Below the pieces are notes generated by a model. That model did not search any database. It saw nothing but the letters and a program-made list of their open reading frames with translations, and was not told where the DNA came from. A stretch of DNA of 64,000 nt from Escherchia phage Stokescottia, in the sequence record OR896820.1. One strand, given 5' to 3'. Shown piece after piece: positions 1 through 64,000 of the stretch (its first letter is position 1; every line of letters begins with the position of its first letter). The position numbers were made by a program, and so were the translations under genes.

Positions 1-111
1 TAATAGGGTATTTACTAGTCATTGTCTCTATGTGATAAGTGGTTTGCTTACTACAATAATCCCAAAGTTCATCATCGGGCTTGAAATAGGCTTTATTAGA
101 TATAACAACCT

Positions 112-609
112 TCATAATTTTATTCTAAGTCTAGGAATTTCAGGCTCCTCTTGATGGACTTGGTAAATAACAGGGCTATTATTTACCAGAATATAGCTTA
201 TATAAGCTGGAACATAGGATAATACAAATGGATATGGAACTTTAGCTACATAGCATTGGTATTTTCCGTTATAAATTCTAGCTGAATGCAAAACTTTAGA
301 GGTGACAACATCATAGAACGTAGTTTTCTTCCAGTTAATAAGATTTCCATCAGAATCTATAAATTGGCTACGTTTTGACCCAACTAATTGAGACAACATT
401 GATATTCTACCTCTAATAGGATAGAGCTTATATGGTAATTCTTTCCGTTTCTCAAATAGGATAAGCCTACGTTGAGAAAACGTGCCAGGCAACTTCCTGT
501 TATCTAGCACATATTTATTATATCTTGTTGTAATTACGGAATAATCACCTTCTTGCTCAATTGATACAAACGCCCGTAAAGCATATACGGGCAATTTGAA
601 ATCAAGCAC
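112..609 (-). CDS. hypothetical protein
   Basis: 165-aa ORF co-oriented with and overlapping the 3' end of the polymerase gene by 8 nt. Confidence 0.45.
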   Translation of the reverse strand: MLDFKLPVYALRAFVSIEQEGDYSVITTRYNKYVLDNRKLPGTFSQRRLILFEKRKELPYKLYPIRGRISMLSQLVGSKRSQFIDSDGNLINWKKTTFYDVVTSKVLHSARIYNGKYQCYVAKVPYPFVLSYVPAYISYILVNNSPVIYQVHQEEPEIPRLRIKL

Positions 610-3169
610 CGAGAATCCTTCTCACGTTATCCAAATCTTTACATACAGCAATAAACTTATCATCCTTGTATTTGCTATGATCTGGATGCTCTTTATCCAT
701 TGCAGCTAGTTTCTTATACTCGAACTCTGCATCAAGTAATACACCCTTGACATAACGAGTATACTCATCATCATCAATACAAGCGATTGATGGGTGCTGT
801 TTCTTCATCTTACCACAAGAGTAGTCACGAGAACCTCCAGCTTCAGAATCTGAATCAATACCAATCGGACAGCCAGGAATACTGATACCACGGTCTTTCT
901 GAATATTACGAATCAGGATTTCATTGTATTGGTCGATCAAATCCTCACGAACAATAGCAACTACGGAGTCGTGAACCAGCATAACAATCTTCATCTCTTG
1001 TTCTAGGCCAAGAGAAATGATCTCATTATCCGCATCTACAGCCCCTAAAAGGAGACTATCAGAAGAAGCAGACTGAATGATTGCGTTAAATCCAGAACGG
1101 ATTTCTTCACCCTGAACACCACGGTCTTCGGAGTGAATATTATGCAGACGACGTTTACGACCAAAGTGACTATAGATAAATCCATGATTCTTGATCTGAT
1201 CGTGGCACTTATCAATCCAACGCTTAAGCTGCGGGAACTGACCGAAGTAAGTTTCAATGTACTCTTTAGCATCCGCAACAGTACATTCAACAAACGGTTC
1301 GCCTGTCTTAGCAGCCTGTTCCAGAAGAGCTTCGTTAACAGAATGAGCTACTTTAGCTGGGCCAGAACCATACAAAATACCGAAGGTGATTGCCTTAGCA
1401 GCCTGACGCAGAGCTGGGAATAACTTTTTAACATCACGAGGTTCGCATTGTAGCTTAAATACCATATGTGCGATGTTAGAGTGGAAGTCAGGGTATTTAT
1501 CAGGTTCATTTCTCATGTTGATAAATACCTGTTGCATATTTCTATCACCAGATAGAACAGCAGCATAATAAACTTCCGCAGTTGTTAAGTCCCATGCGAT
1601 TACACGATACCCGGGAGGAGCTACTACACAACCCTTGATAATAGATTCATCACGAGGTAGCTGTTGCAGGTTCAGTTTACCAGAAGAACTCAAACGACCA
1701 GAAGTAGTCATGTGTTCATGGAAGCCAGTACGAATGCAACCATCAGCATCAATGCTCAGAAGAATCTTCTCAATGTAAGTAGAGATCAGCTTGGTCAGCT
1801 TACGAATCTCTAGTAGGGTCTTAGCAATTGGATGCTGCGTAGCCAATTCGTTCAAGGCTTCTGCATCTGTAGAGTCTGCTCCAGTATCCGTCAATTTACC
1901 TGTTGGAGTTAAGCCAACATAATCAAATAGAAGAACACGTAGCTGCTTAACAGAGTTAGGATTAAATGCTTCATTCTGATCTTTCTCTAGCTGAACTACT
2001 TCTGGATAAGTATACAGCTTCTCACGAGCTTTATTCAGATTATGAGTTAACTGATACTGAGCTTCTTTCAAGCGATCAATAGAAATTGGTACACCACGAT
2101 CCTCAACACGCTGGAGAAATACACAACCAGGCATTAGAACATCATAATACAGACTGCAAAGTTTTTCATTCTTCTCAATTTTTGGTAAGAAGAAATTGTG
2201 CAAACGTAGGGTGGCATCGGTATCTTTTGCAGCGTAAGGCCACATAATATCAAACGGAATTAAATCATAGGTGAAATCTTCTTTCTTGATTTTATGTGCT
2301 TTGCAGTAATCATCCTTGAACTTATCTAGTTCAAAGTCATAGTCACCCATATCGGTATACTTCATTGCTAGAGATTTCAAGCCATGAGTACCACGACGTT
2401 CATCTAGAACATAATGCTGCAACATAGTATCATGGAGCCTACGTTCTTTATGTGCTTTATCAAAAGTAAGTCCCAGATGGTACTTATAAAAGTGCATATC
2501 AAACTTCAAGTTGTGAAAAACAATAGTGTGGTTTTCACTATCCAGGATTTTCTGGAGATAATATACTGCAACCTCTGTGAGACAATCAGAATCGATATAT
2601 ACACCCTGATACTCTTGGTGAGACATAGAAACACCAAGCAGATAACCATCTCGACAGTATAGTGCTGAGGTTTCGGAGTCAAATGCGACAGGTCCGATAA
2701 CCATATTATACACCATCTTGATATATTCTTCCGCCTCATCAGGGTCAGTAATAGGACGGTAATCACCAGCTTTTGCAATCTTCTCACGACCATTGATAAT
2801 ATCGTGGATATTCTCTACTGTTGCATCAAAAACTGGTTTCATTTCAGGTTTAAAGTGTAACTGGGCTGGGCTGATACTCGCAATCCAGTTAGCATATCCA
2901 TTATACTCTACACGTTTACCAGTATAGTCACCAATGCCTTTCTTACCTGCGAAGTACAGGAAAGGTTCAGCACCTACTAGTATAACAAAATCATAATCAT
3001 TCGGATCAAATGGGTTTTCTGGTGTTCCAATAGTAATATGCTTTTTAAGCAAACGACCAGATAACTTCTCGTTACACATATGGAATACATCAACTTCCTC
3101 GCCGTATAGCTGGAAATGTTTATCATAACGAGTGTTATTTAGAGCTTTATCAACTACTGCGATCTTCAA
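602..3169 (-). CDS. DNA polymerase, family A, with 3'-5' exonuclease domain
   Basis: 855 aa; exo motif VAFDSETSALY, motif B RQAAKAITFGILYGSG, motif C MLVHDSVV; N-terminus resembles T5 polymerase as I recall it. Confidence 0.92.
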   Translation of the reverse strand: MKIAVVDKALNNTRYDKHFQLYGEEVDVFHMCNEKLSGRLLKKHITIGTPENPFDPNDYDFVILVGAEPFLYFAGKKGIGDYTGKRVEYNGYANWIASISPAQLHFKPEMKPVFDATVENIHDIINGREKIAKAGDYRPITDPDEAEEYIKMVYNMVIGPVAFDSETSALYCRDGYLLGVSMSHQEYQGVYIDSDCLTEVAVYYLQKILDSENHTIVFHNLKFDMHFYKYHLGLTFDKAHKERRLHDTMLQHYVLDERRGTHGLKSLAMKYTDMGDYDFELDKFKDDYCKAHKIKKEDFTYDLIPFDIMWPYAAKDTDATLRLHNFFLPKIEKNEKLCSLYYDVLMPGCVFLQRVEDRGVPISIDRLKEAQYQLTHNLNKAREKLYTYPEVVQLEKDQNEAFNPNSVKQLRVLLFDYVGLTPTGKLTDTGADSTDAEALNELATQHPIAKTLLEIRKLTKLISTYIEKILLSIDADGCIRTGFHEHMTTSGRLSSSGKLNLQQLPRDESIIKGCVVAPPGYRVIAWDLTTAEVYYAAVLSGDRNMQQVFINMRNEPDKYPDFHSNIAHMVFKLQCEPRDVKKLFPALRQAAKAITFGILYGSGPAKVAHSVNEALLEQAAKTGEPFVECTVADAKEYIETYFGQFPQLKRWIDKCHDQIKNHGFIYSHFGRKRRLHNIHSEDRGVQGEEIRSGFNAIIQSASSDSLLLGAVDADNEIISLGLEQEMKIVMLVHDSVVAIVREDLIDQYNEILIRNIQKDRGISIPGCPIGIDSDSEAGGSRDYSCGKMKKQHPSIACIDDDEYTRYVKGVLLDAEFEYKKLAAMDKEHPDHSKYKDDKFIAVCKDLDNVRRILGA

Positions 3170-3231
3170 ATTTAATCTCCTCTTGGTAAGTAAGTATAAC
3201 TTCAGTGTTTCTTCTCTAACTTACCAATATA

Positions 3232-4122
3232 TTATACCAAATCTTTAAGCGATTCAGCAACTAAAATTTCAATACGTTTTGCTAACATATCAATTTCTTC
3301 TTTATTTAAGTCACCAGGGTCTTTACCTTCAGGCAGAAGAAAGTTAGCAACTACAGGTGTTAAACGCGTTTTTGTACGAATTAGCTTGGCCAACGCTTGT
3401 GCAGCTTTGTTACCAGAAGCATCATTATCTAGTAAGATAACAACAACTTTTACACCAGCAATAATATAAGGACTGAACTTATCTGCAATGTTATCCGAAG
3501 TAAACTGATGTGTACCAAAGCAGCAAGAAGCATAGTCTATACCATTATCCTCTAGGTTCAGCATATCAAAGATACCTTCAACTAGAATAAGAACTGGAGT
3601 ATTATATCGTACAGGGAAAATCGGTGGTGAAACTTGCTTTGGTTTTACTAAGTATTTAGGAGGGGCAGAACTGTTTATAGAACGACCCAAAAATAGGATA
3701 TTGCGTCCAACAGCATCTGTGATTGGGAATACAATTCTGCCTTCCCAGTCTGCTTGGTGTTGGAAAGCAAAATATTTCTTCAAGGTCTTAGAACTTATAC
3801 CTCGGAAATCACCTTCGAAAAGGTAAGCAGATTCAGGAATTGCAAGATTCGTAGATCCATTCCTAATCTCTGAAATCTTTTTACGTACCTGCGATAGTCT
3901 TGGGGACTGTCGGTACTGAGTCTCATTAAAATAATGGTAAATGCTCGGTATACCTTTACCGAAGCCACAACTCAAGCAGTGCATAATACCTGTTTCAGGA
4001 TCAATACGCAAACTTGGGTGTTTATCGTCATGATCTGGATTGAGACAACAGATGAGGATGTCCCCACCTGTGTCTTTATATTCAATGCCTTTCAGATCAA
4101 GTAGTTCTGTTATTCTACTCAT
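3232..4122 (-). CDS. DNA primase (zinc-binding N-terminus plus Toprim domain)
   Basis: 296 aa; N-terminal CxxH...CxxC zinc motif (CCLNPDHDD...HCLSCGFGKG); Toprim-like LVEGIFDMLNLED...LLDNDASG. Confidence 0.75.
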   Translation of the reverse strand: MSRITELLDLKGIEYKDTGGDILICCLNPDHDDKHPSLRIDPETGIMHCLSCGFGKGIPSIYHYFNETQYRQSPRLSQVRKKISEIRNGSTNLAIPESAYLFEGDFRGISSKTLKKYFAFQHQADWEGRIVFPITDAVGRNILFLGRSINSSAPPKYLVKPKQVSPPIFPVRYNTPVLILVEGIFDMLNLEDNGIDYASCCFGTHQFTSDNIADKFSPYIIAGVKVVVILLDNDASGNKAAQALAKLIRTKTRLTPVVANFLLPEGKDPGDLNKEEIDMLAKRIEILVAESLKDLV

Positions 4123-5642
4123 ATATCGCTGGCCTGTTCACCTGTTGAATTTTCAGCTTTGTCTTTCTTAGCACGTTTAGGTTGAGCCGGCTTATCCTTC
4201 TCAATAGGGATAATGAACTCAGCTTCCATTTGAGATATATCTTCCATTGCTAGGTTGGTAGTGTTATCCATCCGCAGGGTTTCCCAGTTCATTTTAGGCA
4301 TAAACTTCACGCTATCAGAAGAACGAGTCTTAACGAAGTCAAACATAATAGCACCTTGACCATTATCAGCTTTTGCAGCATTAAGATTAGCAGCCATGTC
4401 AGCGGAATCAAGAATCCCCTTTGACATACGTGTTCTACCATCTTGATCAATCTGGTAAGGAGCTACACCAGCCACATTATGTTTCTGGCAGATAGATTTG
4501 AAAGACGAGCTGACAACCATCTGTTCTTTCCAGTCATACATATCAATGGTTTTAGAGTCTGGAAGTCTGGTCTGGTTAATATAGTCCAGTAAAGCTACTG
4601 TAACTTTATCTCCGTATCTAGCAACTAATTTATTTAATTCTACGTCAACTGTTGTAATAGACAGCTCAGGGTCATAAACAATAATCATAGGAGTATGTAG
4701 CTCATACCCTTCTATTAGCTTACTCTCCATATCGTAGAAATCACTCATCTTAGCCATTGTGTACTGTTTAACGAAGCTATCGAAAAGCTCTTCACCACCA
4801 TTAAACATTCTAGCTCTAGTTCTGGCTAATCTCAATAGAGCTGCACCTTCTAGAGTATTATTACGCATTGCTAATGCTGATACACCAGCTAACATGGCTA
4901 GATTACGTCTAAATACTTCATGTTCTTTCATCTCAATTGAGAAGTATGGAGCAATATCCCCATTCAAATATTGCTGAACCTGTATGTTTGAACAGATAAT
5001 GGATTTACCAGTACCACGCCAACCACCAAGCAGTAACGTTTCTGTGCGAGCTAAACCAATTTGAGCGTCGAACTCATTACAAATACCAAGAGCGATTAAG
5101 TTCAGTTTGGTATCTTCTTCTCTCTGGAAAATACGCATGTTATCTGCGTTGAATACTTTTCCAGTATTCGTTACTTTCTCTTCTAATTTTAAGTGAAGGG
5201 AGGCAACTCGGTTGAGAATTTCTCCCTGATCCAGCATTGTTAAATCTTGAAGCACGTCTGTTTCTAGAAGCTTCAGGAATAAATCCTGTGTATATTCAGC
5301 CTCTAGGACTTCAAGTGCCTGTTCCATGCTCACTTCTGGAATTTGAGTGTTAGCTAAGACGACTAGAGCTTGAGAAAGGCGGGCGTTCCTATTAGCCTCA
5401 AGCATCAGTGCGTCAATGGACGGCATTGTGTTATATTTTTTATAATAATTCTGGACGGCTTGGTAAATTGAGGAGAAAGCGTCATTAAAATGATCTTTAT
5501 GCAGTTTTGAGAATGTTTCCAATGCTATTTGCTTCTGTTCAGAAGCTAGAAGCATCTTCAACACTACAGCTTGCACGTTAAACAAGGTCATTCTCCTTTG
5601 CACGCTTTCGTGCCTTCTAAATGCAAAAAGGGGAAGGAGCAT
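4119..5642 (-). CDS. replicative DNA helicase, DnaB-like
   Basis: 507 aa; Walker A GGWRGTGKS; 4-nt overlap with primase; start uncertain because a terminator-like hairpin overlaps the first codons. Confidence 0.7.
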   Translation of the reverse strand: MLLPLFAFRRHESVQRRMTLFNVQAVVLKMLLASEQKQIALETFSKLHKDHFNDAFSSIYQAVQNYYKKYNTMPSIDALMLEANRNARLSQALVVLANTQIPEVSMEQALEVLEAEYTQDLFLKLLETDVLQDLTMLDQGEILNRVASLHLKLEEKVTNTGKVFNADNMRIFQREEDTKLNLIALGICNEFDAQIGLARTETLLLGGWRGTGKSIICSNIQVQQYLNGDIAPYFSIEMKEHEVFRRNLAMLAGVSALAMRNNTLEGAALLRLARTRARMFNGGEELFDSFVKQYTMAKMSDFYDMESKLIEGYELHTPMIIVYDPELSITTVDVELNKLVARYGDKVTVALLDYINQTRLPDSKTIDMYDWKEQMVVSSSFKSICQKHNVAGVAPYQIDQDGRTRMSKGILDSADMAANLNAAKADNGQGAIMFDFVKTRSSDSVKFMPKMNWETLRMDNTTNLAMEDISQMEAEFIIPIEKDKPAQPKRAKKDKAENSTGEQASDI

Positions 5643-5657
5643 AGCCCCCTCCCCTTA
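5624..5657 (-). terminator. rho-independent terminator-like hairpin
   Basis: GC-rich inverted repeat GGGGAAGG...CCCTCCCC followed by a U-run on the minus strand, just 3' of 5674..6441. Confidence 0.5.
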
Positions 5658-5673
5658 GGTTTAATTTACCAGA

Positions 5674-6441
5674 TTATTCAGCAGCCGCAGCTTTTGCATC
5701 CAGTTTAGCACGCTTAGCGGCACCATCATAGTCCTTAGCAACCAGACCACGACGAGACAGCATAGATTTAACACCACGCTCAGACTTACCAGTTTTCTCA
5801 GCGATCTCAGCAACAGTCATGTTAACCAGATCTAGACCTTCTAACAGATCTTCACGAGTTTTAGCACTTGAAGTTTCCTGTACCGGCATAGCAGCAATAC
5901 GACCTTCACGAAGCAGGCTCAGAGCTTTACCACGGATCTGCTTAATATTGCGACCGAAGTGAGCAGCGATAGCTTCAATAGTAGCACCAGCAACAACCTG
6001 ATTAACAAAATCAGTTTCTTCATCCGGAGTGAAGGAACGAACAGCAGCAGCTTTTTCAGTTGGTTTAACAGAAGCGGTCATTTCCAGACTCAGAATCTTA
6101 CCTTGTACCTGCTTAGCACCGAACTGACCACCAGCTACAGCAGCAGCGATTTCAGCATAGGTATACTGACCAGCATGAGCATTCAGGAAATCAACCAGTT
6201 CAGCTTCCTGCTCAGGAGTCCACGGGGATTTCTGTACTTCGTTAGCTTTCTGTACTTCAAAACCTTCTTTACGCAGTTTAGAGCCAACAGAGCGAGCGGT
6301 AACGTCTTTGCCAGTTTCAGCGGCCAGTTCAGCAGCGATAGCAGCTACTTGTTCTTGAGAGATTACAGCAACACCCAGAGCAGTGGCTTTTGCTTTCAGA
6401 GACTCGGTTACACCTTCTACGTTCCAGTTCAGTTTAGACAT
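5674..6441 (-). CDS. putative DNA-binding protein with four tandem ~40-aa HTH-like repeats
   Basis: 255 aa, Ala-rich; recurring pattern ...EIAxxxGxxxxxVxxKxxSL... Confidence 0.45.
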   Translation of the reverse strand: MSKLNWNVEGVTESLKAKATALGVAVISQEQVAAIAAELAAETGKDVTARSVGSKLRKEGFEVQKANEVQKSPWTPEQEAELVDFLNAHAGQYTYAEIAAAVAGGQFGAKQVQGKILSLEMTASVKPTEKAAAVRSFTPDEETDFVNQVVAGATIEAIAAHFGRNIKQIRGKALSLLREGRIAAMPVQETSSAKTREDLLEGLDLVNMTVAEIAEKTGKSERGVKSMLSRRGLVAKDYDGAAKRAKLDAKAAAAE

Positions 6442-7204
6442 TATTATTTTTCTCCAATAGTTCTTTAATCGACAGGATTTCTATCCCATTCGTTTCGGCT
6501 TTCTTATAAGATGAGGAAGAACGTTTTGATTCATCCTCACAGATTAGGTATTTGACGTCTTTGGTAACGGATTTCTTAACCGTATATCCTAGACCTTCTA
6601 AATAGTTTGTTGCATCCGTTCGATTTGCAAAATCTTGCAAAGATCCGGTAATACATACCACGATTCCATTTGGCTGGGCAACTAAATCATCAGTAACGAC
6701 AGTTTTAGCTTTAGCACCAGTTGAGAATTTCCACGGTAGTTCGATAACATCCTTGCCTTGTGGGGAATTTAGCCAGGCTTTGTAGTTTTCTCCAGCCTTG
6801 CCGTCAGCCTTCACATCGTGGAAGCTAGTGCAATTTTGGGATAATTTCTTTGCTGCAACCTCTCCGATTAGAGGGATTCCTAAAGAACCGAGAACTGAAC
6901 CAAAGTCAATGTCTCCGCGAACTTTAGTATTTAATTCGCTAATTAACTTAGCTGCAACCTTGCTACCCACGGCTCTAACTAAATCTTCTTCGGTTAGGTA
7001 AAATAGTTCTGAAATCTTCGTCAGCTCCAGCTTCTCAATAGTTTTTGGGCCAAAGCCCTTTAACTTCATTTTTGTACAGAAGTTCTCAATTAACTTACTT
7101 GATTGCGCTGGACAGTTGGACTTATTCCTACAGAATAATTGTCCGTTGACAAGATCTAGCTTAGAACCACAAGAGGGACATTGTGTTGGAATTTCGATTT
7201 TCAT
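6434..7204 (-). CDS. ligB: NAD-dependent DNA ligase, C-terminal part (Zn finger, HhH, BRCT)
   Basis: CPSCGSKLDLVNGQLFCRN..C zinc finger and BRCT-like tail; ATG at 7204 preceded by ATAAATTGATAAGGAAG box. Confidence 0.75.
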   Translation of the reverse strand: MKIEIPTQCPSCGSKLDLVNGQLFCRNKSNCPAQSSKLIENFCTKMKLKGFGPKTIEKLELTKISELFYLTEEDLVRAVGSKVAAKLISELNTKVRGDIDFGSVLGSLGIPLIGEVAAKKLSQNCTSFHDVKADGKAGENYKAWLNSPQGKDVIELPWKFSTGAKAKTVVTDDLVAQPNGIVVCITGSLQDFANRTDATNYLEGLGYTVKKSVTKDVKYLICEDESKRSSSSYKKAETNGIEILSIKELLEKNNNV

Positions 7205-7234
7205 CAAATTTCTTCCTTATCAATTTATATAAAT

Positions 7235-7263
7235 ATTATAGCAAGTATTTAAGCATTTAGCAA
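7235..7263 (-). promoter_or_regulatory. early-type promoter between the two ligase halves
   Basis: On minus strand TTGCTA, 17-nt spacer, TATAAT, then ATTTATATAAATTGATAAGG box. Confidence 0.6.
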
Positions 7264-7406
7264 CTACAATTTTAACTAACTTTGCTTACCCTCGCCATAA
7301 CTTTCTATCCCTCAACTGAATGATAATAGTATATACCTAAGCGGCGAAAATGTCAATAACCACTTTATAATTCCGATATGGTAGATGGGTAGCAAAGGGT
7401 TATGTA

Positions 7407-8378
7407 TTAATCGTATACTCGCTCTACTATGCACGGGATTACACCACCAGCACGAATTACTCGAATCTGGCAACCGATCTCTAGATCAAGAGAGTTAATA
7501 TAATCAACGTTATTAAGAGTCGCTTTAACAATTGTAGCATCATCAATAATTACCGGTTCGAAATAACCAACTGGAGTTACTTTACCAGAAGCCCCTACCT
7601 GCCACTCAACTTTAGTAAGAGTTGTAATCTCGCCTTCTTCATCCTCTTTAATAGCGAATGCTCCACGAGGGAATTTATTAGTCCAGCCTTCTCGGAAGAA
7701 TTTGTTGTTGTCATTAATACGAACAACTTTACCGTCCGTCGGAATCCATTTAAAGAATGAACGCACATTAACAACTGTTAAGAAGTCTTCATTCTCTAGC
7801 CAAAGCATATCTTTTAAATATGCTTCTGTAATACCTACAGATTCAGCAGAACACTGGATACCATATGCAACGAAGATTAAACCACCTTCCCCGATACGTT
7901 GTACGAAATCATCGCTATCTTTGAGGTTAATAGCACCAGAGGCAAAGTTACGTTTATTCTCTACTTCTTTTGTAATTAGAACTTCACCAGTGATTTGAGT
8001 AGGTACTTTTTGGGAAATCTTTTTAGGGATGTTCAGCAATCTTACGTTGCTTGTGACATCATTCCCTAGAATACCGTTACCACGAGTTAGTGCTTGAACA
8101 AATTCTCCATTAATATATAACAGAGAAATCGCACAACCATCTAATTTATCAGTTTCTACCTGACCTAATGGGTTAAACGGAGGTTTATCTCCACGATTAT
8201 AATAAACTTTCTGTAAAGAATACATACGATACAGATGTGGAATATCACCCTTAGGCCCGATCTCTTCTTCTAACGGGAAGCGTTTTACCAGGCAATCATA
8301 CTCCTCATCAGAGATTAAAGACATGCCTTGATAATATGCTTCTTGACAGCGTTTAATAAATTCTTTTACATTAGTCAT
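7407..8378 (-). CDS. ligA: NAD-dependent DNA ligase, N-terminal adenylation/OB part
   Basis: 323 aa; active-site KxDG motif in TDKLDGCAISLLY; separate ORF from the Zn/BRCT half. Confidence 0.8.
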   Translation of the reverse strand: MTNVKEFIKRCQEAYYQGMSLISDEEYDCLVKRFPLEEEIGPKGDIPHLYRMYSLQKVYYNRGDKPPFNPLGQVETDKLDGCAISLLYINGEFVQALTRGNGILGNDVTSNVRLLNIPKKISQKVPTQITGEVLITKEVENKRNFASGAINLKDSDDFVQRIGEGGLIFVAYGIQCSAESVGITEAYLKDMLWLENEDFLTVVNVRSFFKWIPTDGKVVRINDNNKFFREGWTNKFPRGAFAIKEDEEGEITTLTKVEWQVGASGKVTPVGYFEPVIIDDATIVKATLNNVDYINSLDLEIGCQIRVIRAGGVIPCIVERVYD

Positions 8379-8651
8379 TTATTCTGCCTCATAGTACGTG
8401 GGCTGTCTAGTGGACCCGTGCCATGTATAGTTTTTGCAAAGATGCAAATATGTAGTTTTTACTAGCCTATCTGACAACGGAGAGTATATTTCAGCTGTTA
8501 ATACTTCTTTTTCGTAATGAAGTGAAATCAGCTTATACCCACTTCTAGTTTTAGTATACTTTTCTCCATTAATCTTCTCCTCCCACATAAGTATAAGAGG
8601 CTGTCCGATGTATGGGAAAGGTTTAAGTGTACTTATATTTATCTTTTTCAC
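8379..8651 (-). CDS. hypothetical protein
   Basis: 90-aa ORF, apparent GTG start with GAGAGG SD, abuts ligase start. Confidence 0.4.
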   Translation of the reverse strand: MKKINISTLKPFPYIGQPLILMWEEKINGEKYTKTRSGYKLISLHYEKEVLTAEIYSPLSDRLVKTTYLHLCKNYTWHGSTRQPTYYEAE

Positions 8652-8681
8652 TTTGCAACCCTCTCATTAATTTATATAAAT

Positions 8682-8711
8682 ATTATATAACAAAACTGAG
8701 TTGAAAGCAAA
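8682..8711 (-). promoter_or_regulatory. early-type promoter
   Basis: Minus strand TTTGCT, 18-nt spacer, TATAAT, then ATAAATTAATGAGAGGG box. Confidence 0.55.
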
Positions 8712-8723
8712 TACATTTATAAA

Positions 8724-8757
8724 TAAAAAAGCCAAGAACTAGGCATTCTTGGCTTTG
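8724..8757 (-). terminator. rho-independent terminator
   Basis: Hairpin GCCAAGAA/TTCTTGGC flanked by A6 on plus strand (U-run on minus). Confidence 0.6.
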
Positions 8758-9047
8758 AGTTCTTCAGCTCGTTTCTGTACTTCATGTAAAACCTCAGATT
8801 CGCTAAGAATCTGTGTAAATGCATAGAAAAGCTGTGATGTTGTTTCTAGGGTGTAAGGAAAAGAGAAGCCAGATTTCGTTGGAAACCATTCATCATTAAT
8901 ATCAAGAAGCCAGTAACGAATACCCATGTATAGATTCCCACGAAATTCAGATACTGTTAATCTTACTTGTTCTCCCTCCTTCTCCCAAAGTATGATGGAC
9001 TGGTCATCAACGTGTCCTTCATAGTTTTGATTTACCTGTTCGCTCAT
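8739..9047 (-). CDS. hypothetical protein
   Basis: 102-aa ORF. Confidence 0.4.
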   Translation of the reverse strand: MSEQVNQNYEGHVDDQSIILWEKEGEQVRLTVSEFRGNLYMGIRYWLLDINDEWFPTKSGFSFPYTLETTSQLFYAFTQILSESEVLHEVQKRAEELKAKNA

Positions 9048-9065
9048 TTACATATCCCAAATACA

Positions 9066-9090
9066 CAAAAAGCCCCATATAGGGGCTAAT
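9066..9090 (-). terminator. terminator-like hairpin
   Basis: AAAAAGCCCC ATATA GGGGC hairpin with adjacent A/U-run. Confidence 0.45.
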
Positions 9091-9097
9091 TGGTTTC

Positions 9098-9394
9098 TTA
9101 TCGGCCTACTGGAGAAGCACGATCTAACTCTGATTGGAGGCTAGTCACACGACGGACTTTCTCGACAGGAATAAAACGGAAGCTATCATTAGTACGAGAG
9201 AAGACAAGGATTTCATCATCTTTCGCTTTACGAATACGTTCACGTTTAATACGCTCAGCCAGATATTTATCTTGGGCTGGATCAAATTCCATCGTACCCT
9301 GAAGGTACGTGGTTCCTTTCTGACGAAGTTTCTCGTAATGAAGATAAAACTCACCAAATTTTTCACATTGTGCGATAATTTCAGCTTTGGTCAT
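9098..9394 (-). CDS. hypothetical protein
   Basis: 98-aa ORF. Confidence 0.4.
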   Translation of the reverse strand: MTKAEIIAQCEKFGEFYLHYEKLRQKGTTYLQGTMEFDPAQDKYLAERIKRERIRKAKDDEILVFSRTNDSFRFIPVEKVRRVTSLQSELDRASPVGR

Positions 9395-9430
9395 AACTGT
9401 ATTCCTTTTGTTGGTGGATTTATCTAAAAA

Positions 9431-9841
9431 TTACTTAGTGATAGCTCGGATTGCTTCTGCCAGATGAGCGGCTGCTTTACCGGTCAGTTTGTCGATAATT
9501 GCATCATCCAGAAAATCTGGTGCTAAGCCAGCATCAGAAAATGCTGAACGAAGATCGGCATGAGCTTGGGCTTTGGAAGTACGAGAACCACCAGAAGCTT
9601 TTTCTCCAGTAGATGCGCTAGATTTAGAAGCAGAGCCAGCAGCTTTCTTGATATACAAACCTGCTTTAGTCAGCTTCATACGAAAACCGTTCGGAGTTAC
9701 ACCATTTTCCTGGGCAATTTCGCTAACAATTTCCATGCTAACACCCGGACGTTCATCCTCTGGGAATTGCTCCATACGAGCAACGTATTCGGAAGACATT
9801 TTTTCGAACAGTTCATCAGTCCACTGAGTTGGAGTAGTCAT
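9431..9841 (-). CDS. hypothetical protein
   Basis: 136-aa ORF, Ala/Ser-rich C-terminus. Confidence 0.4.
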   Translation of the reverse strand: MTTPTQWTDELFEKMSSEYVARMEQFPEDERPGVSMEIVSEIAQENGVTPNGFRMKLTKAGLYIKKAAGSASKSSASTGEKASGGSRTSKAQAHADLRSAFSDAGLAPDFLDDAIIDKLTGKAAAHLAEAIRAITK

Positions 9842-9944
9842 ATTTTATATTTCCTTAATTAAGAATTAAACAGAATAGTTCTTTCAAACTATGAGAATAT
9901 TATATCAAGAATAATAGGATTAAGCAACTGAAATTTTTCTGTAG

Positions 9945-10220
9945 TTACTCCACCAGGCCAACAGCGAGCATATCATCAATGCTGGCAATCTCCCAATCGT
10001 CGGCAATAGCTTCGCATACTGTTAACGTAACAACCTCACTATAGGGATAATTACCAGCTACCCAGGTATGTTGGGTAACTACATCCAGATCAGTATCCAA
10101 AGTTAATAATACTAAACCGTTATTATCGTTATTCCAACTTTTACGATATACGGTTTTTGTTTCACCATCTTTGAGCAAATCTGTTAGCTTACTCACGGCG
10201 TTTTCCTTTTTCTTTATCAA
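9945..10220 (-). CDS. hypothetical protein
   Basis: 91-aa ORF. Confidence 0.35.
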   Translation of the reverse strand: MIKKKENAVSKLTDLLKDGETKTVYRKSWNNDNNGLVLLTLDTDLDVVTQHTWVAGNYPYSEVVTLTVCEAIADDWEIASIDDMLAVGLVE

Positions 10221-10893
10221 GTTTCAGGGCAGCCTTAACAGCTTCGTTAATCAACGTAATAATTTCTTCACGAGTCCACTTGTATCCTAGAGATTTTACG
10301 TCTACCCCTAGTTTTTCCAGATGTTTAACAGAAGCCAGCTCGTAATTCATATAATGGACGTTCTGTTGTTTGCCTTCTGATAGAAGCCATACACGGTAGC
10401 AACCAACAGGATTATCCATTGCTTTTTTGATTTCACCGATACACTGGTATCCAGGGACCCAAACAAGCTCACCAACTGCAAATTCTTCTGCTACAGCATC
10501 ATCAGGAATAATTGGAGGATTCAATGGATCTACAATATCGTTCAAACGAAGTAGAGCACCATATCGTTCCAGAACGGATTTAACCATTGCTACAGAGCGG
10601 TAATTACGATCGGCAATTTCTTCGAAAGAATCACCAGATAAATACTGTTCAATAACGTTGGCTAACTCGATGCCTTCAATTAGTGTGCCACGTTTCTTTT
10701 TCTTCATTTCGGCAACTTGAATTTGGCGATCTTGCCACTCTTCAATCATCCTTTCCATAGTTGGATTGGATGATACGCCGAGCATTTCACATGCTGCTTT
10801 CTTAGTACCACCGTTCTCCAGATGCTCTATAACCTTTTTAAAGACTTCATCCGGGATTTCATGGATATGTTTCTTTCTACGAGAACCAGCCAT
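10189..10893 (-). CDS. hypothetical protein with N-terminal HTH-like motif
   Basis: 234 aa; GTKKAACEMLGVSSNPTMERMIEEW resembles a helix-turn-helix. Confidence 0.4.
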   Translation of the reverse strand: MAGSRRKKHIHEIPDEVFKKVIEHLENGGTKKAACEMLGVSSNPTMERMIEEWQDRQIQVAEMKKKKRGTLIEGIELANVIEQYLSGDSFEEIADRNYRSVAMVKSVLERYGALLRLNDIVDPLNPPIIPDDAVAEEFAVGELVWVPGYQCIGEIKKAMDNPVGCYRVWLLSEGKQQNVHYMNYELASVKHLEKLGVDVKSLGYKWTREEIITLINEAVKAALKLDKEKGKRRE

Positions 10894-10961
10894 ATTTAAA
10901 CTCCTCTCTCAAATTTATGAATCTATTATACAGAAATTTTTTGAACTATGCAAATAAATTT

Positions 10962-11204
10962 TTACGATTCCTTGAGCAAAGAAGCAAGTTCAGCATAGAC
11001 TTTATCTAACTCAAAGCCGATGCGAAGAGACACGTTTGTTTTCCGTTGTTTAAGTAACCACTCGGATATGTTAGGGATGCCAGCTAATCTATGCGGTACC
11101 ACCCTACATAGCTTTTCCGAAGTGTCGTAAACAGGAACTTTACGTTCTTTTACTGGGAACTTCCTTGTTTCCCATTTTTTATTCTTCACTGTCATTTCTA
11201 GCAC
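10962..11204 (-). CDS. hypothetical protein
   Basis: 80-aa ORF. Confidence 0.3.
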   Translation of the reverse strand: MLEMTVKNKKWETRKFPVKERKVPVYDTSEKLCRVVPHRLAGIPNISEWLLKQRKTNVSLRIGFELDKVYAELASLLKES

Positions 11205-14046
11205 CTAGCTCTGCCATTGCTTCATCATGCATATGTTTCTCCTCATCAGTCATAAACTTATACGGGATTGGCATACACTCGATTTTACAATAGGTTCTGT
11301 ACCAGTCTACAATATTTTCAGTGTTCATATCCTTACCAATACCCATCATACCAAGATACATTCTGGCGTATTTTGGGTTAGCACTCTGGCCTGTTTTAAG
11401 GAAGAAATCTTTCTTCTTACCTTTCAGAGCTTCTATGAATGGTTTGATAGTGACATTTGAACACTTCTTAATATCTTCCCAGAACATCTCGTGCATTTTA
11501 TGGAAGAATGCCGCTCGATCATTCGGTTTATCCTTGATATACTGTTCAACATGCTCAACTGTTACATCTTTAATAGACTCAAGATGATAATAGCGAACAA
11601 GAAGTAGTTTAGCTTCATACGCATCTGCATGGCGTGGAGCACAATAATCAGGAGTTGAATACAAAATAGCTTTGATTCGCTCTTCCGTATACTCTTTTCC
11701 TGCACCTTCGATAGTTCCCCAGCTTTCACTGAAAATATCAATAGTTGCACCCTGATCAAGCAAGTAATAACGTAAAGTACTAGTATAATTCCTAGACTCC
11801 AGCTCCCTGCGACGTGCGTATAATTGCTGTGCTAACTCCAGCCAACCTTCATCAATGTTATATTGCTCAGAACCTGCGGAGAACCCACTCGTAGATTTAT
11901 CAATAAAATAATAAATGTTCTGAGCGCCACGGTCGCGCCTGATTGCTTGGAAACGCATGTTTGGCGCTTGGTTTGAGGTTCTAGTAATAACGAATACGTT
12001 ATCAAAGTAGTTAAAGTCAACACCACTTGTTACGGATGGACTACATAATAAGCAATCAATTTGTTGATCAATTAGCTCATTAGTTGTGTAATCCAGAATA
12101 CGTCTAATATCCACATCAGACGTAGAGTTTGAGTGGATTTCCTTAACTAACGCACCCGTATTACGACGCAGAGCCATACCCTTCTCATTCAGTTCATCCG
12201 GCCCACAGTCAGATACTAGGATAGATTTCTCCCCCATCTCTAGAGAAGTCTGAAGTGCAACCCAAATACTGGATTCATCCGGGAACTCATAAGCATGAGC
12301 TTTTGATAGCATTTTACGGTGATGATTATAAAATGCAACCGGTTTATCAAACTCAATCAAAGAACCATATGCTTCAATGGTTTCTGCACTAATATCCCCA
12401 TCAGATAATATAATGATTTTTGCAGTTGCAAGAATATCCCGAAGAACCTGAATACATTCACGACGTTGTTTAACAACCGGGGCGAATAATAGGTCATTCA
12501 TTACAGCATCACATTCATCGATAAAGATTGCATCAATTTGACCAATAAAACTCTTGAACTTATGCAAAGAATGTATAGTTGTGGACATACGGTCAATAGC
12601 GCCACGCTTAAAATTAAGCATATCTACAGACTTATCATATTGTCCTGCACTAAATTTCTTAGCATTTGAAGATACCAGTGCTCGAGTATTGGTAATTGCT
12701 AAGAAATTACCTTTAATAACTCCTGAATCTAACCAACGCACAACCGCTGTAGTTTTACCTGTACCTAGACTTGCTTTTACAAAAGTCATATAACCTTCTG
12801 GTGGTACAGTATTTAATTTCAAGAAGTTATCAGTTTCTAGAGAATTAGTTTCTAGCTTTTTAAGTGGAATACCTTTTAAAACATCAGGTATATCACGTTT
12901 AGAATTATTAACAAACGCTTTCAGAGCCTGTTTACGACCGTTATTAAAGTAATCTTGAATATTACGACTATTATCTTTAGTTGCAATATATTCTGATAAG
13001 GCTGGGCGGATTTCTTTTTCTAGCCATGCAAAATCAACACCATCCTCTAAAGCTCTGTGATAGAGTTTAGGAATAATACGTAGATACACTCCATCCTCAG
13101 CTTCTTCTAGTTCGCTGATAGTTTCCTCTACTTTATCAGAGGCAGCTTTTTTACCTTTAATTTGGTCGAGTAAAGAGTAAAACTCCTCCTTAAACTCACC
13201 TCTAGTTGTTTCATAGTCAACCAGATTATTAGGTAAATTTACTTTAGAACCCTTAACAAATACCAGACGTGAAGCACCCTCCGCTTTAAACGGATCTACT
13301 ATACCATCGGTAAATAACGGATCTGCAAAATAATGGAGCTGTACGGAAGAGTAATAAGCTAAGTCGGCAATATCAAAGCCATACTTTTGTCTACTACTTT
13401 CGTTGATAGATGTAAATAAGAATTTGATTTGACCCTGAGTTACTTTAACATTAGATTCTAGTATTAAGTGCATTCGGATACCTGGTTTTAGCCCAGCCGA
13501 AGACGATGCATGAGCGATAAACCCTGCATCAAGAGGAAACATATCCTCACTAATACTATTTAACATTCTAATAATATGTCTAGCCATGCCAACAAGATCA
13601 AACTTGTTACAACCACCTGTATCTACAATACCATCCACATCCATTGCAATTATATGGCTTGGGTTAGATACATTAAAGTTGCCCTTCTTACGCCGCACAT
13701 TATTTTTAGGTGCAAGACATCGACCTCGTACCGCAACGATATGAGGGTCAGACGTTAAACGTCTCATAAGAGGAAGCATTTCTACTAGAGTTTGCGGATC
13801 AACTTCATCAATTACATCAAACTTGAAGGGCATTGAAGCTGGTTTACCTTCAGGATGCTTTGAGGAGAATCTTTTAGCAAAAAGATAGTCTTCTGCTTTA
13901 ACTTCTCGCCAATTGCCTGTGGCTAAATCGCGATGAAATCCTGCATGACCTTGTAGGATTGAGAACACAACAATACTCCTGTGTTGGAAATGAAATAAGT
14001 TTTCTTTAGGACTATTCAGAAAGAATAGAACAACTGTTACTGTCAA
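11179..14046 (-). CDS. P-loop NTPase, helicase-like replication protein
   Basis: Walker A SLGTGKTTAV, Walker B IFIDECD, arginine-finger-like QAIRRDRG; ORF opens on TTG at 14046, first ATG is at 13833, so the true start is uncertain. Confidence 0.55.
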   Translation of the reverse strand: MTVTVVLFFLNSPKENLFHFQHRSIVVFSILQGHAGFHRDLATGNWREVKAEDYLFAKRFSSKHPEGKPASMPFKFDVIDEVDPQTLVEMLPLMRRLTSDPHIVAVRGRCLAPKNNVRRKKGNFNVSNPSHIIAMDVDGIVDTGGCNKFDLVGMARHIIRMLNSISEDMFPLDAGFIAHASSSAGLKPGIRMHLILESNVKVTQGQIKFLFTSINESSRQKYGFDIADLAYYSSVQLHYFADPLFTDGIVDPFKAEGASRLVFVKGSKVNLPNNLVDYETTRGEFKEEFYSLLDQIKGKKAASDKVEETISELEEAEDGVYLRIIPKLYHRALEDGVDFAWLEKEIRPALSEYIATKDNSRNIQDYFNNGRKQALKAFVNNSKRDIPDVLKGIPLKKLETNSLETDNFLKLNTVPPEGYMTFVKASLGTGKTTAVVRWLDSGVIKGNFLAITNTRALVSSNAKKFSAGQYDKSVDMLNFKRGAIDRMSTTIHSLHKFKSFIGQIDAIFIDECDAVMNDLLFAPVVKQRRECIQVLRDILATAKIIILSDGDISAETIEAYGSLIEFDKPVAFYNHHRKMLSKAHAYEFPDESSIWVALQTSLEMGEKSILVSDCGPDELNEKGMALRRNTGALVKEIHSNSTSDVDIRRILDYTTNELIDQQIDCLLCSPSVTSGVDFNYFDNVFVITRTSNQAPNMRFQAIRRDRGAQNIYYFIDKSTSGFSAGSEQYNIDEGWLELAQQLYARRRELESRNYTSTLRYYLLDQGATIDIFSESWGTIEGAGKEYTEERIKAILYSTPDYCAPRHADAYEAKLLLVRYYHLESIKDVTVEHVEQYIKDKPNDRAAFFHKMHEMFWEDIKKCSNVTIKPFIEALKGKKKDFFLKTGQSANPKYARMYLGMMGIGKDMNTENIVDWYRTYCKIECMPIPYKFMTDEEKHMHDEAMAELGARNDSEE

Positions 14047-14503
14047 TTTCTCAACAAATTAATTGCAAATACTGAAGTGGGGTGGCAACTTCCACTTTCA
14101 CGCTGCGCTGCTGCTTTGCTATACCGCACAAATCCTTGAGGATGGCCGCTAAGCCAGATTTGCTCACCTAATGCTTCATATACTAGCTCATACTAGATGC
14201 AATATAACTTACAGAATCACGTCTCGGAGTTTTTCACTCCTCCCGTCTCACTTCACAACCACCTCTATCTAGGTTGCTTCGAGGCCTTACCAGGGTTCCT
14301 ACGGGACGCAGATCGCTAAGTATTCTATTAACTATTTGTTTAAAAACCAACACGTAACAGTTAAAACAACCCTTAATGGGGCAGCCTAACTGTTCCGTAT
14401 CGCGGATTGTAAACAAGAAAAATTAGCAAAATCAATTTTTACTAATGTCTCTCATTTATGGGAATATTATACTATAAAATAATACTCCCTTGCAAATGAA
14501 ATT

Positions 14504-14956
14504 TTACTGAATTGATTCCCTACCATATAATTGGCCCCTAAACATCTTGGCCATAGAACATGCAACTTCATAGTTATCATATGTTCCTTTAACTACTCGT
14601 TTACGATTAATAGTAAATACTACTTGCCAGTTCTTACTACCAGAAGGGTAAACATGCATTCCTTTCTTATATTTGGTATTTCTTAGATTACCAGTTACTG
14701 TCTGATCCCTAAGATTTTCAATACGATCATCGCCTTTTATAGTGTTCTCATGATCTACCAAATCAGGTAAGTATCCATGATGCATTAAGAAGATAGCTCT
14801 GTGTCGGAGCATAGTTCTACTCCCTAGAGAAATACGGTAATAACCATTCCCCGTTGAAACACAACATTCCTTGCCTGCATTTCTTCCTGTAGTTCTAAAT
14901 AATTTTCCATCTTCATATCGGAAATTATCTAAAAGTTCTTGTTGTGTGAGCGACAT
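14504..14956 (-). CDS. HNH homing endonuclease
   Basis: HNH motif HHGYLPD..VDHENTIKGDDRIENLR; ATG at 14956 has GGAGG SD. Confidence 0.75.
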   Translation of the reverse strand: MSLTQQELLDNFRYEDGKLFRTTGRNAGKECCVSTGNGYYRISLGSRTMLRHRAIFLMHHGYLPDLVDHENTIKGDDRIENLRDQTVTGNLRNTKYKKGMHVYPSGSKNWQVVFTINRKRVVKGTYDNYEVACSMAKMFRGQLYGRESIQ

Positions 14957-15098
14957 CTTTACCTCCAATACATATATTATTACATAATCCATCCAATTTG
15001 TCAATGACAATTTATTCATACTGTCAATTAACTGGAAAGATTAGGTAATAATCCGAGCACTAATAGCCCGGATTATAGAGTTCAGCTAATAAAAATCA

Positions 15099-15488
15099 TT
15101 AGTCACTTAACCCCGGAACATAGATCCCAACACGGTTTAATTGTTCTTTAGCTTCTTTGAGTATATCTGGAGTGTACTCCCAAATATCATCTTCCACCTG
15201 TAAAAGATGGGGCGAACAACCGTCATCAGGCACACGACATATGGCCAAACCACGTGGATGGAACAAAGAGAAATTTAGGGCAACAATTAAACCCATAGCA
15301 GACAATTCATTCCAATCCAATTCCCATTCCCCGGCGTATCCAGACAGGAAAATGCCAATGCATGGATCATCTATTTGCTGCTCCGGAAAAGTGAAGGAGG
15401 CTTGTCTTACCCCCAACCAACGTTGTAGCAGCTTCTCCGCACGTTTCACCAAACTAGGGTCAATCTGACGCCAATATACTTGTTCCAT
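15099..15488 (-). CDS. hypothetical protein, tandem paralog A
   Basis: 129 aa; shares CIGxxL...W.ELDEMGL..ALN..LF.P...Y.PGL pattern with the adjacent ORF. Confidence 0.45.
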   Translation of the reverse strand: MEQVYWRQIDPSLVKRAEKLLQRWLGVRQASFTFPEQQIDDPCIGIFLSGYAGEWELDWNELSAMGLIVALNFSLFHPRGLAICRVPDDGCSPHLLQVEDDIWEYTPDILKEAKEQLNRVGIYVPGLSD

Positions 15489-15497
15489 CCTGCCTCC

Positions 15498-15926
15498 TTA
15501 AGCAGTTAAACCTGGGATCATATACCCGAAACGTCGAAGTTTCTGAATCCCATCATTTACTTCTTCCGGTGAGTAAGACCAACCATAACGTTCATTAACC
15601 TGAAAACCAGGAGATTCACTAGTTTTATAGTTAACAACGAGGCGATGCTTAGCAGGCATAAACAGCTTATAGTTTAACGCAAAAACTAAGCCCATTTCAT
15701 CTAACTCTTTCCAGCCGACAATCTCTTCAAGACCCTCCTCTACCTGAACAATTAAACCAATACAGGGGGCCTCATCAATATCATCTTTAAAAGCAAAGGA
15801 GATTTCGTTATTCTCACACCATATTTTCAAAGAGTTAATAGCCTTATTATACAGGCTAGCTGGGAGAGTACGCCAAAAGTTAACCAAAATTGGGTTAGCT
15901 TCTTTAGAGAATACATTATTAAACAT
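15498..15926 (-). CDS. hypothetical protein, tandem paralog B
   Basis: 142 aa; paralog of 15099..15488. Confidence 0.45.
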   Translation of the reverse strand: MFNNVFSKEANPILVNFWRTLPASLYNKAINSLKIWCENNEISFAFKDDIDEAPCIGLIVQVEEGLEEIVGWKELDEMGLVFALNYKLFMPAKHRLVVNYKTSESPGFQVNERYGWSYSPEEVNDGIQKLRRFGYMIPGLTA

Positions 15927-15928
15927 AT

Positions 15929-16441
15929 TTACACCTTAAATTGTTGTAGGGCTTTACACATTTCAAGATCTGGACTAAATTCTAACATATAGCTAACAGC
16001 TTTTAAATCTTGAAGATTTATTCCAGTCCTACCGTTGACTATAACCGTTGGATACTGATACATCATAGCACCCGCATCGTCAAGCACACACCAATGTTTG
16101 AGCCTATGCTTTTCAACGAAGCGAAGAACAGAATTACCCCTAGATAATCCACCCCCGGTAAAATCCGTTGTACCAAGAAAACGATCGATAAGGCCTAATC
16201 CGGTCATAATCTGAACATTCTCCATCTCATTTCTGACAGAGAACCAAGATGATACTCCAACAATCATTATCGGGGAAGGACGAATAAAGTCCTGAAAAGC
16301 CTTGAGAAGCGGTTTGAAAACCCAGTCACTCCCAAAGAAAATCTTTTCATCATCAGGTGCATGATGGTGGGAGATGCTCGAATTGAGCACCCCATCAATG
16401 TCTAGAAAAATAATTGGAGTATTACTTATTTCCTGATACAT
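15929..16441 (-). CDS. HAD-superfamily phosphatase-like protein
   Basis: 170 aa; HAD motif I IIFLDIDGVLN near N-terminus. Confidence 0.55.
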   Translation of the reverse strand: MYQEISNTPIIFLDIDGVLNSSISHHHAPDDEKIFFGSDWVFKPLLKAFQDFIRPSPIMIVGVSSWFSVRNEMENVQIMTGLGLIDRFLGTTDFTGGGLSRGNSVLRFVEKHRLKHWCVLDDAGAMMYQYPTVIVNGRTGINLQDLKAVSYMLEFSPDLEMCKALQQFKV

Positions 16442-17237
16442 AAGGTCTATCCCCTAAATGAGCTTCTACACGAGCAATAAAATCAGGATCACTGAAAGCA
16501 TCTACCGCACCTTTACTCCAGTAAGGGATACCGCGTTCTTCCAGCTGGTACATCTCACTACGAGTCATACCTTGATAGCCCGGTTCCACCGCTAGGGCAC
16601 TATCATAGTAGTTAACAACCATTAGCTTGGCAGCAGTCAAATTAAGAACAGGAAATAATTCCCAGTAGAAATTAATTACTTGGTTAGAGCAACCAACCAC
16701 AATGATCATATCTTGACTGGTAATACCATCAAAAATATTGTACATCTCCGCATATGCTGGAGCATGCTCTCCAAAGAAGATTACATTAGGTTTAACCCAT
16801 TTATAATCATCTGGATCAATAGAATTGTATCCTACATCAATAATCCGTTTATTGCTACTATTGTAGCTATCAGCTACAACAACCTCTTTTAAATATCCGT
16901 GAATGTGCAGAATGTCACTATGTGAAACGCCAGCACGCTCAATAAGGTCATCAACGTTGGTAGTCAAGTTTACTACTTGACCTGGATATTGTTTATACCA
17001 TTCACCAATACGCAAATGCGCAAGATTGGGTTCAACAGTTTTTAGCTCTTCACGACGCTTGTTGTAAAACATATGGGTTTTATGATAAAAATTACCACGA
17101 AAGGCATGAATATTACATACTTCTTCTAGATCATAATCATCCCACAGTGCTTTACCACTAGCAGTATCAGTACGAAAAGCTCGTACACCACTTTCAACAC
17201 TCAAACCTGCACCGCTAATAATAATTAATCTACGCAT
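16422..17237 (-). CDS. Sir2-family NAD-dependent protein
   Basis: 271 aa; N-terminal Sir2 signature GAGLSVESGVRAFR. Confidence 0.6.
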   Translation of the reverse strand: MRRLIIISGAGLSVESGVRAFRTDTASGKALWDDYDLEEVCNIHAFRGNFYHKTHMFYNKRREELKTVEPNLAHLRIGEWYKQYPGQVVNLTTNVDDLIERAGVSHSDILHIHGYLKEVVVADSYNSSNKRIIDVGYNSIDPDDYKWVKPNVIFFGEHAPAYAEMYNIFDGITSQDMIIVVGCSNQVINFYWELFPVLNLTAAKLMVVNYYDSALAVEPGYQGMTRSEMYQLEERGIPYWSKGAVDAFSDPDFIARVEAHLGDRPYVSGNK

Positions 17238-17451
17238 TTTTCACCTGTTCTCTGAAGTTTTGCCCAATACTGTCTAATAGCTCAGCTAATTCTTTATTGC
17301 CTTTCTCCATTAAGGTATTAGCAATAACTTCTAGCATAGTAGCGCAGGATTCAACACCATCCTTATAGCCAGTTTCCCAGTGCTGCATTAATGCGTTTTC
17401 CAAAGCGGCGTTTAAACCCTTATCTGGTAGCATCGGCTTCGAGAATGCCAT
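17230..17451 (-). CDS. hypothetical protein
   Basis: 73-aa ORF. Confidence 0.35.
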   Translation of the reverse strand: MAFSKPMLPDKGLNAALENALMQHWETGYKDGVESCATMLEVIANTLMEKGNKELAELLDSIGQNFREQVKNA

Positions 17452-17623
17452 AAAGTTTCTCCTCTAGTTCCATAACACGATTTTCATAAGAGGCACGCAA
17501 CTTTTCAATTGCCAGCGCACGCACTGTAACCTCATTAGAATTAATAGCTAATTGGGCCAGGTCTTCTGTTTCCATACGTCCGTTGTAAATTAAGCGATAT
17601 TTAAGATGTTTTACGTTTTTCAT
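17420..17623 (-). CDS. hypothetical protein
   Basis: 67-aa ORF. Confidence 0.3.
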   Translation of the reverse strand: MKNVKHLKYRLIYNGRMETEDLAQLAINSNEVTVRALAIEKLRASYENRVMELEEKLYGILEADATR

Positions 17624-17832
17624 TCTTGTTCCTCAAACATTTCAATTTCTGCATTAGCAATAGAAAGGGCGGGCTCAGATAAGCACAATCCCATCCTAGG
17701 ATCGATCTTCCCTTCGCCAATCCAAGTACTTACTAAACATAATTTAGTTATATCCTCACGGAGAATCGAACCATATGCCCCAGAATCCATAATAAAATAG
17801 ATACGTTCTTTATCTACCTTGTGAACTCTCAT
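17620..17832 (-). CDS. hypothetical protein
   Basis: 70-aa ORF. Confidence 0.35.
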   Translation of the reverse strand: MRVHKVDKERIYFIMDSGAYGSILREDITKLCLVSTWIGEGKIDPRMGLCLSEPALSIANAEIEMFEEQE

Positions 17833-17896
17833 AGCTTTCTCCTCTCAAATTTATAAATCAATTATACATAAATTTTTGGCTGAAAGCAAATAAAAT

Positions 17897-17932
17897 AAAA
17901 GCCAGGTCGACTAGCAACCCGGCTGATTAGCT
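17897..17932 (-). terminator. rho-independent terminator after nrdD
   Basis: Minus-strand hairpin AGCCGGG...CCTGGCT followed by UUUUAUUUUAUUU. Confidence 0.55.
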
Positions 17933-19806
17933 TACTTAGCTCGAATATCCTGATGCTTCACTCTGCCCATCACCTCGTGCTGTTTGCCAGGGTTAAATGG
18001 ACGAGCACCTGGATTTCCAAGATACCCACAAACTCGACGAGTTACTTCAAGAGTTTCGGGGTCATGATTACCACAGATAGGGCACTTAAATCCATCTTCG
18101 GATGCTATTGTTTCACCTAAGAATCCACATTTACCACAAGAATCCACTGGAGTATTAATACCAAAGTAATGAACCTTACTAGCCGCATAATTAATAACCC
18201 ATTCCAGTGCATCTGGGAATCGTTTCATATCCGGTAGTTCTACATAGGAAATGCACCCACCAGAAGCAATCGGAGTAAAGTTAGACTCATAATCAAATTT
18301 CACGTTAGGAGCAACTTTACGTTCCACATCAAGGTGGTGAGAGTTAGTGTAGTATCCTTTGGACAGAATATCTTCATGCTCCGGGAAATATTCACGGTCT
18401 AGACGACAAAAACGGTCACATAGGGATTCTGATGGTGTAGCATACAGGCTATAGCCTAACTTAGTTTCTTCCTTCTTCTGATCGACTCTATCCCGCATGT
18501 ACTGCAATACACGCTGAACAAACTTGATGCAGGTCTCGGACATTGTGTCCACATCTTTGCCAAACATGAACTGTAGCATTTCATGGCAACCAATATACCC
18601 TAGAGATACAGAAGCACGGTTATAGAAATGATCGAATACATATTCATCAGGCTCCAAGCGTAACCCAAAGGCTCCTGACATATAGAGGATGGGTGCAGCT
18701 TTAGCTTGGATGTATTTTAAGCGATCAACTCTCCACTCCAATGCTTTTAACGCTGTATCCACACGTAGCTCAAGCAAATCAAAGAATAGATCAATATTTC
18801 CTTCAGCTTCGATAGCAATTCTAGGCAAGTTTACAGAAACAACACCTAAGTTATTACGACCGGCAGTTTCACCGTCTTCTGTAGCAGCTAGGAATGAACG
18901 GCAGCCCATAGAAACTTTATAGTCTCCAGTAACTTCCACAACCTTATCATAGCTGATATAATCTGGATACATACGTTCAGACGTACATTTCATAGCTAAC
19001 TTCTTGATGTCATAATTAACATCTCCTGGTTTCATGTTAACACCATCACGAAGTACAAATACCAGTTTCGGGAAGATAGCTGTACGTTTATTGATACCTA
19101 AACCATCCATGCGTACTTTCAGTATTGCTTTCTGTACTAGACGTGCTTCCCAAGAAGTTCCTAGACCAAAACCAAAGGCAATAAAGGGACTCTGACCATT
19201 AGAGTTAAACATGGTATTGATTTCATATTCTAAACCCTGACAAGCGTCATAGACTTCTTTTTCAGTCATCTCCGTAGCCATTACGGATGCTTTGGCTTCA
19301 TCCTTAGTCCAACGTTTTGCAAACGCATGATTTTTGTCATAGGATTTACGAACATAAGGAGCTAATACTTCATCAAGGCGATCTACAGAGGTACCACCAT
19401 ACTGATGGGAGCTAACTTGAGTGATAATCTGAGCAGTAATAGCCGCCGCAGTAGTGATAGAGTTTGGAGTGCTAATTTCAGCATTACCAACCTTCATACC
19501 ATTCTTCAACATATCTTCCAGGGCTACCAGACAACAGTTAGTCATGCCTAATGCAGCATAATCAGCATCATGGAAATGAATATCCCCAATCATATGAGCA
19601 TTTCGAATCTGAATTGGCATTTCTTCTAGAATTAGATACTTACTCAATTCACCTGCAAGCATATCCCTTTGTGTAGGGAAACGTTCTGAGGGTTTATTGG
19701 CATTATTAAATAACAGTTCTTCATCTGCTGACCCTTCGATAATCTCTTTGCAGTTTCTAATTAATGCCTGCATTTCTTTATATTTTAGTTCTTCATTACG
19801 ATTCAT
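17932..19806 (-). CDS. nrdD: anaerobic ribonucleoside-triphosphate reductase
   Basis: 624 aa; C-terminal glycyl-radical motif RRVCGYLGNPGARPFNPGKQ; Cys-rich zinc site CGKCGF...CPICG. Confidence 0.9.
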   Translation of the reverse strand: MNRNEELKYKEMQALIRNCKEIIEGSADEELLFNNANKPSERFPTQRDMLAGELSKYLILEEMPIQIRNAHMIGDIHFHDADYAALGMTNCCLVALEDMLKNGMKVGNAEISTPNSITTAAAITAQIITQVSSHQYGGTSVDRLDEVLAPYVRKSYDKNHAFAKRWTKDEAKASVMATEMTEKEVYDACQGLEYEINTMFNSNGQSPFIAFGFGLGTSWEARLVQKAILKVRMDGLGINKRTAIFPKLVFVLRDGVNMKPGDVNYDIKKLAMKCTSERMYPDYISYDKVVEVTGDYKVSMGCRSFLAATEDGETAGRNNLGVVSVNLPRIAIEAEGNIDLFFDLLELRVDTALKALEWRVDRLKYIQAKAAPILYMSGAFGLRLEPDEYVFDHFYNRASVSLGYIGCHEMLQFMFGKDVDTMSETCIKFVQRVLQYMRDRVDQKKEETKLGYSLYATPSESLCDRFCRLDREYFPEHEDILSKGYYTNSHHLDVERKVAPNVKFDYESNFTPIASGGCISYVELPDMKRFPDALEWVINYAASKVHYFGINTPVDSCGKCGFLGETIASEDGFKCPICGNHDPETLEVTRRVCGYLGNPGARPFNPGKQHEVMGRVKHQDIRAK

Positions 19807-19835
19807 TATACCCTCCTTCTCTAACTAAGACTACT

Positions 19836-19864
19836 ATTATAACTCATTCGAGGGCGGATGTCAA
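19836..19864 (-). promoter_or_regulatory. consensus sigma70 promoter for nrdD
   Basis: Minus strand TTGACA, 17-nt spacer, TATAAT, then GAAGGAGGG SD and ATG. Confidence 0.65.
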
Positions 19865-19915
19865 CAATATTTTACTATAAAGTTCTGTAACATGATCTGA
19901 GTCAAAAAATTTTAT

Positions 19916-19944
19916 TTGCCAACCTCTATTAAAAATTGTATAAT
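19916..19944 (+). promoter_or_regulatory. early-type promoter (divergent region)
   Basis: TTGCCA, 17-nt spacer, TGTATAAT extended -10. Confidence 0.5.
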
Positions 19945-20056
19945 CACGCACTCGTGTATGCGATATAAAATGATTATCTAGTATCACACATCTCCCGTTA
20001 AAAGCAAGCAAATTTTTTATTTAAATGCAATATCATAGGCTTATTTAAAATTGTAG

Positions 20057-20085
20057 TTGCTTTTTACTGTATATATTGGTATAAT
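20057..20085 (+). promoter_or_regulatory. early-type promoter upstream of phoH
   Basis: TTGCTT, 17-nt spacer, TGgTATAAT; A/T-rich upstream. Confidence 0.6.
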
Positions 20086-20158
20086 ATATTTGTAAGTTGA
20101 TAAACAAGATCTTTTTGTTGATCCTCTGTTAGCGAAGTACACTATAGGAGTGTTATTT

Positions 20159-20911
20159 ATGGGAAAAGCACGTCAAAAAAGAGAGAACCGCAATGGTTCA
20201 AGAAAGCGTGGCAACAAATATGAGAACAACGTAATTCAGGCTGATTTTTCTAATGATTACGCTAATCCAGTTGCTAAATCCCTAGTAGGTAAAAACCGCG
20301 AGCAAAAATCATATATCAATATGATCAAGAACAACACAGTGACTGTGGGTATCGGTGAGCCAGGTACTGGTAAAACCTTTATTCCGTCCGTTCTTGCAGC
20401 TCAGGAACTCGTAGACATTCACTCAGATATTGAGCAGGTGATTCTCGTACGTCCTAATGAACCTCTAGGTAAGTCTCTTGGTATGCTTCCTGGTGATCTA
20501 GCAGAAAAGCTAGAGCCTTGGTTAGAGCCAATAGCTGATGGTATGAAATGGGCCATCGGTGATCATGCCTATAAGGGATATGTCGAACGTCAGAAAATTA
20601 AATTTTTGGCTATCGAACATGCTCGTGGCAGAACTTTCAACAACTCCTATGTAATTGTCGATGAAGCTCAGAATATTTCCGTTGAGGCAATGATTTGTCT
20701 CCTAACTCGTGTAGGACAAGACTGCCGTTTAATTATCTGCGGAGATATAGCTCAGAAAGACATTAAAGGTGACTCAGGTCTAGCACTCCTTATGGAAGTC
20801 TATGAGAAATACGAAAATGCCCCATTCTCAATGATCGAATTGATTGATAACGTTCGTTCTGTTGAGTCTAAAGCATTCTATGATATTTTTAAAGACATGG
20901 GGAAGGTGTAA
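20159..20911 (+). CDS. phoH: PhoH-like ATPase
   Basis: Walker A GEPGTGKTF, Walker B VIVDEAQN; AGGAG SD 8 nt before ATG. Confidence 0.85.
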   Translation: MGKARQKRENRNGSRKRGNKYENNVIQADFSNDYANPVAKSLVGKNREQKSYINMIKNNTVTVGIGEPGTGKTFIPSVLAAQELVDIHSDIEQVILVRPNEPLGKSLGMLPGDLAEKLEPWLEPIADGMKWAIGDHAYKGYVERQKIKFLAIEHARGRTFNNSYVIVDEAQNISVEAMICLLTRVGQDCRLIICGDIAQKDIKGDSGLALLMEVYEKYENAPFSMIELIDNVRSVESKAFYDIFKDMGKV

Positions 20912-20912
20912 T

Positions 20913-21155
20913 ATGGGAAACGTCGTTCATCTGAGCCGTAAAACTAAAATACATCGTACTTCACTGAGTGCTGCTAATATGATTACACGTAAGGAAGGGG
21001 AAGAAAGTCCTAAGACAGCCCTAGCGTGGAAAATTGTAACCTCAAATCCAAATAAACCATTCAATTATAACGAGCTGAGCACCTCCATAGATATTCTATT
21101 AAAAGAAGTTGCTAGAGCTAAAGTAATTGAACAAGCTAAAAAGCTAGACTGGTAA
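20913..21155 (+). CDS. hypothetical protein
   Basis: 80-aa ORF starting 2 nt after phoH stop. Confidence 0.4.
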   Translation: MGNVVHLSRKTKIHRTSLSAANMITRKEGEESPKTALAWKIVTSNPNKPFNYNELSTSIDILLKEVARAKVIEQAKKLDW

Positions 21156-21275
21156 TATACAGGCCTGGGTATGAAAATACTCGGGCCTTTTCTATCAGAA
21201 AATTTTATTTGCCTAATGACCGATAATAAAGTAGAATATTCCTTAAATCCTGATAACTATAAAAAGGAAAGCCAA

Positions 21276-23606
21276 ATGAGCCATCGCATTGAAAAAGTAA
21301 TTAAACGTGACGGTACTGTAGAAGACTTTGCTCCTGAAAAACTCAATGGTTGGGCGGAGTATGGTTGCAAAACAGTTGATGTAAGTTGGTCAGCCATTAC
21401 TATGGCTGCTCAAAAAACTCTGCCTAAAGGGGTTGTAGATTCCGACACTCTGATGGATGCATTAATTAAAGCTGCTGAAAGTCTTATTAAAGATAATCCA
21501 GCATATGATGTGCCAGCAAAGGAGTTACGTCTTGCGCAAATGCGTAAACGCCTTTATGATTCTTTCGAACCACCTTCTCTACGCTTCTTCCATGACCATA
21601 TGGTTAGCGTAGGTGCATGGGAAGACATGAGTGCATGGATTACCGATGAACAATTTGAAGCTCTGAATCAGGTTATCGACCATGATCGTGATCGTCTTTT
21701 TACTAGTGGTGGGCTGAAGCAGTTCTTTGATAAATATTCCCGTCGTAACATAGCCACTGGTGAAATTTATGAAACTCCGCAGTTTGCCTACATGGGTATG
21801 GCAATGGCGATGCTATCTCAACCTAACTGGACAATTCTAGATGCAATCGACCTCTACAACGCAATGTCACTCCACAAAATCAACGTTCCTACGCCGCCAT
21901 TGGTTGGTCTGCGCTCTAGTGACCGTGGATTTGCTAGTTGCTGCCTCGTGGATTCCACTGACACGTTGGATTCAATTGACACCGCCGAGCACATCGTCTT
22001 CAAAATGGTCGCAGCCAGAGCGGGAATCGGGTATCATCTTGAAAGCCGATCAATTGCTGATCCGGTGCGAAATGGGGCATTCCCGCATTCCGGAAAACTG
22101 CCATATTATCGACACATTGACCGCTCAGTAAAGGCCAATACTCAGCAAACTCGTGGTGGTTCTGCCACAGTGTCTTATCCATACTTCGACCCTGAAATCA
22201 TTCAATTGATGCAGGTTAAGCAACAACGTGCTACAGATGAGAATAAAATCGATAAGATGGATTATTCCCTGAGCTTTAACAATCTTTTGTTAAAACGTTA
22301 TCTTAAAAACGAAGATATTACGCTAATGTCATACTTCTATGCTCCAGAAGTTCATGAAGCGTTTTATAGTGATGACGAGGCTAAATTTGAAGAAATCTAC
22401 GTGGCAGCGGAGAAACGTGTGGCATCTCTTACAAAAATCGACCATGAAGGAAAAACAGTTCCTGCAGCTCCTAAAGTCTCCGCAAAAGAAATCCTAGATA
22501 CTTGGCTACGTATTCGAATGGAAACAGGACGTATGTACGCTCATCACATCGGGGAATCTAACCGTCACGGTAACTTCCTTGATCCGATCCGTATGACAAA
22601 CCTTTGTGTTGAAATTACTCAGCCTACACGCCCGTTCCATCATATCACGGAACTGTATAAAACAAAAGAACAACTCGATCAAATGAAGCCGGAGGATATT
22701 GGTGAAGTATCTCTGTGTAACTTAGGTGGTGTTGTACTTGGACGCATGGAATCTCTGGCCGAGTGGGAAAAAACCTGCTACATCCTCCTGAAATTCGTTG
22801 ATACAATTATTGAAATTCAGGATTATCCGTTCCCAACTATGGAATATACTGCTAAGAAACGTCGTAATGTTGGTATTGGCCTGATGAACGCAGCAGGTGC
22901 AATGGCAGCAGAAGGTCTGGCTTATGAAGGTATTGAAGCCCGTAACTGGATTCACCGTGAGGCTGAAAAACTGTCTTACTTCCTGCATAAAGCCTCTGTA
23001 CGCCTAGCTAAAGAACAGGGTGCATGTGAGTGGTTTGATCGTACTAAACCATCTAAAGGAATTCTGGTAATCGACACGTACAAGAAAACTGTTGATGAAC
23101 TGGTATCCGTAGGTCTAGAAATGGATTGGGAGTCTCTGCGTGCAGATATTCTGAAATATGGTATGCGTAACTCTGTTCTGACTGCTCAGATGCCGGGAGA
23201 AAGTTCTTCTGTTCTGTTAGGTGTTACTAACTCTATTGAACCGCCTCGTAAGATTGTATCTATCAAAGGTAGTGCAGTAAATAAAGTAATTGCAATTGCT
23301 CCAGGTGCAACCGATTGGGAAACGTTAATGAGCTATAAACTGGCTTATGATGTAGATCGTATCGAGTGGATCAAGTGGGTAGCAACTATGCAGAAATTCT
23401 TCAGTCAGTCTATCAGTACGAATATGTACTATGACTACACCAAGTTTGAGAATGAAATCATTCCTGGCCCAGTAGTAGTTCGTGATTTCATGACTGCTGT
23501 TAAGTATGGGTGGAAAACTTGGTATTATGCTAACTTCAATACCGCAAATGGTGGAGGTGCTGGAGAAGAAGCAGCCGGTTGTGCATCCGGTGGTTGTACT
23601 ATTTAA
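21276..23606 (+). CDS. nrdA: ribonucleotide reductase class Ia large subunit
   Basis: ATP-cone N-terminus VIKRDGTVEDF; catalytic region with CNLG and PGESSS motifs. Confidence 0.9.
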   Translation: MSHRIEKVIKRDGTVEDFAPEKLNGWAEYGCKTVDVSWSAITMAAQKTLPKGVVDSDTLMDALIKAAESLIKDNPAYDVPAKELRLAQMRKRLYDSFEPPSLRFFHDHMVSVGAWEDMSAWITDEQFEALNQVIDHDRDRLFTSGGLKQFFDKYSRRNIATGEIYETPQFAYMGMAMAMLSQPNWTILDAIDLYNAMSLHKINVPTPPLVGLRSSDRGFASCCLVDSTDTLDSIDTAEHIVFKMVAARAGIGYHLESRSIADPVRNGAFPHSGKLPYYRHIDRSVKANTQQTRGGSATVSYPYFDPEIIQLMQVKQQRATDENKIDKMDYSLSFNNLLLKRYLKNEDITLMSYFYAPEVHEAFYSDDEAKFEEIYVAAEKRVASLTKIDHEGKTVPAAPKVSAKEILDTWLRIRMETGRMYAHHIGESNRHGNFLDPIRMTNLCVEITQPTRPFHHITELYKTKEQLDQMKPEDIGEVSLCNLGGVVLGRMESLAEWEKTCYILLKFVDTIIEIQDYPFPTMEYTAKKRRNVGIGLMNAAGAMAAEGLAYEGIEARNWIHREAEKLSYFLHKASVRLAKEQGACEWFDRTKPSKGILVIDTYKKTVDELVSVGLEMDWESLRADILKYGMRNSVLTAQMPGESSSVLLGVTNSIEPPRKIVSIKGSAVNKVIAIAPGATDWETLMSYKLAYDVDRIEWIKWVATMQKFFSQSISTNMYYDYTKFENEIIPGPVVVRDFMTAVKYGWKTWYYANFNTANGGGAGEEAAGCASGGCTI

Positions 23607-23614
23607 TAAAAACA

Positions 23615-23641
23615 AGGAGATCTTCGGGTCTCCTTTTTCTT
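23615..23641 (+). terminator. terminator-like hairpin after nrdA
   Basis: GGAGATC TTCG GGTCTCC followed by TTTTTCTTT. Confidence 0.55.
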
Positions 23642-23652
23642 TGAAATTTTAC

Positions 23653-23681
23653 TTGCTAATCGCTACCAGATTTGCTATAAT
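23653..23681 (+). promoter_or_regulatory. early-type promoter upstream of nrdB
   Basis: TTGCTA, 17-nt spacer, TATAAT. Confidence 0.55.
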
Positions 23682-23712
23682 ATTCCTGAAATAGTGAGAA
23701 AGAGGAAAATCA

Positions 23713-24858
23713 ATGACTACTTTACTAAACCTGAATTGGGATCATACTAACGCTGACCTTTTCCTGGGAGATTCTCTCGGTATCGCAGATTATGTACGTG
23801 TAGCACATCCAGAACTAGAACGTCTGGCACTTCTGCAACGCTCTCAATTTTGGACTGAAACTGAAATCAGTCTGGAAGCAGATAAGAAACAATGGCCTAA
23901 TCTCCCGCGTGAAATTCAGGAAATTACACTCCTGAACTTAGCATGGCAGACTCAAACTGATTCCTTTATCAGTCGTGCTCCTGAAGCAGCTATTATGCCG
24001 CTTGTAAGTCGTCCAGAATTGGAAGGTATGCTCAAGCAGTGGAGCTACTTCGAAGATCTGCATAGTCGTGCTTATAGTAATATTATTCGTAATGTACTGA
24101 CTGATCCAGCAGAATTTATTGATTCTGTAACCAAAAACCAGGAAGCATTCGCACGAATCGCTGATTCTGTTGAGCTATTTGATGAGCTATATCAGTTAGG
24201 TCAGTATTTCATCGCAGTACGTGATCATCGTGGTGACAATACATATCCAGAAACTGAGTTCCCTGAAGTTAAACGTGAAACTCAGGCTAAACTATTAGAC
24301 GCTTACTTTGCGATCTATGGTCTGGAAGCAATGCAGTTCTACGCATCCTTTGCATGTACCTTTGCATTAGCAGAGAACGATATTCTGCAAGGTATTGCTA
24401 AAAATCTGCAATTAATCGCTAAAGATGAAGCTCTGCACACTCAGATGTCCAAAGCAATCATCCAGATTATGTTCCAGCAGTTTGACAAAGATCTGGTGGA
24501 TGAAGCAGTGGCTAAAGCACCAGCACAGCTCCTGAAAACTCTGAAAACTGAAATTGAATGGGGTCATTTCATCTTCAAAGGTCGTAGTCTGATTGGCTTG
24601 AATGCAGAACTTCTAGAAGAATATCTGTACTTTGTGGGGCGTAATGCATTTATGCACATCGGTGTAGAATGGCCTAGTCATTTACCAGTAATCACCAAAA
24701 ACCCTATTCCGTGGATCATGAACTGGTTGGATACCACTTCTTTACAGCCTGCTCCACAAGAAATCCAGATTGGTGCAGCATATCGTGTAGGTCAGGTAAC
24801 TGAGACCTCTACTGATACTCTGAAAGATCTGGGTAATGAATTTGGAGATTTCTTATGA
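23713..24858 (+). CDS. nrdB: ribonucleotide reductase class Ia small subunit
   Basis: 381 aa; diiron ligand regions (EAxH-type) such as KDEALHTQ. Confidence 0.85.
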   Translation: MTTLLNLNWDHTNADLFLGDSLGIADYVRVAHPELERLALLQRSQFWTETEISLEADKKQWPNLPREIQEITLLNLAWQTQTDSFISRAPEAAIMPLVSRPELEGMLKQWSYFEDLHSRAYSNIIRNVLTDPAEFIDSVTKNQEAFARIADSVELFDELYQLGQYFIAVRDHRGDNTYPETEFPEVKRETQAKLLDAYFAIYGLEAMQFYASFACTFALAENDILQGIAKNLQLIAKDEALHTQMSKAIIQIMFQQFDKDLVDEAVAKAPAQLLKTLKTEIEWGHFIFKGRSLIGLNAELLEEYLYFVGRNAFMHIGVEWPSHLPVITKNPIPWIMNWLDTTSLQPAPQEIQIGAAYRVGQVTETSTDTLKDLGNEFGDFL

Positions 24859-25388
24859 TTACAGCAATGTATGCAGTTGGGCCGAATGGGGAGTTCGGCC
24901 TCCGCGGTAAACTTCCATGGGGTTCCTTCAAAGAAGAACTAGATGCTTTCTATTCTCAATTGGACGTGTTGAATCCAGATAACATCATCATTGGTGCTGG
25001 TACTTATTTAGCTCTCCCATACGCCGTTAGGGAACGTATGATTGGAGCTTCCGACCTATTTATTCGTGCTGATCGTCCACTGCCAGACGATATTACACAT
25101 GATATTTACACCCCAATTTCTAAGATCGGGGATACATTGCCTACGTTCTTAAAAGATCAACAGACAGTGGTTTTAGGTGGTGCAACATTACTGTACGAAA
25201 TGTATATTCATGGTCATATTGAAAGTGCTTTCGTATCCACAATCTTTAGTAATCAAAAACTAGAGGCAGATGTACATCTGGATAATACGATTCTAGATTA
25301 CAACTATGAATCTACTCGTTTAGTTTACGCAACCGGCGCAAACAGTGATAACAGCCTGCGATTTGTACAGGAATTGGTTACTTATTAA
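24855..25388 (+). CDS. frd: dihydrofolate reductase
   Basis: 177 aa; N-terminal [16 protein letters not shown]; start overlaps nrdB stop. Confidence 0.7.
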
Positions 25389-26242
25389 TGGATCAGTATA
25401 TCGAAGTTGGAAAACGTATTCTATCAGAGGGTCAGTGGGTAACGAATCCTAGAACAGGGGTTCGTTGCCTCACTATTATTGATGCAGACTTTACTTTTAA
25501 CGTAGGTGCAGGTGAATTTCCACTTATTACTACTCGTAAGGCGTTTGCAAAACAAGCAATAATGGAAATGATTGGGTATCTACGTGGGTATGATTCAGCA
25601 GCACAATTCCGCGCTATTGGTGTTAACACATGGAATGCTAATGCAAATGAAAACTTAGCTTGGCTAGACAATCCATACCGTAAAGGTGAGGATGATATGG
25701 GACGAGTCTATGGTGTTCAAGGACGTCAGTGGACTAATTCCGATGGTCTTATGTTTGACCAACTAGCCAAGATTTATCATAATCTGAAAAATGGCATTGA
25801 TGATCGTGGGGAAATTCTAACATTCTGGAATCCGGGAGAGTTCTCAAAGGGTTGCTTACGTCCATGTATGCACACTCATCAGTTCTCTATTTTGGGAGAT
25901 ACATTATATCTGAACTCTTTCCAGAGATCTAATGACTTCCTGTTAGGCCAAGTATTTAACATGGTTCAGTGCTATACGCTTCTAGCATTAATGGCACAGA
26001 TTACAGGCCTTAAACCAGGAATTGCACGCCAGAAGATTATCAATCTTCATATCTATGAGGATCAGTATAACGTTCTTATGGAGCATAAGCAATTCGATCG
26101 TGAACCTTTTGCACCTCCTACTCTAGAAATCAATCCAAATATCCGAACTCTGGAGGATGTATTGACCTGGGTAAATAAGGATGATTTTACTGTTCGTGGT
26201 TACAAACACCATCCTGCTATTGCATACCCCTTTACGGTATAA
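25388..26242 (+). CDS. thyA: thymidylate synthase
   Basis: 284 aa; active-site region [21 protein letters not shown]. Confidence 0.9.
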
Positions 26243-26245
26243 TAT

Positions 26246-26599
26246 ATGTTTACAATATTATTATTTGTTATATTCTTCCTGAAACATTTTATGGCTGATT
26301 ATCCCCTCCAAACTCCATACATGTTAAGGAAGACTCACAAAATAGGATGGAAACTTCCATTACTAACCCATTCTCTAGTACATGCTGGACTAACCTTTAT
26401 AATTCTTACTATGTTCACATCACTAGGAATGGCTATAACTTTAGCTATAATGGAATTAATCCTACACTTTATCATAGATTACTGGAAAGCACAACGCTGT
26501 AAATACGATATAAGTGATTCCAAGTTTTGGATAGCTTTAGGATTTGATCAGTTACTCCATTACTTAACCTATGCTCTCATAATCTTGATTATAATTTAA
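26246..26599 (+). CDS. hypothetical membrane protein
   Basis: 117 aa with hydrophobic N- and C-terminal segments. Confidence 0.4.
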   Translation: MFTILLFVIFFLKHFMADYPLQTPYMLRKTHKIGWKLPLLTHSLVHAGLTFIILTMFTSLGMAITLAIMELILHFIIDYWKAQRCKYDISDSKFWIALGFDQLLHYLTYALIILIII

Positions 26600-26605
26600 C
26601 TCAAA

Positions 26606-26630
26606 TAGCCCTTCGGGGCTATTATATTTA
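26606..26630 (+). terminator. terminator-like hairpin
   Basis: AGCCC TTCG GGGCT followed by a T-rich run. Confidence 0.5.
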
Positions 26631-26638
26631 AATTTCAT

Positions 26639-26667
26639 TTGCTTATTTAGTGAAATTTAAATATAAT
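26639..26667 (+). promoter_or_regulatory. early-type promoter
   Basis: TTGCTT, 17-nt spacer, TATAAT, then TTTATAAATTGGAGG box. Confidence 0.55.
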
Positions 26668-26692
26668 ATATTTTATAAATTGGAGGTATATA

Positions 26693-26974
26693 ATGATTTC
26701 AGCCAAAGAAGCTCAAGAACTCGCAGGATTAACAGAAGTACCCGCATTTCTAAAGTTTATAGAAGAAAAGATTGTAGAAGCTGCTAAGTCTGGAAATACA
26801 GAAGTAATTATTCGAGATAATCCTTACGCTAGGTGGCTATATAATCCTAGAGAAATGCCAGGAGCAGCTAAATCAGTACTAAAAACCTTATCGGATAAGG
26901 GGTATCATCTCTCACAATACTACCGAGAAGCCGCCTTTGTAGACATGGGTCTTAAAATTAGTTGGGAGGTATAA
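26693..26974 (+). CDS. hypothetical protein
   Basis: 93-aa ORF after promoter and SD. Confidence 0.45.
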   Translation: MISAKEAQELAGLTEVPAFLKFIEEKIVEAAKSGNTEVIIRDNPYARWLYNPREMPGAAKSVLKTLSDKGYHLSQYYREAAFVDMGLKISWEV

Positions 26975-27450
26975 TGTCGGTTTTCCACATTTACACAGAT
27001 GGTGCTTGTAAGTCTAACCCAGGTCCAGGTGCTTGGGGTTTTATTGTCTATGATGATAACGACGATCGTTTAGGTTCTAAATCTGGTTATAATCCTAAAA
27101 CTACAAATAATGAGATGGAACTCACAGCTATTGTAGAAGCTCTACGTTGGTCCGTTAAAAAAGATAATAGACCAATTGCTATCTATACTGACTCTGCTTA
27201 TTGCAAAAACGGCATGGAAAGTTGGATGTTTTCTTGGCAAAGGAAAGGCTGGAAGAAAGCAGATGGTGAAGTTCCTCTTAATCTAGAACTTTGGCAGGAA
27301 GCATTTAAATTAACACAGCAGTATATCAACTTTCATAATACTAATCCTACCTTTATTAAGGTTAAAGGACATTCTGGTATTAGTGGTAATGAAGCTGTAG
27401 ATGCATTGTGTAATACTGTTATTACTGAGCAAGAACTTGCCGAGATGTGA
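26974..27450 (+). CDS. rnh: ribonuclease H
   Basis: RNase H1 signature HIYTDGACKSNPGPGAWG; ATG at 26974 after GGGAGG. Confidence 0.85.
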   Translation: MSVFHIYTDGACKSNPGPGAWGFIVYDDNDDRLGSKSGYNPKTTNNEMELTAIVEALRWSVKKDNRPIAIYTDSAYCKNGMESWMFSWQRKGWKKADGEVPLNLELWQEAFKLTQQYINFHNTNPTFIKVKGHSGISGNEAVDALCNTVITEQELAEM

Positions 27451-27470
27451 TAAATAAATTAAAAATTTTC

Positions 27471-27499
27471 TTGCTTAAAGCCCTCTAATTTAGTATAAT
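27471..27499 (+). promoter_or_regulatory. early-type promoter
   Basis: TTGCTT, 17-nt spacer, TATAAT. Confidence 0.55.
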
Positions 27500-27526
27500 A
27501 TTCATATTGAAAGTGAGGAGGGCTTT

Positions 27527-27811
27527 ATGCGGATTTATAACTCAAATTCATTAGGATTTAAACCATTGAGAAAACGTGCACAATCACCTCGTCAAATAAG
27601 AAAGGCTAATATTGGTGAGCCAGAGACACGACTTCCACCTCCTCCAGAACAACGTTTAGTTTATCTGGACGAAGAATTAGCGGAATGCGAAAGAAAAGCT
27701 CAAGAAGAGATTGAGCGTAAGAAAATGTGTACTGCTCCAGCCTACTCCAAAGGGGCTTATCAGTATATCTATACAGCCGAGGAGGCTAAAGATGCGGGGC
27801 GTAAAAAATGA
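27527..27811 (+). CDS. hypothetical protein
   Basis: 94-aa ORF. Confidence 0.4.
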   Translation: MRIYNSNSLGFKPLRKRAQSPRQIRKANIGEPETRLPPPPEQRLVYLDEELAECERKAQEEIERKKMCTAPAYSKGAYQYIYTAEEAKDAGRKK

Positions 27812-28257
27812 AGATTACTGAATTTAAAGGTACTTATAGTTTCTTATCAAACTTTTATTTATCACCAATTACTTTCGAATATCTAAATGAAATATGGCAT
27901 GCTGATACTGTAGAACATGCTTTTCAGGCTATGAAATCCGACCAAAAAGATGATGTAGCTCATGTACTGCGCTCCCTAAATGCAGGAGTTGCCAAACGTA
28001 GAGGACGTAAATTAACTCTACGCTCTGACTGGGATAAGGTAAAAGATGATGTAATGCTAGAGCTTTTACGGTTAAAGTTTGCAATCCCTGATTTGAGAGA
28101 CAAACTGTTAGCAACAAAAAATGCAACTTTGATCGAAGGAAATACCTGGGGAGATACATATTGGGGTGTTTGCCGAGGCATTGGGGATAATACTCTAGGT
28201 GTTCTTTTGATGCAGGTAAGGTCTGAAATTAAAAGAAGCTTACAGTTAATAAATTAA
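27808..28257 (+). CDS. NADAR-domain protein (YbiA-like)
   Basis: 149 aa; FLSNFY...EHAFQAMK...W...DTYWG pattern typical of YbiA/NADAR. Confidence 0.75.
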   Translation: MKITEFKGTYSFLSNFYLSPITFEYLNEIWHADTVEHAFQAMKSDQKDDVAHVLRSLNAGVAKRRGRKLTLRSDWDKVKDDVMLELLRLKFAIPDLRDKLLATKNATLIEGNTWGDTYWGVCRGIGDNTLGVLLMQVRSEIKRSLQLIN

Positions 28258-28265
28258 AAATTCAT

Positions 28266-28294
28266 TTGCTAAACGCTTCAAATTCTCGTATAAT
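28266..28294 (+). promoter_or_regulatory. early-type promoter
   Basis: TTGCTA, 17-nt spacer, TATAAT, then CATAAATTGATAAAC box. Confidence 0.6.
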
Positions 28295-28332
28295 ATACTT
28301 CATAAATTGATAAACAAAAAGGAAAACAAATA

Positions 28333-28848
28333 ATGGCTAAGCAGAAAAACGCAAAAACTCAAGCAGCTCCGGCAGTTAAAACTTTCCCGCAGACCGAGGC
28401 TAATCGCAAAGATCGCCTGGAACGTCACCTGCGTAAGCATCCTACCGATACCCAGGCTGCGCAAGCACTGAATAATCCGGCTCCGATTCGTCAGAAGCCT
28501 AAAGCTAAAAATGCCACCCGTAAATCCTACAAAATGGTTATGTATGTAGAAAATTACGGCCACAAATCTGTCCCAGTTTCCCTGAGCTTTAACGCTGGGG
28601 CTGAATTGTTCTCTCGTAATGGTATGTCTATGAAAGACTATGAGAAGGCAGTTAACCAGAAGCGTAAACCAACAGCAGATGTATTGCGTGATACTCGTGG
28701 ACAGTTTGGTTCTGTTAAGCCAAATATCTTTGGCGTAGAGTATAGTAAAGATAATGTTCGTGCTCTGTGTTACGGTGTAGGCATTAAGTTCACGGGTGAT
28801 TCTGCTCGTAAATCTGCTAAACCAGCTCGTAAGCGTAAAGCGAAGTAA
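28333..28848 (+). CDS. hypothetical basic protein
   Basis: 171 aa, Lys/Arg-rich at both termini. Confidence 0.45.
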   Translation: MAKQKNAKTQAAPAVKTFPQTEANRKDRLERHLRKHPTDTQAAQALNNPAPIRQKPKAKNATRKSYKMVMYVENYGHKSVPVSLSFNAGAELFSRNGMSMKDYEKAVNQKRKPTADVLRDTRGQFGSVKPNIFGVEYSKDNVRALCYGVGIKFTGDSARKSAKPARKRKAK

Positions 28849-28912
28849 TAGATAAATAGGGGCGAAAGCCCCTACAATCGATTAATTCTCTAACTAATCA
28901 AGGATATTTTTT

Positions 28913-29128
28913 ATGTTCTCTAAGAAACCACGTTCTGTTACTGAAATTGTTGCTTCCTTTACCACTATCACTGATGAACTTCAAGCTCGTATTGAGGCTG
29001 ATCAAAAAATCGCAGCTGATATTCAGAAACAGCAGGAAGAACTCGCTTTAAAGTTGGCTGAAACTAACAAGAGTGAAAAATCTGCCCAAACTATTATGGA
29101 AAATATCCTTAAACTGCTGGGCAAGTGA
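28913..29128 (+). CDS. hypothetical protein
   Basis: 71-aa ORF flanked by GNRA-loop hairpins. Confidence 0.4.
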   Translation: MFSKKPRSVTEIVASFTTITDELQARIEADQKIAADIQKQQEELALKLAETNKSEKSAQTIMENILKLLGK

Positions 29129-29169
29129 TTTAAATCAGGGGGCAAAAGCCCCTCTTATTTGGAGAAACT

Positions 29170-29391
29170 ATGCGTAATTTTGTAGCAAAGAATGATTTTA
29201 ACCGTGCTAGCACCCATAAGTCAGCTAGGGATTATACACGACTTTCTAGTCATGAGGTAATGGATTTAGCAGTGGATGAGTTAGACTTAGATGACCCCTA
29301 TATGGAAGAGAACTGGGATGTCAGTGAGGATATGCTTCCTGGTTTTAAAGACCCCAAGAAGTGGGAGTCTATTAAAGAGACAGCTCTTTAA
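29170..29391 (+). CDS. hypothetical protein
   Basis: 73-aa ORF. Confidence 0.4.
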   Translation: MRNFVAKNDFNRASTHKSARDYTRLSSHEVMDLAVDELDLDDPYMEENWDVSEDMLPGFKDPKKWESIKETAL

Positions 29392-29419
29392 TAGTTTTCT
29401 ACACAATAAAGGATAAGTT

Positions 29420-30121
29420 ATGAAAGTAAAACCATTTGGTATGCTAGATATTGAATCTCTAGGAACTCCAGGAGATTGTGGTACTACTCATATCGCAATG
29501 CCTTCTTTCGCTTTTGTGGCTATGCATGGAATTGATAAAGACCCTGATCTAGTATTTGTTACTTTGGATGTGCAAGATCAACTTAATTCTGGTGCCAAAG
29601 TCACAGCATCTACTCTAGCATTCTGGATGGATCAAGCTAAAAATAGTCCGTCTGCTATCCACATTATGGAAGCTATGAAGGAACGTAATCCAAAACTGAT
29701 TGCCTTCCAAAATGGTAAACATCATTGCACTAATAAATTAGGCTCAAACTATGCTGCCTTCTCTATGGCTCAAAATATTATGGAGTTGGCTCTAGGCGAA
29801 AATGCTTTGTATTATGGCAATGGCCCAGAGTTTGATATGACTATCTACTCTGCAAATACGTTCCATGCTGGAACCAATGAAGAGGTAGTTCCGTGGAAAT
29901 TCTGGAATTTGGGCAATGTTCGATCTCTTCGTAATCTCTGGATGCAAGCTGGATACAGTTATAAAGCTCTAGAGACCGAAGGTATTAGCTGGGCAATAGC
30001 TAAAATGGAGAAGATGGACACTATTCGTTATGGGATCTATCCAGTTAAGCACGACCCAGCATTCGATGCCTTAGTTGAGAGCTATTGTGTTGCAGCTATG
30101 ATCGAAAAAATGAAAATTTGA
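29420..30121 (+). CDS. putative DnaQ-like 3'-5' exonuclease (DEDDh)
   Basis: 233 aa; Exo I-like MLDIESLG and Exo III-like HDPAFDALV. Confidence 0.5.
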   Translation: MKVKPFGMLDIESLGTPGDCGTTHIAMPSFAFVAMHGIDKDPDLVFVTLDVQDQLNSGAKVTASTLAFWMDQAKNSPSAIHIMEAMKERNPKLIAFQNGKHHCTNKLGSNYAAFSMAQNIMELALGENALYYGNGPEFDMTIYSANTFHAGTNEEVVPWKFWNLGNVRSLRNLWMQAGYSYKALETEGISWAIAKMEKMDTIRYGIYPVKHDPAFDALVESYCVAAMIEKMKI

Positions 30122-30122
30122 T

Positions 30123-30151
30123 TTGCTTCCGGCTCCAAAATTCTGTATAAT
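30123..30151 (+). promoter_or_regulatory. early-type promoter
   Basis: TTGCTT, 17-nt spacer, TGTATAAT, then CATAAATTTGAGAAAAC box. Confidence 0.6.
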
Positions 30152-30191
30152 ATATTCATAAATTTGAGAAAACAATAAAAGGAAAACAAAT

Positions 30192-30374
30192 ATGCCAGTA
30201 TCTAAAAATGTTCGTAAAAATGGTAAGAAAGCTACTCGTGATCTGGGTATCCGTCGTATGGCTGAACGTCAATCAGGTATCCAGAAAATCTTTAATCTAC
30301 TAAATCGTGCTAATCCTAAAATTGATAACAGTAACGATACTGTTCTGCGCACTCTGCTGGCAATTGGTCTGTAA
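30192..30374 (+). CDS. hypothetical protein
   Basis: 60-aa basic ORF. Confidence 0.35.
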   Translation: MPVSKNVRKNGKKATRDLGIRRMAERQSGIQKIFNLLNRANPKIDNSNDTVLRTLLAIGL

Positions 30375-30427
30375 TAGACCAAATTTAAACAAATTCAAAT
30401 CTCAAACTTCGTATAAGGAAGCAAATA

Positions 30428-31066
30428 ATGACTACTCGTATTTCTAAAACTCGCGCTCTGGCAACTATCAAATCTCTGGAAGCTAAAATCCGTAAAGCTA
30501 CTGAACAGCAGCTTCTGATTGCTGTTGGTGAAGGTAAGGATAAAAACCAGGTTGTAGTTGGCGCTGCAATCGAAGTAGCTGATCTGTCTACCCGTATTAA
30601 GACTGATTTCCAATCTCTGCTGGATATGATGTCTCAGCGTGATCGTATCAAATCTGCTCTGATTAAGAGCAATGCAGAAACAATCGTTGAGATCGGTTCT
30701 CGTAAAATGACTGTTGCGGAAGCAATTGAAGCTAAGCGCTCTATGGAGCTTAAAGCTCAACTGCTGGCTAACATGCGTAAGCAGTTCCATGCCGCTACGG
30801 TTAAATTTAATACGCAGAAAGCACAATTTGATGCTAAATATGAGCGTTTACAGGATAGTATGGCTACTCGCGATAAGAAAACTTCCGAAGATGAAGTTAA
30901 AATGCAGCTCAACCTGCTGGAACTCAAGAATACTCCATTCTTGATTGACCCGCTGGAACTGGAAAAGCTGATTAAGCAGCATGACGAGGAATATCAGGAC
31001 TTTGCAACAAATGTTGACTTTGTTCTGTCCGAGTCTAACGCCTCTACCTTCATTGAAGTAGAGTAA
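30428..31066 (+). CDS. hypothetical protein
   Basis: 212-aa ORF, charged and probably helical. Confidence 0.45.
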   Translation: MTTRISKTRALATIKSLEAKIRKATEQQLLIAVGEGKDKNQVVVGAAIEVADLSTRIKTDFQSLLDMMSQRDRIKSALIKSNAETIVEIGSRKMTVAEAIEAKRSMELKAQLLANMRKQFHAATVKFNTQKAQFDAKYERLQDSMATRDKKTSEDEVKMQLNLLELKNTPFLIDPLELEKLIKQHDEEYQDFATNVDFVLSESNASTFIEVE

Positions 31067-31448
31067 TAATTTAAAAGCTAGTAAATCGGTAGACGAAAGC
31101 CCAAGCATCTTACCTCGCAGCAGCGGTTGAAATACGAGGTTAAATAAGACCGCTGACCATACTATAAAGTATAATCTATTGGAGATTATGTTTATTACAC
31201 CAGCCTTTTAAGCTGACACGTAAGAACAAAGCGTCGTTGATATTACCGACACAACTTCAAAGATCAACATTTAAGTATGAAAGCTGAAAAGTTTAAAGAA
31301 CTCAAACTTCTAAACTTCTAAAGCTAAAAGATGCAAAGTATTCGTTGATGATTCAAACCCTAGATCAAAGGTACATGGCTCATAAGATATGGCCTGTGGC
31401 GCCTCTAGGCTGTTTATCGGTTTACTAGTTTCACAATTTAAAAATGTA

Positions 31449-31478
31449 TTTGCTAATTTACTAAGTTATCTGTATAAT
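31449..31478 (+). promoter_or_regulatory. early-type promoter
   Basis: TTGCTA, 18-nt spacer, TGTATAAT. Confidence 0.55.
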
Positions 31479-31508
31479 ATATTTTTAAATTGATGAAACG
31501 AGGCTATT

Positions 31509-31826
31509 ATGACTTTTCATATTTTGATTGATGATGTGCGTAATCTTCACGGAATGGACATTATCATTCGAACCCCAGAAGCCGCTGTAGAGTTTCTGAA
31601 TAAAACTGATACCACAGGCCATTTCGTTTATATGGATAATGACTTGGCTGTAGATGGTATGGAGGGTTATCAAATTCTTCGTTTACTCTTAGAATTTGGG
31701 CAGAGACCAAAGAAAGTGGTACTAGTAACCTCGAACCCAGTAGCTAAGCAAAATATGCGTAATGATTTGCTTGACTTAGGGTATAAAGAAAATCCCAATC
31801 GTGTTGAATATGATTGGCAGGAGTAA
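31509..31826 (+). CDS. hypothetical protein
   Basis: 105-aa ORF. Confidence 0.4.
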   Translation: MTFHILIDDVRNLHGMDIIIRTPEAAVEFLNKTDTTGHFVYMDNDLAVDGMEGYQILRLLLEFGQRPKKVVLVTSNPVAKQNMRNDLLDLGYKENPNRVEYDWQE

Positions 31827-31831
31827 AAAGA

Positions 31832-32281
31832 ATGAAGGCAGCTTTGCTTTTAGTAGCTGCCCTTACCTTCAGCTTTAGTAGTCAGGCATCGCACGATGCA
31901 AGAGAAATAGATTGCATTGCTAAAAATATCTATTTCGAAAGTCGTGGTGAGGGCATAAAGGGAATGACGGCGATTGCACATGTTACTAAAAACCGTGTAA
32001 ACTCCGGTAAATTCCCAGATTCCTACTGTAAAGTAGTATATCAGTCTAACCAGTTCTCTTGGGTATCTAAGAGACCAAAAGTTGATAAAACTGATGAGGC
32101 TTGGCAAACCGCTAAGAATTTAGCTAGAGTGATATACTACGTTGATTTACCACAAGATCCTACACATGGAGCACTATACTTCCACAGTGGTAAAGATAAA
32201 CCTTACTGGACAAAGAAGTTTAAGAAAACAACTAAGATTAAGGGACATACGTTTTATAAACCTGTTGTCACTAAAACTTAA
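31832..32281 (+). CDS. SleB-like cell wall hydrolase with signal peptide
   Basis: N-terminal signal MKAALLLVAALTFSFSSQA; hydrolase-like NIYFESRGE...HVTKNRV...QFSWV. Confidence 0.6.
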   Translation: MKAALLLVAALTFSFSSQASHDAREIDCIAKNIYFESRGEGIKGMTAIAHVTKNRVNSGKFPDSYCKVVYQSNQFSWVSKRPKVDKTDEAWQTAKNLARVIYYVDLPQDPTHGALYFHSGKDKPYWTKKFKKTTKIKGHTFYKPVVTKT

Positions 32282-32289
32282 AAATTTAC

Positions 32290-32318
32290 TTGCTTAAATA
32301 CTTAAATTTCCGTATAAT
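32290..32318 (+). promoter_or_regulatory. early-type promoter
   Basis: TTGCTT, 17-nt spacer, TATAAT, then CATAAATTAATGAGAGG box. Confidence 0.6.
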
Positions 32319-32349
32319 ACTTCCATAAATTAATGAGAGGAAGCGAAAT

Positions 32350-32520
32350 ATGAAATCAGTTGTAATTATTGGTGTTAACACTCGCGGTATTCGTACTACG
32401 AAAACTGTTAAAACTTCTAACGTTGCTGAAATCACTACGAACCCTAAAAAGTTTGATTTCGCCAAAGTCTCAGCAGTTATGACAGAACAATCTTTTAACC
32501 AAGCGTTAGGAATGAAATAA
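32350..32520 (+). CDS. hypothetical small protein
   Basis: 56-aa ORF (below the 60-aa track cut-off) placed right after promoter and SD. Confidence 0.35.
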   Translation: MKSVVIIGVNTRGIRTTKTVKTSNVAEITTNPKKFDFAKVSAVMTEQSFNQALGMK

Positions 32521-32963
32521 TGGAAGAGAATATTTTAGATGTTTTGCGTAGAGCTTTGCAGGATTCTAAGTTTAATGGTTCTGATAAAGAAGTCGCCAAA
32601 AGCTATCAGACCATAATTGGGGATCTTCAGCGTATTGATAAAGATTTCATCACTTCTGAACAATTTGTGTCTTATCTCAAAGCTCAACTAAAAAGCATTA
32701 ACCAGATGAAAGCTAAACTTCATGGTCAAGATCTCGATAGTTATAGCCTACAGTCTGCTCAGTATGAATACATTCTAAATAAGTGGTTGCAGGAGTATCT
32801 GCCCCCTCAGTTATCTGATACTGAGATTCGTAAATACTTTGCAGAATTAGTTAAGCTAAACCCTGGAATTACAAAGGGTATGCTGATGAAAGCGATTAAG
32901 GAAGAATTTCCTGGGCGTTATGATGGTGGTACTGCTGCTCAGATTGCTGGCGAATTTAATTAA
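32520..32963 (+). CDS. GatB/YqeY-domain-like protein
   Basis: 147 aa; C-terminal ...KGMLMKAIKEEFPGRYDGGTAAQIAGEF resembles YqeY. Confidence 0.4.
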   Translation: MEENILDVLRRALQDSKFNGSDKEVAKSYQTIIGDLQRIDKDFITSEQFVSYLKAQLKSINQMKAKLHGQDLDSYSLQSAQYEYILNKWLQEYLPPQLSDTEIRKYFAELVKLNPGITKGMLMKAIKEEFPGRYDGGTAAQIAGEFN

Positions 32964-32971
32964 AAATTCAT

Positions 32972-33000
32972 TTGCTAAATGCTTATAAATTCTGTATAAT
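32972..33000 (+). promoter_or_regulatory. early-type promoter reading into a non-coding region
   Basis: TTGCTA, 17-nt spacer, TGTATAAT; no ORF follows for ~900 nt. Confidence 0.6.
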
Positions 33001-33224
33001 ATATTCATAAATTAGGGAACAGCGAGCCGATTACGCTGAGTGCAGAATCCCAACCGGAGCGCATTGAATAGAGTCGGTGGGTTAGTTGTAAAACTAGTAC
33101 ACAGGGGGCGGCAATTCCGGTTAGTGGCTAGAACGTGTAAAATGAGGCGTCTGAAACCTCTCCCCTAAACTCTTCTCTAATTTATAAATAGTGGGGTGTG
33201 GAAATCACTTATGTAGTAACACTG

Positions 33225-33295
33225 CCGTCCTAGTATAATTGGTATTATCAAGCCGTAACTGGTGGAAGATGTAGGTTCGAATCCTACGGTCGGTA
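33225..33295 (+). ncRNA. degenerate tRNA-like element
   Basis: Canonical T-arm GTAGG TTCGAAT CCTAC but no canonical acceptor or anticodon stems. Confidence 0.25.
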
Positions 33296-33797
33296 AGAAC
33301 TGGATAACTGGTGCTTTTAACGTAAAAGCTTCCGAGGTTAGTTGCGCACTGCCTAAACCACGCGGTAGTTGGTTCCAGACTAACCAACCAGTCTGCTGAA
33401 TAGTTTTATTACGATTTAACTATGTCCAGGCTAAAGAAGAACTTTAGAAGGTATTCTAGGATAGTGAAGTTCTTTCTCCATATCGGAGTAGTTTTTCAAG
33501 CTATCCACAAAGTGGGAAATGCTGACATGAGAGATGTCACTAATGGTGCACAATAGCACAGGTAATTCGCGATAATTCCTGTTGAGTAGCAGCAAAAGGC
33601 GGGAAGTCATGACCCCAAGCCTAACCGAGTCCTCAATATACCGCAGGACATAACCACTAAGTCACCCTGACTTAAACTGGAAAATAATAGACGTTACCGT
33701 ATTTTGTCTTGAAATACTTAATGAGTGGGACTTATGACTCTCCCGGTATCGTCTGTATTTTTAAGAGTTTTTACGAGAGTTCTTAAAAATACTTAAA

Positions 33798-33872
33798 CGG
33801 GGTGTAGTCTAAGGGAGAGGCAGGAGTCTTCTAAATTCCTTTATGCAGGTTCGAATCCTGTCACCTCGGCCA
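33798..33872 (+). tRNA. tRNA-Arg(TCT)
   Basis: Hand-folded cloverleaf: acceptor CGGGGTG/CACCTCG, anticodon loop CTTCTAA, T-loop TTCGAAT, encoded CCA. Confidence 0.65.
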
Positions 33873-33906
33873 ATTTTATTAACTGTAACTAAAACAAAGG
33901 AAATAT

Positions 33907-34854
33907 ATGTTTGCTACTAAAAACACTAAAGAACTGACTTATGAGCAAAAATTAATGCGTAATATCAAACGTTGGGGTATTGGGGCTGCAGTTGGTTTGG
34001 TAGGTTTAGTTCTGGCTCTTAACTCTTACACTGTTGTTCAAGACGGTACTGTTAAAACCCAGACTTTCCTGGGTAAAGTTGACCCTAGCCCAGTATTACC
34101 CGGCTTTCATATTGTAAATCCTTTTGCTTCTTTCGATACTTTTAGTACTAAAGATATTGCTCTAAAATTAGATAAACTTCAGGTTCCTAGTCAGGATAAG
34201 TTTAAATCCACTGTTGACCTGACTGTTATGTTGCAGTTTGATGGTTCTAAGGCACCGATTAACCGTATTAATGCAGGTACTCAGGATCAAGCATTAGACA
34301 AATATGTAACTGAAAAATTACTGTCTACTATTCGTGAGTTTGGTAAGTCTGTACCTAAAGCACAAGATTTATTTGATGCTAAAATTCAGGCTCAATTGCA
34401 AACTGCAATTCAACAGGAAGTTGAAGAGTATGCACGCCCATATGGTTACACAGTTAAGCAGGTGTTTCTTCAGGATATTACTTTGCCACCGGTAATCATG
34501 GAACAGGTACAGAATACCAAAGTTCGTGAAGAGCAAGTTAATGCTGCGAAAGCTGAGCTTGCTCGTGTTGAACAGGAAGCACAGCAAAAAGTTAAACAAG
34601 CAGAAGCAGATCGTGAAGCTCGCAATAACCAAGCTATTGCTAATGAACGTGACGCAGATGCTAAACTGTACGCAGCTAAGAAAGAAGCTGAAGCTAACGC
34701 CGCACTGCAACGTACCATTACTCCTGAGATGATTCGTTGGAAACAACTGGAAGTTGAGATGATTCGTGCTCAGAAATATCAAGGTGGTGTACCTCAGACT
34801 GTAGTTGGCACTGGCTATGATGGTCAAATGATCATGGATATGCGTAACAAGTAA
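33907..34854 (+). CDS. SPFH/band-7-like membrane protein
   Basis: 315 aa; N-terminal TM helix, then domain followed by Ala/Glu-rich coiled coil. Confidence 0.5.
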   Translation: MFATKNTKELTYEQKLMRNIKRWGIGAAVGLVGLVLALNSYTVVQDGTVKTQTFLGKVDPSPVLPGFHIVNPFASFDTFSTKDIALKLDKLQVPSQDKFKSTVDLTVMLQFDGSKAPINRINAGTQDQALDKYVTEKLLSTIREFGKSVPKAQDLFDAKIQAQLQTAIQQEVEEYARPYGYTVKQVFLQDITLPPVIMEQVQNTKVREEQVNAAKAELARVEQEAQQKVKQAEADREARNNQAIANERDADAKLYAAKKEAEANAALQRTITPEMIRWKQLEVEMIRAQKYQGGVPQTVVGTGYDGQMIMDMRNK

Positions 34855-34878
34855 TAGTTACACGTAATCTTCGAACTA

Positions 34879-34915
34879 AGCCCGCGTTTTCTCCGAGAGC
34901 GCGGGCTTTTCTGTA
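34879..34915 (+). terminator. rho-independent terminator
   Basis: AAGCCCGCG...CGCGGGCTT hairpin followed by TTTCTGTATTT. Confidence 0.6.
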
Positions 34916-34920
34916 TTTAA

Positions 34921-34968
34921 GGAAAAAGAAAAAGCCCCTTACCTTTCGGCAGGGGCTTTTGTTTTTTG
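34921..34968. terminator. bidirectional terminator between convergent genes
   Basis: AGCCCCTT...AGGGGCT hairpin flanked by an A-run upstream and a T-run downstream. Confidence 0.6.
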
Positions 34969-35174
34969 GTTTAGAACCACACTCTCGGTGTACAGCAACC
35001 ACCTATATGGGAGGCCAACCTTGACTGAAAATCTACTCTAGGGGGCAGGATAAGAGTAGGCTTAAAGGCAAACGGATTGAACGCCGGTATTTGCGTAAAC
35101 ATTGCTGGAGAGCAACAACGTGCTACAGGCATTGGGCAGCACGAAACAGATTTTCTGCAACACATAATTCCTCC

Positions 35175-35591
35175 TTAGGAGTTATTACCACCATTTTGAG
35201 CTTTTGCAACTTGGCTTTGGCAGAAGCTATTAAACTTACCCATAAGTGATACAAGCTGCTTCCCGTCCTCTGTCTTTGCGAAGTCTTCGAAAAGGGCTAG
35301 TACTGCCTGTCCTTCCGCAGAAACCTGCGGTTGTTGGGTTTGTTGCTGAACTTGCTGCTGCGGCATCTGTTGCTGCATTTGTTGAGGCATTTGCGACTGC
35401 CCGCTCATTTGCTGCATCATTTGCATAGGACTCACACTTCCAGGGTTTTGCTGGAGTTGTTGCTGCATCTGTTGCGCTTCTGCTAAACGCTGTTGCAACT
35501 GTTGTAAGTAGGGGTTATCCAGACCCGGCATGGGCTGCTGGGAGCCCATACTTTGATTAAGTCCGTTATTTACAAAACCATATTTACTCAT
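35175..35591 (-). CDS. glutamine-rich hypothetical protein
   Basis: 138 aa; long Q/M-rich low-complexity core. Confidence 0.45.
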   Translation of the reverse strand: MSKYGFVNNGLNQSMGSQQPMPGLDNPYLQQLQQRLAEAQQMQQQLQQNPGSVSPMQMMQQMSGQSQMPQQMQQQMPQQQVQQQTQQPQVSAEGQAVLALFEDFAKTEDGKQLVSLMGKFNSFCQSQVAKAQNGGNNS

Positions 35592-35612
35592 AATGGGCTC
35601 CTCCCCTTAATA

Positions 35613-36605
35613 TTAAGCCGGCAGTTTAGCCTGCAGACCAGCCAGAGTCTGAGTGATAGCACCAAGACTTAAAGCGATTTGATTAATTACCTGACCGTTA
35701 GCACCGCTACCCGCAGCGATTGCTTCACGTAGGCGACATGCATCTAACTCATCCTGGATACGCGCAGTAGTTACACCAGCGATCGCAGTCTGAAGCTCAC
35801 AGCAGCACTCAGCAAGCTGGCGTTCGATAGAGTTCTGGTTAGCACACATCTGAGCCTGAACAGCGGCAAACTGGTTATTAGTTTGTAAAGTCTGCTGGAA
35901 AGCGATCTGTGCAGAATCAAACTTATCTTGTGCACGAGCTATCTGGTTAGCTGCGAAAGATTGATCAATCTGGCGAGAAAGATCGAACTGACCCTGAATA
36001 ACGTTGCGAGTTTCCTGGCAGATCTGATTAGACAGATTAGCACCTGTACCATAGATCGTAGTTAGTACAGACTGAGTATCACGGCTCTGGTTTTGGGATG
36101 TCTGGCTAAAACCATTGTTAACTGCGCTTAAAACAGCTCCAGTACCCTGGTTAGCTTCTGTACGAGTAGTGTTAATAGCTGCTAGAATACTAGCGGTATC
36201 TTGGTTCTGAAGTACTGCATCAACTGCGGTACCTTCACCAACTATACCACGTCCACCGAATCCACCGAAACCACCGAATCCGCCTGTTAATAGAGCACCG
36301 ATTAGGATAGCTCCGAATAGTCCCATACCTTCACCACCGAAAGCGCCTGCGTTTGCTGGGTAACCACCCATTAGGCCAGGGAAGCCACTAGTGAATACGT
36401 TTACTGGTTCTTGCATTTTACGTTTTCCATATTTATGACAATACTCATCATCGTCATCTTCTTCATCATCTTCATCGTGTTCACGATGTTTCTCTTCGTA
36501 GGCTCTGACCTTCTCCCACTTTTTCTTATCTGATTCCTCGTGACGGTGCAGTTCTGCTGCAACGCTAGCGACGGTCTCAGGACTCTTAGCTACTTCTTCT
36601 GTCAT
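35613..36605 (-). CDS. glycine-rich hypothetical protein with acidic N-terminal tract
   Basis: DEDDEEDDDDEY tract, GGFGGFGGFGG repeat, Q/N/T-rich tail; ATG at 36605 has AGGAGG SD. Confidence 0.5.
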   Translation of the reverse strand: MTEEVAKSPETVASVAAELHRHEESDKKKWEKVRAYEEKHREHDEDDEEDDDDEYCHKYGKRKMQEPVNVFTSGFPGLMGGYPANAGAFGGEGMGLFGAILIGALLTGGFGGFGGFGGRGIVGEGTAVDAVLQNQDTASILAAINTTRTEANQGTGAVLSAVNNGFSQTSQNQSRDTQSVLTTIYGTGANLSNQICQETRNVIQGQFDLSRQIDQSFAANQIARAQDKFDSAQIAFQQTLQTNNQFAAVQAQMCANQNSIERQLAECCCELQTAIAGVTTARIQDELDACRLREAIAAGSGANGQVINQIALSLGAITQTLAGLQAKLPA

Positions 36606-36812
36606 TTTTTGACACCTCCTAGTATATAGAAAATGTGTGTCTCTTTGATCACTCATCCATAACATATACTTTACACTACCCCAGCGAAAATGTCAAGGGG
36701 TCTTTAAAAATTGCCCCTGGATTTTTAGTGGGGTCACAAATTTTGGTCCTCACCACTTATCTGCTACCCTTAAGTGCCCTATGATTTTCCTCTAAAAAGT
36801 TAAAAAATTTGA

Positions 36813-36841
36813 TTGCTTGAATGCTAAATTCTCTGTATAAT
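36813..36841 (+). promoter_or_regulatory. early-type promoter
   Basis: TTGCTT, 17-nt spacer, TGTATAAT, then CTATAAATTTGAGAGAGG box. Confidence 0.6.
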
Positions 36842-36871
36842 ATATCTATAAATTTGAGAGAGGAACCAAAT

Positions 36872-37390
36872 ATGAATGTTGATGAGCTAACACAGCACCT
36901 CTTATCTAGAGGATTTGATACAGATAAATATCATTGCTGGTTAAGTCCGGAAGGGTGGCTAACAGTCCCGTTGTATGATTTCTCTGGAATGTTGAGGGGC
37001 TATCAAACTTATAATCCTTCTGCTCCAAAAGGTCATGGTAAGTGCCCCTTTGAAGCTAAATACTTTACTTATTCTACTACACAGTGTGTATGGGGACTAG
37101 AAACTCTCAATGGGGATGAAAAAGTAGTATTGATTGCTGAATCTGTATTTAAGGCAGTTGCATTACATAATGCTGGTTATCCAGCCCTAGCAATGTTAGG
37201 TTCTTCTCCAGGAAAAGCGTTATTAAAGCAACTGAAATTACTACCCTTTAAATTGGTAGCTGTCGGGGATAATGATCCTGCGGGTGAAAAATTTGCTAGA
37301 AAATTAAACGGCTTTGTTTCTCCCGTAGATGTGGATGAGATGTCTACCGAAAACTTGAAAAATTTTCTTGCTATGAAGCTAAATTTCTAA
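36872..37390 (+). CDS. Toprim-domain protein
   Basis: 173 aa; Glu in LIAESVF and DxD in VGDNDPAG suggest a Toprim fold. Confidence 0.45.
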   Translation: MNVDELTQHLLSRGFDTDKYHCWLSPEGWLTVPLYDFSGMLRGYQTYNPSAPKGHGKCPFEAKYFTYSTTQCVWGLETLNGDEKVVLIAESVFKAVALHNAGYPALAMLGSSPGKALLKQLKLLPFKLVAVGDNDPAGEKFARKLNGFVSPVDVDEMSTENLKNFLAMKLNF

Positions 37391-37396
37391 TATAAT
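37367..37396 (+). promoter_or_regulatory. early-type promoter driving the tRNA island
   Basis: TTGCTA, 18-nt spacer, TATAAT; overlaps the 3' end of the Toprim ORF; tRNA-Ser begins ~16 nt after the -10. Confidence 0.55.
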
Positions 37397-37411
37397 ATAT
37401 CTTATAAATTC

Positions 37412-37500
37412 GGAAGAATAGCATAACGGTATTGCAGCAGATTGCTAATCTGTCGGTTTGAAATATAGCCTTGTGGGTTCGATTCCCACTTCTTCCGCCA
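37412..37500 (+). tRNA. tRNA-Ser(GCT)
   Basis: Acceptor GGAAGAA/TTCTTCC, anticodon loop TTGCTAA, long variable arm, encoded CCA. Confidence 0.7.
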
Positions 37501-37505
37501 AATTT

Positions 37506-37583
37506 GGTTCTCAAGCTCATATGGTATGAGCACCCGGCTCATAACCGGAAGGTACGTAGGTTCGAATCCTCGGGGAGCCACCA
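37506..37583 (+). tRNA. tRNA with CAT anticodon (Met or Ile2)
   Basis: Acceptor GGTTCTC/GGGAGCC, D-stem GCTC/GAGC, anticodon loop CTCATAA; T-stem imperfect. Confidence 0.55.
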
Positions 37584-37601
37584 ATTAAATAGAGGTCACA
37601 A

Positions 37602-37790
37602 ATGGATCTATATATAGTTTATGTTGTGTTTATTCAAGATAGAGAATACCCGGATGAATATAAAAAAGGATATAGGTTAGCCAGAGCTACATCTGAAGCC
37701 CAAGCTATGGATAAAGTGGCGGATTATATGATTACGGTAGAAAACGTACACTATATCGACTACCTTGAAGCCTCAAAAGTAATTGACTAA
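37602..37790 (+). CDS. hypothetical protein
   Basis: 62-aa ORF inside the tRNA island. Confidence 0.35.
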   Translation: MDLYIVYVVFIQDREYPDEYKKGYRLARATSEAQAMDKVADYMITVENVHYIDYLEASKVID

Positions 37791-37799
37791 GGAGACTAT

Positions 37800-37985
37800 A
37801 TGTCTAAGTTTCAAGAACTCAAGCAAGAGCTAGAAGAATGTGCCTGCCCTGAGTGTAGGGGAATTGGTGAAAGTTCTGATGCAGAAGCAGGAGATACTTT
37901 TTGCAATATCTGGGTTTGCCCAAATTGCAAGGGTACAGGTATTAATCCTAACTGCGGTATTTCCCTAGATATTGAACGAGGATAA
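37800..37985 (+). CDS. hypothetical zinc-ribbon-like protein
   Basis: 61 aa with CxxC...CxxC (CACPECRG...CPNCKG). Confidence 0.4.
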   Translation: MSKFQELKQELEECACPECRGIGESSDAEAGDTFCNIWVCPNCKGTGINPNCGISLDIERG

Positions 37986-38086
37986 TACCTGTGAAACTAA
38001 AAGATTATTATATTGGTTGGTTTGTAGGACTAGTAGTAGGATTTTCACTAGGCTATAATATGTATCAACTAATAAACTGATTACAC

Positions 38087-38163
38087 GGGGGTGTAATCGA
38101 ATTGGCATAGGTACTGGACTTAAAATTCAGGTTTTGTGGGTTCGAATCCCACCACCACTACCA
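38087..38163 (+). tRNA. tRNA-Leu(TAA), atypical short variable loop
   Basis: Anticodon loop CTTAAAA, T-arm GTGGG TTCGAAT CCCAC, encoded CCA; one acceptor mismatch; 5-nt variable loop. Confidence 0.5.
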
Positions 38164-38338
38164 AATTAAGGAAATAAGATGTATAGACATCCACCTCCGC
38201 CAACACGTCGTTCTAGAGAAGTTATTCTCATGGAATTGACTAAAAACTTCAAGGCAACCCTTGAAGATAGAGATCTAGGCACGGATGAAGACATTGATTT
38301 TATTTGTAGACTATTAAAGATGAAACTGGAGAAACAAC

Positions 38339-38545
38339 ATGGCTAATCCTGAAATTACCGCACAACGTTTCATGCTTAAAGGTATGATTGCTGAGGCGGG
38401 TATAACTCAAGAGGTTGCAGATTTTCATAAGCAATTTCTTGATATTATAACTCTAGCTAAAGAGACTGGAGAAAAAGAGCACGGAGCAGCAATTATGGCT
38501 ATATCTCTTATTAGTCTAGACTTGGCTGAAGAATCTGGAGTTTAG
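38339..38545 (+). CDS. hypothetical protein
   Basis: 68-aa ORF. Confidence 0.35.
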   Translation: MANPEITAQRFMLKGMIAEAGITQEVADFHKQFLDIITLAKETGEKEHGAAIMAISLISLDLAEESGV

Positions 38546-38575
38546 CTCCTCCAAACAGAATTTTTAAAAATGTAC

Positions 38576-38605
38576 TTGCCTTTTGCTTTAAATTTCTGGT
38601 ATAAT
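38576..38605 (+). promoter_or_regulatory. early-type promoter
   Basis: TTGCCT, 18-nt spacer, TGgTATAAT, then TATAAATTGATGAAGGAG box. Confidence 0.55.
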
Positions 38606-38635
38606 AATTATATAAATTGATGAAGGAGTTAACTA

Positions 38636-38911
38636 ATGCAAAATCGTGTTATAGCTGCTGGTATTGAAAGTGCAATCTGTAAATCCTGGGAAGGCTGGGA
38701 AGGTGAGATTGAATGGCTTTATTTCTACGATGTAGAACTTCTGCCGGAAATTAAAGCTAAATGTATTGAAGCTGGCATGGCTCCAGATGCAAAAGCTGAT
38801 ATTGATATTTCAATGTCTGAACTTAAAGGTCGTGTAATCACTGTTAGTGATGAGGGCGAAGAAGTTTTTGAACTTCCGTTCTCCTTAACTGTCACTCCTA
38901 AGTTCGACTAA
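38636..38911 (+). CDS. hypothetical protein
   Basis: 91-aa ORF. Confidence 0.4.
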   Translation: MQNRVIAAGIESAICKSWEGWEGEIEWLYFYDVELLPEIKAKCIEAGMAPDAKADIDISMSELKGRVITVSDEGEEVFELPFSLTVTPKFD

Positions 38912-38947
38912 CTAATACAGCATTGGGCAAGTTCTTTAAAATTTGAC

Positions 38948-38976
38948 TTGCCCAATACTATAAAACTTGATATAAT
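38948..38976 (+). promoter_or_regulatory. early-type promoter overlapping a hairpin
   Basis: TTGCCC, 17-nt spacer, TGaTATAAT; -35 lies in the inverted repeat TTGGGCAAG...CTTGCCCAA. Confidence 0.45.
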
Positions 38977-39042
38977 ATTTATCTAATTTGGAAACATATT
39001 TAAAAGTGTTTAAATGAGAATTTTTTGAATACTTCTAAATAT

Positions 39043-39130
39043 GGGGAAATATTCTGTAAGTGGTAGCAGAGCTGACTGTAAATCAGTTGTCATTGCGACT
39101 CGGGTGGTTCGACTCCATCTTTCCCCACCA
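39043..39130 (+). tRNA. tRNA-Tyr(GTA)
   Basis: Acceptor GGGGAAA/TTTCCCC, anticodon loop CTGTAAA, long variable arm, encoded CCA. Confidence 0.7.
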
Positions 39131-39137
39131 ATTTAAT

Positions 39138-39212
39138 GCACCTATCGTCTAGCGGTTAGGACACCACTCTTTCACAGTGGGAACACGAGTTCGATCCTCG
39201 TTGGGTGTGCCA
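39138..39212 (+). tRNA. tRNA-Glu(TTC)
   Basis: Acceptor GCACCTA/TGGGTGT, anticodon loop CTTTCAC, T-arm ACGAG TTCGATC CTCGT, CCA. Confidence 0.7.
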
Positions 39213-39221
39213 ATTAATAAT

Positions 39222-39292
39222 TGGGGTACGCATAGGTTGCAAATGGGCCTCCAAAACCCATGAAAAGGTTTCGAATACCTTTACCCCTGCCA
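39222..39292 (+). tRNA. tRNA-Trp(CCA)-like
   Basis: Anticodon loop CTCCAAA, T-arm AAGGT TTCGAAT ACCTT, CCA; mismatches at 1-72 and in the D-stem. Confidence 0.45.
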
Positions 39293-39298
39293 AAATTT

Positions 39299-39373
39299 GC
39301 ACCTTTAGCTGAGATGGATTAGCGCTTGCCTGAAGAGCTTGAGAGGTTCGTTCGATACGAACAGGGTGCACCA
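39299..39373 (+). tRNA. tRNA-Phe(GAA)-like
   Basis: Acceptor GCACCTT/AGGGTGC, D-stem GCTG/TAGC, loop CTGAAGA; anticodon stem has two mismatches. Confidence 0.5.
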
Positions 39374-39390
39374 AATTGAAGGAGCTGCTG

Positions 39391-39663
39391 ATGCATCCTG
39401 AAAACTTCTTTATTTACTGCGCGGATAAGTCGCTGAAACGTAGAATTAACAAAGTCTATCATTATCGTGCTAGTCAACAGCCTTATGTATATGCTTTTGA
39501 CGGTGATCACATTCCCCTAGAACAATTATCTTGTGATTACATGATATTGAAGAACTTTGACGAGACGAAGATCTCAAGCGTTCATAATCGACAGAATCCA
39601 TTAACGTGGAAATATAAGAAGAAAAAGAAAGGCATCAAATTCTTAAAAAATGTAGTTGCTTAG
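39391..39663 (+). CDS. hypothetical protein
   Basis: 90-aa ORF starting at the first ATG after tRNA-Phe. Confidence 0.4.
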   Translation: MHPENFFIYCADKSLKRRINKVYHYRASQQPYVYAFDGDHIPLEQLSCDYMILKNFDETKISSVHNRQNPLTWKYKKKKKGIKFLKNVVA

Positions 39664-39684
39664 TTTCCAAAAGTTCTGTATAAT
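39656..39684 (+). promoter_or_regulatory. early-type promoter
   Basis: TTGCTT, 17-nt spacer, TGTATAAT, then CATAAATTGAACTGGAG box. Confidence 0.6.
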
Positions 39685-39713
39685 AATTACATAAATTGAA
39701 CTGGAGAAGCAAC

Positions 39714-39938
39714 ATGACAGAACAAGAATTGAATGAACGTAAGCTGGTAATGCTTCGCTTACTAAATATTTTCTCTGGTATGGACGGTGGAATTGACTTT
39801 GTTCTTCTACGTTCTTTCGTAGAAGAAGCCGAAGGCGAATCTATCACTAAAATCCTTAAACACATGGGATTACTTTTAGATGCTGCTAATGTGGCTACTG
39901 AATATAAACTAGAAGATCTACCGGAGCGTGTTAAATGA
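39714..39938 (+). CDS. hypothetical protein
   Basis: 74-aa ORF. Confidence 0.4.
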   Translation: MTEQELNERKLVMLRLLNIFSGMDGGIDFVLLRSFVEEAEGESITKILKHMGLLLDAANVATEYKLEDLPERVK

Positions 39939-40126
39939 AACGATTAGTTAGATTTAAGTGTTGTGGTTCTGAACATACTTTCACACATCTTCGTGAATTT
40001 AAAATGTGTGATTGTGGTAAATCAGGCTATGACTCAGGAGATGGGTTCTACACCCGTACTCTAGGGAACTTCAATGATCTAGAATTTGAAGATCTCGAAA
40101 AACAAGATAAATCGACCGTTGGCTGA
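39935..40126 (+). CDS. hypothetical zinc-ribbon-like protein
   Basis: 63 aa with CC...CDC Cys pairs. Confidence 0.35.
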   Translation: MKRLVRFKCCGSEHTFTHLREFKMCDCGKSGYDSGDGFYTRTLGNFNDLEFEDLEKQDKSTVG

Positions 40127-40188
40127 ATGGCTTAGGCGAAGGATTGCAAATCCTTTTTATGTGAGTTCAAATCTCATGCGGTCGTCCA
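40113..40188 (+). tRNA. tRNA-Cys(GCA)
   Basis: Acceptor CGACCGT/GCGGTCG, anticodon loop TTGCAAA, T-arm GTGAG TTCAAAT CTCAT, CCA; overlaps the end of the preceding ORF. Confidence 0.65.
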
Positions 40189-40340
40189 ATTTGCTGAAAG
40201 AATTGTTAAATCAATTCAGGCACGCGTAGGAACACTGTCTCCGTAATTGAAAGATGGGGCACGGTTTGGAGAGGTATGCCGCTACACGCTACGGTGCTAA
40301 CTCCGTCTAGGTGAAAATCCTAGTCAGCAATGTAAATTTA

Positions 40341-40423
40341 GGGTCGTTAGCCAAGCGGTTTGGCGGCGGATTGTTAATCCGTGTCGAAAGACAACGTAGG
40401 TTCGAATCCTACACGGCCCGCCA
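40341..40423 (+). tRNA. tRNA-Asn(GTT) with extended variable hairpin
   Basis: Acceptor GGGTCGT/ACGGCCC, D-stem GCCA/TGGC, loop TTGTTAA, 13-nt variable region GTCGAAAGACAAC, CCA. Confidence 0.6.
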
Positions 40424-40525
40424 AATTCTGTGTAGAGTTAAGTAAACCGGTAGCCAATCAGCTATCATTGCTGACATCGAATTCAGCCACAGATACCATT
40501 TTCATTAATAACTGAGGAAACAAGC

Positions 40526-40711
40526 ATGTCCAAGAATGTAATTGCACAGTTAGAAGTTCATCGTGATAGCACTATCAACAATATTGAAGTTGAGAAGAAA
40601 TACATCGAAGAACTTAAACATGATATACTAGTAAGTCTTAATCGTCTTAATGTACGAAAAGAGTTTCTTAAAGAACTTAATGCAGCTATTGAAAAACTCA
40701 AAGCTGAGTAA
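40526..40711 (+). CDS. hypothetical protein
   Basis: 61-aa ORF, probably coiled coil. Confidence 0.35.
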   Translation: MSKNVIAQLEVHRDSTINNIEVEKKYIEELKHDILVSLNRLNVRKEFLKELNAAIEKLKAE

Positions 40712-40720
40712 ATGAATTAT

Positions 40721-40797
40721 GCGACCGGGGCTGGCTTGGTAATGGTACTCCCCTGTCACGGGAGGGAATGTGGGTTCAAATCCCATCGGTCGCGCCA
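40721..40797 (+). tRNA. tRNA-Asp(GTC)
   Basis: Acceptor GCGACCG/CGGTCGC perfect, anticodon loop CTGTCAC, T-loop TTCAAAT, CCA. Confidence 0.7.
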
Positions 40798-40823
40798 AAC
40801 TAAACTAGCACGAGAAAAATGCT

Positions 40824-41171
40824 ATGATTAATGCTAAAGAAGAATTGTTACTTGCCCTAAAGAATACTAATTCTGAAGTTAAGTGTATTAAGATAGAATT
40901 CGGTTATTATGGGGACAAAGAAGTTTGGGTATTACCCGTAGGTTATACAGAAAAAGATATTGAAGATTTTCTAAATAATCTAGACTTTAAATATGATTCT
41001 GGTTTCGGTGGACAATTGCTTTATGGTAACGTATGGTTTACTGATGGAACTTGGTTAGAACGTGGTGAATATGATGGTTCTGAATGGTGGGAGTATAAGA
41101 CTACACCAGCAATCCCTGAGGAATGCCGAACAATTAATGGTGAGGTAGATAATACTTTACGGTTAAACTAA
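40824..41171 (+). CDS. hypothetical protein
   Basis: 115-aa ORF. Confidence 0.4.
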   Translation: MINAKEELLLALKNTNSEVKCIKIEFGYYGDKEVWVLPVGYTEKDIEDFLNNLDFKYDSGFGGQLLYGNVWFTDGTWLERGEYDGSEWWEYKTTPAIPEECRTINGEVDNTLRLN

Positions 41172-41563
41172 TAAAATTTCAGTGCAGAACACGGAGCTAG
41201 CAATTCGGAAGTGCTGACTCATGATAAGCTGCCTATGTACTTGCGAAGCGGTCGTGTCCAAGACTCGGACTCTTGCACTGAAAACAATCAAACATTCTAG
41301 CGTGGTTGATGGGGAAACCAGCTTGGCGAGGGCAGAAGCTCGTTCGATTCGAGTGAAAGAATGGTTCTCGTAAGTCCGCACAAGTGATAACAGGTTCGAG
41401 TCCTGTCTAGAATGACACTATAAAGTTTACTTATTATGTAGGTTCCGGTAGATCGGCGGGTCTATTCTGGCATTTAAGAGAGGTCTCGCAAACTTCTTTG
41501 TCAGCCGTGGGGTTGGTAGCCTCCAGGCGGCCTACACAATAAGTAAATTTATTAAAAATTCAT

Positions 41564-41592
41564 TTGCTATTCTGCTTAATTCTCTGTATAAT
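41564..41592 (+). promoter_or_regulatory. early-type promoter
   Basis: TTGCTA, 17-nt spacer, TGTATAAT. Confidence 0.6.
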
Positions 41593-41624
41593 ATATTTTA
41601 TAAAGTGAAGAGAAGGAAAGCAAA

Positions 41625-41783
41625 ATGAAACACAAGATAGCTCAAGTTTTTATGGCATTATGGTGTATGCCAATAGCTGTAACAGCTTTTAATCTAGATA
41701 CTTTTACTATAGAAGAAAAATATATCGGATTAGTTAGCGGCTTTAGTATACTTGGCTTATCTTTGTTGTGGTTGAAGAAATAA
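41625..41783 (+). CDS. hypothetical small membrane peptide
   Basis: 52-aa hydrophobic ORF right after promoter and SD; below track cut-off. Confidence 0.3.
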   Translation: MKHKIAQVFMALWCMPIAVTAFNLDTFTIEEKYIGLVSGFSILGLSLLWLKK

Positions 41784-41787
41784 TATT

Positions 41788-41865
41788 CTCCGTGTAGCTC
41801 AGTTTGGCCAGAGCGTTTCGTTTGGGGCGATAGGGTCGGGGGTTCAAATCCTCCCACGGAGACCA
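41788..41865 (+). tRNA. tRNA-Pro(TGG)
   Basis: Acceptor CTCCGTG/CACGGAG, D-stem GCTC/GAGC, loop TTTGGGG, CCA. Confidence 0.65.
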
Positions 41866-41871
41866 AACAAT

Positions 41872-41949
41872 TGCGGGTTAGATCTCTGGTAGAGATCGCT
41901 AGTCTCATAAGCTAGAAAGAGGTAGGTTCGATTCCTGCACCCGCTTCCA
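41872..41949 (+). tRNA. tRNA with CAT anticodon (Met or Ile2)
   Basis: Anticodon arm CTAGT CTCATAA GCTAG, T-arm GTAGG TTCGATT CCTGC, CCA; 1-72 mismatch. Confidence 0.55.
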
Positions 41950-42138
41950 TTTTAATAGGGGATTTCGAAATGAAAGTATTTCGATTAGTAGTAAGTGACA
42001 AACGTTTAGGTAAGAATACCTCAAAATCATTACTTGCTCATTATGGTAAAAATTGGGATGAAGTAATGGTAGAGTTTAATACTAATCACCCTTACTTGAA
42101 AGTTCACTCTATTAAAGAAGTATACAATGGTTACTAAT

Positions 42139-42217
42139 AGATCGCTAGCTCAATAGGTTTAGTAGCATCCGACTTTTAATCGGAAGGTTCTGGGTTCGAG
42201 TCCCAGGCGATCTACCA
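42139..42217 (+). tRNA. tRNA-Lys(TTT)
   Basis: Acceptor AGATCGC/GCGATCT, anticodon arm TCCGA CTTTTAA TCGGA, CCA. Confidence 0.7.
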
Positions 42218-42236
42218 ATTTCAAGAAAAAACGCAG

Positions 42237-42265
42237 TTGCTTGATGCTTAATTTCTTGTTATAAT
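42237..42265 (+). promoter_or_regulatory. early-type promoter with long RNA leader
   Basis: TTGCTT, 17-nt spacer, TGTTATAAT, then TATAAATTGATGAGGAG box; no ORF before tRNA-Ala. Confidence 0.6.
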
Positions 42266-42503
42266 ATTTATATAAATTGATGAGGAGAAATCCTCATCAT
42301 AGTTCACTAAGGTATTAGCTCGACCTAGGACTGGCTGCCAAAAAGCACGATCCCCATGATTCGGGAGAAGTTCTAGATTGGTCCACTAGATTCAGCGGCA
42401 ACTGAATAGTGTATTGGGTTTGCGAGATGACGCAGTTCCTTCCGCTCGAAGCGAAGGTGCTGTAGTTACGCCGAGCTAATAGCCTTAGTAAACTAAAGAA
42501 TTT

Positions 42504-42582
42504 GGGGAATGGGTCTGCATGGAGTGGACACCTCGCTTGCACCGAGGACATCAGAACGGTTCGATTCCGTTATTCTCCACCA
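42504..42582 (+). tRNA. tRNA-Ala(TGC)
   Basis: Acceptor GGGGAAT/ATTCTCC with G3-U70, anticodon arm CCTCG CTTGCAC CGAGG, CCA. Confidence 0.7.
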
Positions 42583-42587
42583 AATAC

Positions 42588-42664
42588 GCGTGATTGATGG
42601 AATTGGCATACATACCGTCCTTAGAAGTCGGGTTTTGAGGGTTCGAATCCCTTGTCACGCACCA
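42588..42664 (+). tRNA. tRNA-Leu(TAG), atypical short variable loop
   Basis: Acceptor GCGTGAT/GTCACGC, loop CTTAGAA, T-arm GAGGG TTCGAAT CCCTT, CCA; 5-nt variable loop. Confidence 0.5.
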
Positions 42665-42776
42665 AATTTGATGGTCAGAGTAAATTAAACCTACTATCTC
42701 GGTTGAGCTGTTTTAATGGGTTCGAATCCCAGCGAGGCGTAACTGCCTGGTGTGATAGAGGCATCATCTTATTATT

Positions 42777-42867
42777 GGAAGAGCAAATCGAATTGGCGAC
42801 GAAAACCGCTTGGAAAGTGGCTGACTGGTAAAACGGCTTGAGAGTTCAAATCTCTCCTCTTCCGCCA
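42777..42867 (+). tRNA. tRNA-Ser(GGA)
   Basis: Acceptor GGAAGAG/CTCTTCC, loop TTGGAAA, long variable arm, T-arm GAGAG TTCAAAT CTCTC, CCA. Confidence 0.65.
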
Positions 42868-42886
42868 AACACTTGAGGTAATAATA

Positions 42887-43234
42887 ATGCTAGCAAAAGA
42901 TAAAGCTCTAGAGTTTTTAGCATCTTTAGATGAAGATAAGATTATAGATGCTGCTGAAAAAGCTGGAATGCCAGATTTAACATATCTGGAACGTGCTATT
43001 ATTGCTCGTGATAAACTACAGAAAGAGTTTGCTATTGCTCAGGAGGAGTTTTATACTCGCTATAACGCTCTTACTAAGCAAATTGAAAATGAGTGTTCTC
43101 ATACTTGGGGAGTAACAGAAAACCTAGGTAATGATCACGATGGCTGGTCTAAAGTAAAAATTACCTACTACCATCGTAGGACTTGTAAAATTTGTGGAAA
43201 AGTAGAAAACTTCACTAGTACGAGTGACTATTAG
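42887..43234 (+). CDS. hypothetical protein
   Basis: 115-aa ORF with C-terminal CxxC pair. Confidence 0.4.
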   Translation: MLAKDKALEFLASLDEDKIIDAAEKAGMPDLTYLERAIIARDKLQKEFAIAQEEFYTRYNALTKQIENECSHTWGVTENLGNDHDGWSKVKITYYHRRTCKICGKVENFTSTSDY

Positions 43235-43247
43235 TATAATAAATACT

Positions 43248-43337
43248 AGAAGATAGGACGTAGTGGTACGTAACTGGTCTTGAAAACTAGCCCGCTGTAG
43301 TGATACGGTGATGGTTCGACTCCATTATCTTCTGCCA
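43248..43337 (+). tRNA. tRNA-Ser(TGA)
   Basis: Acceptor AGAAGAT/ATCTTCT, anticodon arm CTGGT CTTGAAA ACTAG, long variable arm, CCA. Confidence 0.65.
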
Positions 43338-43889
43338 ATTAACTATAAGGAAATCTTATGAGCAAAACAGTTACTGTAACAATGAAGGATGGTAAAAAAT
43401 TTAAAGCATGTCTTCATGAAACAGATAAGGGATGGATGGCTTATTTGCCACACCTAGATTCCACCAGGTACGGAATGACCCAACGTGAAGCTATTGTTGA
43501 TGCTTTAAATGAGGCTTCTGCTGGTTTATAAAAATTCTTGAAGTATGCCGGAATTGGTAGACGGGGCTGCCTAAAAGGTTTATAGAGAACATCCACTCTC
43601 TACAACATACCTCATAAAGCGGCTGAGATAAATGGTCTATCTCGTGAAGGTTCAAGTCCTTCTGCTTCTTGATACATCTATGGCTCAAAGTGTAACGGTG
43701 CTATTTGATGCTCTTAGTAAGACTTCCCCGACATGCGTTCGGGAGTAAGCTGCTAAGGCTAGAGTAGAAGAGTTTCTGAGAGCCGCCACAATTGAAAATT
43801 CGTACTCGTCTTGAGCTGCGTGCAATAGGAGATAACTTGATTAGTATTCTAGAACATGCTAATTGAGGAAGGTTTCGCTAACCCTGCGA

Positions 43890-43966
43890 GTTTTCAATTG
43901 TGGCTATATCATAATTGGTTAATGATCCTGATTGTGAATCAGGCCTATGTGGATTCGAGTTCCACT
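43890..43966 (+). tRNA. tRNA-His(GTG)
   Basis: Acceptor GTGGCTA/TAGCCAC, D-stem TCAT/ATGA, anticodon arm CCTGA TTGTGAA TCAGG, CCA. Confidence 0.7.
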
Positions 43967-44001
43967 AGCCACCCCAAATTAACTTAAATAGGAAATAATA
44001 T

Positions 44002-44202
44002 ATGGCTGATTTCTGCAAACAATGCTCCATTGATATGTGGGGCAGAGATACTGGTGATCTTTCTGGTTTGATTACAGAAGCCGAAGTTAAAGAAGGCTAC
44101 GGTGCTGTTGTAATCTGTGAAGGTTGTGGTGTTATTCGTGTAGATCATGAAGGCAAACGTCTAGAAGAACCAGAACCAATAGCCACGGTTCCTGTAGAGT
44201 AA
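44002..44202 (+). CDS. hypothetical zinc-ribbon-like protein
   Basis: 66 aa with CKQC...CEGCG. Confidence 0.4.
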   Translation: MADFCKQCSIDMWGRDTGDLSGLITEAEVKEGYGAVVICEGCGVIRVDHEGKRLEEPEPIATVPVE

Positions 44203-44210
44203 AGAATTAT

Positions 44211-44286
44211 TGGAGTGTAGATCAATTGGCAGATCGTCGGCCTCTGACTTCGAAGGTTCCTGGTTCGATCCCAGGCACTCCAGCCA
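44211..44286 (+). tRNA. tRNA-Gln(CTG)
   Basis: Acceptor TGGAGTG/CACTCCA, loop CTCTGAC, T-arm CCTGG TTCGATC CCAGG, CCA. Confidence 0.65.
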
Positions 44287-44292
44287 AATAAT

Positions 44293-44368
44293 TGGAGAGT
44301 AGTGTAACGGTTAGCACAACGGCCTTTGACTCCGTTAATGGTAGGTTCGATTCCTCCTTCTCCAGCCA
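44293..44368 (+). tRNA. tRNA-Gln(TTG)
   Basis: Acceptor TGGAGAG/TTCTCCA, loop CTTTGAC, CCA; paralog of the preceding tRNA. Confidence 0.65.
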
Positions 44369-44376
44369 AACAATAA

Positions 44377-44452
44377 GCGGTTAAGCACACGGGTTGTGTC
44401 GCAGGCCTTCCAAGCCTCGCTGAGTAGGGTTCGATTCCCTCTAGCCGCTCCA
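44377..44452 (+). tRNA. tRNA-Gly(TCC)
   Basis: Acceptor GCGGTTA/TAGCCGC, anticodon loop CTTCCAA, T-loop TTCGATT, CCA. Confidence 0.6.
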
Positions 44453-44468
44453 ACTTTAAGGAAACGTT

Positions 44469-44690
44469 ATGCACGTTTTTGAGTTTCGTAATAAAAGTAC
44501 CGATAAACGAGTTATTGTTATTGGAGAAACATACCGAGCATATGAACAAACTGACGGCTCTGTTATCCTGAATGATGAGAAAGGGGGTTTTAGCTTTTAT
44601 CCCAAAGAAACTTACGAAGAATTTCGTACAAAGTTTCTTCTACCAGACTGGCTAGAAGTAGCGCAGCAACGAGAACCCGAAGATGGCTGA
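44469..44690 (+). CDS. hypothetical protein
   Basis: 73-aa ORF. Confidence 0.4.
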   Translation: MHVFEFRNKSTDKRVIVIGETYRAYEQTDGSVILNDEKGGFSFYPKETYEEFRTKFLLPDWLEVAQQREPEDG

Positions 44691-44855
44691 TAACCTAAAA
44701 GTCAAGATCGATAAACAAAAGAAACGTGTAGAAGTAGAGATTGGTGAAGAACGTGTAGCCTTCACCTTTGAATTTCTACAACAAATGGCAATGACAGTCA
44801 TGACTGATAAGTCTCCTGTTATTGAAAAAGAAATCCCGTTGAAATAACGGGTTCT

Positions 44856-44942
44856 GCTGGGTTGGCAGAATGGTTGAATGCACCTGATTTGTAATCAGGA
44901 GGAGTAATCCCATTGCAGGTTCGAATCCTGTGCCCAGCACCA
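44856..44942 (+). tRNA. type-II tRNA (long variable arm) with apparent TGT anticodon
   Basis: Acceptor GCTGGGT/GCCCAGC, 3-bp D-stem with 11-nt D-loop, anticodon arm CCTGA TTTGTAA TCAGG, 15-nt variable arm, CCA. Confidence 0.5.
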
Positions 44943-44956
44943 ATTTAAGGACTAGT

Positions 44957-45124
44957 ATGTTTAAACTGTTAGTAGTTATCTGGTATAGTCAATCAAATAG
45001 AGCGAATACCTCCCACGTTATAGACTTTAATACTAAAAATGAAGCTGAAAAAGCATATGCTAATTTAATAGAACGTAATAAAGAATCTCGTAGTATAGTT
45101 TATGAAGTGACTAAACTTTATTAA
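44957..45124 (+). CDS. hypothetical protein
   Basis: 55-aa ORF from the first ATG after the tRNA. Confidence 0.3.
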   Translation: MFKLLVVIWYSQSNRANTSHVIDFNTKNEAEKAYANLIERNKESRSIVYEVTKLY

Positions 45125-45131
45125 AAATTCA

Positions 45132-45160
45132 TTTGCTTTCTCTCTTATTTCTTGTTATAA
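45132..45160 (+). promoter_or_regulatory. early-type promoter
   Basis: TTGCTT, 17-nt spacer, TGTTATAAT, then TATAAATTAATGAGAGGG box. Confidence 0.6.
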
Positions 45161-45191
45161 TACTTGTATAAATTAATGAGAGGGAAACCAA

Positions 45192-45485
45192 ATGAAACGT
45201 TATCTTTCTGTTATGTTCCAAACTGGTGGTCAACGCTATACCTATGAATTTCCATCTTCTTGGAAAATCAAAGAAGGTGATCAAGTAGTTGTACTAACAC
45301 CGCGTGATGGGTACAAGGTAGTAACGGTTAAGCAAGTCTTTCCAAAAGATTATACACCATCTAAGTCTATTAATTATAAGATGATTCATGGTGTAGTTCG
45401 TCAAGTACCCCGAGTGGACATCGAGGTCAAAGTAGATAAAGATGGTAAACTTAAATATACCTCTTGCTTAGAAGAGTTGCTATAA
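45192..45485 (+). CDS. hypothetical protein
   Basis: 97-aa ORF. Confidence 0.45.
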   Translation: MKRYLSVMFQTGGQRYTYEFPSSWKIKEGDQVVVLTPRDGYKVVTVKQVFPKDYTPSKSINYKMIHGVVRQVPRVDIEVKVDKDGKLKYTSCLEELL

Positions 45486-45691
45486 TGAGGATTACTTTTA
45501 CAGAAAAGATCATGAGTAATGGTGTTATGATCATTACTGCATGGGATGGTAATCAGTGGTGTAGTGTTTCAGGTATTAAGCCTGAAGAACAAACACTAGA
45601 AAATATCTCAAAGATTAAGCGAAGAATGGCAGAACGTGCACGACTTCCAGGTGCACCTAGAAATGGCAAACGTTCTGCAATTAAATGTTAA
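45485..45691 (+). CDS. hypothetical protein
   Basis: 68-aa ORF; TAATG stop/start overlap with the previous gene. Confidence 0.4.
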   Translation: MRITFTEKIMSNGVMIITAWDGNQWCSVSGIKPEEQTLENISKIKRRMAERARLPGAPRNGKRSAIKC

Positions 45692-45692
45692 T

Positions 45693-45769
45693 GCTTCGGT
45701 AGCTTAGCGATCTAAAGCACTCGGCTGATAACCGAGAGATCGGGGGTTTAAATCCCTCCCGGAGTACCA
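45693..45769 (+). tRNA. tRNA-Ile(GAT)
   Basis: Acceptor GCTTCGG/CCGGAGT, anticodon arm CTCGG CTGATAA CCGAG, T-loop TTTAAAT, CCA. Confidence 0.65.
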
Positions 45770-45865
45770 AATTTAGGAATTAAGACTATGCGTCCAGGAA
45801 AGTTTAAAAAAGCTAATTGGTCTAAAGAGTATAAAGAATACTTACTTAGTCTAGTAAAACATAAC

Positions 45866-45941
45866 AGTTAGTTGGCAGAGTGGTTATGCACCTCCTTCAT
45901 ACGGAGCGACTACAGTGGTTCAAATCCACTACTAACTACCA
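45866..45941 (+). tRNA. tRNA with CAT anticodon (third copy)
   Basis: Acceptor AGTTAGT/ACTAACT, anticodon loop TTCATAC, T-arm AGTGG TTCAAAT CCACT, CCA. Confidence 0.55.
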
Positions 45942-45978
45942 TTAAAATAGCTAGAGATAGCTAAATTTAGGAGCAGCT

Positions 45979-46173
45979 ATGTTAACAATTAAAATAATGT
46001 CAGCCAAGAATGGGGAACAGATTCACACAGGCAAAAGTGTAAGCTTTAATCCTAGAAATAAAAGATTGGCTATAGTTAGAGTAGACCAAGCCATCTTTTT
46101 AAAAGAAGATGAAGTAGCATATGTCATGAACCAAACTGGTAAGACAGTTTCCGTATACTATGGAAAAGTATAA
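45979..46173 (+). CDS. hypothetical protein
   Basis: 64-aa ORF. Confidence 0.4.
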   Translation: MLTIKIMSAKNGEQIHTGKSVSFNPRNKRLAIVRVDQAIFLKEDEVAYVMNQTGKTVSVYYGKV

Positions 46174-46215
46174 AGAATAAAGAGCTGAGCCAAATTCTAA
46201 CATCGGGGAGATCTA

Positions 46216-46584
46216 ATGAAAGCATATCAAAATCTTAAATCTGGCGTAATTAACCTTGTTCATGAAAATCAGATTATTCAGCTATACTCCGACAACGGTG
46301 AACTTAAACAGAAAGTTCTAGTTGAAGATCTAGAAGGTATCACACCACAATTCGATCCTGAAGCCTTCCGTGAAGTTAAGGTGGAAGTCGCACCTCAAAT
46401 CGAAGGTGGTCAGCACCTAAATGTCAATGTGTTAAGTCGTGATCAGCTTTTGGATGCACAGAAACACCCTGAAAAATACCCTCAATTAACTATCCGTGTA
46501 TCTGGCTACGCTGTTCGATTTAACGCGCTGACTCGTGAACAACAGAACGACGTTATTAGTCGTACATTTACTCAGGCGATGTAA
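46216..46584 (+). CDS. grcA: autonomous glycyl-radical cofactor, GrcA/YfiD-like
   Basis: C-terminal half [11 protein letters not shown]...[37 protein letters not shown] matches E. coli GrcA as I recall it, including RVSGY. Confidence 0.8.
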
Positions 46585-46665
46585 TGGGGTTTGGATACGA
46601 TTTCTCCCAGCTACGCAAGGTAGTCGAGCAAACTCCATTTATCTCCCAAGTTTTAGGAGAAATGT

Positions 46666-46980
46666 GTGGATCGAGCATTGAGACGCCATCACCGGCAACG
46701 TGTGAAGAACAACCGCAAGAAGTATTGGACAGTCTTCCCACATGAAGAAAGCCCTAAGCGGTTAGGTATTATCACTACTACTCCTTGCATCTGTTCTTGT
46801 TGGATGTGTGGGAACCCTCGCAAATATTATAAGAATAGTAAAGCAGGCATGAAAATCTCGGAGATTAGGAAAATGGAAGCAATGATTATGGGCATCTCAA
46901 ATGATGAATTTGATGGCTTTGTAGGATTCGGAGAAGGAATCAGCTCAGGCTGTTTCGAAGATGAACGCCCCGATCTGTAA
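46666..46980 (+). CDS. hypothetical basic Cys-rich protein
   Basis: 104 aa, apparent GTG start after AGGAGA; CICSCWMCG motif. Confidence 0.35.
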   Translation: MDRALRRHHRQRVKNNRKKYWTVFPHEESPKRLGIITTTPCICSCWMCGNPRKYYKNSKAGMKISEIRKMEAMIMGISNDEFDGFVGFGEGISSGCFEDERPDL

Positions 46981-46989
46981 TTAATAACA

Positions 46990-47026
46990 AACCCCAGCTA
47001 TTGAATAAGTAGTCTGGGGTTTTTCT
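46990..47026 (+). terminator. rho-independent terminator
   Basis: AACCCCAG...CTGGGGTT hairpin followed by TTTTCTGTAT. Confidence 0.6.
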
Positions 47027-47101
47027 GTATACAGGAAAATAGTTTATGTATAATAAAATTCATCCACATTAGGTTAATTTAAAAGACTTAATGGAGGTAA
47101 T

Positions 47102-47449
47102 ATGAGCCGTACTTATCGTAGACAATCTGGTGATCAGTGGTGGAAATCTAAAGAACAATTCTCTCAAGAATATTCTTTCCTCAAAGAAAATGGCTACTGG
47201 ATTCGCGTTATTTATGCCAAATCCTGGGACGACATCAAAAAAGAAATGAAGGAAGCAACCATTCGTAATGAGAAAAAGGATGGTTATAACTGGAATTCTA
47301 TTAGTAAGAATGTTAAGTGGCATTCTAATAAAATGGTTCGTCAAGGGAATCGTCAAGAACTCCACCGCGTGATGAAAGATCCAGAAAATTATGACTATAA
47401 TCGCGATCATGACATGCGTAAGCGTGGATTATGGTGGTGCTATGACTAA
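47102..47449 (+). CDS. hypothetical protein
   Basis: 115-aa ORF. Confidence 0.45.
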   Translation: MSRTYRRQSGDQWWKSKEQFSQEYSFLKENGYWIRVIYAKSWDDIKKEMKEATIRNEKKDGYNWNSISKNVKWHSNKMVRQGNRQELHRVMKDPENYDYNRDHDMRKRGLWWCYD

Positions 47450-47466
47450 ATTCTGAAATAATTCAT

Positions 47467-47495
47467 TTGCTAAACCTCTCTTTTCTTGCTATAAT
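47467..47495 (+). promoter_or_regulatory. early-type promoter
   Basis: TTGCTA, 17-nt spacer, TATAAT, then TATAAATTGATGAGAGAGG box. Confidence 0.6.
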
Positions 47496-47525
47496 ATGTT
47501 TATAAATTGATGAGAGAGGTTTGAA

Positions 47526-47807
47526 ATGAAAACTCGTCTAGACTGTGCTGTTCATGTTCTTGAACATGATGTTGCGGGAACCTGTATGTCTTACCACGAA
47601 GCAGGTCGTTTAATTAAAGAACGTGTGGCAGATGTGTGCGGATTGAAGATTACTGCTGAGGAAGCTGATGATCTTTTAGGCCAAGCACTGGAGAAAACCG
47701 AAATGTTTCTCTGCGATTCTTGTTCTTGGTGGTGTGAAGCTCACGAACGTTCTTTCAACGATTATGATGTATGTCGTGATTGTAGTGGGGAGGATGAAGA
47801 TGAGTAA
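47526..47807 (+). CDS. hypothetical Cys-rich acidic protein
   Basis: 93 aa with CDSCSWWC and CRDCSGEDEDE. Confidence 0.4.
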   Translation: MKTRLDCAVHVLEHDVAGTCMSYHEAGRLIKERVADVCGLKITAEEADDLLGQALEKTEMFLCDSCSWWCEAHERSFNDYDVCRDCSGEDEDE

Positions 47808-48099
47808 GCTTATTATTGCACTGATGATCTCCGCAGTTAGTTTCGGTTCTCTGGCATCTACCAAAGTTTCTATGAAAAATGGTAATGTTAAAGTCCAACA
47901 GAACGGCATTATTACCGAGTATGGTAAAGTTCGTGATGTTAAGGAACGTAATGGTAAAGTAGAAATATATACTAATAAAAACTTCTCTACTCCAGCCGTT
48001 ACTATTAGCAAACGCGGTGAAATAACCACTCAACGTACTAATAGTTCTGATTCTTTTACTTGTCGTTATGATTGCGACTTTGAAGGTGAAGATGAATAA
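47800..48099 (+). CDS. hypothetical secreted protein
   Basis: N-terminal signal-like MSKLIIALMISAVSFGSLAS; ATG at 47800 after GGAGG. Confidence 0.4.
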   Translation: MSKLIIALMISAVSFGSLASTKVSMKNGNVKVQQNGIITEYGKVRDVKERNGKVEIYTNKNFSTPAVTISKRGEITTQRTNSSDSFTCRYDCDFEGEDE

Positions 48100-48511
48100 T
48101 TTAGACCCTAGAATTAAATTTGCAATTACAGAAATCCAAGATCAAATTGATGAGGACTTCACTGTTTGGTCAAGGTCTGGTAATGGAGAATATTGCCAGC
48201 TTTATAGCATGAAAATGGGTATCTCAATTGAGCTTAATATCAACTCTGAAGGTAGAGTAGAAGCCCAACCCATGTTCAGTGTTCCAGGCTTCTCTGGATT
48301 TGTTGCAGGTATAAAATTGTGTCTACCAAATAACCATCTTCATCGAGTTATTTGTCAGCTAGTGACTATTAAGCATTTCTTGCCAGAAGGTAACATTAAT
48401 GACTACTACCATGAAGTTGTAGCAGCTCATATGATGAAAGAACGCAAACGTCGGAGAGAAGAACGTGAAAAGACTAAACATCAACAGCACAGTGCAGATT
48501 CCAGCAACTAA
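48092..48511 (+). CDS. hypothetical protein
   Basis: 139-aa ORF. Confidence 0.4.
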   Translation: MNNLDPRIKFAITEIQDQIDEDFTVWSRSGNGEYCQLYSMKMGISIELNINSEGRVEAQPMFSVPGFSGFVAGIKLCLPNNHLHRVICQLVTIKHFLPEGNINDYYHEVVAAHMMKERKRRREEREKTKHQQHSADSSN

Positions 48512-48761
48512 GGATGTTTTAACATTCCTACGTAGTGAGAATACCCAATTTTGGCATGACTATATTCAGGAAAATAAAAATAATCCAGGTATAGTTGCTT
48601 TTGCCAAGAAACGTATCGAAGAATATAAAGATCCAGAGATTAAAGATGGGATGATCACAATGCAATTGTGGGTAGCCATGAATACGTTTGGACCCACTAT
48701 GAGTCTAGGAGTTACTCCACTGTTTACTAATATTCTAATTAATGAAAAGGATCTGAAATGA
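48465..48761 (+). CDS. hypothetical protein
   Basis: 98-aa ORF. Confidence 0.35.
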   Translation: MKRLNINSTVQIPATKDVLTFLRSENTQFWHDYIQENKNNPGIVAFAKKRIEEYKDPEIKDGMITMQLWVAMNTFGPTMSLGVTPLFTNILINEKDLK

Positions 48762-49042
48762 TTGTTTCTCCGTTTGCTCTTTGGTTCGTCATTGGGTCTG
48801 TGGTTGCTATTTACAGCTTGGTTGATGATCTGTATATTTCTAAGAATAAAGATGTAATATTATACGTTATACGTAAAACTCGACCGTTAGATCTGCCACC
48901 TCTTGATGATAAAACATTACTCAGATGTGCTAGATCTGTGATATTTATTGTGGATATTCTTCTAGGCCCAACATCTGTGTTTTTCTTTTATAGAAAAACT
49001 CGTAATATGAAAAAATTTAAAGCTGAAATGCAGAATACTTAA
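48758..49042 (+). CDS. hypothetical membrane protein
   Basis: 94 aa with N-terminal hydrophobic helix. Confidence 0.4.
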   Translation: MIVSPFALWFVIGSVVAIYSLVDDLYISKNKDVILYVIRKTRPLDLPPLDDKTLLRCARSVIFIVDILLGPTSVFFFYRKTRNMKKFKAEMQNT

Positions 49043-49152
49043 AGAACTCGCGTAGGACCGAGTTGCGTCACCTGCAACTGTTACGGATAAGGGAGTCGTG
49101 CCCCTTAGTGCGGTAAGTGGTGAGGTGGCTGCTAGCCCTAACTGGAGATAAT

Positions 49153-49497
49153 ATGACTATATTACTAATTCTTGTTACAACTTGGTTTTTAATCGGTGCT
49201 GGATATGCGATAGCTATTATTAGACATTTGGACGAATATTCTGCTGAATGGTTTATTAAGTATCTACGTATTGATGATCAAGAACAGAAGTTTAAAGATG
49301 AAAAGCAGAAAAAAGCAGTAAATAATATGACAGCCAAAGAATGCTTGTTCTACATGCGTATTGTAGGGTTCTTTGGACTATTAGTTGCTGGCCCAATTGG
49401 TTCTACCATTGCTCCGTATAAAGAAACAGTTGCTGACATCAAATTGTGGAGAAATGCAGGGGTACTGCGTAAAGCTAGAGAAACTAATATTACATAA
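49153..49497 (+). CDS. hypothetical membrane protein
   Basis: 114 aa; hydrophobic segments TILLILVTTWFLIGAGYAIAII and IVGFFGLLVAGPIG. Confidence 0.4.
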   Translation: MTILLILVTTWFLIGAGYAIAIIRHLDEYSAEWFIKYLRIDDQEQKFKDEKQKKAVNNMTAKECLFYMRIVGFFGLLVAGPIGSTIAPYKETVADIKLWRNAGVLRKARETNIT

Positions 49498-49540
49498 GAT
49501 TGATACTAAATCAACTTACTAGCAAAAGCAAATAATGACA

Positions 49541-49578
49541 AAGCCCAGCTTGCACTTTTGCGACTGGGCTATTTTTAT
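49541..49578 (+). terminator. terminator-like hairpin
   Basis: GCCCAG...CTGGGC stem followed by TATTTTTAT. Confidence 0.45.
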
Positions 49579-49591
49579 AATAAAATTTTAG

Positions 49592-49620
49592 TTGCTTAGA
49601 TGCCCAAACTTTTGTATAAT
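49592..49620 (+). promoter_or_regulatory. early-type promoter
   Basis: TTGCTT, 17-nt spacer, TGTATAAT. Confidence 0.6.
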
Positions 49621-49651
49621 ATGTTTATAGATTGAGGCAAGAGGATTAAAT

Positions 49652-50350
49652 ATGAGGATTATTTCTAAGTTCGCCGATGTGTATGATTTGCAGAACAGTT
49701 TGTTCGACCCAGATCGTGTGTGGGAACGTAAAACTGAGGAGTTACTGGTTAAAGTAACCGATGATGCAGAAAAGAACATTGTGCATACTCGCCAGGTATT
49801 TCGTGATGGTTCGCTATCTTTCCGTGGTGATTTCGAATACTTCGTAAACCCCCTATTTGTTGCAGGTGAAGTTTACTGGTTACACGAGCTGTACTGCTGG
49901 CATCCAGCATTTAGCTTCAAAACGTTTAATCTCGACACTATGTTTGATAAAATGGAAGAGATGGGATTACATGCTCGCTCTTACTTAATGGATAAGAGTC
50001 GTGGAGATGTTCGTGAAACAATGCGTGATCTACTAGCTGAAGCAAAACCTAAAGCAGAACGTATCTTATCCGAACTGCGTGTACCGATTGCATATGTGAA
50101 AGGTATTAAAAAGAACGATAACGATGATGTTCGTAACTTCGTAATTCAGACTAACATTCGTTTCCATCAGTCCGGTATTCCGTGGCAGGAAATTGAAAGC
50201 AACTTATACCGTTTACACCAAGTTCTCGAACAGTATATCTTCGGTGTACTAGGAACTGGTGAGCCTGATATGATTAAAGTATCAGATAAAGACAGGTTAG
50301 CAGCGCATGGATTTGATACAAAAACTTCTTTCAGGAATATGGCGCGGTAA
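49652..50350 (+). CDS. hypothetical protein
   Basis: 232-aa ORF. Confidence 0.5.
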   Translation: MRIISKFADVYDLQNSLFDPDRVWERKTEELLVKVTDDAEKNIVHTRQVFRDGSLSFRGDFEYFVNPLFVAGEVYWLHELYCWHPAFSFKTFNLDTMFDKMEEMGLHARSYLMDKSRGDVRETMRDLLAEAKPKAERILSELRVPIAYVKGIKKNDNDDVRNFVIQTNIRFHQSGIPWQEIESNLYRLHQVLEQYIFGVLGTGEPDMIKVSDKDRLAAHGFDTKTSFRNMAR

Positions 50351-50756
50351 GTGGTATATCCTGGGAGCAGGTCTAGCGATAGGCATCGGGTTCGGTGCTT
50401 ATCACCTAATAAATAAAGTGGAGACTTTGGCAGGAGATCTTGCGGTAGCTACTAAAAAGATCTCTTCTCTAGAGACTTCCCTTAACAAGGTGAAAGCTGA
50501 GAGTGAACTTCGTGAGACTCGTATGAATCAGTATTTCACAATGAATAATGTTTCCCAAGCAGATCTAGATAAGAAAATTAGTCAGCTTGATAAAGCACTT
50601 AGTCGTCAAGACATTATAGCTGCAAAGCCTAGATTGGTAACATTAATTGCTAAAAAGCAGAGTAAGGAGTTCGAGGAAAGATTAGCATGTTTAACTGGAA
50701 ACTTGGAATACTGCTCGCAGCCGCAATCACAATCACAGGCTGTGCACAAGAAATAA
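50307..50756 (+). CDS. hypothetical membrane-anchored coiled-coil protein
   Basis: 149 aa; N-terminal TM followed by heptad-like region; start uncertain. Confidence 0.4.
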   Translation: MDLIQKLLSGIWRGKWYILGAGLAIGIGFGAYHLINKVETLAGDLAVATKKISSLETSLNKVKAESELRETRMNQYFTMNNVSQADLDKKISQLDKALSRQDIIAAKPRLVTLIAKKQSKEFEERLACLTGNLEYCSQPQSQSQAVHKK

Positions 50757-51040
50757 AGACAGAATCTACACATGAGCTACCAACAGCTCATGTAGACTGG
50801 CCCAAAGGACTTCAACCTTGTAGCTTTGACTTTAAGTTTGAAAAGAAATTAGCTACAAATGGAGAAGATGGCGTAGTAGTTGTTGTACCATATAAAGACT
50901 GGAATATGTTGGCAAAATGCCGTGAGGCAGAATATTCCTATATTTCACGACTGACTGGTATGGTTTGCTTCTATCGCCAAGATTTACAAGAAAAACGTTG
51001 CTTAGTTTACTATCCACCAATTAACAATAGGAAAGATTAA
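50687..51040 (+). CDS. putative lipoprotein
   Basis: Signal peptide with lipobox MFNWKLGILLAAAITITGC. Confidence 0.45.
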   Translation: MFNWKLGILLAAAITITGCAQEIKTESTHELPTAHVDWPKGLQPCSFDFKFEKKLATNGEDGVVVVVPYKDWNMLAKCREAEYSYISRLTGMVCFYRQDLQEKRCLVYYPPINNRKD

Positions 51041-51792
51041 TGTCAGTATTAGTCGGTTTACATGGTGAAGCTGGTTCGGGAAAAGATACTGTTGCAAAAT
51101 TAATTATCGATTGGTGTAATGACACGTATCCAACGTGTTTACCCCGTCGTTACAGTTTTGCTAAGCCCGTTTATGAACTTGCATCCGTAATCCTCGGTGT
51201 AACTCCAGAGTTTCTAGGAGAGCGCAGGGGAAAAGAGGTTGACCAATGGTTTACAGTCACACAATCTCAATTGGAGCGAGCCAGAGATGTGTGGTTTAAG
51301 TACGGTATCGATAAGTTTGAAGACTTCTCGTACGTTTGGCCTATTTTTGAGGAAAAATATCTTAATCCTCAACAACTTATCTCAGAGAATAAAGAAGACG
51401 GACTTTATAGTTTATTTATTTCTCCGAGAAAAATGTTACAGCTCGTAGGGACAGAGCTAGGAAGGCAGCTGGTGCATGAACGCATTTGGCTCATAATTCT
51501 GGAGCAATCCATCGCTAAAGACGACCCAGATGTCGCCGTAATAACAGATGTTAGATTCCCCAATGAAGGAGAGCTACTCAGAGAAACAAACCATTTAGAT
51601 ATGGATTCTTTGATAGTAAATGTAGTACCCGCTGAGCAGAAGTTCACTATTAAATCAGATCATCCATCTGAAAGTGGTATTCCTGCAAAATATATTACTC
51701 ACGAATTAGTTAATAAATTCGATGGTATCAATAACCTTAAACTAGAAGTTTATAACTTCTGTGACTTAGAGCTAGAACCACTAGTTGGATAA
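51040..51792 (+). CDS. dnk: deoxynucleoside monophosphate kinase
   Basis: 250 aa; P-loop LHGEAGSGKDT at N-terminus. Confidence 0.65.
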   Translation: MSVLVGLHGEAGSGKDTVAKLIIDWCNDTYPTCLPRRYSFAKPVYELASVILGVTPEFLGERRGKEVDQWFTVTQSQLERARDVWFKYGIDKFEDFSYVWPIFEEKYLNPQQLISENKEDGLYSLFISPRKMLQLVGTELGRQLVHERIWLIILEQSIAKDDPDVAVITDVRFPNEGELLRETNHLDMDSLIVNVVPAEQKFTIKSDHPSESGIPAKYITHELVNKFDGINNLKLEVYNFCDLELEPLVG

Positions 51793-51804
51793 TCAAGGAT
51801 CGCT

Positions 51805-52404
51805 ATGACTAATAAAAAAGAAGAAAAGACTAACCTGTTTCACTCCATTCGCCAATCTAACGAGTATACCTTTTTCTTTGATGAAGAATTAGGGCCGCCG
51901 GATGAATACCGTGATTTATCAATGGTACTTATGCAGGCAAATGAGGACGACGAAATTAATTTGATGATTAATGGCCCGGGTGGTTATGTTGATACTGCTG
52001 CACAGTTATCTAACTTAATTGCTAATTGCCGTGGAACAGTTATAGGACATCTGATTGGTCCTAGTGCTTCTGCTTACTGCACAATTTTCCTATCCTGTCA
52101 TGGATGGGTAGTACATCCACATGCTACGCTAATGGGACACACGTTCTCTGGCGGGTTCTGTGAGAAAGGTCAAGAAATCAAGAAAGCCTATGAATCTTAC
52201 AACAAGTTCGTAGAAGATATGATGCTAGATGTCTACTATCCATTCTTCTCAATAGATGAAATCGACGAGATGGTAAAAGACAACAAAAATATCTATCTAG
52301 ATAGCAAAGAAATCCATAAGCGTATTGAAATCTTGGCAAAATATCGATCTGAGCAATATAATAAAGCCCAGTTACCTCAATTCGAGGAGCACAACGAAGA
52401 GTAA
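51805..52404 (+). CDS. ClpP-like serine peptidase
   Basis: 199 aa; MINGPGGYV...GPSASAYCTIFL...HPHATLMGHTFSGG matches the ClpP core pattern. Confidence 0.6.
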   Translation: MTNKKEEKTNLFHSIRQSNEYTFFFDEELGPPDEYRDLSMVLMQANEDDEINLMINGPGGYVDTAAQLSNLIANCRGTVIGHLIGPSASAYCTIFLSCHGWVVHPHATLMGHTFSGGFCEKGQEIKKAYESYNKFVEDMMLDVYYPFFSIDEIDEMVKDNKNIYLDSKEIHKRIEILAKYRSEQYNKAQLPQFEEHNEE

Positions 52405-52412
52405 GTAGTTTT

Positions 52413-52448
52413 AAGCCAGGGTTTAACGACCCTGGCTTTTCTTTTATC
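52413..52448 (+). terminator. rho-independent terminator
   Basis: AGCCAGGGT...ACCCTGGCT hairpin followed by TTTTCTTTTAT. Confidence 0.65.
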
Positions 52449-52560
52449 TAAAATTCTTCTTGACAACGACAAAATTTTATGCTCCAGAAGTGATCTTTAA
52501 AAACACATTGTAATTTTCCTCCAAAATTAGTATAATGGTACTGGTTAGAGGAGGTTACAA

Positions 52561-53217
52561 TTGGAAAAGTTCTTACAATTATTAACGGTACTGCTCCAAG
52601 AAGCGAAAGATCCAGCATCGCTTCTTAAACGTCTGCTAACTATCTTAGTTGCTGTCATTATTTTCTTATTTGTTAGTAATACTAGCGAGGTGATGTCATT
52701 CTTAAAGACTTTCTCCACGTCTGCGGTTCTACAGGATGTTCAAACTCAAAGGATAGATAACTTTCCTAATGTAGCTAGAGAGAAGAGCATGGTACTCTTT
52801 TCTCAAACGGGTGCGGATGCTGTTTTTGTCGTCAAGTATAAACCCGATGCCATTAATGATTATTCTAACATTATTGCATGGGAAAGCAATGCGCAATTAG
52901 ATAGGGCTGACTTGGCCGATAAAGCGGTAAATAAAACGTCTGAGCTATATAGACGTCACTTGGAAGGCTTTAACTACGCATCGGATTTAAGTGTAAAAGT
53001 AAATAAATACATGGGGTTAAATATACCTGCGTTTAAGAACGTTACTTTTAATTACATATACACTTGTCCGTATTTCAATCTAAACAATATCTATGCTGGA
53101 TATATTGGTATTGCTTGGAAAGATAATCCTGTAGATGCAGCCGATTCTGAGAAATTTAACGAGTATTTAACAAAGCTCTGTTCCCCACAACAGAGATCTT
53201 TAGGTAGATCAATATGA
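52561..53217 (+). CDS. putative holin or lysis membrane protein
   Basis: 218 aa, TTG start after GAGGAGG, N-terminal TM helix, stop overlaps endolysin start. Confidence 0.45.
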   Translation: MEKFLQLLTVLLQEAKDPASLLKRLLTILVAVIIFLFVSNTSEVMSFLKTFSTSAVLQDVQTQRIDNFPNVAREKSMVLFSQTGADAVFVVKYKPDAINDYSNIIAWESNAQLDRADLADKAVNKTSELYRRHLEGFNYASDLSVKVNKYMGLNIPAFKNVTFNYIYTCPYFNLNNIYAGYIGIAWKDNPVDAADSEKFNEYLTKLCSPQQRSLGRSI

Positions 53218-53627
53218 GTTTTAAATTTGGTAAAAATAGCGAAAAACAATTAGCTACCGTTAAGCCAGAGCTACAAAAAGTAGCTCGTAGAGCTTTAGAA
53301 TTATCTCCGTATGATTTCACGATCGTACAGGGTATTCGTACAGTAGCACAAAGTGCCCAGAATATTGCTAATGGTACTTCATTTTTAAAAGATCCTAGTA
53401 AAAGCAAGCATATTACTGGGGATGCCCTTGATTTTGCTCCATACATTAATGGCAAAATTGATTGGAATGATTTAGAAGCATTTTGGGCAGTTAAAAAGGC
53501 TTTTGAACAAGCTGGTAAAGAACTGGGCATTAAACTTCGCTTTGGTGCTGATTGGAATGCTTCGGGAGATTATCACGATGAAATAAAACGTGGTACCTAT
53601 GATGGCGGTCATGTCGAACTAGTTTAA
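53214..53627 (+). CDS. lys: endolysin, M15-type L-alanyl-D-glutamate peptidase
   Basis: 137 aa; C-terminal DWNASGDYHDEIKRGTYDGGHVEL metallopeptidase-like. Confidence 0.75.
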   Translation: MSFKFGKNSEKQLATVKPELQKVARRALELSPYDFTIVQGIRTVAQSAQNIANGTSFLKDPSKSKHITGDALDFAPYINGKIDWNDLEAFWAVKKAFEQAGKELGIKLRFGADWNASGDYHDEIKRGTYDGGHVELV

Positions 53628-53637
53628 TTAATAACTG

Positions 53638-53662
53638 AGGCGGGAATATTCCCGCCTTTTTA
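53638..53662 (+). terminator. rho-independent terminator
   Basis: GAGGCGGG AATATT CCCGCC followed by TTTTT. Confidence 0.65.
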
Positions 53663-53704
53663 GGCAAAGGGGGCTTTAATAATTTTTGAAGATAGGAGAA
53701 AGCC

Positions 53705-54094
53705 ATGTTTGCAGAACTATTCACTATGATGCTGCTAGGTATCTGGAAAATAAGTCTAGTAGTATTCGTTTTAATGATAGTCTTTACTATCCTTGCATTA
53801 ACTACCCGAAATAGCTTATTAATAAAGGTTATTCACGGACTAGAGTATATAATTATGGGTTCATTCGGCGTTTGTAAATGCAATTGCCATAGAGATACGA
53901 AATATTGTTGGTTATGGATGGAACTAGAGAATCCTATATCCATAGCTTTGGCTGTTTCATTCGGTATGATTCTTATGGCCCTTACTCTAGCATTAATACC
54001 TTTGATGTTAGCTGGGGGAGTTACAGCGTATTTCACCCCTTTTCTCCCCGATACTTATGTACTCAATTTACCCAATAACTATGTATCTAGTTAG
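53705..54094 (+). CDS. hypothetical multi-pass membrane protein
   Basis: 129 aa with 3-4 hydrophobic helices. Confidence 0.45.
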   Translation: MFAELFTMMLLGIWKISLVVFVLMIVFTILALTTRNSLLIKVIHGLEYIIMGSFGVCKCNCHRDTKYCWLWMELENPISIALAVSFGMILMALTLALIPLMLAGGVTAYFTPFLPDTYVLNLPNNYVSS

Positions 54095-54134
54095 GAAAAG
54101 ATTTATACATGTAGTAGATTAAGATAAAAAAGTA

Positions 54135-54164
54135 GTTGACTTTTAGTCCTAGTTATTATATAAT
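54135..54164 (+). promoter_or_regulatory. early-type promoter
   Basis: TTGACT, 18-nt spacer, TATAAT, then CATAAATTAGTTAAGAGAGG box. Confidence 0.55.
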
Positions 54165-54197
54165 ATATACATAAATTAGTTAAGAGAGGTATATATT

Positions 54198-54629
54198 ATG
54201 TCTGATCGTTTCTATACTCAAATGGCGGAACATTTTCGTATACCACATTACGAGCTAAACATTGCACTCCGTGATCATGACTCTCCTGAGTACAAAAAGC
54301 TCGAAAAGAAAGCGGAAAAATCTATTGATACAAAGGTAGGTGCATCTATGTCTAAGGGCAAAAAGTTAACTCGTCTTGATCTTAATAAAATTTTAACTGA
54401 ACTTTTGGGTACTGATATTGAAGGTGCTAAATTACCACTTCTTGTACTAGAGACTATGATTAAAAAGGTCAAAAATAAAGAGTATAAAAAGGTAGAAGTC
54501 CCAGAAGGCAGATTAAAAGCTCCTTATCAGGAAGCATTAACCGAGTGTTTGGGTGTAAATCTTGATCTAAGCACTGCAACCGTAAAAACTATGAGAAACT
54601 TCTTAGAGGCCATTAATAACTATGAGTAA
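54198..54629 (+). CDS. hypothetical protein
   Basis: 143-aa ORF. Confidence 0.45.
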   Translation: MSDRFYTQMAEHFRIPHYELNIALRDHDSPEYKKLEKKAEKSIDTKVGASMSKGKKLTRLDLNKILTELLGTDIEGAKLPLLVLETMIKKVKNKEYKKVEVPEGRLKAPYQEALTECLGVNLDLSTATVKTMRNFLEAINNYE

Positions 54630-54912
54630 ATTAGTATATCTATTGAAAGGTTCCACTTGCAATCCTTGCAAAATGTTTGAGCCAGTATTTGATAAAGTAG
54701 TCAATGACTATAATTTGGAAATCCATAAAGAGACTGATAATACAGAATTAATGCAGAAATTTGGTGTGCGCCAAGTTCCTGTAGTAGTTCTGGCGGATCG
54801 CTTACCTAATGGTCGAGTAGAAGCTAATCATATTCTGATTGGACGTCAGCTTCGTAAAGAAACTATGCACGAAGCTATTAAAAATTTCCTGGATGATAAT
54901 CCAGAGGACTAA
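54622..54912 (+). CDS. thioredoxin/glutaredoxin-like protein
   Basis: 96 aa; redox motif CNPC near N-terminus. Confidence 0.55.
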   Translation: MSKLVYLLKGSTCNPCKMFEPVFDKVVNDYNLEIHKETDNTELMQKFGVRQVPVVVLADRLPNGRVEANHILIGRQLRKETMHEAIKNFLDDNPED

Positions 54913-54918
54913 TAAACA

Positions 54919-54951
54919 AAGCCTGATCTTAGCTGATCAGGCTTTTATTTT
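54919..54951 (+). terminator. rho-independent terminator
   Basis: AAGCCTGATC...GATCAGGCTT hairpin followed by TTATTTT. Confidence 0.65.
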
Positions 54952-54953
54952 AC

Positions 54954-54982
54954 TTGCTTTTTGCTAAAAATTTTGGTATAAT
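54954..54982 (+). promoter_or_regulatory. early-type promoter
   Basis: TTGCTT, 17-nt spacer, TGgTATAAT, then TATAAATTGATGAGAG box. Confidence 0.6.
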
Positions 54983-55091
54983 ACTTATATAAATTGATGA
55001 GAGACATTAATATGATTATGTCACATATCTTTGTATGGATTTTAGTCATATTAATGGCTTTCTTTGTCCTTCAAGAAATAGGAGTATTACG

Positions 55092-55469
55092 ATGAACTAT
55101 GCATATCTTATTATTAATAATAATGTAGTTTGTGGTACTCGCGCCGTTGAGATGGGTATTACAGAAGAAAAGTATAAGTCACTTCCAGAAAAGGAACAAC
55201 AATATTATGTTGAAGAAGCTGCTTGGGAATATGCTGATGTTTATCCCGAACAACGTGAAGATCGCATTACTATTGTTGTTTCTTTGGGGTTGGTTGGCTG
55301 TGATACCGAAGTTGATACAGACCTAGAGACTTTAGAAGAATGGGGAGAATTAGACATTTTAGCTAAAAACTCTTTAATCCGTGAGGCTTTTTGGGAAGCA
55401 GTTGACTGCCATGTTGTCTTTGAGCCTAACGATGAGGAAGCTGAGAAGCATACTAATCACTGGAGATAA
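55092..55469 (+). CDS. hypothetical protein
   Basis: 125-aa acidic ORF. Confidence 0.4.
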   Translation: MNYAYLIINNNVVCGTRAVEMGITEEKYKSLPEKEQQYYVEEAAWEYADVYPEQREDRITIVVSLGLVGCDTEVDTDLETLEEWGELDILAKNSLIREAFWEAVDCHVVFEPNDEEAEKHTNHWR

Positions 55470-55473
55470 TTAA

Positions 55474-55719
55474 ATGTTAGCAGAACAAGCAAAACGTTTA
55501 ACCAGAATAAATAGAGCTGCACTTCTTAAGAGCAGAAAGAAATCATATAAGTATGTTAAAAAGAGAATAGTTTCTTCTGTGGAGATTGGGGGTTCTTTTG
55601 TACAGTTTAATCGTGATGAAATTAGTTATGAAGCTATAAAAGCCCTCTATAAAGAGGGTTATACTCTCCAACTATCTAATGATTATGGCACAACTATTTT
55701 AACTGTTATTTGGGAATAA
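55474..55719 (+). CDS. hypothetical protein
   Basis: 81-aa ORF. Confidence 0.4.
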   Translation: MLAEQAKRLTRINRAALLKSRKKSYKYVKKRIVSSVEIGGSFVQFNRDEISYEAIKALYKEGYTLQLSNDYGTTILTVIWE

Positions 55720-55721
55720 TT

Positions 55722-56585
55722 ATGAAAAAAGAATTTAATGTACATAAAACTCTAGTAGTGCCTGATGACGCCAACTTATTTTTCGTTGGTGATATTCATG
55801 GATGCAATGATTTGCTAGAAGATGCGTTGAAATTAGCGGGGTATAATGGCAAAAAAGATTGCTTAGTATGTGTTGGTGACTTAATTGACCGAGGCACACA
55901 AAACCTACAAGTTTTAGCCAAATTCCTGTATAATCCACATTTTATCAGTGTCCGTGGTAATCATGACCAATTTATGATTGCAGGAGATTGGGCTAATTGG
56001 ATGTATAACGGTGGTATGTGGGCTATGGATGAGCTGGATGCAGACACCATTAAAAATATTGCCGAAGATATGGCTGAAAAAATGCCAGTATTCCTAACTG
56101 TTAGACATCGTGGTAAGAAGTATGGTGTTGTTCACGGTGGCGTACCTTTTACGTACAAAGAATGTGGTAATGAAGTAGAAACCCCCATATGGGATAATCT
56201 TATTGCACAAGTAGAAGCAGCTAAGGAAGACCCACATGACCATCCTGGATACCATATTGAACCATATTTATGGGATCGAGATGTAATCCAAGAAATAGGC
56301 TTCTACTTGTCCAAAAATGGTGAAGAACACCCGTATTTCCAGCGTTACGCAGGATTTAAAGAAAAATACACGGTAGAAGTACCAGAAGTTAAAGGTGTAG
56401 ATTTCGTGTTTCACGGACATACTGGAGTTCCTTACCCACTTCTTTATAAAAACCGTGTTTATCTGGATACTGGCGGTGTTTTCAACGGGCAGTTGACGGT
56501 TGCGCAAGTTAATGATGAAACGGGTAAAATCACCACATTTACTACACTCCGGGAAGATAGCTGTGGTGTACAGAGGGTTCTTTAA
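55722..56585 (+). CDS. Ser/Thr protein phosphatase (PPP family)
   Basis: GDIHGC, GDLIDRG and RGNHD signature motifs. Confidence 0.85.
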   Translation: MKKEFNVHKTLVVPDDANLFFVGDIHGCNDLLEDALKLAGYNGKKDCLVCVGDLIDRGTQNLQVLAKFLYNPHFISVRGNHDQFMIAGDWANWMYNGGMWAMDELDADTIKNIAEDMAEKMPVFLTVRHRGKKYGVVHGGVPFTYKECGNEVETPIWDNLIAQVEAAKEDPHDHPGYHIEPYLWDRDVIQEIGFYLSKNGEEHPYFQRYAGFKEKYTVEVPEVKGVDFVFHGHTGVPYPLLYKNRVYLDTGGVFNGQLTVAQVNDETGKITTFTTLREDSCGVQRVL

Positions 56586-57106
56586 TGAAAGTTCGCTTTT
56601 GGAGTGATCTCCACTTGGGGCATGCAAATATTACTAAATTCAGACCAATCTTCTCTACTATGGAAGAGCATGACGAATTTATTATGGATACTATTACATC
56701 CGTGAAAGATAAGCGTACAGTATTCTATATTTTAGGAGACGCATTTGTATCTAGAAATGGTTTGGAGAAGTTCGAAAAACTCTTTGGCAATGTTAGAACT
56801 ACGTTAGTTTTGGGAAACCACGACTTAGAACGAGAAGGATTATCTTTCAAAGACTTAATAGGGATTGTAGATAATGTACAATCACTAGTTAAGTATAAAA
56901 ACTTCTGGCTTTCCCATGCTCCAATACACCATGGGGAGCTGAGAGGTAAGAAGAACTTACATGGGCATACTCACTTTGAGCTAATGGGGGATCCTCGTTA
57001 TATTAACGTTTGTGTCGAGTATGCAAAATCACCAGTACGTCTGGAAGACATCATGAGTGGTAAGTATATCTCACATGATAAAACTAGCTGGATGTTAAAT
57101 GTCTGA
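56585..57106 (+). CDS. metallophosphoesterase
   Basis: 173 aa; GDAF..., LGNHD and HGHTH motifs. Confidence 0.6.
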   Translation: MKVRFWSDLHLGHANITKFRPIFSTMEEHDEFIMDTITSVKDKRTVFYILGDAFVSRNGLEKFEKLFGNVRTTLVLGNHDLEREGLSFKDLIGIVDNVQSLVKYKNFWLSHAPIHHGELRGKKNLHGHTHFELMGDPRYINVCVEYAKSPVRLEDIMSGKYISHDKTSWMLNV

Positions 57107-57214
57107 GTATATAGCTGAGGCTATTATTAAACGAATCATACAAGCGATAGCAATACTTACAATCATTTGTATTGCTATTGGCACAGGATTAGGCATTTTA
57201 ATTAAAAGTTTTAT

Positions 57215-57243
57215 TTGCTAAAATGCTTAAGTTTCTGTATAAT
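57215..57243 (+). promoter_or_regulatory. early-type promoter
   Basis: TTGCTA, 17-nt spacer, TGTATAAT, then TATAAATTGATGAGAAGG box. Confidence 0.6.
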
Positions 57244-57273
57244 TACTTTATAAATTGATGAGAAGGAATCAAA

Positions 57274-57705
57274 ATGAACAAAGTTGATAAAGCTCTAGTT
57301 TTCGCAGCAGCAGATAAGTTTGAACAAGTTAAGGCAACTTTCCGAACCTTGTTCCAGTCTTACGTTCAAGATAAGTCTAATCCTATCTCTGAACGTTTGA
57401 TGGTCTGGGAGTGTCATGCTTGCAATGCCCTATTAATTGCGGATTATCGTAGTGATATAGATAAAGATCTGTGCGAAATTCTTATCGCTGAGGAGGCAGA
57501 ACGTTATCAGTTAATCTCTTTCCAAGATTTGGCGGAGCATATCATTCCTGATGATCTTTGGGATAAATACTATGGTGATCCTGAAGATGAAGGAATGACT
57601 CCAGAAGCCTGTATTGAGCTAATCTGCAAAAATCATCCTGAAATTGCAGAGAAATTTGAAAAAGTTTTTGCTTCTGAGTTCTCCGGAGTTGTTAACGATT
57701 GGTAA
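57274..57705 (+). CDS. hypothetical protein
   Basis: 143-aa ORF. Confidence 0.45.
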   Translation: MNKVDKALVFAAADKFEQVKATFRTLFQSYVQDKSNPISERLMVWECHACNALLIADYRSDIDKDLCEILIAEEAERYQLISFQDLAEHIIPDDLWDKYYGDPEDEGMTPEACIELICKNHPEIAEKFEKVFASEFSGVVNDW

Positions 57706-57723
57706 GTAATTAAAAAAATTCAG

Positions 57724-57752
57724 TTGCTTTAAGCCTTAAAATTCTGTATAAT
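57724..57752 (+). promoter_or_regulatory. early-type promoter
   Basis: TTGCTT, 17-nt spacer, TGTATAAT, then CATAAATTAATGAGAGAGG box. Confidence 0.6.
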
Positions 57753-57784
57753 AAGTTCATAAATTAATGAGAGAGGAAATTCTA

Positions 57785-58036
57785 ATGGAAAACATGACTA
57801 AAAACGAAATGGCTAACGTTCTGGCAATTCTCCTCGACATGCAGGGTTTTGAGGGTCAGCTCATGAAGATGTCTATTCCGGCGATGAAAAAGATGTATGA
57901 TTCTCTGAATAAGAATGCTATGGCGTTCAACCTTGCAAAACAGGAAGCACGTTTTGCTAAAGAGCATCAAGCGACTGCCGAACGTCGTGCAGCATCTTTT
58001 GAGCGTGAAGTTAAGCAACTGAAAGGTAAGAAATAA
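57785..58036 (+). CDS. hypothetical protein
   Basis: 83-aa ORF. Confidence 0.4.
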   Translation: MENMTKNEMANVLAILLDMQGFEGQLMKMSIPAMKKMYDSLNKNAMAFNLAKQEARFAKEHQATAERRAASFEREVKQLKGKK

Positions 58037-58199
58037 TGGAAAGGGTATCAATTTCAATACTGTCATTCCTTATAGGAATACTAATATATAATATAGTTGC
58101 TCTTAATGTACACTTAACTGAGGTAGACAAATCTCTCCATGAGTTAAATGTAGAAATGTGTAAATTAGTCCCGGATAACGAAAAATGTAGGGGTATTTA

Positions 58200-58481
58200 A
58201 TGTTAATTGAAATTCTTATTGGATTGTTAGTGCTTATGACACTAGCAGCGATTGGCGGGGTTATTGGTATTGTAAGCATGCGAAAAAATATAGAGAGTAT
58301 GCTTACTACTAATAGTGGACTTCACTGCCGCTTAATAGAACAAGAACAAGATATTGAGCTAGCACAAAGACGTTCAGATATTCTAAAAGAAAAACTAAAC
58401 AATATTGAAGCAATAGCTGGGAATACAAAATTACCTAATAAAGTAATGCGTGCACAGATAATTACGGAGATTAAAAAATGA
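58200..58481 (+). CDS. hypothetical membrane protein
   Basis: 93 aa, N-terminal TM helix. Confidence 0.4.
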   Translation: MLIEILIGLLVLMTLAAIGGVIGIVSMRKNIESMLTTNSGLHCRLIEQEQDIELAQRRSDILKEKLNNIEAIAGNTKLPNKVMRAQIITEIKK

Positions 58482-58723
58482 TGATGTTTATTCTAGCGTT
58501 TTATCTAATTGTGGTTGGTGTACTGGTTACTAAGTATCACACATGGGCACCAAAGAATGTTGTTAAGGTAGCTTTATTTGTTATTCCAGTTCCACTTATT
58601 ATCTTTTCTATGCTACTGGTGATGTTAGTTGGTAAAGTAACAAAAACCGATATTAAACGTATTGCTGATGAATTGCAACAGTCTTGTGATATGGTAGAGG
58701 ATATTCTTAAAGATGAAGCTTAA
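58478..58723 (+). CDS. hypothetical membrane protein
   Basis: 81 aa, two hydrophobic helices. Confidence 0.4.
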   Translation: MMMFILAFYLIVVGVLVTKYHTWAPKNVVKVALFVIPVPLIIFSMLLVMLVGKVTKTDIKRIADELQQSCDMVEDILKDEA

Positions 58724-59039
58724 TTTTAATGAATTAAATACCTTACATGAGATATTACAGTTTGTGAATAATAATATTAGTATTCCAGATGATACATTAG
58801 AAGTTCTCATGTTAATCGAGAAAAAGGTAGGGATTGAAATTGAGGATTCCTGGAAACCACTTTCTGTATTAACACCTCTTAATATGAAAGTGATAGTTAA
58901 AAATATCGATACTGGTGAAGAATGTAAGATGATTCGTAAAGAACTAGCGGATAGTTATTCACCAAAGTCTGTAGTAATGTATCATAATGACACACCTAAG
59001 ATCCTACAGACAGCTAATTACGTATGGCGTCTCCCATGA
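58713..59039 (+). CDS. hypothetical protein
   Basis: 108-aa ORF. Confidence 0.4.
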   Translation: MKLNFNELNTLHEILQFVNNNISIPDDTLEVLMLIEKKVGIEIEDSWKPLSVLTPLNMKVIVKNIDTGEECKMIRKELADSYSPKSVVMYHNDTPKILQTANYVWRLP

Positions 59040-59138
59040 TTGATTTAGTACCAATTACTGCGGGGCTAGTAGCACTATTAGTGCTTGCAGTTTTTATTAT
59101 TGTGGAGCAGGCCAAAGTAATAAGGAGACTTAAAAACA

Positions 59139-59339
59139 ATGATAAAACGTCTTGTTTATCAGGCACCAAAGATTGTAACTGAGTATTTTGTATTACTGCC
59201 TCAGATTGTATTTCTAACAGCATTATTTAATATACTTTTTCGACATCTAGGAATAACGGAAAATATCTTCTACACTTCTGGACTACTTCCTTTTATGTAC
59301 GAAGGCATCATCGTGGCAATTAACGGAGTTCGTAAATGA
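59139..59339 (+). CDS. hypothetical membrane protein
   Basis: 66-aa hydrophobic ORF. Confidence 0.35.
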   Translation: MIKRLVYQAPKIVTEYFVLLPQIVFLTALFNILFRHLGITENIFYTSGLLPFMYEGIIVAINGVRK

Positions 59340-59797
59340 CAGCACTACAACAACTACAGAATTACTGGTTTGATAACCAATTTAACGATCTCTTCATCCA
59401 GTTGTTTGTCGAAACGAACGGACGCTTCAACTACCGATTCTTTAATAAGTTTCACGAAACAAAATTCTCGCATACAGAAATTAACGCAGCGATCCAAGAC
59501 CTAACTGGTTCTAAAGTAGTTCAATATCGTGAAGTAGACTTTACACCAGATTGTTTTGGGTTTGAATTGTTTAAGAAAGCATATAAATTTGGTAAGTTTG
59601 AGGATGCTCGTCAATGGGTTCATGATTTCTGGTACAACACTGATATTGTTCCTAGTCGTGTACTGATTCTTAACTGGATTGCTAAACAACATCCACCTAA
59701 AGCTCAATCGTCCTTCTTACCAACTGACACAGGAAACCTCTACCATGACAGAAAAGAAAAATCCATTGCTGGAGCAGATGAAGGAATGGGAGAGTAA
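59336..59797 (+). CDS. hypothetical protein
   Basis: 153-aa ORF. Confidence 0.45.
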   Translation: MTALQQLQNYWFDNQFNDLFIQLFVETNGRFNYRFFNKFHETKFSHTEINAAIQDLTGSKVVQYREVDFTPDCFGFELFKKAYKFGKFEDARQWVHDFWYNTDIVPSRVLILNWIAKQHPPKAQSSFLPTDTGNLYHDRKEKSIAGADEGMGE

Positions 59798-60116
59798 TAT
59801 TGAATCTGGTCTAGTAGACGGAGAAGATATTGTTAACTCCATGTTAGAAGTAACAATAGATAATATTGATCCCATCTTAGCTAGTGAAACCTCAGATCTT
59901 ATAGGACTTTCTATTGCGTTCGATTCTTTGGCTAAATTAGCTTTAGATGATGAAGAGATAACCAAAGAAGATCTCGCCTCAGCTATGAATATGGCTATTA
60001 ACGCTTACATTGGCAAACGTACCGATGAACTCGACAAACAAATCAAAAAGCGTGATACAACGTTAAATCTTATGGAAACGGCCACTATGTTAAGAAGTGG
60101 TAAACAACTTCATTAA
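59745..60116 (+). CDS. hypothetical protein
   Basis: 123-aa ORF from ATG 59745; overlaps the previous ORF in another frame. Confidence 0.35.
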   Translation: MTEKKNPLLEQMKEWESNIESGLVDGEDIVNSMLEVTIDNIDPILASETSDLIGLSIAFDSLAKLALDDEEITKEDLASAMNMAINAYIGKRTDELDKQIKKRDTTLNLMETATMLRSGKQLH

Positions 60117-60123
60117 TTCTAGA

Positions 60124-60156
60124 GGCCAGGGCTTAATTGTTCTGGCCTTTTGTGTT
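60124..60156 (+). terminator. rho-independent terminator
   Basis: GGCCAG...CTGGCC hairpin followed by TTTTGTGTTT. Confidence 0.6.
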
Positions 60157-60170
60157 TCAAGGAATATAAT

Positions 60171-60368
60171 ATGAAAGCACTAGATAATTACTTAAAGGCT
60201 AAATATAGTCCTACAGAAGATCAATCTGCTGTAACTTGTGAAATAAGTCGAAATAATACAGTACGATTGGCTCAAAAAGGCGGAGGAACATCTGCCAGTA
60301 TTATTTGGCTATCAGAAGAACAAGCAAAAGACTTGTACCATAAACTAGACAAGTTATTTAACAAGTAG
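60171..60368 (+). CDS. hypothetical protein
   Basis: 65-aa ORF. Confidence 0.4.
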   Translation: MKALDNYLKAKYSPTEDQSAVTCEISRNNTVRLAQKGGGTSASIIWLSEEQAKDLYHKLDKLFNK

Positions 60369-60369
60369 T

Positions 60370-60816
60370 ATGAGAGAAAAAGTAAATGAATTACTAATCG
60401 AGGAAGCTAATAACTTCCCAATAAATAGGTTTGTCAAATCGGATGGATCTATTAATAGAACTAAGATTAAGCAGCTACATCCCGACTTTCAGCAAGAAGC
60501 ACTAAATCTTATATTTATCAAGAAAGCTGTTGCAGTTCATGGAGCTTTCTTTGGGTATGAGCGTGTAAATTATAAAACAATGCAACAGCAAGTCGAGATC
60601 TATTGTCCAGATCATGAAGGGTATTATTGGCAAACTGCTAGATCTCATTTAGAAGGGCATGGTTGTCGACTGTGTGCACACAAGGTTGTGCAGCGTGTCA
60701 CGGATTATGGAACTTATACCGTACCAGCATGTTATCATAAATTTGTAATTGACGATAATCATATAGTTTGGTATAATAAGTTTTCAAAGTTAAGAATGGA
60801 GATAAATAGTGAGTAG
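60370..60816 (+). CDS. hypothetical protein
   Basis: 148-aa ORF. Confidence 0.45.
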   Translation: MREKVNELLIEEANNFPINRFVKSDGSINRTKIKQLHPDFQQEALNLIFIKKAVAVHGAFFGYERVNYKTMQQQVEIYCPDHEGYYWQTARSHLEGHGCRLCAHKVVQRVTDYGTYTVPACYHKFVIDDNHIVWYNKFSKLRMEINSE

Positions 60817-61099
60817 CTATATTATATGGTCAAACCCATTAGCAGCACTTAGTAACAAACTATTTAAAACAACGTGGGGCTATAATGAAATAGACTTAGG
60901 CAGTCGCCCCGTACCAAATACATGCTCACTAGTCCCAGATCTGTATAAAGTAATAATAAATGATGTAGAGTATTTAGTTGACGAATTTGACAGAAGGTAT
61001 ATACTAGAGTGCATTTACGATAACAACACATCAATGAATGAACTGATAGATCATGCCCAAATGTGTGATAAAAGCTGGATGTTAATATGGAAATCATAG
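60809..61099 (+). CDS. hypothetical protein
   Basis: 96-aa ORF. Confidence 0.4.
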   Translation: MSSYIIWSNPLAALSNKLFKTTWGYNEIDLGSRPVPNTCSLVPDLYKVIINDVEYLVDEFDRRYILECIYDNNTSMNELIDHAQMCDKSWMLIWKS

Positions 61100-61320
61100 C
61101 AATTATTTTAGTAGTTATGTTATTCATCGTAGTACTTGTATCTTTTGCTATTATGCGTAGAGCTAGAGAACTAGCAGAAGATCTAATAAAATTACGTGGT
61201 GAGGTAGCGGGTCTCAAACTACAACGTGAAGCTCTCAAGCTATTCGTAGCTCAAGGTAGTGTAGAGCATACAGCGGAAGACTTCATCGTATATCTTAAAC
61301 GTTACATGGGAGTTAAATAA
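61087..61320 (+). CDS. hypothetical membrane protein
   Basis: 77 aa, N-terminal TM. Confidence 0.4.
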   Translation: MEIIAIILVVMLFIVVLVSFAIMRRARELAEDLIKLRGEVAGLKLQREALKLFVAQGSVEHTAEDFIVYLKRYMGVK

Positions 61321-61505
61321 TGGAAACACTTTTTCTTTTAATGCTCGTAGGTTCTCTGTTACTAATACTAGCACTTCTACTAATCTGCAACATTCTTAAT
61401 AATAAGAATCTAGAGCTAAAGTGGGAGAATCAAATCCTTAACCGTGAACTTAAACAATATAACATTGCAGCCCATAAACTGTTAGACAAACTGGAGAATA
61501 TATAA
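61320..61505 (+). CDS. hypothetical membrane protein
   Basis: 61 aa, N-terminal TM. Confidence 0.35.
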   Translation: METLFLLMLVGSLLLILALLLICNILNNKNLELKWENQILNRELKQYNIAAHKLLDKLENI

Positions 61506-62119
61506 TGTTTACACAACAACCTATTCAAGTAGTACCGGATCATGAACTGAATACGTGGGATTATAGCTTTAAAGATTTAACCGCTACTGTACAATTTAAG
61601 TCTATGAAGCTAACATTTGCACACAATGACCTTAGAGCATGTAAAGATCTTGAGGATAAGCTCGAAGATGCTCGTAAGATTTTTGGCAAGGCTCGCATCC
61701 CAGCTGATAATCTAATTAACGCATTAATCGATGCAGGGTACAAACTTGTGAAGACTGAGGTGAACCGCCCTAGTACTCCAGTGACTATTAGAGATCCGTG
61801 GCAGTCCGGGACAATCTCAATGCTGAATAACTCCGATAAAAGATTAATGTCGGATATGCACAATGTTCCTTGTGGGGGTGTGGTAAGTAGTACGCAGTCA
61901 TATAAGTTTGTGGAAGATTACGGCCCTTCTGTACAGTTGAAACATACTCAAGAAGCTTTTGAATCTGATATGCGAAGCGTAGCACCTGCGGATGCTGGAG
62001 TTTCTAGGAGTTCTGTTTGTACTATTCATTTTAATAATCCTAATAAACATGGAAGTTTAGAAGATGCTATTATGGAGGCGTTGGGAGCTGCTATTAATGA
62101 AGATAAGAGGGGTAATTAA
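61505..62119 (+). CDS. hypothetical protein
   Basis: 204-aa ORF. Confidence 0.5.
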   Translation: MFTQQPIQVVPDHELNTWDYSFKDLTATVQFKSMKLTFAHNDLRACKDLEDKLEDARKIFGKARIPADNLINALIDAGYKLVKTEVNRPSTPVTIRDPWQSGTISMLNNSDKRLMSDMHNVPCGGVVSSTQSYKFVEDYGPSVQLKHTQEAFESDMRSVAPADAGVSRSSVCTIHFNNPNKHGSLEDAIMEALGAAINEDKRGN

Positions 62120-63009
62120 TGGGATTTTATAGTAATAGAAAACCAAAAGGTGTAACTGGTAAATTCGCAGTTGAAGAAAGACCTTTTCCACCAGTCGATG
62201 TAGAGAAACTACGTAAACTTCTAGAAATGCTAGAAGGTTGCCATGAACGTTGTTATTCTGAACTCTCTTTAAATGAAAAACGTGTTGTTGAGATGTTCTG
62301 TATTCGTTCAGCTAGAACAGCTAAAGGTACTTCTCCAAAAGATGAAGTAAAAGAATACAGAGTTCTAGTGATGCATGCTTGGGCACAACGTTTTGCAGTT
62401 CATTCGCTTCAGGAATGGTTTAATCTTCCTGCATATAAAGATTTCCATGTTTACGAAGATGAAGTTATGAATTATAATGAGTTATATGGTTTGTCCTTCA
62501 AAAAGACAGGCTCACCGATGCATGATGCACTCAATTCATTCCCTGATCATTACCTTCCAGTTCGTGAATACAGAGATCGTGAAGGAAATAAACCCTGCTT
62601 CACTATTTGGAATAAGTCTAAGACGATATCTGATCTAGATAATTATTGGTTCCGCACAAAAGAAGGATTCCTAGGAACAGAACCTTTACCTAAGGATCTC
62701 AAACCTATCCTTCCTCCTGCGAAACCTAAGCATGAAGTAACGATTGCTATTAATAGAATAATTCTAGGAGCAGATGATCTTACTAAACAAATCGCCGCAG
62801 TTATCGCAGTTCTGTTTGATGGTACAAATTCTTCTACACGTTATGAGAAGCTAACGGATAACAAATTGCAGATACCTAACGAGTTGTATGAGAGTTCGTG
62901 CAAGATCTATGATAACTTTAGTAAAGTAGATTACCCCGTGAGATCCATCAAAGAACTCATGGAGTATGCGGAGATGGGGATGAAAGGAAATCTCATGTTC
63001 GATGAATAA
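62119..63009 (+). CDS. hypothetical protein
   Basis: 296-aa ORF. Confidence 0.5.
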   Translation: MGFYSNRKPKGVTGKFAVEERPFPPVDVEKLRKLLEMLEGCHERCYSELSLNEKRVVEMFCIRSARTAKGTSPKDEVKEYRVLVMHAWAQRFAVHSLQEWFNLPAYKDFHVYEDEVMNYNELYGLSFKKTGSPMHDALNSFPDHYLPVREYRDREGNKPCFTIWNKSKTISDLDNYWFRTKEGFLGTEPLPKDLKPILPPAKPKHEVTIAINRIILGADDLTKQIAAVIAVLFDGTNSSTRYEKLTDNKLQIPNELYESSCKIYDNFSKVDYPVRSIKELMEYAEMGMKGNLMFDE

Positions 63010-63016
63010 ACTCTAC

Positions 63017-63045
63017 TTGACGTTATGATTTCTGCATGTTATAAT
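63017..63045 (+). promoter_or_regulatory. consensus-like sigma70 promoter facing the non-coding end region
   Basis: TTGACG, 17-nt spacer, TGtTATAAT; no credible ORF downstream. Confidence 0.55.
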
Positions 63046-63380
63046 AACTCTATGAAATAACATAGAATAAAGAGATCCACCCGGATACGGATGGTGGATG
63101 GGAAACTTCTATTTCCCCCGTAGCTTGTCGGAGGGCTAGGGAAATCTTAAGAAGTTTTGTACCATCTCACGCAATTCGTATCCCAGGGGTGGAGCATCTC
63201 TTCCAATCTTTGGGGATCTTATACTTAAATTAAAGGTAAAACTTTTGACCACATAATTTACATTTAAGATGATACACCGGTTGCCGCCATTCTTCCTAGG
63301 ATGGCACAACACTTTCTAGTAGACTCCTAAGTTTCTAGGAATAGTTGAACACTAACTCTAGAGTTTACACTAAACTTTAA

Positions 63381-64000
63381 ATCGGATTTGCACATGTTCT
63401 AGGGCAGTTTTTCACCTACTATAAATACCCTAGGCCGGTTTTCCTATACAGGGCGGTTATTTCTAGGAGACATTTTTTGAAAACACATTTCCAGAAATTA
63501 CTGTCGGATTTGCACATTGTGTTTCTAGAAATTTATGGTCGGATTTGCACAATTGCCTAAGTTTTCATGGACACATAATCTCCTGAAAATGGCAGCATTA
63601 TTTCGGGCCGAAGGCCCATGATTGCCTGAGTTTTTAGAGCCACAGAAATTTTCACTTGTCAAGCTATTTTGCCCCATTTTGCTAATAAAATTTTACTTTA
63701 TCTCGCCCCAAGCCCAATTAACCCAAATTATCTCAACTCTTCCCCAAAAACGCAGCAAATCAGGTGCCCCGCACCAAATATGCTGCCCCTCTAGCTTCTC
63801 CCTCTATTTTCTCTCGCTCTCTCATCTTCTCCCCAAACTCACACAATCACACGCCCTCTCATCGAAGTCACAAAAATCTTGTCGGATTCGCACATCTTAA
63901 TCCTAGAAAAACCATGTCGGATTTGCACATACCCCACAGGATTCGAACGCAGTTCGAGATTGCTGGAGTTTTTGGGAAAATTCATTGTCGGATTTGCACA
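63381..64000. repeat. array of a 14-bp GTCGGATTTGCACA motif
   Basis: Copies at 63381, 63503, 63538, 63881, 63916 and 63987; two pairs spaced exactly 35 bp; array runs to the window edge. Confidence 0.8.
63660..63870. repeat. C/T-rich low-complexity tract
   Basis: About 210 nt almost devoid of G on the plus strand, between repeat clusters. Confidence 0.6.

What the first reader, a model, noticed from the sequence alone, without database searches (positions are those of the whole stretch)
43540..43889. tRNA-like modules lacking a complete cloverleaf downstream of tRNA-Ser(TGA)
A Leu-type D-loop (CCGGAATTGGTAGACGG) and a canonical T-arm (GAAGG TTCAAGT CCTTC, 43646-43662) lie about 100 nt apart with no matching acceptor stem. 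A further ~200 nt non-coding stretch follows before tRNA-His. A similar orphan T-arm (ATGGG TTCGAAT CCCAG) sits at 42716-42732 between tRNA-Leu(TAG) and tRNA-Ser(GGA). These may be degraded tRNA genes, interrupted tRNAs or decoys.
Basis: seen in the sequence. Interest (0 to 1): 0.6.

Follow-up and report, generated by a model that had tools for sequence, protein, structure and literature searches.

The report
Known phage T5 stable small RNAs
The flagged stretch of this T5-like phage genome holds three small non-coding RNAs already annotated in phage T5 (a tRNA-shaped RNA that cannot decode, a hairpin RNA with a tRNA-like end, and an excised spacer hairpin), so the feature is real and conserved but known, with its function still open.

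Summary
The window is a T5-like phage (99% identical to Escherichia phage BUCT632). Window 43537-43898 matches three features annotated in the T5 record AY543070: RNA1 ("tRNA-like stable RNA with unknown functions"), RNAI and RNAIII.

- **RNA1 (43537-43681)** has a full cloverleaf: a 6-bp acceptor stem, a Leu-type D arm, an anticodon stem, a long variable arm and a T arm. A 48-nt two-helix extension with an invariant ACAUCCAC tip replaces the anticodon loop. In 26 distinct homologs, 96.9% of cells pair and 14 pairs show compensatory changes. It has no anticodon and no encoded CCA, so it is a selected, non-decoding tRNA-Leu derivative, not a pseudogene or an intron-bearing tRNA.
- **RNAI (43682-43788)** is a covarying rod hairpin that ends in GCCA.
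- **RNAIII (43793-43898)** is a spacer closed by a 20-bp stem. The stem pairs RNAI's CCA tail with the 5' strand of tRNA-His. At least six unrelated spacer versions keep this stem, and the annotated ends leave a 2-nt 3' overhang, which points to RNase III excision.
- **The T-arm at 42716-42732** is a conserved, covarying hairpin without a cloverleaf.

Function remains unknown. My best guess for RNA1 is a tRNA-shaped decoy or ligand, held with low confidence.

The parts
43537..43681 (+). RNA1 homolog: a tRNA-Leu-derived, non-decoding tRNA-like RNA. Boundaries are those of T5 misc_RNA rna1, and the 3' trailer 43672-43681 is included.
   Evidence: blastn to T5 rna1 covers 1-144 at 86.4% identity. 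T5 annotation. Model R1 scores 168.8 bits. The Rfam tRNA model gives 25 bits over 43539-43670.
43540..43545 (+). RNA1 acceptor stem, 5' strand GAAGUA. It pairs with 43663-43668 (UGCUUC).
   Evidence: Six pairs, four of them with changes on both sides, 97.4% of cells paired (helix 1). Variants seen: GAAGUA/UGCUUC, GAAGUA/UACUUC, GGAAUA/UGUUCC, GGAAUA/UAUUCC, GGAGUA/UACUCC.
43548..43564 (+). RNA1 D arm of Leu type: CCG-GAAUUGGUAGA-CGG, with the GG that contacts the T loop.
   Evidence: The stem never varies beyond one G-U, and the loop is nearly invariant. RNAalifold proposes an alternative local pairing, UGCCG/CGGUA. The closest non-self hits of model R1 are the two tRNA-Leu genes.
43566..43623 (+). 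RNA1 extended 'anticodon' arm. A 5-bp anticodon-type stem (43566-70 with 43619-23) encloses a 48-nt insert: an A-rich internal loop, a 4-bp helix (43576-79 with 43609-12), a second internal loop, a 6-bp helix (43583-88 with 43597-602) and the 8-nt apical loop ACAUCCAC (43589-43596).
   Evidence: Helices 3, 4 and 5 have 3, 2 and 4 pairs with changes on both sides. The apical loop is identical in 25 of 26 distinct sequences; T5 has ACAUCCGC.
43625..43643 (+). RNA1 long variable arm: GAGAUA-AAUGGUC-UAUCUC.
   Evidence: Helix 6 is 99.4% paired, and pair 93/105 occurs as A-U, U-A and C-G. The loop AAUGGUC is identical in 25 of 26 sequences.
43646..43662 (+). RNA1 T arm: GAAGG-UUCAAGU-CCUUC.
Evidence: Helix 7 is 100% paired.
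43682..43788 (+). RNAI homolog: a 107-nt rod-like hairpin RNA with terminal stem GGCUC/GAGCC and a single-stranded 3' GCCA.
   Evidence: blastn to T5 rnaI covers 1-107 at 91.6%. The consensus fold has 21 pairs, 98.3% paired, 7 with changes on both sides, against 24-49% paired in slid controls. Fold z-score -2.2. Klebsiella phage Sealy has GGCCC/GGGCC plus ACCA.
43785..43904 (+). 20-bp terminal duplex. It pairs the 3' tail of RNAI (GCCACAAUUGAAAAUUCGUA) with the sequence that runs into the first five bases of tRNA-His (...UGCGAGUUUUCAAUUGUGGC). Inferred RNase III site.
   Evidence: Fold energy -46.8 kcal/mol, z-score -6.81, and 0 of 200 shuffles fold as well. The stem is kept in at least six otherwise unrelated spacer versions of 43-158 nt.
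43793..43898 (+). RNAIII homolog: a 106-nt excised spacer hairpin. Its 5' base 43793 pairs with 43896, which leaves a 2-nt 3' overhang.
   Evidence: blastn to T5 rnaIII covers 1-106 at 99.1%. Pairing table.
43900..43976 (+). tRNA-His(GUG). Its 5' acceptor strand is sequestered in the RNAIII stem in the precursor.
   Evidence: ARAGORN, Rfam 58.6 bits, fold.
42665..42775 (+). Conserved spacer between tRNA-Leu(UAG) and tRNA-Ser(GGA). It contains the 'orphan' T-arm-like hairpin (42716-42732) and a second small hairpin (about 42734-42747). There is no cloverleaf.
   Evidence: Found in 251 phage records, never annotated as an RNA. The T-stem occurs as UGGG/CCCA, CGGG/CCCG and CAGG/CCUG, and the second stem as AGGC/GCCU, GGGC/GCCC and AGGG/CCCU. 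The whole-region fold is no better than shuffles, z = 0.05. There is no tRNA-model hit at E<=10.
43211..43240 (+). Promoter-like site (TTCACT-18-TATAAT) upstream of tRNA-Ser(UGA). It is a candidate start of the transcript that carries tRNA-Ser, the 57-aa ORF, RNA1, RNAI, RNAIII and tRNA-His.
   Evidence: Consensus scan only, 10 of 12 matches. The number of promoter-like sites in the region is no higher than in shuffles, so this is weak.

Best explanation
**Identity (well supported).** Window 43537-43898 encodes three small non-coding RNAs. They are co-transcribed with the neighbouring tRNAs and cut out of the precursor by host RNases. They are the homologs of the phage T5 RNAs annotated as RNA1, RNAI and RNAIII.

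**RNA1.** It is derived from a class-II, Leu-type tRNA and keeps the whole L-shaped body: acceptor stem, D/T elbow, long variable arm and T arm. It has lost both parts that would let it act in translation. The anticodon loop is replaced by a rigid two-helix extension that ends in an invariant ACAUCCAC loop, and no CCA is encoded. It therefore cannot decode and is probably not charged.

**RNAI.** It is a rod hairpin with a tRNA-like GGCUC/GAGCC-GCCA end. That is the kind of end RNase P (5' side) and 3' exonucleases recognise. This step is inferred.

**RNAIII.** It is a spacer whose only conserved property is a long perfect stem that pairs RNAI's CCA tail with the 5' strand of tRNA-His. RNase III most likely cuts this stem, which releases RNAIII and frees RNAI and tRNA-His. 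This is inferred from duplex length, conservation of the stem and the 2-nt 3' overhang of the annotated ends.

**Function of RNA1 (inferred, low confidence, about 0.25).** I propose a tRNA-shaped ligand or decoy that occupies a host or phage factor that recognises the tRNA body, such as a tRNA-targeting defence nuclease, a processing or modification enzyme, or LeuRS, without entering translation. The two invariant loops would be specific contact points.

**The T-arm at 42716-42732.** It is a separate, conserved two-hairpin spacer element, not a tRNA.
For: **Identity**
- The T5 record lists rna1, rnaI and rnaIII between T5.063 and tRNA-His.
- The window aligns collinearly with T5, and blastn maps all three full-length.

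**RNA1 structure**
- 35 pairs, 96.9% paired, 14 pairs with double changes. None of 500 shuffles reach the observed values, and slid controls pair at 41-51%.
- RNAalifold and single-sequence folding give the same structure, apart from RNAalifold's different D-arm pairing.
- The internal loops where an anticodon would lie vary between lineages, while the apical and variable-arm loops are invariant.

**Leu-type origin**
- The best non-self hits of the RNA1 model are tRNA-Leu(UAA) at 25.5 bits and tRNA-Leu(UAG) at 22.9 bits, ahead of Ser and Tyr.

**No CCA**
- All 21 ARAGORN tRNAs and RNAI end in an encoded CCA. RNA1 is followed by UUGAUA.

**Independent module**
- Sugarland-type Klebsiella phages keep RNA1 in another gene context, without RNAI or RNAIII.
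- Phage Sealy has RNAI, a spacer and tRNA-His directly after tRNA-Ser, without RNA1.

**RNAI**
-.

**RNAIII and RNase III**
- z-score -6.8.
- Spacers of 43, 78, 121, 148 and 158 nt, plus the Sealy version, all keep a terminal stem of 11-19 bp that starts at CCA:UGG.
- The annotated ends give exactly a 2-nt 3' overhang for RNAIII. The same holds independently for RNA2H at 42313-42484.

**Context**
- T5 tRNAs are documented counter-defence tools (PMC11555353; PMC10644984; bioRxiv 10.64898/2026.07.10.737580, read).
Against: - No expression, end-mapping or binding data could be examined. 'Stable RNA' rests on the wording of the T5 GenBank annotation, whose experimental basis I could not read. No paper in the searchable library describes these RNAs.
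- RNA1's mature ends are uncertain. The stem can be extended by U.U mismatches plus C-G and U-A pairs, and to about 12 bp in Sugarland. That is unlike a normal RNase P substrate.
- Nothing identifies a partner for the invariant loops, so the decoy role is pure inference.
- RNA1 is less conserved in sequence than RNAIII or tRNA-His (86% against 99% to T5).
- The covariation sample consists of related phages, so shuffle statistics overstate significance. The slid-partner control is the fairer test and still supports the structure.
- RNase III and RNase P involvement is inferred from geometry only.
Confidence: 0.72

Rival explanations
1. Processing and stability elements only. The tRNA-like and hairpin modules act in cis as RNase P and RNase III 'punctuation', and as 3'-end protectors for the polycistronic tRNA/small-ORF transcript. 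The stable RNAs are long-lived by-products with no function in trans.
For: RNAIII fits this well. Its interior is replaced wholesale between phages, and only the terminal stem is kept. RNA2H shows the same end geometry. RNA1 and RNAI sit exactly at junctions between an ORF, RNAs and a tRNA. The T5 record gives no function for any of them.
Against: Punctuation does not need an invariant 8-nt apical loop, an invariant variable-arm loop, or a covarying 48-nt extension. RNA1 is retained in Sugarland-type phages in a context without adjacent tRNAs or RNAI. The 20-nt 5' and 22-nt 3' segments of RNAI are invariant well beyond what pairing requires.
Confidence: 0.3
2. Degraded tRNA pseudogenes or scars left by homing-endonuclease traffic in the tRNA island, drifting neutrally.
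For: The island is mosaic. HNH endonuclease genes interrupt it in T5 (PMC2330249). The orphan T-arm spacer at 42665-42775 is replaced by hegC in T5 and has no cloverleaf and no excess fold stability.
Against: For RNA1 and RNAI, compensatory changes maintain every helix and the loops are invariant across Tequintavirus, Epseptimavirus and Sugarlandvirus. Even the orphan T-arm covaries and is conserved in 251 records, including a T4-like Erwinia phage.
Confidence: 0.05
3. An intron-containing tRNA-Leu gene whose roughly 41-nt insert is removed to give a functional tRNA.
For: The insert lies in the anticodon loop, where tRNA introns occur. The body is Leu-like. The Rfam tRNA model spans it with one long insertion.
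Against: No consistent anticodon loop can be rebuilt, because the junction bases differ between lineages and T5 has G at the U33 position. The insert is far shorter than a self-splicing group I intron, and no intron family is hit at E<=10. From general knowledge, E. coli has no tRNA splicing endonuclease. No CCA is encoded, unlike all 21 tRNAs of the island. The insert's own helices and loop are under selection.
Confidence: 0.02
4. The interval encodes small proteins, as many GenBank records annotate 'hypothetical protein' over it.
For: Several T5-like records carry CDS features under the match. ORFs of 38-65 aa exist on both strands.
Against: A 1-nt indel separates lineages inside RNA1 (column 80). 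Substitutions are paired across helices rather than following codon periodicity. RNAIII is replaced by unrelated sequence of different length. The curated T5 record annotates RNAs here, not CDSs.
Confidence: 0.02

Closest known systems
Phage T5 stable RNAs RNA1, RNAI and RNAIII (misc_RNA features of GenBank AY543070; also RNA2, RNA3, RNAIV, RNA2H and RNAX of the same tRNA region)
   Same: Direct homologs: same order, same neighbours (T5.063 ORF upstream, tRNA-His downstream), full-length matches at 86%, 92% and 99% identity. All eight T5 misc_RNAs map onto the window.
   Different: Allelic differences only, such as compensatory substitutions in RNA1 helices and 145 nt against 144 nt. The upstream part of the island differs: the window has no hegC and carries different tRNA-Ala and tRNA-Leu alleles.
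Phage T4 species 1 and species 2 RNAs (rnaC, rnaD)
   Same: These are small stable RNAs of unknown function encoded inside a phage tRNA cluster and released from tRNA precursors. rnaC ends with a T-arm (CCGGG-UUCGAAU-CCCGG) followed by a short 3' strand.
   Different: There is no sequence homology beyond the generic 13-nt T loop. The architecture differs from RNA1, with no Leu-type D arm and no extended anticodon arm.
Canonical class-II tRNA-Leu
   Same: 3-bp D stem with a GAAUUGGUAGA loop, long variable arm, and a GGUUCAAGUCC T loop. The tRNA-Leu genes are the best non-self hits of the RNA1 model.
   Different: No 7-nt anticodon loop, no anticodon, no A73-CCA, and a 6-bp acceptor stem. The Rfam score is below the gathering threshold.
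RNase III processing stalks (rRNA operon spacers, T7 early mRNA sites). The comparison rests on general knowledge.
   Same: A near-perfect duplex of about 20 bp formed by sequences flanking a structured insert. The product ends have a 2-nt 3' overhang.
   Different: Here the stem incorporates the CCA tail of one RNA and the first bases of a tRNA. Cleavage has not been demonstrated.
Bacterial and phage Y-RNA-like YrlA tRNA mimics, and tmRNA
   Same: Non-decoding RNAs that contain a tRNA-like domain.
   Different: No Rfam match to YrlA or tmRNA families at E<=10 in 42100-44500 and no ARAGORN tmRNA call. In RNA1 the termini lie in the acceptor stem and the extension is in the anticodon arm, which is the opposite of the YrlA topology as I know it from general knowledge.

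Membership tests
T5 RNA1 / RNAI / RNAIII (AY543070 misc_RNAs) | Full-length sequence homology to the annotated T5 features | tested here: met
   blastn gives 1-144 at 86.4%, 1-107 at 91.6% and 1-106 at 99.1%. Alignment.
T5 RNA1 / RNAI / RNAIII (AY543070 misc_RNAs) | Same genomic position: after the T5.063-like ORF and before tRNA-His, on the tRNA strand | tested here: met
T5 RNA1 / RNAI / RNAIII (AY543070 misc_RNAs) | Accumulates as a discrete stable RNA in infected cells | not testable with these tools
   Only the wording of the T5 annotation is available. No paper was retrievable.
Canonical tRNA (Rfam RF00005 / ARAGORN) | Cloverleaf with acceptor, D, anticodon and T stems | tested here: met
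Canonical tRNA (Rfam RF00005 / ARAGORN) | Score at or above the family threshold, or a tRNA-finder call | tested here: not met
   25 bits against a gathering score of 29. ARAGORN makes no call.
Canonical tRNA (Rfam RF00005 / ARAGORN) | 7-nt anticodon loop with U33 and a conserved anticodon | tested here: not met
   48 nt lie between the anticodon-stem strands, and the junction bases vary between lineages.
Canonical tRNA (Rfam RF00005 / ARAGORN) | 3' discriminator plus CCA, which is encoded in every tRNA of this island | tested here: not met
   21 of 21 tRNAs have CCA. RNA1 is followed by UUGAUA.
tRNA with group I intron (for example cyanobacterial tRNA-Leu(UAA)) | Self-splicing intron of about 200 nt or more with group I core helices, inserted in the anticodon loop | tested here: not met
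   The insert is about 41 nt, and no intron family is hit at E<=10.
RNase III substrate (RNAIII stalk) | About two turns of near-perfect duplex | tested here: met
   20 bp, z-score -6.8. Conserved across spacer variants.
RNase III substrate (RNAIII stalk) | Product termini staggered with a 2-nt 3' overhang | tested here: met
   43793 pairs with 43896 and the 3' end is at 43898. RNA2H: 42313 pairs with 42482 and the 3' end is at 42484. The ends are taken from the T5 annotation.
RNase III substrate (RNAIII stalk) | Cleavage depends on RNase III in vivo or in vitro | not testable with these tools
RNase P substrate (5' end of RNAI) | Terminal helix followed by single-stranded NCCA | tested here: met
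   GGCUC/GAGCC plus GCCA, 100% paired. Sealy has GGCCC/GGGCC plus ACCA.
RNase P substrate (5' end of RNAI) | Cleavage by RNase P | not testable with these tools
T4 rnaC / rnaD | Sequence homology | tested here: not met
   Only a 13-nt T-loop match that is shared with ordinary tRNAs.
tmRNA / YrlA tRNA-like RNAs | Match to the family model | tested here: not met
   No ARAGORN tmRNA call. The only Rfam tmRNA-family matches at E<=10 are weak partial hits inside tRNA-Ala at 42555-42609, outside the finding, and there is no YrlA hit.

The most novel reading that the evidence does not exclude
RNA1 is an RNA-based counter-defence or host-takeover factor. It would be a tRNA-Leu-shaped decoy that cannot be consumed by translation. 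Its invariant ACAUCCAC and AAUGGUC loops would capture or inhibit a tRNA-recognising host protein, such as an abortive-infection tRNase, or would pair with tRNA 3' ends (UGGU could pair with ACCA, as in T-box RNAs). A second, smaller novelty would be that RNase III, not RNase P, makes the 5' end of T5-type tRNA-His and leaves a U at position -1.
Probability: 0.15. Interest if true: 0.75.

Novelty: already known. Interest (0 to 1): 0.3.

Why it matters
The existence of these RNAs is not new. The T5 reference genome already annotates them, and they are conserved in hundreds of T5-like phages.

What remains open is what they do, a question decades old on the evidence of the T5 annotation. It matters more now that T5 tRNAs have been shown to neutralise tRNA-cleaving defence systems. 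A strongly selected, non-decoding tRNA mimic in the same island is an obvious candidate for a related role.

There is also a practical point. Most GenBank records of T5-like phages leave these loci unannotated or place spurious 'hypothetical protein' ORFs over them. The structures and coordinates given here could be used to annotate them correctly.

Tried and rejected
- **Standard finders.** ARAGORN and Rfam at gathering threshold make no call in 43540-43890 or 42665-42775. The permissive Rfam scan gives only the sub-threshold tRNA hit for RNA1 and nothing for RNAI, RNAIII or the orphan T-arm.
- **Literature.** Five searches found no paper describing T5 RNA1, RNAI or RNAIII. The older primary literature is evidently not in the library. 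Two recent T5 and BF23 papers do not mention them.
- **IMG/VR pattern scan.** GAACATCC-N25-45-AAATGGTCTA gave 54 loci. 30 of the 54 are T5-like; the rest are chance matches with no RNA1-like hit to model R1. I found no homolog outside Demerecviridae.
- **E. coli genomes.** blastn of RNA1 found nothing at E<=10, so host tRNA-Leu similarity could not be shown that way.
- **T4 homology.** Homology of the orphan T-arm or RNA1 to T4 rnaC and rnaD is rejected, because only the generic T loop matches.
- **Flanking ORFs.** Pfam search of the three flanking small ORFs gave nothing above threshold, only a weak LSM hit (E 0.015) for the 57-aa ORF. My impression that this ORF looks HicB-like is therefore unsupported.
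- **Intramolecular loop pairing.** Pairing between RNA1's two invariant loops was considered by eye. At most 3 bp are possible, so it was not pursued.
- **Loop targets.** A search for targets complementary to the 7-8-nt loops was not run, because several chance matches are expected in 64 kb.
Full report
**What the window is.** The region 42100-44500 is 99.0% identical to Escherichia phage BUCT632. It matches 598 phage records, mostly T5-like phages of Salmonella, Escherichia and Klebsiella. ARAGORN finds 21 tRNA genes on the + strand between 33.8 and 45.9 kb, so this is the tRNA island of a T5-like phage (family Demerecviridae).

**Checking the observation.**
- CCGGAATTGGTAGACGG at 43548-43564.
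- GAAGG-TTCAAGT-CCTTC at 43646-43662.
- ATGGG-TTCGAAT-CCCAG at 42716-42732.

ARAGORN and Rfam at gathering threshold call nothing there. With permissive thresholds, the Rfam tRNA model aligns end to end over 43539-43670. It scores 25 bits (E 0.028), below its gathering score of 29.

**Identity.** The curated T5 record AY543070 annotates three misc_RNA features between the small ORF T5.063 and tRNA-His:
- rna1, "tRNA-like stable RNA with unknown functions", 144 nt.
- rnaI, "stable RNA with unknown functions", 107 nt.
- rnaIII, also "stable RNA with unknown functions", 106 nt.

The window aligns collinearly with this T5 segment. blastn maps the three features full-length:

| T5 feature | Window coordinates | Identity |
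|---|---|---|
| rna1 | 43537-43681 | 86.4% |
| rnaI | 43682-43788 | 91.6% |
| rnaIII | 43793-43898 | 99.1% |

The other five T5 misc_RNAs also map onto the window:

| T5 feature | Window coordinates |
|---|---|
| RNA2H | 42313-42484 |
| RNAIV | 41436-41538 |
| RNA2 | 41293-41417 |
| RNA3 | 40426-40498 |
| RNAX | 33168-33797 |

The finding is therefore a rediscovery of annotated T5 features.

**RNA1 anatomy.** I collected homologs from IMG/VR and GenBank and obtained 26 distinct sequences from Tequintavirus, Epseptimavirus, Sugarlandvirus and Pectobacterium phage DU_PP_V.
- **Acceptor stem:** GAAGUA (43540-45) pairs with UGCUUC (43663-68).
- **D arm:** U8-G9, then a 3-bp Leu-type D stem with the loop GAAUUGGUAGA.
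- **Anticodon stem:** 5 bp (43566-70 with 43619-23).
- **Variable arm:** 6 bp with the loop AAUGGUC.
- **T arm:** GAAGG-UUCAAGU-CCUUC.

Where a 7-nt anticodon loop should be there are 48 nt. They form an A-rich internal loop, a 4-bp helix, a second internal loop, a 6-bp helix and the apical loop ACAUCCAC.

The comparative support is strong:
- 96.9% of 908 cells form standard pairs, and 14 of 35 pairs show changes on both sides.
- None of 500 shuffles reach the observed values.
- When the partners are slid by 1-3 columns, pairing falls to 41-51% and at most 3 pairs show double changes.
- RNAalifold recovers the acceptor stem, the extended arm, the variable arm and the T arm independently. It proposes a different local pairing for the D arm. 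The single-sequence minimum-free-energy fold agrees with RNAalifold throughout.
- Both hairpin loops are identical in 25 of 26 sequences. The internal-loop bases at the position of the anticodon differ between lineages.

A covariance model of RNA1 finds the window's two tRNA-Leu genes as its best non-self hits (25.5 and 22.9 bits), ahead of tRNA-Ser and tRNA-Tyr. This supports a Leu-type origin. All 21 tRNAs of the island, and RNAI, end in an encoded CCA. RNA1 is followed by UUGAUA.

RNA1 is thus a selected tRNA derivative that cannot decode and has no ready-made acceptor end.
- It is not a pseudogene, because covariation maintains it.
- It is not an intron-bearing tRNA. No common anticodon loop can be rebuilt, T5 has G at the U33 position, the insert is about 41 nt, no intron family is hit, and the insert itself is under selection.

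**RNA1 is an independent module.**
- Sugarland-type Klebsiella phages keep only the RNA1 part of the query, in a different gene context and without RNAI or RNAIII.
- Klebsiella phage Sealy has tRNA-Ser followed directly by RNAI, a spacer and tRNA-His, without RNA1.
- UTK0008 and PRF-SP13 have about 130 extra nucleotides between RNA1 and RNAI.

**RNAI.** Twenty-two distinct sequences fall into two types. Their middles are barely alignable, but the 20-nt 5' segment and the 22-nt 3' segment are invariant. The consensus fold is a rod:
- The terminal stem is GGCUC/GAGCC, followed by single-stranded GCCA.
- The inner helices covary. 98.3% of cells are paired and 7 pairs show double changes, against 24-49% paired in slid controls.
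- Sealy has GGCCC/GGGCC plus ACCA, a compensatory change in the terminal stem.

A terminal helix plus NCCA is what RNase P and the 3' exonucleases recognise. That would explain why the T5 record places the RNA1 3' end and the RNAI 5' end next to each other. This is inference.

**RNAIII.** Folding 43785-43906 gives a 20-bp terminal duplex at -46.8 kcal/mol with z = -6.81. The duplex pairs GCCACAAUUGAAAAUUCGUA, which includes RNAI's CCA, with UGCGAGUUUUCAAUUGUGGC, which includes the first five bases of tRNA-His.

Between RNAI's CCA and tRNA-His, the collected phages carry at least six unrelated spacers. Five measure 43, 78, 121, 148 and 158 nt when RNAI's CCA and the first 7 nt of tRNA-His are included; the Sealy version is the sixth. 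Every one keeps a terminal stem of 11-19 uninterrupted base pairs. In every case the stem begins by pairing CCA with the 5' end of tRNA-His, even in Sealy, where the tRNA-His acceptor sequence is different.

With the T5-annotated ends, base 43793 pairs with 43896 and the 3' end is 43898, which is a 2-nt 3' overhang. RNA2H (42313-42484) independently shows the same geometry: 42313 pairs with 42482 and the 3' end is 42484. A duplex of about 20 bp and 2-nt 3' overhangs are the signature of RNase III.

I therefore infer that RNAIII and RNA2H are spacers excised by RNase III. The selected feature would be the processing stalk, not the interior. The remaining CAAU on RNAI would then be trimmed back to CCA. 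The cut would leave U43899 as the 5' base of the tRNA-His transcript. That matches the T5 record, which annotates tRNA-His one base longer at the 5' end.

**The second 'orphan' T-arm.** The spacer 42665-42775 between tRNA-Leu(UAG) and tRNA-Ser(GGA) is present in 251 phage records and is never annotated. In T5 itself the HNH endonuclease gene hegC occupies this position.
- The spacer has no cloverleaf and no tRNA-model hit, and its overall fold is no better than shuffles (z = 0.05).
- Its 3' half (about 42705-42775) is nevertheless conserved in Pectobacterium phage DU_PP_V and in Sugarland-like Klebsiella phages.
- A shorter stretch that includes the T-arm-like hairpin (39 nt aligned, 89.7% identity, E 2e-4) also lies in the tRNA cluster of the T4-like Erwinia phage IT22.
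- The T-stem covaries (UGGG/CCCA, CGGG/CCCG, CAGG/CCUG), and so does the following small hairpin (AGGC/GCCU, GGGC/GCCC, AGGG/CCCU).

It is a conserved two-hairpin element of unknown role, not a tRNA gene. With only four variants I cannot say more.

**Mechanism and function.**
- *Shown:* homology to the T5 RNAs, the structures, their covariation, the absence of an anticodon and of CCA in RNA1, and the conserved stalk.
- *Inferred:* processing by RNase III (RNAIII, RNA2H) and by RNase P plus exonucleases (RNAI), and co-transcription from a promoter-like site at 43211-43240 (weak).
- *Guess, about 0.25:* RNA1 acts in trans as a tRNA-shaped ligand or decoy. The arguments are selection on loops that processing would not need, retention as a stand-alone module, and the documented use of T5 tRNAs against tRNA-cleaving defences (PMC11555353; PMC10644984; bioRxiv 10.64898/2026.07.10.737580).
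- *Main rival, about 0.3:* all three RNAs are cis-acting processing or stability elements whose stable products have no function of their own. This fits RNAIII well and RNA1 less well.

**Comparison with known systems.**
- The features are members of the T5 RNA1, RNAI and RNAIII set.
- They work like the T4 species 1 and 2 RNAs (rnaC, rnaD), which are small stable RNAs of unknown function in a phage tRNA cluster. They are not homologous to them.
- RNA1 fails three defining tests of a canonical tRNA: family score, anticodon loop and CCA.
- RNA1 does not match tmRNA or YrlA models.

**Verdict.** The finding is real, conserved and structured, but already known. Its function is still unknown. Interest is modest (0.3), and it would rise sharply if RNA1 proved to be an anti-defence decoy.

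Noticed in passing
window 38087-38163 and 42588-42664: Both tRNA-Leu genes (UAA and UAG) are 77 nt with a 5-nt variable loop, so they have the shape of class-I tRNAs. The T5 tRNA-Leu(UAG) is 85 nt with a long variable arm. A Leu tRNA without the long arm is unusual for bacteria and their phages.
   Followed up: partly
window 43899-43900: tRNA-His has U, not the usual G, at position -1, and C at the discriminator position. The T5 record annotates its tRNA-His one base longer at the 5' end, which would include this U. That base is exactly the 5' nucleotide the inferred RNase III cut would leave.
   Followed up: partly
window 42313-42484 (stem extends to about 42300-42495): This is the homolog of T5 RNA2H (96.5% identical), a 172-nt structured RNA closed by a stem of about 18 bp. 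The annotated ends give a 2-nt 3' overhang, like RNAIII, which suggests a second spacer excised by RNase III.
   Followed up: partly
window 42776-42868 and 44376-44449: A tRNA-Ser(GGA) gene (homolog of T5 tRNA-Ser2) and a Gly(UCC)-like tRNA gene are missed by ARAGORN and by Rfam at gathering threshold. They appear only as weak tRNA-Sec-model hits of 19.7 and 30.9 bits.
   Followed up: no
window 41293-41417, 41436-41538, 40426-40498, 33168-33797: These are homologs of the other T5 'stable RNAs': RNA2 (tRNA-like), RNAIV, RNA3 (putative tRNA-like, ends in ACCA) and the RNAX region of about 630 nt (719 nt in T5). All are present in the window. None is called by ARAGORN or Rfam under these names.
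   Followed up: no
window 43686-43692 with 43776-43781 (RNAI): The invariant internal loop next to RNAI's terminal stem (GGCUC-AAA-G[A/U]GU... opposite ...UC[U/G]GA-GAGCC) has the layout of a kink-turn: a 3-nt bulge followed by possible tandem G.A pairs. This was seen by eye only.
   Followed up: no
L067 395-460 (Erwinia phage IT22, T4-like) against window 42705-42775: A near-copy of the orphan T-arm element lies between two tRNA-Met genes of a T4-like Straboviridae phage. The match is 39 nt at 89.7% identity, E 2e-4, and the adjacent hairpin covaries. The element is therefore shared across phage families.
   Followed up: partly
window 43358-43531: A 57-aa ORF, the homolog of T5.063, lies directly upstream of RNA1. 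It has only a weak, sub-threshold LSM-domain hit (E 0.015). It is absent upstream of RNA1 in UTK0008, where RNA1 directly follows the 3' end of an unannotated tRNA-Ser-like sequence.
   Followed up: partly
window 43540-43890 and homologs in GenBank: Many T5-like GenBank records annotate 'hypothetical protein' CDSs over RNA1, RNAI and RNAIII, or leave them blank. A 1-nt indel in RNA1 and wholesale replacement of the spacer argue that these ORFs are spurious.
   Followed up: partly
window 43631-43637, 43692-43701; T5 RNA2 (L001 10960-11084, - strand): A D-loop-like AAYGGU motif recurs in three places: the RNA1 variable-arm loop (AAUGGUC), the invariant 5' segment of RNAI (GUAACGGUGC) and T5 RNA2 (GAAUGGUUC). 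These may be relics of tRNA D loops or a shared recognition element.
   Followed up: no

What the first reader, a model, noticed from the sequence alone, without database searches (positions are those of the whole stretch)
44856..44942. Type-II tRNA body carrying an apparent TGT (Thr) anticodon
This tRNA has a 3-bp D-stem with an 11-nt D-loop and a 15-nt variable arm, the architecture of Leu, Ser and Tyr tRNAs. The hand-folded anticodon arm CCTGA TTTGTAA TCAGG places TGT at positions 34-36, which is not an anticodon of any type-II family. It could be a non-canonical decoder, a mischarging tRNA, or a Tyr-like tRNA with an altered loop.
Basis: partly seen in the sequence, partly recalled or inferred. 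Interest (0 to 1): 0.6.

Follow-up and report, generated by a model that had tools for sequence, protein, structure and literature searches.

The report
Long-armed threonine tRNA in T5-like phage
This is a real, conserved phage tRNA that reads the threonine codon ACA but has the long-armed body normally found only in tyrosine, leucine and serine tRNAs; it most likely still carries threonine, close relatives sit in some bacterial chromosomes, and its unusual shape may help the phage survive host enzymes that cut the normal threonine tRNA.

Summary
Window 44856-44942 (+) is an 87-nt tRNA with a 3-bp D stem, an 11-nt D loop, a standard 7-nt anticodon loop reading UGU, a 15-nt variable-arm hairpin (A-GGA-GUAA-UCC-CAUU) and an encoded CCA. 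The window is a T5-like phage tRNA array. The gene belongs to a conserved family: 18 distinct sequences, 98% of pairs kept, and 14 of 23 pairs changed on both sides, including all three variable-arm pairs. Members occur in about 100 T5-like phages (where it alternates with a 75-nt short-armed allele), in Aeromonas T4-like phages, in metagenomic phage tRNA arrays, and in Acetobacteraceae/Rhodospirillaceae chromosomes. It carries the ThrRS identity set (G1-C72, C2-G71, G35, U36, A73) and lacks the Ser and Tyr sets, so mischarging is unlikely. The body is Tyr-like, and its loop differs from a Tyr loop by a one-base shift. Its anticodon arm is almost identical to E. coli thrU and keeps the cleavage motifs of PARIS AriB and P2 OLD. 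Phage Bas33 carries this allele and, in published data, needs only extra tRNA-Lys to escape PARIS. I infer that the tRNA is functional and escapes AriB through features outside the cleavage site. No direct biochemistry exists, and no paper I could search describes this architecture.

The parts
44856..44942 (+). Whole tRNA gene: tRNA-Thr(UGU) with a class-II (long variable arm) body; CCA encoded
   Evidence: ARAGORN; Rfam RF00005 58.9 bits; own covariance model 112.2 bits
44856..44862 (+). Acceptor stem 5' strand GCUGGGU. It pairs with 44932-44938 (GCCCAGC). G1-C72, C2-G71, U3-A70 and G4-C69 are the same first four pairs as E. coli thrT
   Evidence: Sequence; thrT sequence; all 7 pairs kept in 18 of 18 sequences, 5 pairs with changes on both sides
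44865..44881 (+). D arm: 3-bp stem GCA/UGC, 11-nt loop GAAUGGUUGAA with G13.A22, A15, U16 (no position 17) and G18G19
   Evidence: Sequence; register table. This segment was fixed by the search patterns, so its conservation across members says nothing
44883..44899 (+). Anticodon stem-loop CCUGA UUUGUAA UCAGG. It matches E. coli thrU (ACUGA CUUGUAA UCAGU) at 15 of 17 positions
44890..44892 (+). Anticodon UGU (positions 34-36); reads ACA
   Evidence: ARAGORN; ACA is 24.5% of Thr codons in the window's ORFs
44892..44897 (+). U36-A-A-U-C-A41: the published recognition and cleavage motif of the PARIS nuclease AriB (cut between 40 and 41), intact here. C28UG30 / C40AG42, the paired CNG motif cut by P2 OLD, is also intact
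   Evidence: Motifs from PMC12409363 and PMC12445682; sequence
44900..44914 (+). Variable arm, 15 nt: A44, stem GGA (44901-44903) / UCC (44908-44910), GNRA tetraloop GUAA (44904-44907), linker CAUU (44911-44914) ending in U48, which pairs with A15
   Evidence: Sequence; all 3 stem pairs change on both sides across 18 homologues, 94% paired; tetraloops GUAA/GCAA/GAAA/GAGA/GUGA (AUAA in one member; no clear hairpin in L020); 15-48 is A-U in 9 and G-C in 4 of 13 sequences
44915..44931 (+). T arm GCAGG UUCGAAU CCUGU (G49.U65)
   Evidence: Pair 49-65 occurs as G.U, G-C and A-U; 50-64, 51-63 and 52-62 change on both sides
44939..44942 (+). Discriminator A73 and encoded CCA
   Evidence: Sequence
44683..44847 (+). 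Upstream small ORF (54 aa) ending 8 nt before the tRNA. Its 3' end contains the hairpin CCCGUU-GAAAUA-AACGGG and is shared by phages carrying either Thr allele, which marks this as one locus
   Evidence: annotated in relatives; the same sequence lies upstream of T5's type-I allele
44957..45124 (+). Downstream small ORF (168 nt), co-directional. No + strand terminator lies between it and the tRNA
   Evidence: annotated as a hypothetical protein in slur09 and Bas33

Best explanation
It is a working phage tRNA-Thr(UGU) built on a class-II, tyrosine-tRNA-like body. The host ThrRS charges it through the usual determinants (G1-C72, C2-G71, G35, U36), and it reads ACA (and, if U34 is modified as in the host, ACU and ACG) in an AT-rich phage that uses these codons heavily. 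It is one of two interchangeable alleles at the same locus in T5-like phages. The other is a 75-nt short-armed tRNA-Thr whose anticodon stem is mutated at the site cut by the host PARIS nuclease AriB. The long-armed allele keeps a host-like anticodon arm, with both the AriB and the P2-OLD motifs intact, but differs from host thrU everywhere else: D loop, variable-arm hairpin and T arm. I propose that this foreign body, most plausibly the variable-arm hairpin, keeps Toprim tRNA nucleases from docking. The hairpin leaves the core between the cut strand (40-43) and the 15-48 / D-loop 16-17 region that the published AriB model contacts. The tRNA would then replace the cleaved host tRNA-Thr(UGU) during infection. 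What is shown here: the gene, its fold, its conservation and covariation, its identity elements, its distribution, the allele pair and the intact motifs. What is inferred: charging with Thr, function in vivo and escape from AriB (from published Bas33, Bas34 and T7 phenotypes combined with my sequence checks). What is hypothesis: that the variable arm is the resistance determinant, and that the lineage arose from a tRNA-Tyr by a one-base shift of the anticodon loop plus acceptor-stem changes.
For: Real tRNA. Selection on the whole cloverleaf including the variable arm: 98.0% of cells paired, 14 of 23 pairs changed on both sides, 0 of 500 shuffles as high, slid controls at most 42%; the tertiary 15-48 pair switches A-U to G-C together. 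ThrRS determinants (listed in PMC9976931): C2-G71 in 18 of 18 and G1-C72 in 17 of 18; G35/U36 present; the first four acceptor pairs equal E. coli thrT. It is the only Thr tRNA in the array. ACA is 24.5% and ACU 49.7% of Thr codons. A close relative (85% identity) sits as a single gene among housekeeping genes in Acetobacteraceae/Rhodospirillaceae genomes, which argues for an ordinary translational role. Anticodon arm 15 of 17 identical to thrU, with UAAUC|A and CUG/CAG intact. Host tRNA-Thr(UGU) is a prime target of AriB and the preferred target of P2 OLD. Natural experiment: Bas33 (HildyBeyeler) carries this allele with one base changed in the variable-arm linker, a long-arm Asn, and no Lys(UUU). 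The paper reports that Bas33 is rescued from PARIS by T5 tRNA-Lys alone and that T7 needs Lys+Thr. Bas34, which I find lacks Thr and has a broken chimeric Asn, needs all three. AriB needs contacts beyond the cleavage site, since a T5 tRNA-Lys with the E. coli site restored is still not cut, and the model places the second monomer on D-loop U16-U17. In this window the only two long-armed tRNAs with non-class-II anticodons are Thr(UGU) and Asn(GUU), both PARIS-target isoacceptors; by chance 3/153, about 0.02, a post hoc figure.
Against: No aminoacylation, cleavage or expression data exist for this allele. The published 'T5 tRNA-Thr' experiments most probably used T5's type-I allele. The Bas33 argument is indirect: phages differ in how they tolerate tRNA depletion, and T5Mos needed plasmid-borne Thr although it encodes its own. 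The variable arm pre-dates any phage use if the Alphaproteobacteria copies are ancestral, so it need not be an adaptation to nucleases. Other differences from thrU (C32->U, 27-43 A-U->C-G, the D loop lacking position 17) could equally explain resistance. Long arm and intact motif do not always go together: PX29, L016/L017, L020 and L023 have a long arm and also altered motifs. Long-armed Trp tRNAs exist, and Trp is not a known PARIS target. A73 with A15-U48 and G18G19 is part of the E. coli Leu identity set, so some leucylation of the T5-like copies cannot be excluded. As a class-II synthetase, ThrRS approaches from the variable-loop side (my own knowledge), so an extra arm might reduce charging.
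Confidence: 0.68

Rival explanations
1. It is a genuine Thr tRNA, but the long arm is inherited baggage with no defence role. The lineage happens to have a Tyr-like body and ThrRS tolerates it. The allele persists in T5-like phages because it supplies ACA/ACU decoding and because tRNA cassettes in this region are shuffled by recombination and homing endonucleases. Any nuclease resistance would come from small changes such as U32, the 27-43 pair or the D loop.
For: Chromosomal copies with the same arm sit in housekeeping context in Alphaproteobacteria. The tRNA region is recombination-prone: the SP3 Thr/Met hybrid, the Bas34 Asn/Met hybrid, several HNH homing endonuclease genes in the T5 tRNA region, and both alleles common, about 310 against about 100 records. 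Long arms also occur on Trp tRNAs, which are not known PARIS targets.
Against: The hairpin is actively maintained: 3 of 3 pairs covary and the loop is nearly always GNRA, though that could reflect folding needs alone. The cleavage-site sequence is fully intact, yet Bas33 behaves as if its Thr supply survives PARIS. AriB is reported to need distal contacts. The same hairpin design appears on Asn(GUU), another AriB target, in 637 phage records.
Confidence: 0.3
2. It acts as a decoy: a tRNA-like RNA that keeps the nuclease recognition motifs in order to bind AriB/OLD unproductively and protect host tRNAs, and it contributes little to translation.
For: Both nuclease motifs are intact. The PARIS authors themselves raise the possibility that some viral tRNAs act as competitive inhibitors when overexpressed.
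Against: The full ThrRS identity set, the encoded CCA, a canonical T loop and U33/A37 are all conserved. Chromosomal relatives exist in bacteria. It is the only Thr tRNA in a phage with heavy ACA/ACU use. For another phage tRNA-Thr, rescue from OLD worked by replacement and not by protecting the host tRNA.
Confidence: 0.07
3. It is a mischarging or recoding tRNA. LeuRS, SerRS or TyrRS would recognise the class-II body and insert the wrong amino acid at ACA, as nematode nev-tRNAs do with Leu.
For: Class-II body. A73, A15-U48 and G18G19 in the T5-like copies overlap the E. coli Leu set. Precedent: nev-tRNAs (PMC3333845).
Against: C2-G71 and A73 contradict the Ser set (G2-C71, G73). U34 and G35 contradict the Tyr determinants. 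A15-U48 is not conserved across the family: it is G15-C48 in PX29, L016, L017, L023 and the cellular copies. What is conserved are the Thr determinants. As the sole ACA reader after host tRNA cleavage, a mischarging tRNA would corrupt the proteome, yet Bas33 plaques under PARIS with only Lys added. Single-copy chromosomal relatives would be hard to maintain.
Confidence: 0.05
4. It is really a tRNA-Tyr whose loop was mis-read: the anticodon is GUA in a shifted or enlarged loop.
For: The loop UUUGUAA contains GUA, and the body is Tyr-like.
Against: Reading GUA as 34-36 would require U31-C39 and other mismatches in the stem (sequence). ARAGORN and Rfam both give a 5-bp stem and a 7-nt loop with UGU. 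Stem pairs 28-42 and 29-41 covary in the UGU register. A normal tRNA-Tyr(GUA) is present in the same array.
Confidence: 0.01

Closest known systems
E. coli tRNA-Thr(UGU) (thrU), and the 75-nt type-I tRNA-Thr(UGU) of reference phage T5 (T5t03)
   Same: Same anticodon, G1-C72, C2-G71 and A73. The anticodon arm matches thrU at 15 of 17 positions. It occupies the same phage locus as T5t03, with the same upstream ORF end.
   Different: Both known tRNAs have a 4-bp D stem and a 5-nt variable loop; this one has a 3-bp D stem, an 11-nt D loop and a 15-nt variable-arm hairpin. T5t03 has U39->G in the AriB motif (UAAGCA); this allele keeps UAAUCA.
Bacterial tRNA-Tyr(GUA) (class II)
   Same: 3-bp D stem with G13.A22; D loop of the GAGYGGYYRAA type; variable arm of 1 nt + 3 bp + 3-4-nt loop + 3 bp + 3-4 nt; A73; G1-C72. 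It is the best-scoring canonical class-II tRNA against the family model (68.1 bits, against at most 54 for Ser and Leu). The anticodon stems are nearly identical in L029.
   Different: The loop is UUUGUAA (UGU), not CUGUAAA (GUA). The acceptor has C2-G71 instead of G2-C71. The TyrRS determinants G34 and U35 are absent.
Nematode nev-tRNAs (PMC3333845) and bacterial allo-tRNAs (PMC5389517)
   Same: Long-variable-arm tRNAs carrying anticodons outside Leu, Ser and Tyr.
   Different: nev-tRNAs keep Leu identity and are charged with Leu. allo-tRNAs have 8/4 or 9/3 acceptor/T helices and, from my own knowledge, are Ser-like. This tRNA has the normal 7/5 geometry and carries the identity set that matches its anticodon.
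Nuclease-evading phage tRNAs: T5 tRNA-Lys(UUU) against PARIS AriB (PMC11464382, PMC12409363); phage tRNA-Thr(UGU) against P2 OLD (PMC12445682)
   Same: Same isoacceptor as a prime target of both nucleases, and the same phage family. Bas33, which carries this allele, behaves as if its own tRNA covers the Thr requirement under PARIS.
   Different: The described escape routes are substitutions at the cleavage or recognition site and a shortened anticodon stem. Here both sites are unchanged. The word 'variable' does not occur in PMC12409363, PMC12445682, PMC11464382 or PMC10264068.
Long-armed phage tRNA-Trp(CCA) (Erwinia phage Hena1) and tRNA-Asn(GUU) (T5-like, T4-like and other phages)
   Same: Hena1 Trp shares the D arm, the T stem GCAGG/CCUGU and the variable-arm layout C-GGG-GAAA-CCC-CAUU (79% identity over positions 10-76). 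The Asn tRNAs carry a 3-4-bp hairpin (GAAA or GCAA loop in most copies seen) with a 3-4-nt linker and a host-like anticodon arm.
   Different: They have different acceptor stems, anticodon stems and discriminators, each matching its own amino acid (Trp: A1-U72, G73, CCA). The Asn copies have a 4-bp D stem.

Membership tests
tRNA (Rfam RF00005) | Cloverleaf with a conserved T loop, scoring above the gathering threshold | tested here: met
   58.9 bits against 29; ARAGORN
Class-II (long variable arm) tRNA architecture | Variable region longer than about 10 nt that forms its own stem-loop | tested here: met
   15 nt; the GGA/UCC stem plus GUAA loop covaries in 3 of 3 pairs across 18 sequences
Class-II (long variable arm) tRNA architecture | 3-bp D stem with an unpaired 13-22 and an enlarged D loop | tested here: met
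   GCA/UGC, G13.A22, 11-nt loop
tRNA-Thr (E. coli ThrRS identity set, PMC9976931) | G1-C72 and C2-G71 in the acceptor stem | tested here: met
   Present in the window. C2-G71 in 18 of 18 and G1-C72 in 17 of 18 family members. Same first four pairs as E. coli thrT
tRNA-Thr (E. coli ThrRS identity set, PMC9976931) | Anticodon bases G35 and U36 | tested here: met
   UGU at 44890-44892. Conservation across the family says nothing here because the search patterns fixed these bases
tRNA-Thr (E. coli ThrRS identity set, PMC9976931) | Is actually aminoacylated with threonine | not testable with these tools
   Only indirect: the Bas33 phenotype under PARIS
tRNA-Ser (E. coli SerRS identity) | G2-C71 (absolutely conserved in E. 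coli tRNA-Ser) and G73 | tested here: not met
   C2-G71 and A73; rule from PMC9976931
tRNA-Ser (E. coli SerRS identity) | A long variable arm of Ser-type size and orientation | tested here: inconclusive
   The arm is present but only 3 bp and 15 nt. The phage's own tRNA-Ser variable regions are longer, in genes of 89 and 90 nt. Orientation cannot be computed here
tRNA-Tyr (bacterial TyrRS identity) | A73 and G1-C72 | tested here: met
tRNA-Tyr (bacterial TyrRS identity) | Anticodon U35 (with G34) | tested here: not met
   Positions 34-35 are U and G; rule from PMC9976931
tRNA-Leu (E. coli LeuRS identity) | A73, the A15-U48 Levitt pair, G18G19 and A20a in the D loop | tested here: inconclusive
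   A73, A15-U48 and G18G19 are present in the window. By my numbering of the D loop, position 20a is U, not A. A15-U48 is replaced by G15-C48 in many family members, so it is not a conserved feature of the family
allo-tRNA (PMC5389517) | 8/4 or 9/3 acceptor/T-stem geometry | tested here: not met
   7-bp acceptor stem and 5-bp T stem
Phage tRNAs that evade nucleases by anticodon stem-loop mutation (PMC10264068, PMC11464382, PMC12445682) | Substitution at the nuclease recognition or cleavage site relative to the host tRNA | tested here: not met
   U36AAUC|A41 and C28UG30/C40AG42 are identical to E. coli thrU. The only differences in the arm are C32->U and 27-43 A-U->C-G

The most novel reading that the evidence does not exclude
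A whole lineage of threonine tRNAs with a class-II, tyrosine-type body exists in Alphaproteobacteria chromosomes and in phages of Gammaproteobacteria. It would have arisen from a tRNA-Tyr by a one-base shift of the anticodon loop plus an acceptor-stem identity swap. Enterobacterial phages would deploy it, along with similarly long-armed Asn and Trp tRNAs, because the extra arm makes a tRNA with a fully host-like anticodon arm unreadable to Toprim anticodon-stem nucleases (PARIS AriB, P2 OLD). That would be a structural route of immune evasion distinct from the cleavage-site mutations described so far.
Probability: 0.3. Interest if true: 0.8.

Novelty: new variant of a known kind. Interest (0 to 1): 0.6.

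Why it matters
Textbooks restrict the long variable arm in bacteria to Leu, Ser, Tyr and Sec tRNAs, where it serves as an identity mark. A conserved, covarying long-armed tRNA that carries the threonine identity set, in both phages and bacterial chromosomes, is a natural exception. It shows that ThrRS can accept, or has adapted to, such a body, and it offers a concrete example of how a tRNA might change amino-acid identity in nature.

It also bears on a current question in phage defence. Host tRNA-Thr(UGU) is a main target of two Toprim nucleases, and published escape variants are all explained by cleavage-site mutations. This allele has the sites intact, yet a phage carrying it (Bas33) behaves as if its own Thr and Asn supply survives the attack. 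That makes the question of what else AriB and OLD read on a tRNA directly testable, using two natural alleles at one locus. In practice, it also warns that isotype calls for phage tRNAs based on body architecture will disagree with calls based on the anticodon.

Tried and rejected
1. The first IMG/VR pattern scan had one N too many and found nothing. The corrected scan found only 8 loci, all matching in contig length to isolate genomes already seen in GenBank.

2. BLAST of the 87-nt tRNA against 28 Gb of E. coli genomes gave no match even at E<=10. I attribute this to database size, not absence. I fetched thrU, thrT, tyrU and asnT by coordinates instead.

3. I first assumed that the 'T5 tRNA-Thr' used in the PARIS paper was this gene. 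The T5 reference shows a different, 75-nt type-I allele at the locus, so I dropped that direct evidence and replaced it with the Bas33/Bas34 comparison. The amber-suppressor notes in the T5 record also refer to the T5 alleles and were not used for this gene.

4. I guessed that IrisVonRoten was Bas34; it is Bas32. Bas34 is SelmaRatti.

5. The idea that 'long arm' and 'mutated cleavage motif' are mutually exclusive strategies is rejected: PX29, L016/L017, L020 and L023 have both.

6. 'Phage-only family' is rejected. A strict pattern found nothing in 185,579 species genomes, but a looser one found 8 Alphaproteobacteria genomes.

7. 'Ser-derived body', suggested by BLAST hits to phage tRNA-Ser D arms, is downgraded: the covariance model and the variable-arm layout favour Tyr.

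8. MAFFT misaligned the variable arms, and my simple hairpin finder chose wrong helices for the T5-like arms. I replaced both with a covariance-model alignment.

9. The single-sequence MFE fold is not a cloverleaf and was not used.

10. The Rfam sX4 (22.8 bits against 70) and anti-hemB hits are below threshold. In the printed alignment, sX4's best-matching columns lie within the tRNA.

11. Supplementary files of the two key papers are not held, so I could not see their figure S3 or the phage tRNA library list.

12. Eight literature searches found no description of a long-armed tRNA-Thr (a ninth attempt failed on a term that was too short). The 1980s T5 tRNA papers are not in the library, so prior description there cannot be excluded.
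Full report
**What is there.** The window is part of a T5-like phage genome (Demerecviridae). A 2.5-kb stretch around the finding is 92-97% identical to many Salmonella and Escherichia Tequintavirus/Epseptimavirus genomes. Positions 33.2-45.9 kb hold an array of 21 ARAGORN tRNAs plus two Rfam-only hits. ARAGORN calls tRNA-Thr(tgt) at exactly 44856-44942 (+), 87 nt, and Rfam's tRNA model scores 58.9 bits with an 11-base insertion in the variable region. Read directly, the gene is GCUGGGU UG GCA GAAUGGUUGAA UGC A CCUGA UUUGUAA UCAGG AGGAGUAAUCCCAUU GCAGG UUCGAAU CCUGU GCCCAGC A CCA. It has a 3-bp D stem with G13.A22, an 11-nt D loop, an ordinary 7-nt anticodon loop with U33 and A37, the anticodon UGU, and a 15-nt variable region. 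That region folds as 1 nt + GGA/UCC + GUAA + CAUU. Relatives annotate the gene simply as tRNA-Thr. It lies between two small co-directional ORFs with no + strand terminator nearby.

**It is a conserved, structured gene family.** I collected homologues by BLAST and by pattern scans of IMG/VR, metagenomes and GTDB genomes and obtained 18 distinct sequences. I aligned them to a covariance model built on my proposed structure. In that alignment 98.0% of pair cells form standard pairs, against 84.3 +/- 1.1% in shuffles (0 of 500 as high) and at most 42% when partners are slid. Fourteen of 23 pairs change on both sides. All three variable-arm pairs change on both sides (GGA/UCC, CC/GG, CCC/GGG, UGG/CCA, and a 5-bp GAGGC/GUCUC). 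The loop is almost always a GNRA tetraloop: GUAA, GCAA, GAAA, GAGA or GUGA. One member has AUAA, and L020 has an 11-nt variable region with no clear hairpin. The tertiary 15-48 pair switches from A-U to G-C together. Two caveats apply. The D arm and the YUUGUAA loop were fixed by my search patterns, so their conservation means nothing. The alignment is also fitted to the model.

**Where it occurs.**
- About 100 T5-like phage records carry it at 90% identity or more.
- T4-like Aeromonas phages PX29 and Ah1 (Straboviridae) have a copy 78% identical to the window gene, with compensatory changes.
- Several metagenomic phage tRNA arrays carry it. In L018 a 91-nt long-armed Thr(UGU) sits next to a 74-nt short-armed Thr(UGU).
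- Eight Acetobacteraceae, Roseomonas, Rhodospirillaceae and unclassified Alphaproteobacteria genomes each have one 83-86-nt copy. It is 85% identical to the window gene and has the same T arm and a C-UGG-GUAA-CCA-CAC arm.

In the three cellular loci I examined, the flanking ORFs encode MoeA, Lon (next to tRNA-Val), an NTP-transferase, an FAD oxidoreductase and cytochrome b561, and I saw no phage or integrase domains. So the architecture is not restricted to phages. I could not check whether it is the only UGU isoacceptor in those genomes.

**Two alleles at one locus.** Reference T5 has a different gene at this position, behind the same upstream ORF end. It is a 75-nt short-armed tRNA-Thr(UGU) whose anticodon arm reads U36AAGCA41. 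About 310 T5-like records carry that allele. The same split holds for Asn. T5 has a 78-nt short-armed Asn with an altered arm. The window has an 83-nt Asn with a GUC-GAAA-GAC hairpin and an anticodon arm identical to E. coli asnT except C32->U.

**Which amino acid.** The published E. coli identity sets (PMC9976931) give the following.
- Thr needs acceptor pairs plus anticodon bases. G1-C72, C2-G71, G35 and U36 are all present. C2-G71 is invariant in 18 of 18 and G1-C72 holds in 17 of 18. The first four acceptor pairs equal E. coli thrT.
- Ser needs G2-C71 and G73, and both are absent.
- Tyr needs U35, which is absent.
- Leu needs A73, A15-U48, G18G19 and A20a. The window copy has the first three, but the family does not conserve A15-U48.

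The gene is the only Thr tRNA in the array. The phage uses ACA for 24.5% and ACU for 49.7% of its Thr codons. In E. coli ACA is the rarest Thr codon (my own knowledge). I conclude that it is a genuine Thr acceptor. This is an inference from sequence, not a measurement.

**Origin of the body.** Against the family model, the next best hits after family members (82.7 bits or more) are the Hena1 tRNA-Trp (78.2) and an Acetobacteraceae tRNA-Tyr (68.1). All Ser and Leu tRNAs score 54 or less. The D arm and the variable-arm layout match bacterial tRNA-Tyr. In genome L029 the Tyr arm A-CGGA-CUGUAAA-UCCG-U and the Thr arm C-CGGA-UUUGUAA-UCCG-G differ essentially by a one-base shift of the loop. Erwinia phage Hena1 carries a Trp(CCA) tRNA on nearly the same body. 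It has the same T stem and a C-GGG-GAAA-CCC-CAUU arm, together with the Trp features A1-U72 and G73. The scaffold has therefore been re-targeted more than once.

**Link to anti-phage defence.** Host tRNA-Thr(UGU) is a prime target of the PARIS nuclease AriB, which cuts between positions 40 and 41 in the motif U36AAUC|A41. AriB's secondary targets include Asn(GUU) (PMC12409363). [quoted passage not shown] Escape variants described so far are explained by substitutions at these sites or by a shortened stem.

The window tRNA matches thrU at 15 of 17 anticodon-arm positions and keeps both motifs. The PARIS paper reports that Bas33 and Bas34, two T5 relatives, are PARIS-sensitive. Bas33 is rescued by T5 tRNA-Lys alone, Bas34 needs Lys+Thr+Asn, and T7 needs Lys+Thr.

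I checked the genomes.
- Bas33 is HildyBeyeler. It carries this long-armed Thr with one base changed in the variable-arm linker, a long-armed Asn with a host-like loop, and no Lys(UUU).
- Bas34 is SelmaRatti. It has no Thr, and its 'Asn' is a chimera of the long-armed Asn 5' part and a Met(CAU) 3' end with a broken acceptor stem.

The simplest reading is that Bas33's own long-armed Thr and Asn keep working while PARIS is active. They would then be functional and would escape AriB despite intact cleavage sites. AriB is known to need contacts away from the site: a T5 tRNA-Lys with the E. coli site restored is still not cut, and the AlphaFold model puts the second monomer on D-loop U16-U17. The variable arm leaves the core between the cut strand (40-43) and the 15-48/16-17 region, so a steric block is plausible. 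This last step is hypothesis. The word 'variable' does not occur in any of the four defence papers I read.

**What weakens the defence reading.**
- There is no direct assay on this allele.
- T5Mos needed plasmid-borne Thr although it encodes a Thr tRNA.
- The arm probably pre-dates phage use, given the chromosomal copies.
- U32, the 27-43 pair or the D loop could be the real determinant.
- Several family members combine a long arm with altered motifs.
- Long-armed Trp tRNAs are not linked to any known nuclease.

A neutral 'inherited body' explanation therefore stays a serious rival for the role of the arm, though not for the identity of the tRNA.

**Novelty.** The gene is annotated in about a hundred records, and phages carrying it have been used in experiments, so the gene as such is not new. 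I found no description of the class-II body on a Thr tRNA, its conservation with covariation, its presence in bacterial chromosomes, the allele pair, or the intact nuclease motifs. This comes from eight successful literature searches and six papers read. The pre-genomic T5 tRNA literature is not in the library. I therefore rate it a new variant of a known kind, of moderate to high interest.

Noticed in passing
window 38087-38163 and 42588-42664: Both tRNA-Leu genes (UAA and UAG) are only 77 nt with a 5-nt variable loop, so they have short-armed (type-I) bodies for an amino acid that normally uses long-armed tRNAs. Bas33 has the same alleles. Reference T5 and phage SSP1 carry a normal 85-nt long-armed Leu(UAG) instead. 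This is the mirror image of the Thr case. Type-I tRNA-Leu charged by LeuRS is known in Streptomyces (PMC6614811, seen).
   Followed up: partly
window 40341-40423: tRNA-Asn(GUU) is 83 nt with a variable-arm hairpin GUC-GAAA-GAC + AAC. Its anticodon arm is identical to E. coli asnT except C32->U, and the AriB site UAAUC|C is intact. tRNA-Asn genes similar to it occur in 637 phage records, including T4-like Klebsiella, Enterobacter and Serratia phages, Vequintavirinae and Pseudomonas jumbo phages. The copies I read are long-armed (PX29 82 nt, Hena1 86 nt, Bas33 86 nt). Reference T5 has a 78-nt short-armed Asn instead.
   Followed up: partly
L003 2992-3078 (Erwinia phage Hena1) and L023 1651-1735 (metagenome): Long-armed tRNA-Trp(CCA). 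The Hena1 copy shares the D arm, T stem and variable-arm layout with the Thr tRNA and has the Trp features A1-U72 and G73.
   Followed up: partly
L029-L036 (Acetobacteraceae, Roseomonas, Rhodospirillaceae and uncultured Alphaproteobacteria genomes): Each has a single chromosomal 83-86-nt tRNA-Thr(UGU) with a UGG-GUAA-CCA variable arm. Housekeeping genes flank it in the three loci examined. I could not check whether it is the only UGU isoacceptor in these organisms.
   Followed up: partly
L014 401-480 (Salmonella phage SP3) and L028 9001-9083 (Bas34 / SelmaRatti): Hybrid tRNA genes made by deletions between neighbouring tRNA genes: the Thr 5' half fused to the Met(CAU) 3' part in SP3, and the long-armed Asn 5' part fused to a Met(CAU) 3' end in Bas34. 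Both have broken acceptor stems. The Bas34 gene is annotated as tRNA-Asn, but ARAGORN does not call it.
   Followed up: yes
L018 1902-2070 (metagenome contig Ga0308160_10001114): A 74-nt short-armed Thr(UGU) with an altered arm (UAACCC) lies directly next to a 91-nt long-armed Thr(UGU) that has a 5-bp variable-arm stem and an intact UAAUCA. They sit in an array with four tRNA-Pro genes.
   Followed up: no
window 33224-33295 and 37506-37580: Two Rfam tRNA hits (35.5 and 40.3 bits) that ARAGORN does not call. The second has a CAU anticodon loop, an imperfect T stem and an encoded CCA, and corresponds in position to T5's tRNA-Ile2(CAU) next to Ser(GCU). The first has no CCA and an odd anticodon arm.
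   Followed up: partly
window 42139-42217: This phage's tRNA-Lys(UUU) reads U36AAUCG41 in the anticodon arm. It differs from the AriB site UAAUC|A only at position 41, whereas T5's resistant tRNA-Lys reads UAAACC. Its sensitivity to PARIS is an open question.
   Followed up: no
window 44835-44851: The hairpin CCCGUU-GAAAU-AACGGG overlaps the stop codon of the upstream ORF, 5 nt before the tRNA. On the minus strand it scores as terminator-like because a T-rich run follows it. It is conserved upstream of both Thr alleles. It might be a processing or termination signal.
   Followed up: no
L025 (reference T5, NC_005859 24000-40000): The T5 record annotates seven stable or tRNA-like RNAs of unknown function within the tRNA region (RNAIII, RNAI, RNA1, RNA2H, RNAIV, RNA2, RNA3) and four HNH homing endonuclease genes (hegA, hegC, hegD, hegE) among the tRNA genes. 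I did not look for their counterparts in the window.
   Followed up: no

What the first reader, a model, noticed from the sequence alone, without database searches (positions are those of the whole stretch)
46216..46584. Phage-encoded GrcA-like glycyl-radical spare-part protein with no activase in the window
The C-terminal 60 residues of this ORF match the glycyl-radical domain of E. coli GrcA/YfiD nearly residue for residue ([10 protein letters not shown]). The phage also encodes NrdD, which has its own glycyl-radical site, about 27 kb away. No NrdG or PflA-type activase (CxxxCxxC) is evident here, so host activases are presumably used. The protein may repair oxygen-damaged host PFL or phage NrdD during infection.
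Basis: partly seen in the sequence, partly recalled or inferred. Interest (0 to 1): 0.55.

Follow-up and report, generated by a model that had tools for sequence, protein, structure and literature searches.

The report
Known phage GrcA-like glycyl-radical spare part
This is the T5-type phage copy of a small, already known "spare part" protein that replaces the oxygen-destroyed tip of the host's pyruvate formate-lyase; it is real and correctly recognised, but it is ordinary and already annotated.

Summary
The ORF at 46216..46584 (+) is real. It encodes 122 aa whose C-terminal 62 residues are 48/62 identical to E. coli GrcA/YfiD and 49/62 identical to the PflB C-terminus, with an exact [10 protein letters not shown] loop. 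Pfam Gly_radical scores 3.7e-18.

The window is a T5-like phage (Tequintavirus). The gene is the ortholog of T5.056 (95% aa) and a full-length homolog of T4 vs.6/Y06I (52% aa; PHROG 1209, 8e-48). Wagner et al. 2001 showed that Y06I is activated by host PFL-AE and restores oxygen-cleaved PFL.

Homologs occur in 1,585 phage records. Many are already annotated "autonomous glycyl radical cofactor" or "pyruvate formate-lyase".

The "no activase" claim holds. No radical-SAM CX3CX2C protein and no NrdG or PflA homolog is found in the window or in the complete genome of a 97.6%-identical relative. nrdD without nrdG in T5-like phages was already reported in 2013.

Repair of phage NrdD is unlikely. The protein shows no similarity to NrdD. 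It carries the PFL-type loop (RVSGYAV), whereas the phage NrdD carries the RNR-type loop (RVCGYLG).

Interest is low.

The parts
46216..46584 (+). CDS (122 aa plus stop) for the T5-type autonomous glycyl-radical 'spare part' protein. It is the ortholog of T5.056 and a homolog of T4 vs.6/Y06I and of bacterial GrcA/YfiD.
   Evidence: ORF. Pfam Gly_radical 3.7e-18. PHROG 1209 full length, 8e-48. 95% aa identity to T5.056 and 52% full-length identity to T4 vs.6. 100% identical proteins exist in Salmonella phages Th1, HMD-7 and vB_Sen_I1.
46205..46210 (+). Shine-Dalgarno-like GGGGAG, 5 nt upstream of the ATG.
   Evidence: Read directly from the sequence.
46216..46395 (+). N-terminal region (residues 1-60) of the phage type. 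It begins MKAYQ, as in T4 vs.6, and is not matched by the bacterial GrcA profile.
   Evidence: The TIGR04365 match covers only residues 50-122. The alignment with T4 vs.6, GrcA and PflB is. In YfiD the equivalent 60 residues are disordered and are needed for binding to cleaved PFL and for efficient activation (PMC8683613).
46396..46581 (+). C-terminal glycyl-radical domain (residues 61-122). It is co-linear with PflB 699-760 and with YfiD 66-127.
   Evidence: 49/62 identical to PflB and 48/62 to GrcA. PDB sequence hits are 6OWR (YfiD, 1.4e-30) and 1H16/2PFL (PFL, 5e-27).
46504..46506 (+). Codon GGC for Gly97, the predicted radical-bearing glycine in the loop RVSGYAV. It is equivalent to PflB G734 and YfiD G102.
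   Evidence: Sequence. It is an invariant column in alignment A1.
17932..19806 (-). Context: phage class III ribonucleotide reductase NrdD (624 aa, no ATP-cone), with its own RNR-type glycyl loop RRVCGYLG. No nrdG lies next to it.
   Evidence: Pfam NRDD 1.4e-171 and Gly_radical 9.4e-23. 54% identity to E. coli NrdD. The neighbours are small ORFs, SIR2, HAD, DUF7415 and HNH.

Best explanation
[quoted passage not shown] The proposed mechanism is as follows. When traces of oxygen cleave active host pyruvate formate-lyase at its radical glycine (G734), the enzyme loses its C-terminal 26 residues. The phage protein docks its C-terminal domain (residues ~61-122, a near copy of PflB 699-760) into the damaged enzyme. 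The host activase PflA (PFL-AE, a radical-SAM enzyme) then installs a radical on Gly97, and pyruvate to acetyl-CoA + formate activity is restored. This keeps fermentative ATP and acetyl-CoA supply running in the infected enteric host under anaerobic or microaerobic conditions. It would also keep up the supply of formate, which is the reductant of formate-type class III RNRs such as E. coli NrdD; the phage NrdD is 54% identical to that enzyme. The phage brings no activase of its own: the spare part would depend on host PflA and the phage NrdD on host NrdG. What is shown here: the sequence identity, the domain architecture, orthology to T5.056 and T4 vs.6, purifying selection, and the absence of an activase. 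What is taken from the literature on homologs: activation by PFL-AE and rescue of cleaved PFL. What is my own inference: the benefit to the phage and the formate link to NrdD.
For: The glycyl-radical domain is present with an exact [10 protein letters not shown] loop. Identity is 74% to GrcA and 79% to the PflB C-terminus. The best PDB sequence hits are YfiD 6OWR and PFL 1H16/2PFL. There is a full-length match to PHROG 1209 and 52% full-length identity to T4 vs.6 = Y06I. Y06I and YfiD are the two spare-part proteins validated biochemically: PFL-AE installs the radical and they rescue O2-cleaved PFL (Wagner et al. 2001, summarised in PMC8683613). PFL-AE accepts the RVSGYAV loop but not the RNR loop RVCGYLG (PMC13450708). 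The gene is conserved in 444 T5-like records at the DNA level and 1,585 phage records at the protein level. Compared with T5.056, 27 codons differ synonymously and 6 non-synonymously, which indicates purifying selection. No activase is found in the window or in the whole SP33 genome. E. coli K-12 carries pflA and nrdG. The phage NrdD is 54% identical to the E. coli enzyme, with a nearly identical Gly-loop region.
Against: No experiment exists on any T5-type protein; all function is by homology. The N-terminal ~50 residues are not recognisably similar to YfiD's N-terminus (the TIGR04365 match starts at residue 50). That region is the part of YfiD needed for binding to cleaved PFL and for efficient activation, so docking details could differ. 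The score against the curated GrcA equivalog model is below its cutoff (121 vs 170 bits). However, the experimentally validated T4 Y06I also falls below it (151 bits). The physiological benefit to the phage has, to my knowledge, never been demonstrated, even for T4.
Confidence: 0.8

Rival explanations
1. It acts on a different PFL-family target or state than oxygen-cleaved PflB. One candidate is the paralog TdcE (2-ketobutyrate formate-lyase). Another is intact but radical-less PflB, to which it would donate a radical domain.
For: Some GenBank records label the gene '2-ketobutyrate formate-lyase'. [quoted passage not shown] The T5-type C-terminus ends TFTQAM, like PflB (TFTQSM) and unlike GrcA (TFTESL).
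Against: These are variants of the same mechanism rather than true alternatives. The GenBank labels are automated name transfers from the shared C-terminal domain. I did not compare the sequence with TdcE.
Confidence: 0.12
2. It is a spare part for the phage's own NrdD, replacing the NrdD glycyl-radical C-terminus after oxygen cleavage.
For: It co-occurs with nrdD in the same genome. All glycyl-radical enzymes suffer the same oxygen damage, and the authors of PMC8683613 speculate that spare parts for other GREs may exist.
Against: There is no detectable similarity to the phage NrdD (best E = 6). The Gly loop is RVSGYAV (PFL type), whereas NrdD has RVCGYLG preceded by a four-Cys cluster (CGKC...CPIC). 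Activases discriminate between these loops. The domain is 79% identical to PflB.
Confidence: 0.03
3. It is a decoy or modulator. It would soak up host PflA, or occupy PFL, so as to re-route host pyruvate metabolism rather than repair it.
For: The phage-type N-terminus differs from the bacterial one. The N-terminus governs binding and activation in YfiD.
Against: The T4 homolog, which has the same MKAYQ-type N-terminus, reconstitutes PFL activity in vitro. The radical glycine and the whole catalytic-loop context are strictly conserved, which a mere blocker would not require.
Confidence: 0.03
4. It is a non-functional relic of a captured 3' end of host pflB or grcA.
For: The C-terminal domain is clearly of host origin.
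Against: The frame is intact and has a good Shine-Dalgarno sequence. The gene is conserved across hundreds of T5-like genomes and across T4-like phages. Codon differences from T5.056 are 27 synonymous against 6 non-synonymous.
Confidence: 0.02

Closest known systems
Bacteriophage T5 gene T5.056 (YP_006884.1, 'putative acetyltransferase-related protein', matched to InterPro IPR001150) and its orthologs in Tequintavirus and related T5-like phages
   Same: The length is the same (122 aa), identity is 95%, and the last 62 residues are 62/62 identical. The position is the same, just after the tRNA-Ile/tRNA-Met end of the tRNA cluster and before the T5.055 homolog. Proteins 100% identical to the window's exist in Salmonella phages Th1, HMD-7 and vB_Sen_I1.
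   Different: Essentially nothing. There are six amino-acid differences, all in the N-terminal half.
Bacteriophage T4 vs.6 = Y06I (NP_049730.1), autonomous glycyl radical cofactor
   Same: The homology is full length (52% identity, E 5e-39), with the same MKAYQ start, the same size (120 vs 122 aa), and membership of the same PHROG 1209. Y06I is experimentally validated as a PFL spare part activated by host PFL-AE.
   Different: The T4 C-terminal 62 residues are 59/62 identical to E. coli GrcA. The T5-type is only 48/62 to GrcA and 49/62 to PflB. T4 carries its own nrdG next to nrdD, whereas the T5-type genome has none.
E. coli GrcA/YfiD (P68066; NMR structure 6OWR)
   Same: It is a stand-alone protein of about 14 kDa. 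Its C-terminal glycyl-radical domain is 74% identical over 74 residues, with an identical [10 protein letters not shown] loop.
   Different: The N-terminal ~50 residues are not detectably similar. The TIGR04365 score is 121 bits against a 170-bit cutoff, while E. coli GrcA scores 234.
C-terminus of pyruvate formate-lyase PflB (residues 699-760)
   Same: Identity is 79% (49/62), including the Gly734 loop and the C-terminal helix.
   Different: The phage protein lacks the ~700-residue catalytic barrel and cannot be a formate-lyase on its own. GenBank labels such as 'pyruvate formate-lyase' for this gene are over-annotations.

Membership tests
Pfam PF01228 Gly_radical domain | Profile score above the gathering threshold (22.2 bits) | tested here: met
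   66.4 bits, E 3.7e-18, residues 62-103.
[quoted passage not shown] | A small stand-alone protein (~120-130 aa) made only of a short N-terminal region plus the C-terminal glycyl-radical domain, with no catalytic barrel | tested here: met
   The ORF is 122 aa. The domain occupies residues ~61-122.
[quoted passage not shown] | A C-terminal domain co-linear with PFL 699-760, carrying the PFL-type radical loop RVSGYAV | tested here: met
   49/62 identical to PflB, with an exact [10 protein letters not shown].
[quoted passage not shown] | Radical installation by PFL-AE and restoration of activity to O2-cleaved PFL | not testable with these tools
   This is shown only for YfiD and T4 Y06I (Wagner et al. 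2001, via PMC8683613).
NCBIfam TIGR04365 (bacterial GrcA equivalog) | Whole-protein score at or above the curated cutoff of 170 bits | tested here: not met
   121 bits, with only residues 50-122 matched. The validated T4 Y06I also fails (151.1 bits) and T5.056 scores 121.5, while E. coli GrcA scores 234. The cutoff therefore separates bacterial GrcA from the phage branch, not function from non-function.
Phage vs.6/Y06I family (PHROG 1209) | A full-length profile match and full-length similarity to T4 vs.6 | tested here: met
   PHROG 1209 at 8e-48, residues 1-122 against profile positions 1-121 of 121. 52% identity to T4 vs.6 over the full length.
Glycyl-radical-enzyme activase (radical SAM: NrdG / PflA) anywhere in the window | A CX3CX2C [4Fe-4S] motif in a protein of about 150-250 aa that is homologous to NrdG or PflA | tested here: not met
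   The only motif hit in a reading frame of 60 aa or more (stop to stop) is CICSCWMC, in the 104-aa ORF 46666..46980 (107 aa stop to stop), which has no Pfam hit. tblastn, phmmer --max and hmmsearch with E. coli NrdG, T4 NrdG and PflA gave nothing above 10 bits in the window or in the full SP33 genome. The SP33 annotation lists no activase.
Class III RNR catalytic subunit NrdD (context gene 17932..19806) | A match to the NRDD profile and the RNR-type Gly loop RVCGYLG | tested here: met
   PF13597 at 1.4e-171. 54% identity to E. coli NrdD, including VTRRVCGYLG.

The most novel reading that the evidence does not exclude
The spare part and the phage NrdD may form one functional unit. By keeping host PFL alive in microaerobic gut conditions, the phage would secure formate, which is the reductant of formate-type class III RNRs. 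That would sustain phage dNTP synthesis. Both glycyl-radical proteins would be activated by two different host activases (PflA and NrdG), which the T5 lineage does not encode. The phage-specific N-terminus (MKAYQ...), shared with T4 vs.6 but not with bacterial GrcA, might tune docking or activation.
Probability: 0.25. Interest if true: 0.3.

Novelty: already known. Interest (0 to 1): 0.1.

Why it matters
It matters little beyond annotation hygiene. The gene is a conserved auxiliary metabolic gene of T5-like and T4-like enterobacterial phages, and its T4 homolog was characterised biochemically in 2001. Three points are useful.

- The many GenBank labels "pyruvate formate-lyase", "2-ketobutyrate formate-lyase", "ribonucleotide reductase subunit" and "acetyltransferase-related" for this 122-aa protein are misnomers. 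The gene should be called an autonomous glycyl radical cofactor (vs.6/Y06I-like).
- T5-like phages depend on host PflA and NrdG for both of their glycyl-radical proteins. This predicts host-genotype-dependent phenotypes under low oxygen.
- To my knowledge, the in vivo benefit of phage spare parts has never been measured, so a simple deletion experiment remains open.

Tried and rejected
- **Batch Pfam scan of the 70 ORFs of 100 aa or more.** Gly_radical was hit by exactly two proteins (NrdD and this one). Only the top 25 of 69 families are printed, so on its own this cannot exclude Radical_SAM/Fer4_12. I replaced it with the motif scan and with direct phmmer/hmmsearch/tblastn searches.
- **Weak hit to E. 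coli NrdG.** It scored 10 bits, E 0.028, over 25 residues (GKDxWxW). It lies in SP33's small ORF just downstream of nrdD (L002 25349..25639). That ORF has no Cys cluster, and the window carries a different ORF at that position. I judged it chance.
- **The 104-aa ORF immediately downstream (46666..46980).** It has a Cys cluster, PCICSCWMCGNPRKYY, and I considered it as a mini-activase. I rejected this because it is too short, has no Pfam hit, and matches only PHROGs of unknown function.
- **Single-sequence AlphaFold2 model of the protein.** Mean pLDDT was 34.4 and pTM 0.24, so it is uninformative about whether the N-terminal half is ordered. I did not run a fold search on it.
- **Promoter and terminator scan around the gene.** It found nothing above shuffle expectation.
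- **Literature searches.** I looked for a T5-specific discussion of this gene and found none. The T4 genome review (PMC150520) is not held.
- **Searches not run.** I deliberately did not spend the large protein-database searches, because the answer would not change the verdict.

Full report
**Observation.** The window holds an ATG-to-TAA ORF at 46216..46584 on the + strand, encoding 122 aa. A GGGGAG Shine-Dalgarno sequence sits 5 nt upstream of the ATG.
- Pfam finds one domain, Gly_radical (PF01228), at 66.4 bits, E 3.7e-18, against a threshold of 22.2.
- BLASTP against E. coli K-12 GrcA gives 55/74 identities, E 3e-39 (GrcA fetched).
- BLASTP against E. coli PflB gives 49/62 identities over PflB 699-760, E 4e-33.
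- The loop [10 protein letters not shown] is exact, and the radical glycine is G97 (codon 46504..46506).
- Sequence search of the PDB returns the YfiD NMR structure 6OWR first (1.4e-30), then PFL structures 1CM5/1H16/2PFL (5e-27).

**What the window is.** The 2.3 kb around the gene is 97.7% identical to Salmonella phages PHB06 and S124 and 97.6% identical to SP33. It matches 444 phage records, all T5-like where listed. SP33 is classified Demerecviridae; Markadamsvirinae; Tequintavirus. The window also carries:
- 21 tRNA genes at 33.8-45.9 kb;
- nrdA, nrdB, DHFR, thymidylate synthase and phoH;
- a class III RNR gene, nrdD, at 17932..19806 (-) (Pfam NRDD 1.4e-171).

**Orthologs and prior knowledge.**
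- In phage T5 the ortholog is T5.056. It is 95% identical in protein, and its last 62 residues are identical. The record annotates it as [quoted passage not shown].
- The protein matches PHROG 1209 over its whole length (8e-48).
- It aligns end to end with T4 vs.6 (52% identity, same MKAYQ start). RefSeq names vs.6 "autonomous glycyl radical cofactor GrcA".
- vs.6 is Y06I. Wagner et al. 2001 (BBRC 285:456) showed that YfiD of E. coli and Y06I of T4 receive a glycyl radical from the host PFL activase and reconstitute oxygen-cleaved PFL. PMC8683613 summarises this, and states that these two are the only validated spare-part proteins.
- tblastn finds homologs in 1,585 phage records: T5-like, T4-like, and Klebsiella, Aeromonas, Vibrio and Providencia phages. 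Proteins 100% identical occur in Salmonella phages Th1, HMD-7 and vB_Sen_I1. Many of these are already labelled "autonomous glycyl radical cofactor".

The feature is therefore already known and already annotated.

**Activase question.**
- A six-frame scan for CX3CX2C finds only one occurrence in a reading frame of 60 aa or more (stop to stop). It is CICSCWMC, in the 104-aa ORF 46666..46980 (107 aa stop to stop), which has no Pfam hit and matches only PHROGs of unknown function.
- tblastn with E. coli NrdG and PflA found nothing significant in the window or in the three loci that together cover the whole 110-kb SP33 genome.
- phmmer --max and an HMM that added T4 NrdG also found nothing significant there.
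- The best hit, at 10 bits, is a chance match in an SP33-specific small ORF.
- The SP33 annotation lists no activase.
- The genes next to nrdD are three small ORFs, a SIR2-family protein, a HAD phosphatase, two DUF7415 paralogs and an HNH endonuclease.
- Dwivedi et al. [quoted passage not shown]
- T4, by contrast, has nrdG beside nrdD.

**Which enzyme is repaired?**
- The protein shows no similarity to the phage NrdD (best E = 6).
- Its Gly loop is the PFL type, RVSGYAV, while the phage NrdD carries RRVCGYLG.
- According to the 2026 review PMC13450708, PFL-AE installs a radical on an RVSGYAV peptide but not on RVCGYLG.

The target is therefore host PFL, or a close paralog, and the activase is host PflA. 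Repair of NrdD is very unlikely. The phage NrdD is 54% identical to E. coli NrdD. It lacks the N-terminal ~110 residues that hold the ATP-cone. Its Gly-loop segment is almost identical to the E. coli one, which is consistent with activation by host NrdG.

**Mechanism (inferred from homologs).**
1. Oxygen cleaves activated PFL at G734.
2. The spare part binds the cleaved enzyme.
3. PflA installs the radical on the spare part's glycine, and activity returns.

[quoted passage not shown] In the phage protein this region is of a phage-specific type:
- the bacterial GrcA profile TIGR04365 matches only residues 50-122 and scores 121 bits against a cutoff of 170;
- the validated T4 Y06I also falls below this cutoff (151 bits), while E. 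coli GrcA scores 234.

Failing this cutoff therefore marks the phage branch, not loss of function. Compared with T5.056, the gene differs at 27 synonymous and 6 non-synonymous codons, which indicates purifying selection.

**A detail seen on the way.** The C-terminal 62 residues of T4 vs.6 are 59/62 identical to E. coli GrcA. The T5-type is 48/62 to GrcA and 49/62 to PflB, and ends TFTQAM, like PflB (TFTQSM). The two phage lineages share the N-terminus but have differently related C-termini. This may reflect recombination with host genes in the T4 lineage. I did not follow this up.

**Why a phage would carry it (inference).** T5-like and T4-like phages of enteric bacteria replicate in low-oxygen gut conditions. 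PFL supplies acetyl-CoA, ATP (via acetate kinase) and formate. Formate is the reductant of E. coli-type class III RNR (Mulliez et al. 1995, listed in the references of PMC13450708). That review also mentions formate consumption by formate-dependent class III RNR. Keeping PFL alive could therefore also feed the phage NrdD. This link is plausible but untested.

**What failed or was uninformative.**
- A single-sequence AlphaFold2 model was useless (pLDDT 34).
- The promoter and terminator scan was at background level.
- Literature searches found no paper that discusses the T5-type gene specifically.

**Verdict.** Novelty: already known. Interest: low (0.1).

Noticed in passing
window 46584..46745 (+) and 46666..46980 (+): A 53-aa ORF starts at an ATG that overlaps the stop codon of the GrcA-like gene (TAATG) and hits PHROG 31464 (1.2e-34). 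It overlaps, out of frame, the 104-aa ORF that corresponds to T5.055. That ORF hits PHROG 4499 and PHROG 6828, has no Pfam hit, and carries the Cys cluster PCICSCWMCGNPRKYY. The two cannot both be fully coding as drawn, and the function of either is unknown.
   Followed up: partly
window 14504..19806 (-): nrdD has no nrdG beside it. Downstream lie three small ORFs, a SIR2-family NAD-dependent deacylase (16422..17237), a HAD_SAK_2 phosphatase domain protein (15929..16441), two tandem DUF7415 paralogs (15498..15926 and 15099..15488) and an HNH endonuclease (14504..15019).
   Followed up: partly
window 17620..17832 (-) versus L002 (SP33) 25346..25627: The small ORF directly downstream of nrdD differs between the window and the otherwise ~97%-identical phage SP33, so this is a variable slot. 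The SP33 version gives a 10-bit match to NrdG residues 87-111, which I judged to be chance.
   Followed up: partly
L008 (T4) 6558..6920 versus window 46396..46581: The C-terminal 62 residues of T4 vs.6 are 59/62 identical to E. coli GrcA. The T5-type is 48/62 to GrcA and 49/62 to PflB. Both phage proteins nevertheless share the MKAYQ-type N-terminus. This suggests either a separate acquisition of the C-terminus or recombination with host genes in the two phage lineages.
   Followed up: partly
window 33798..45941 (+): A cluster of 21 tRNA genes, including two tRNA-Met, two tRNA-Gln, two tRNA-Ser and two tRNA-Leu, is interspersed with small ORFs. This is typical of the T5 tRNA region. The GrcA-like gene lies 275 nt after the last tRNA (tRNA-Met, 45866..45941).
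   Followed up: no
window 17932..19806 (-): The phage NrdD (624 aa) aligns to E. coli NrdD only from residue ~113 of the host enzyme onward. It therefore lacks the N-terminal ATP-cone region and presumably lacks dATP/ATP overall-activity regulation.
   Followed up: no
GenBank records of T5-like phages: The same 122-aa protein is variously annotated as 'pyruvate formate-lyase', '2-ketobutyrate formate-lyase', 'ribonucleotide reductase subunit', 'acetyltransferase-related protein', 'glycine radical' or 'hypothetical protein'. Most of these names are misleading.
   Followed up: yes
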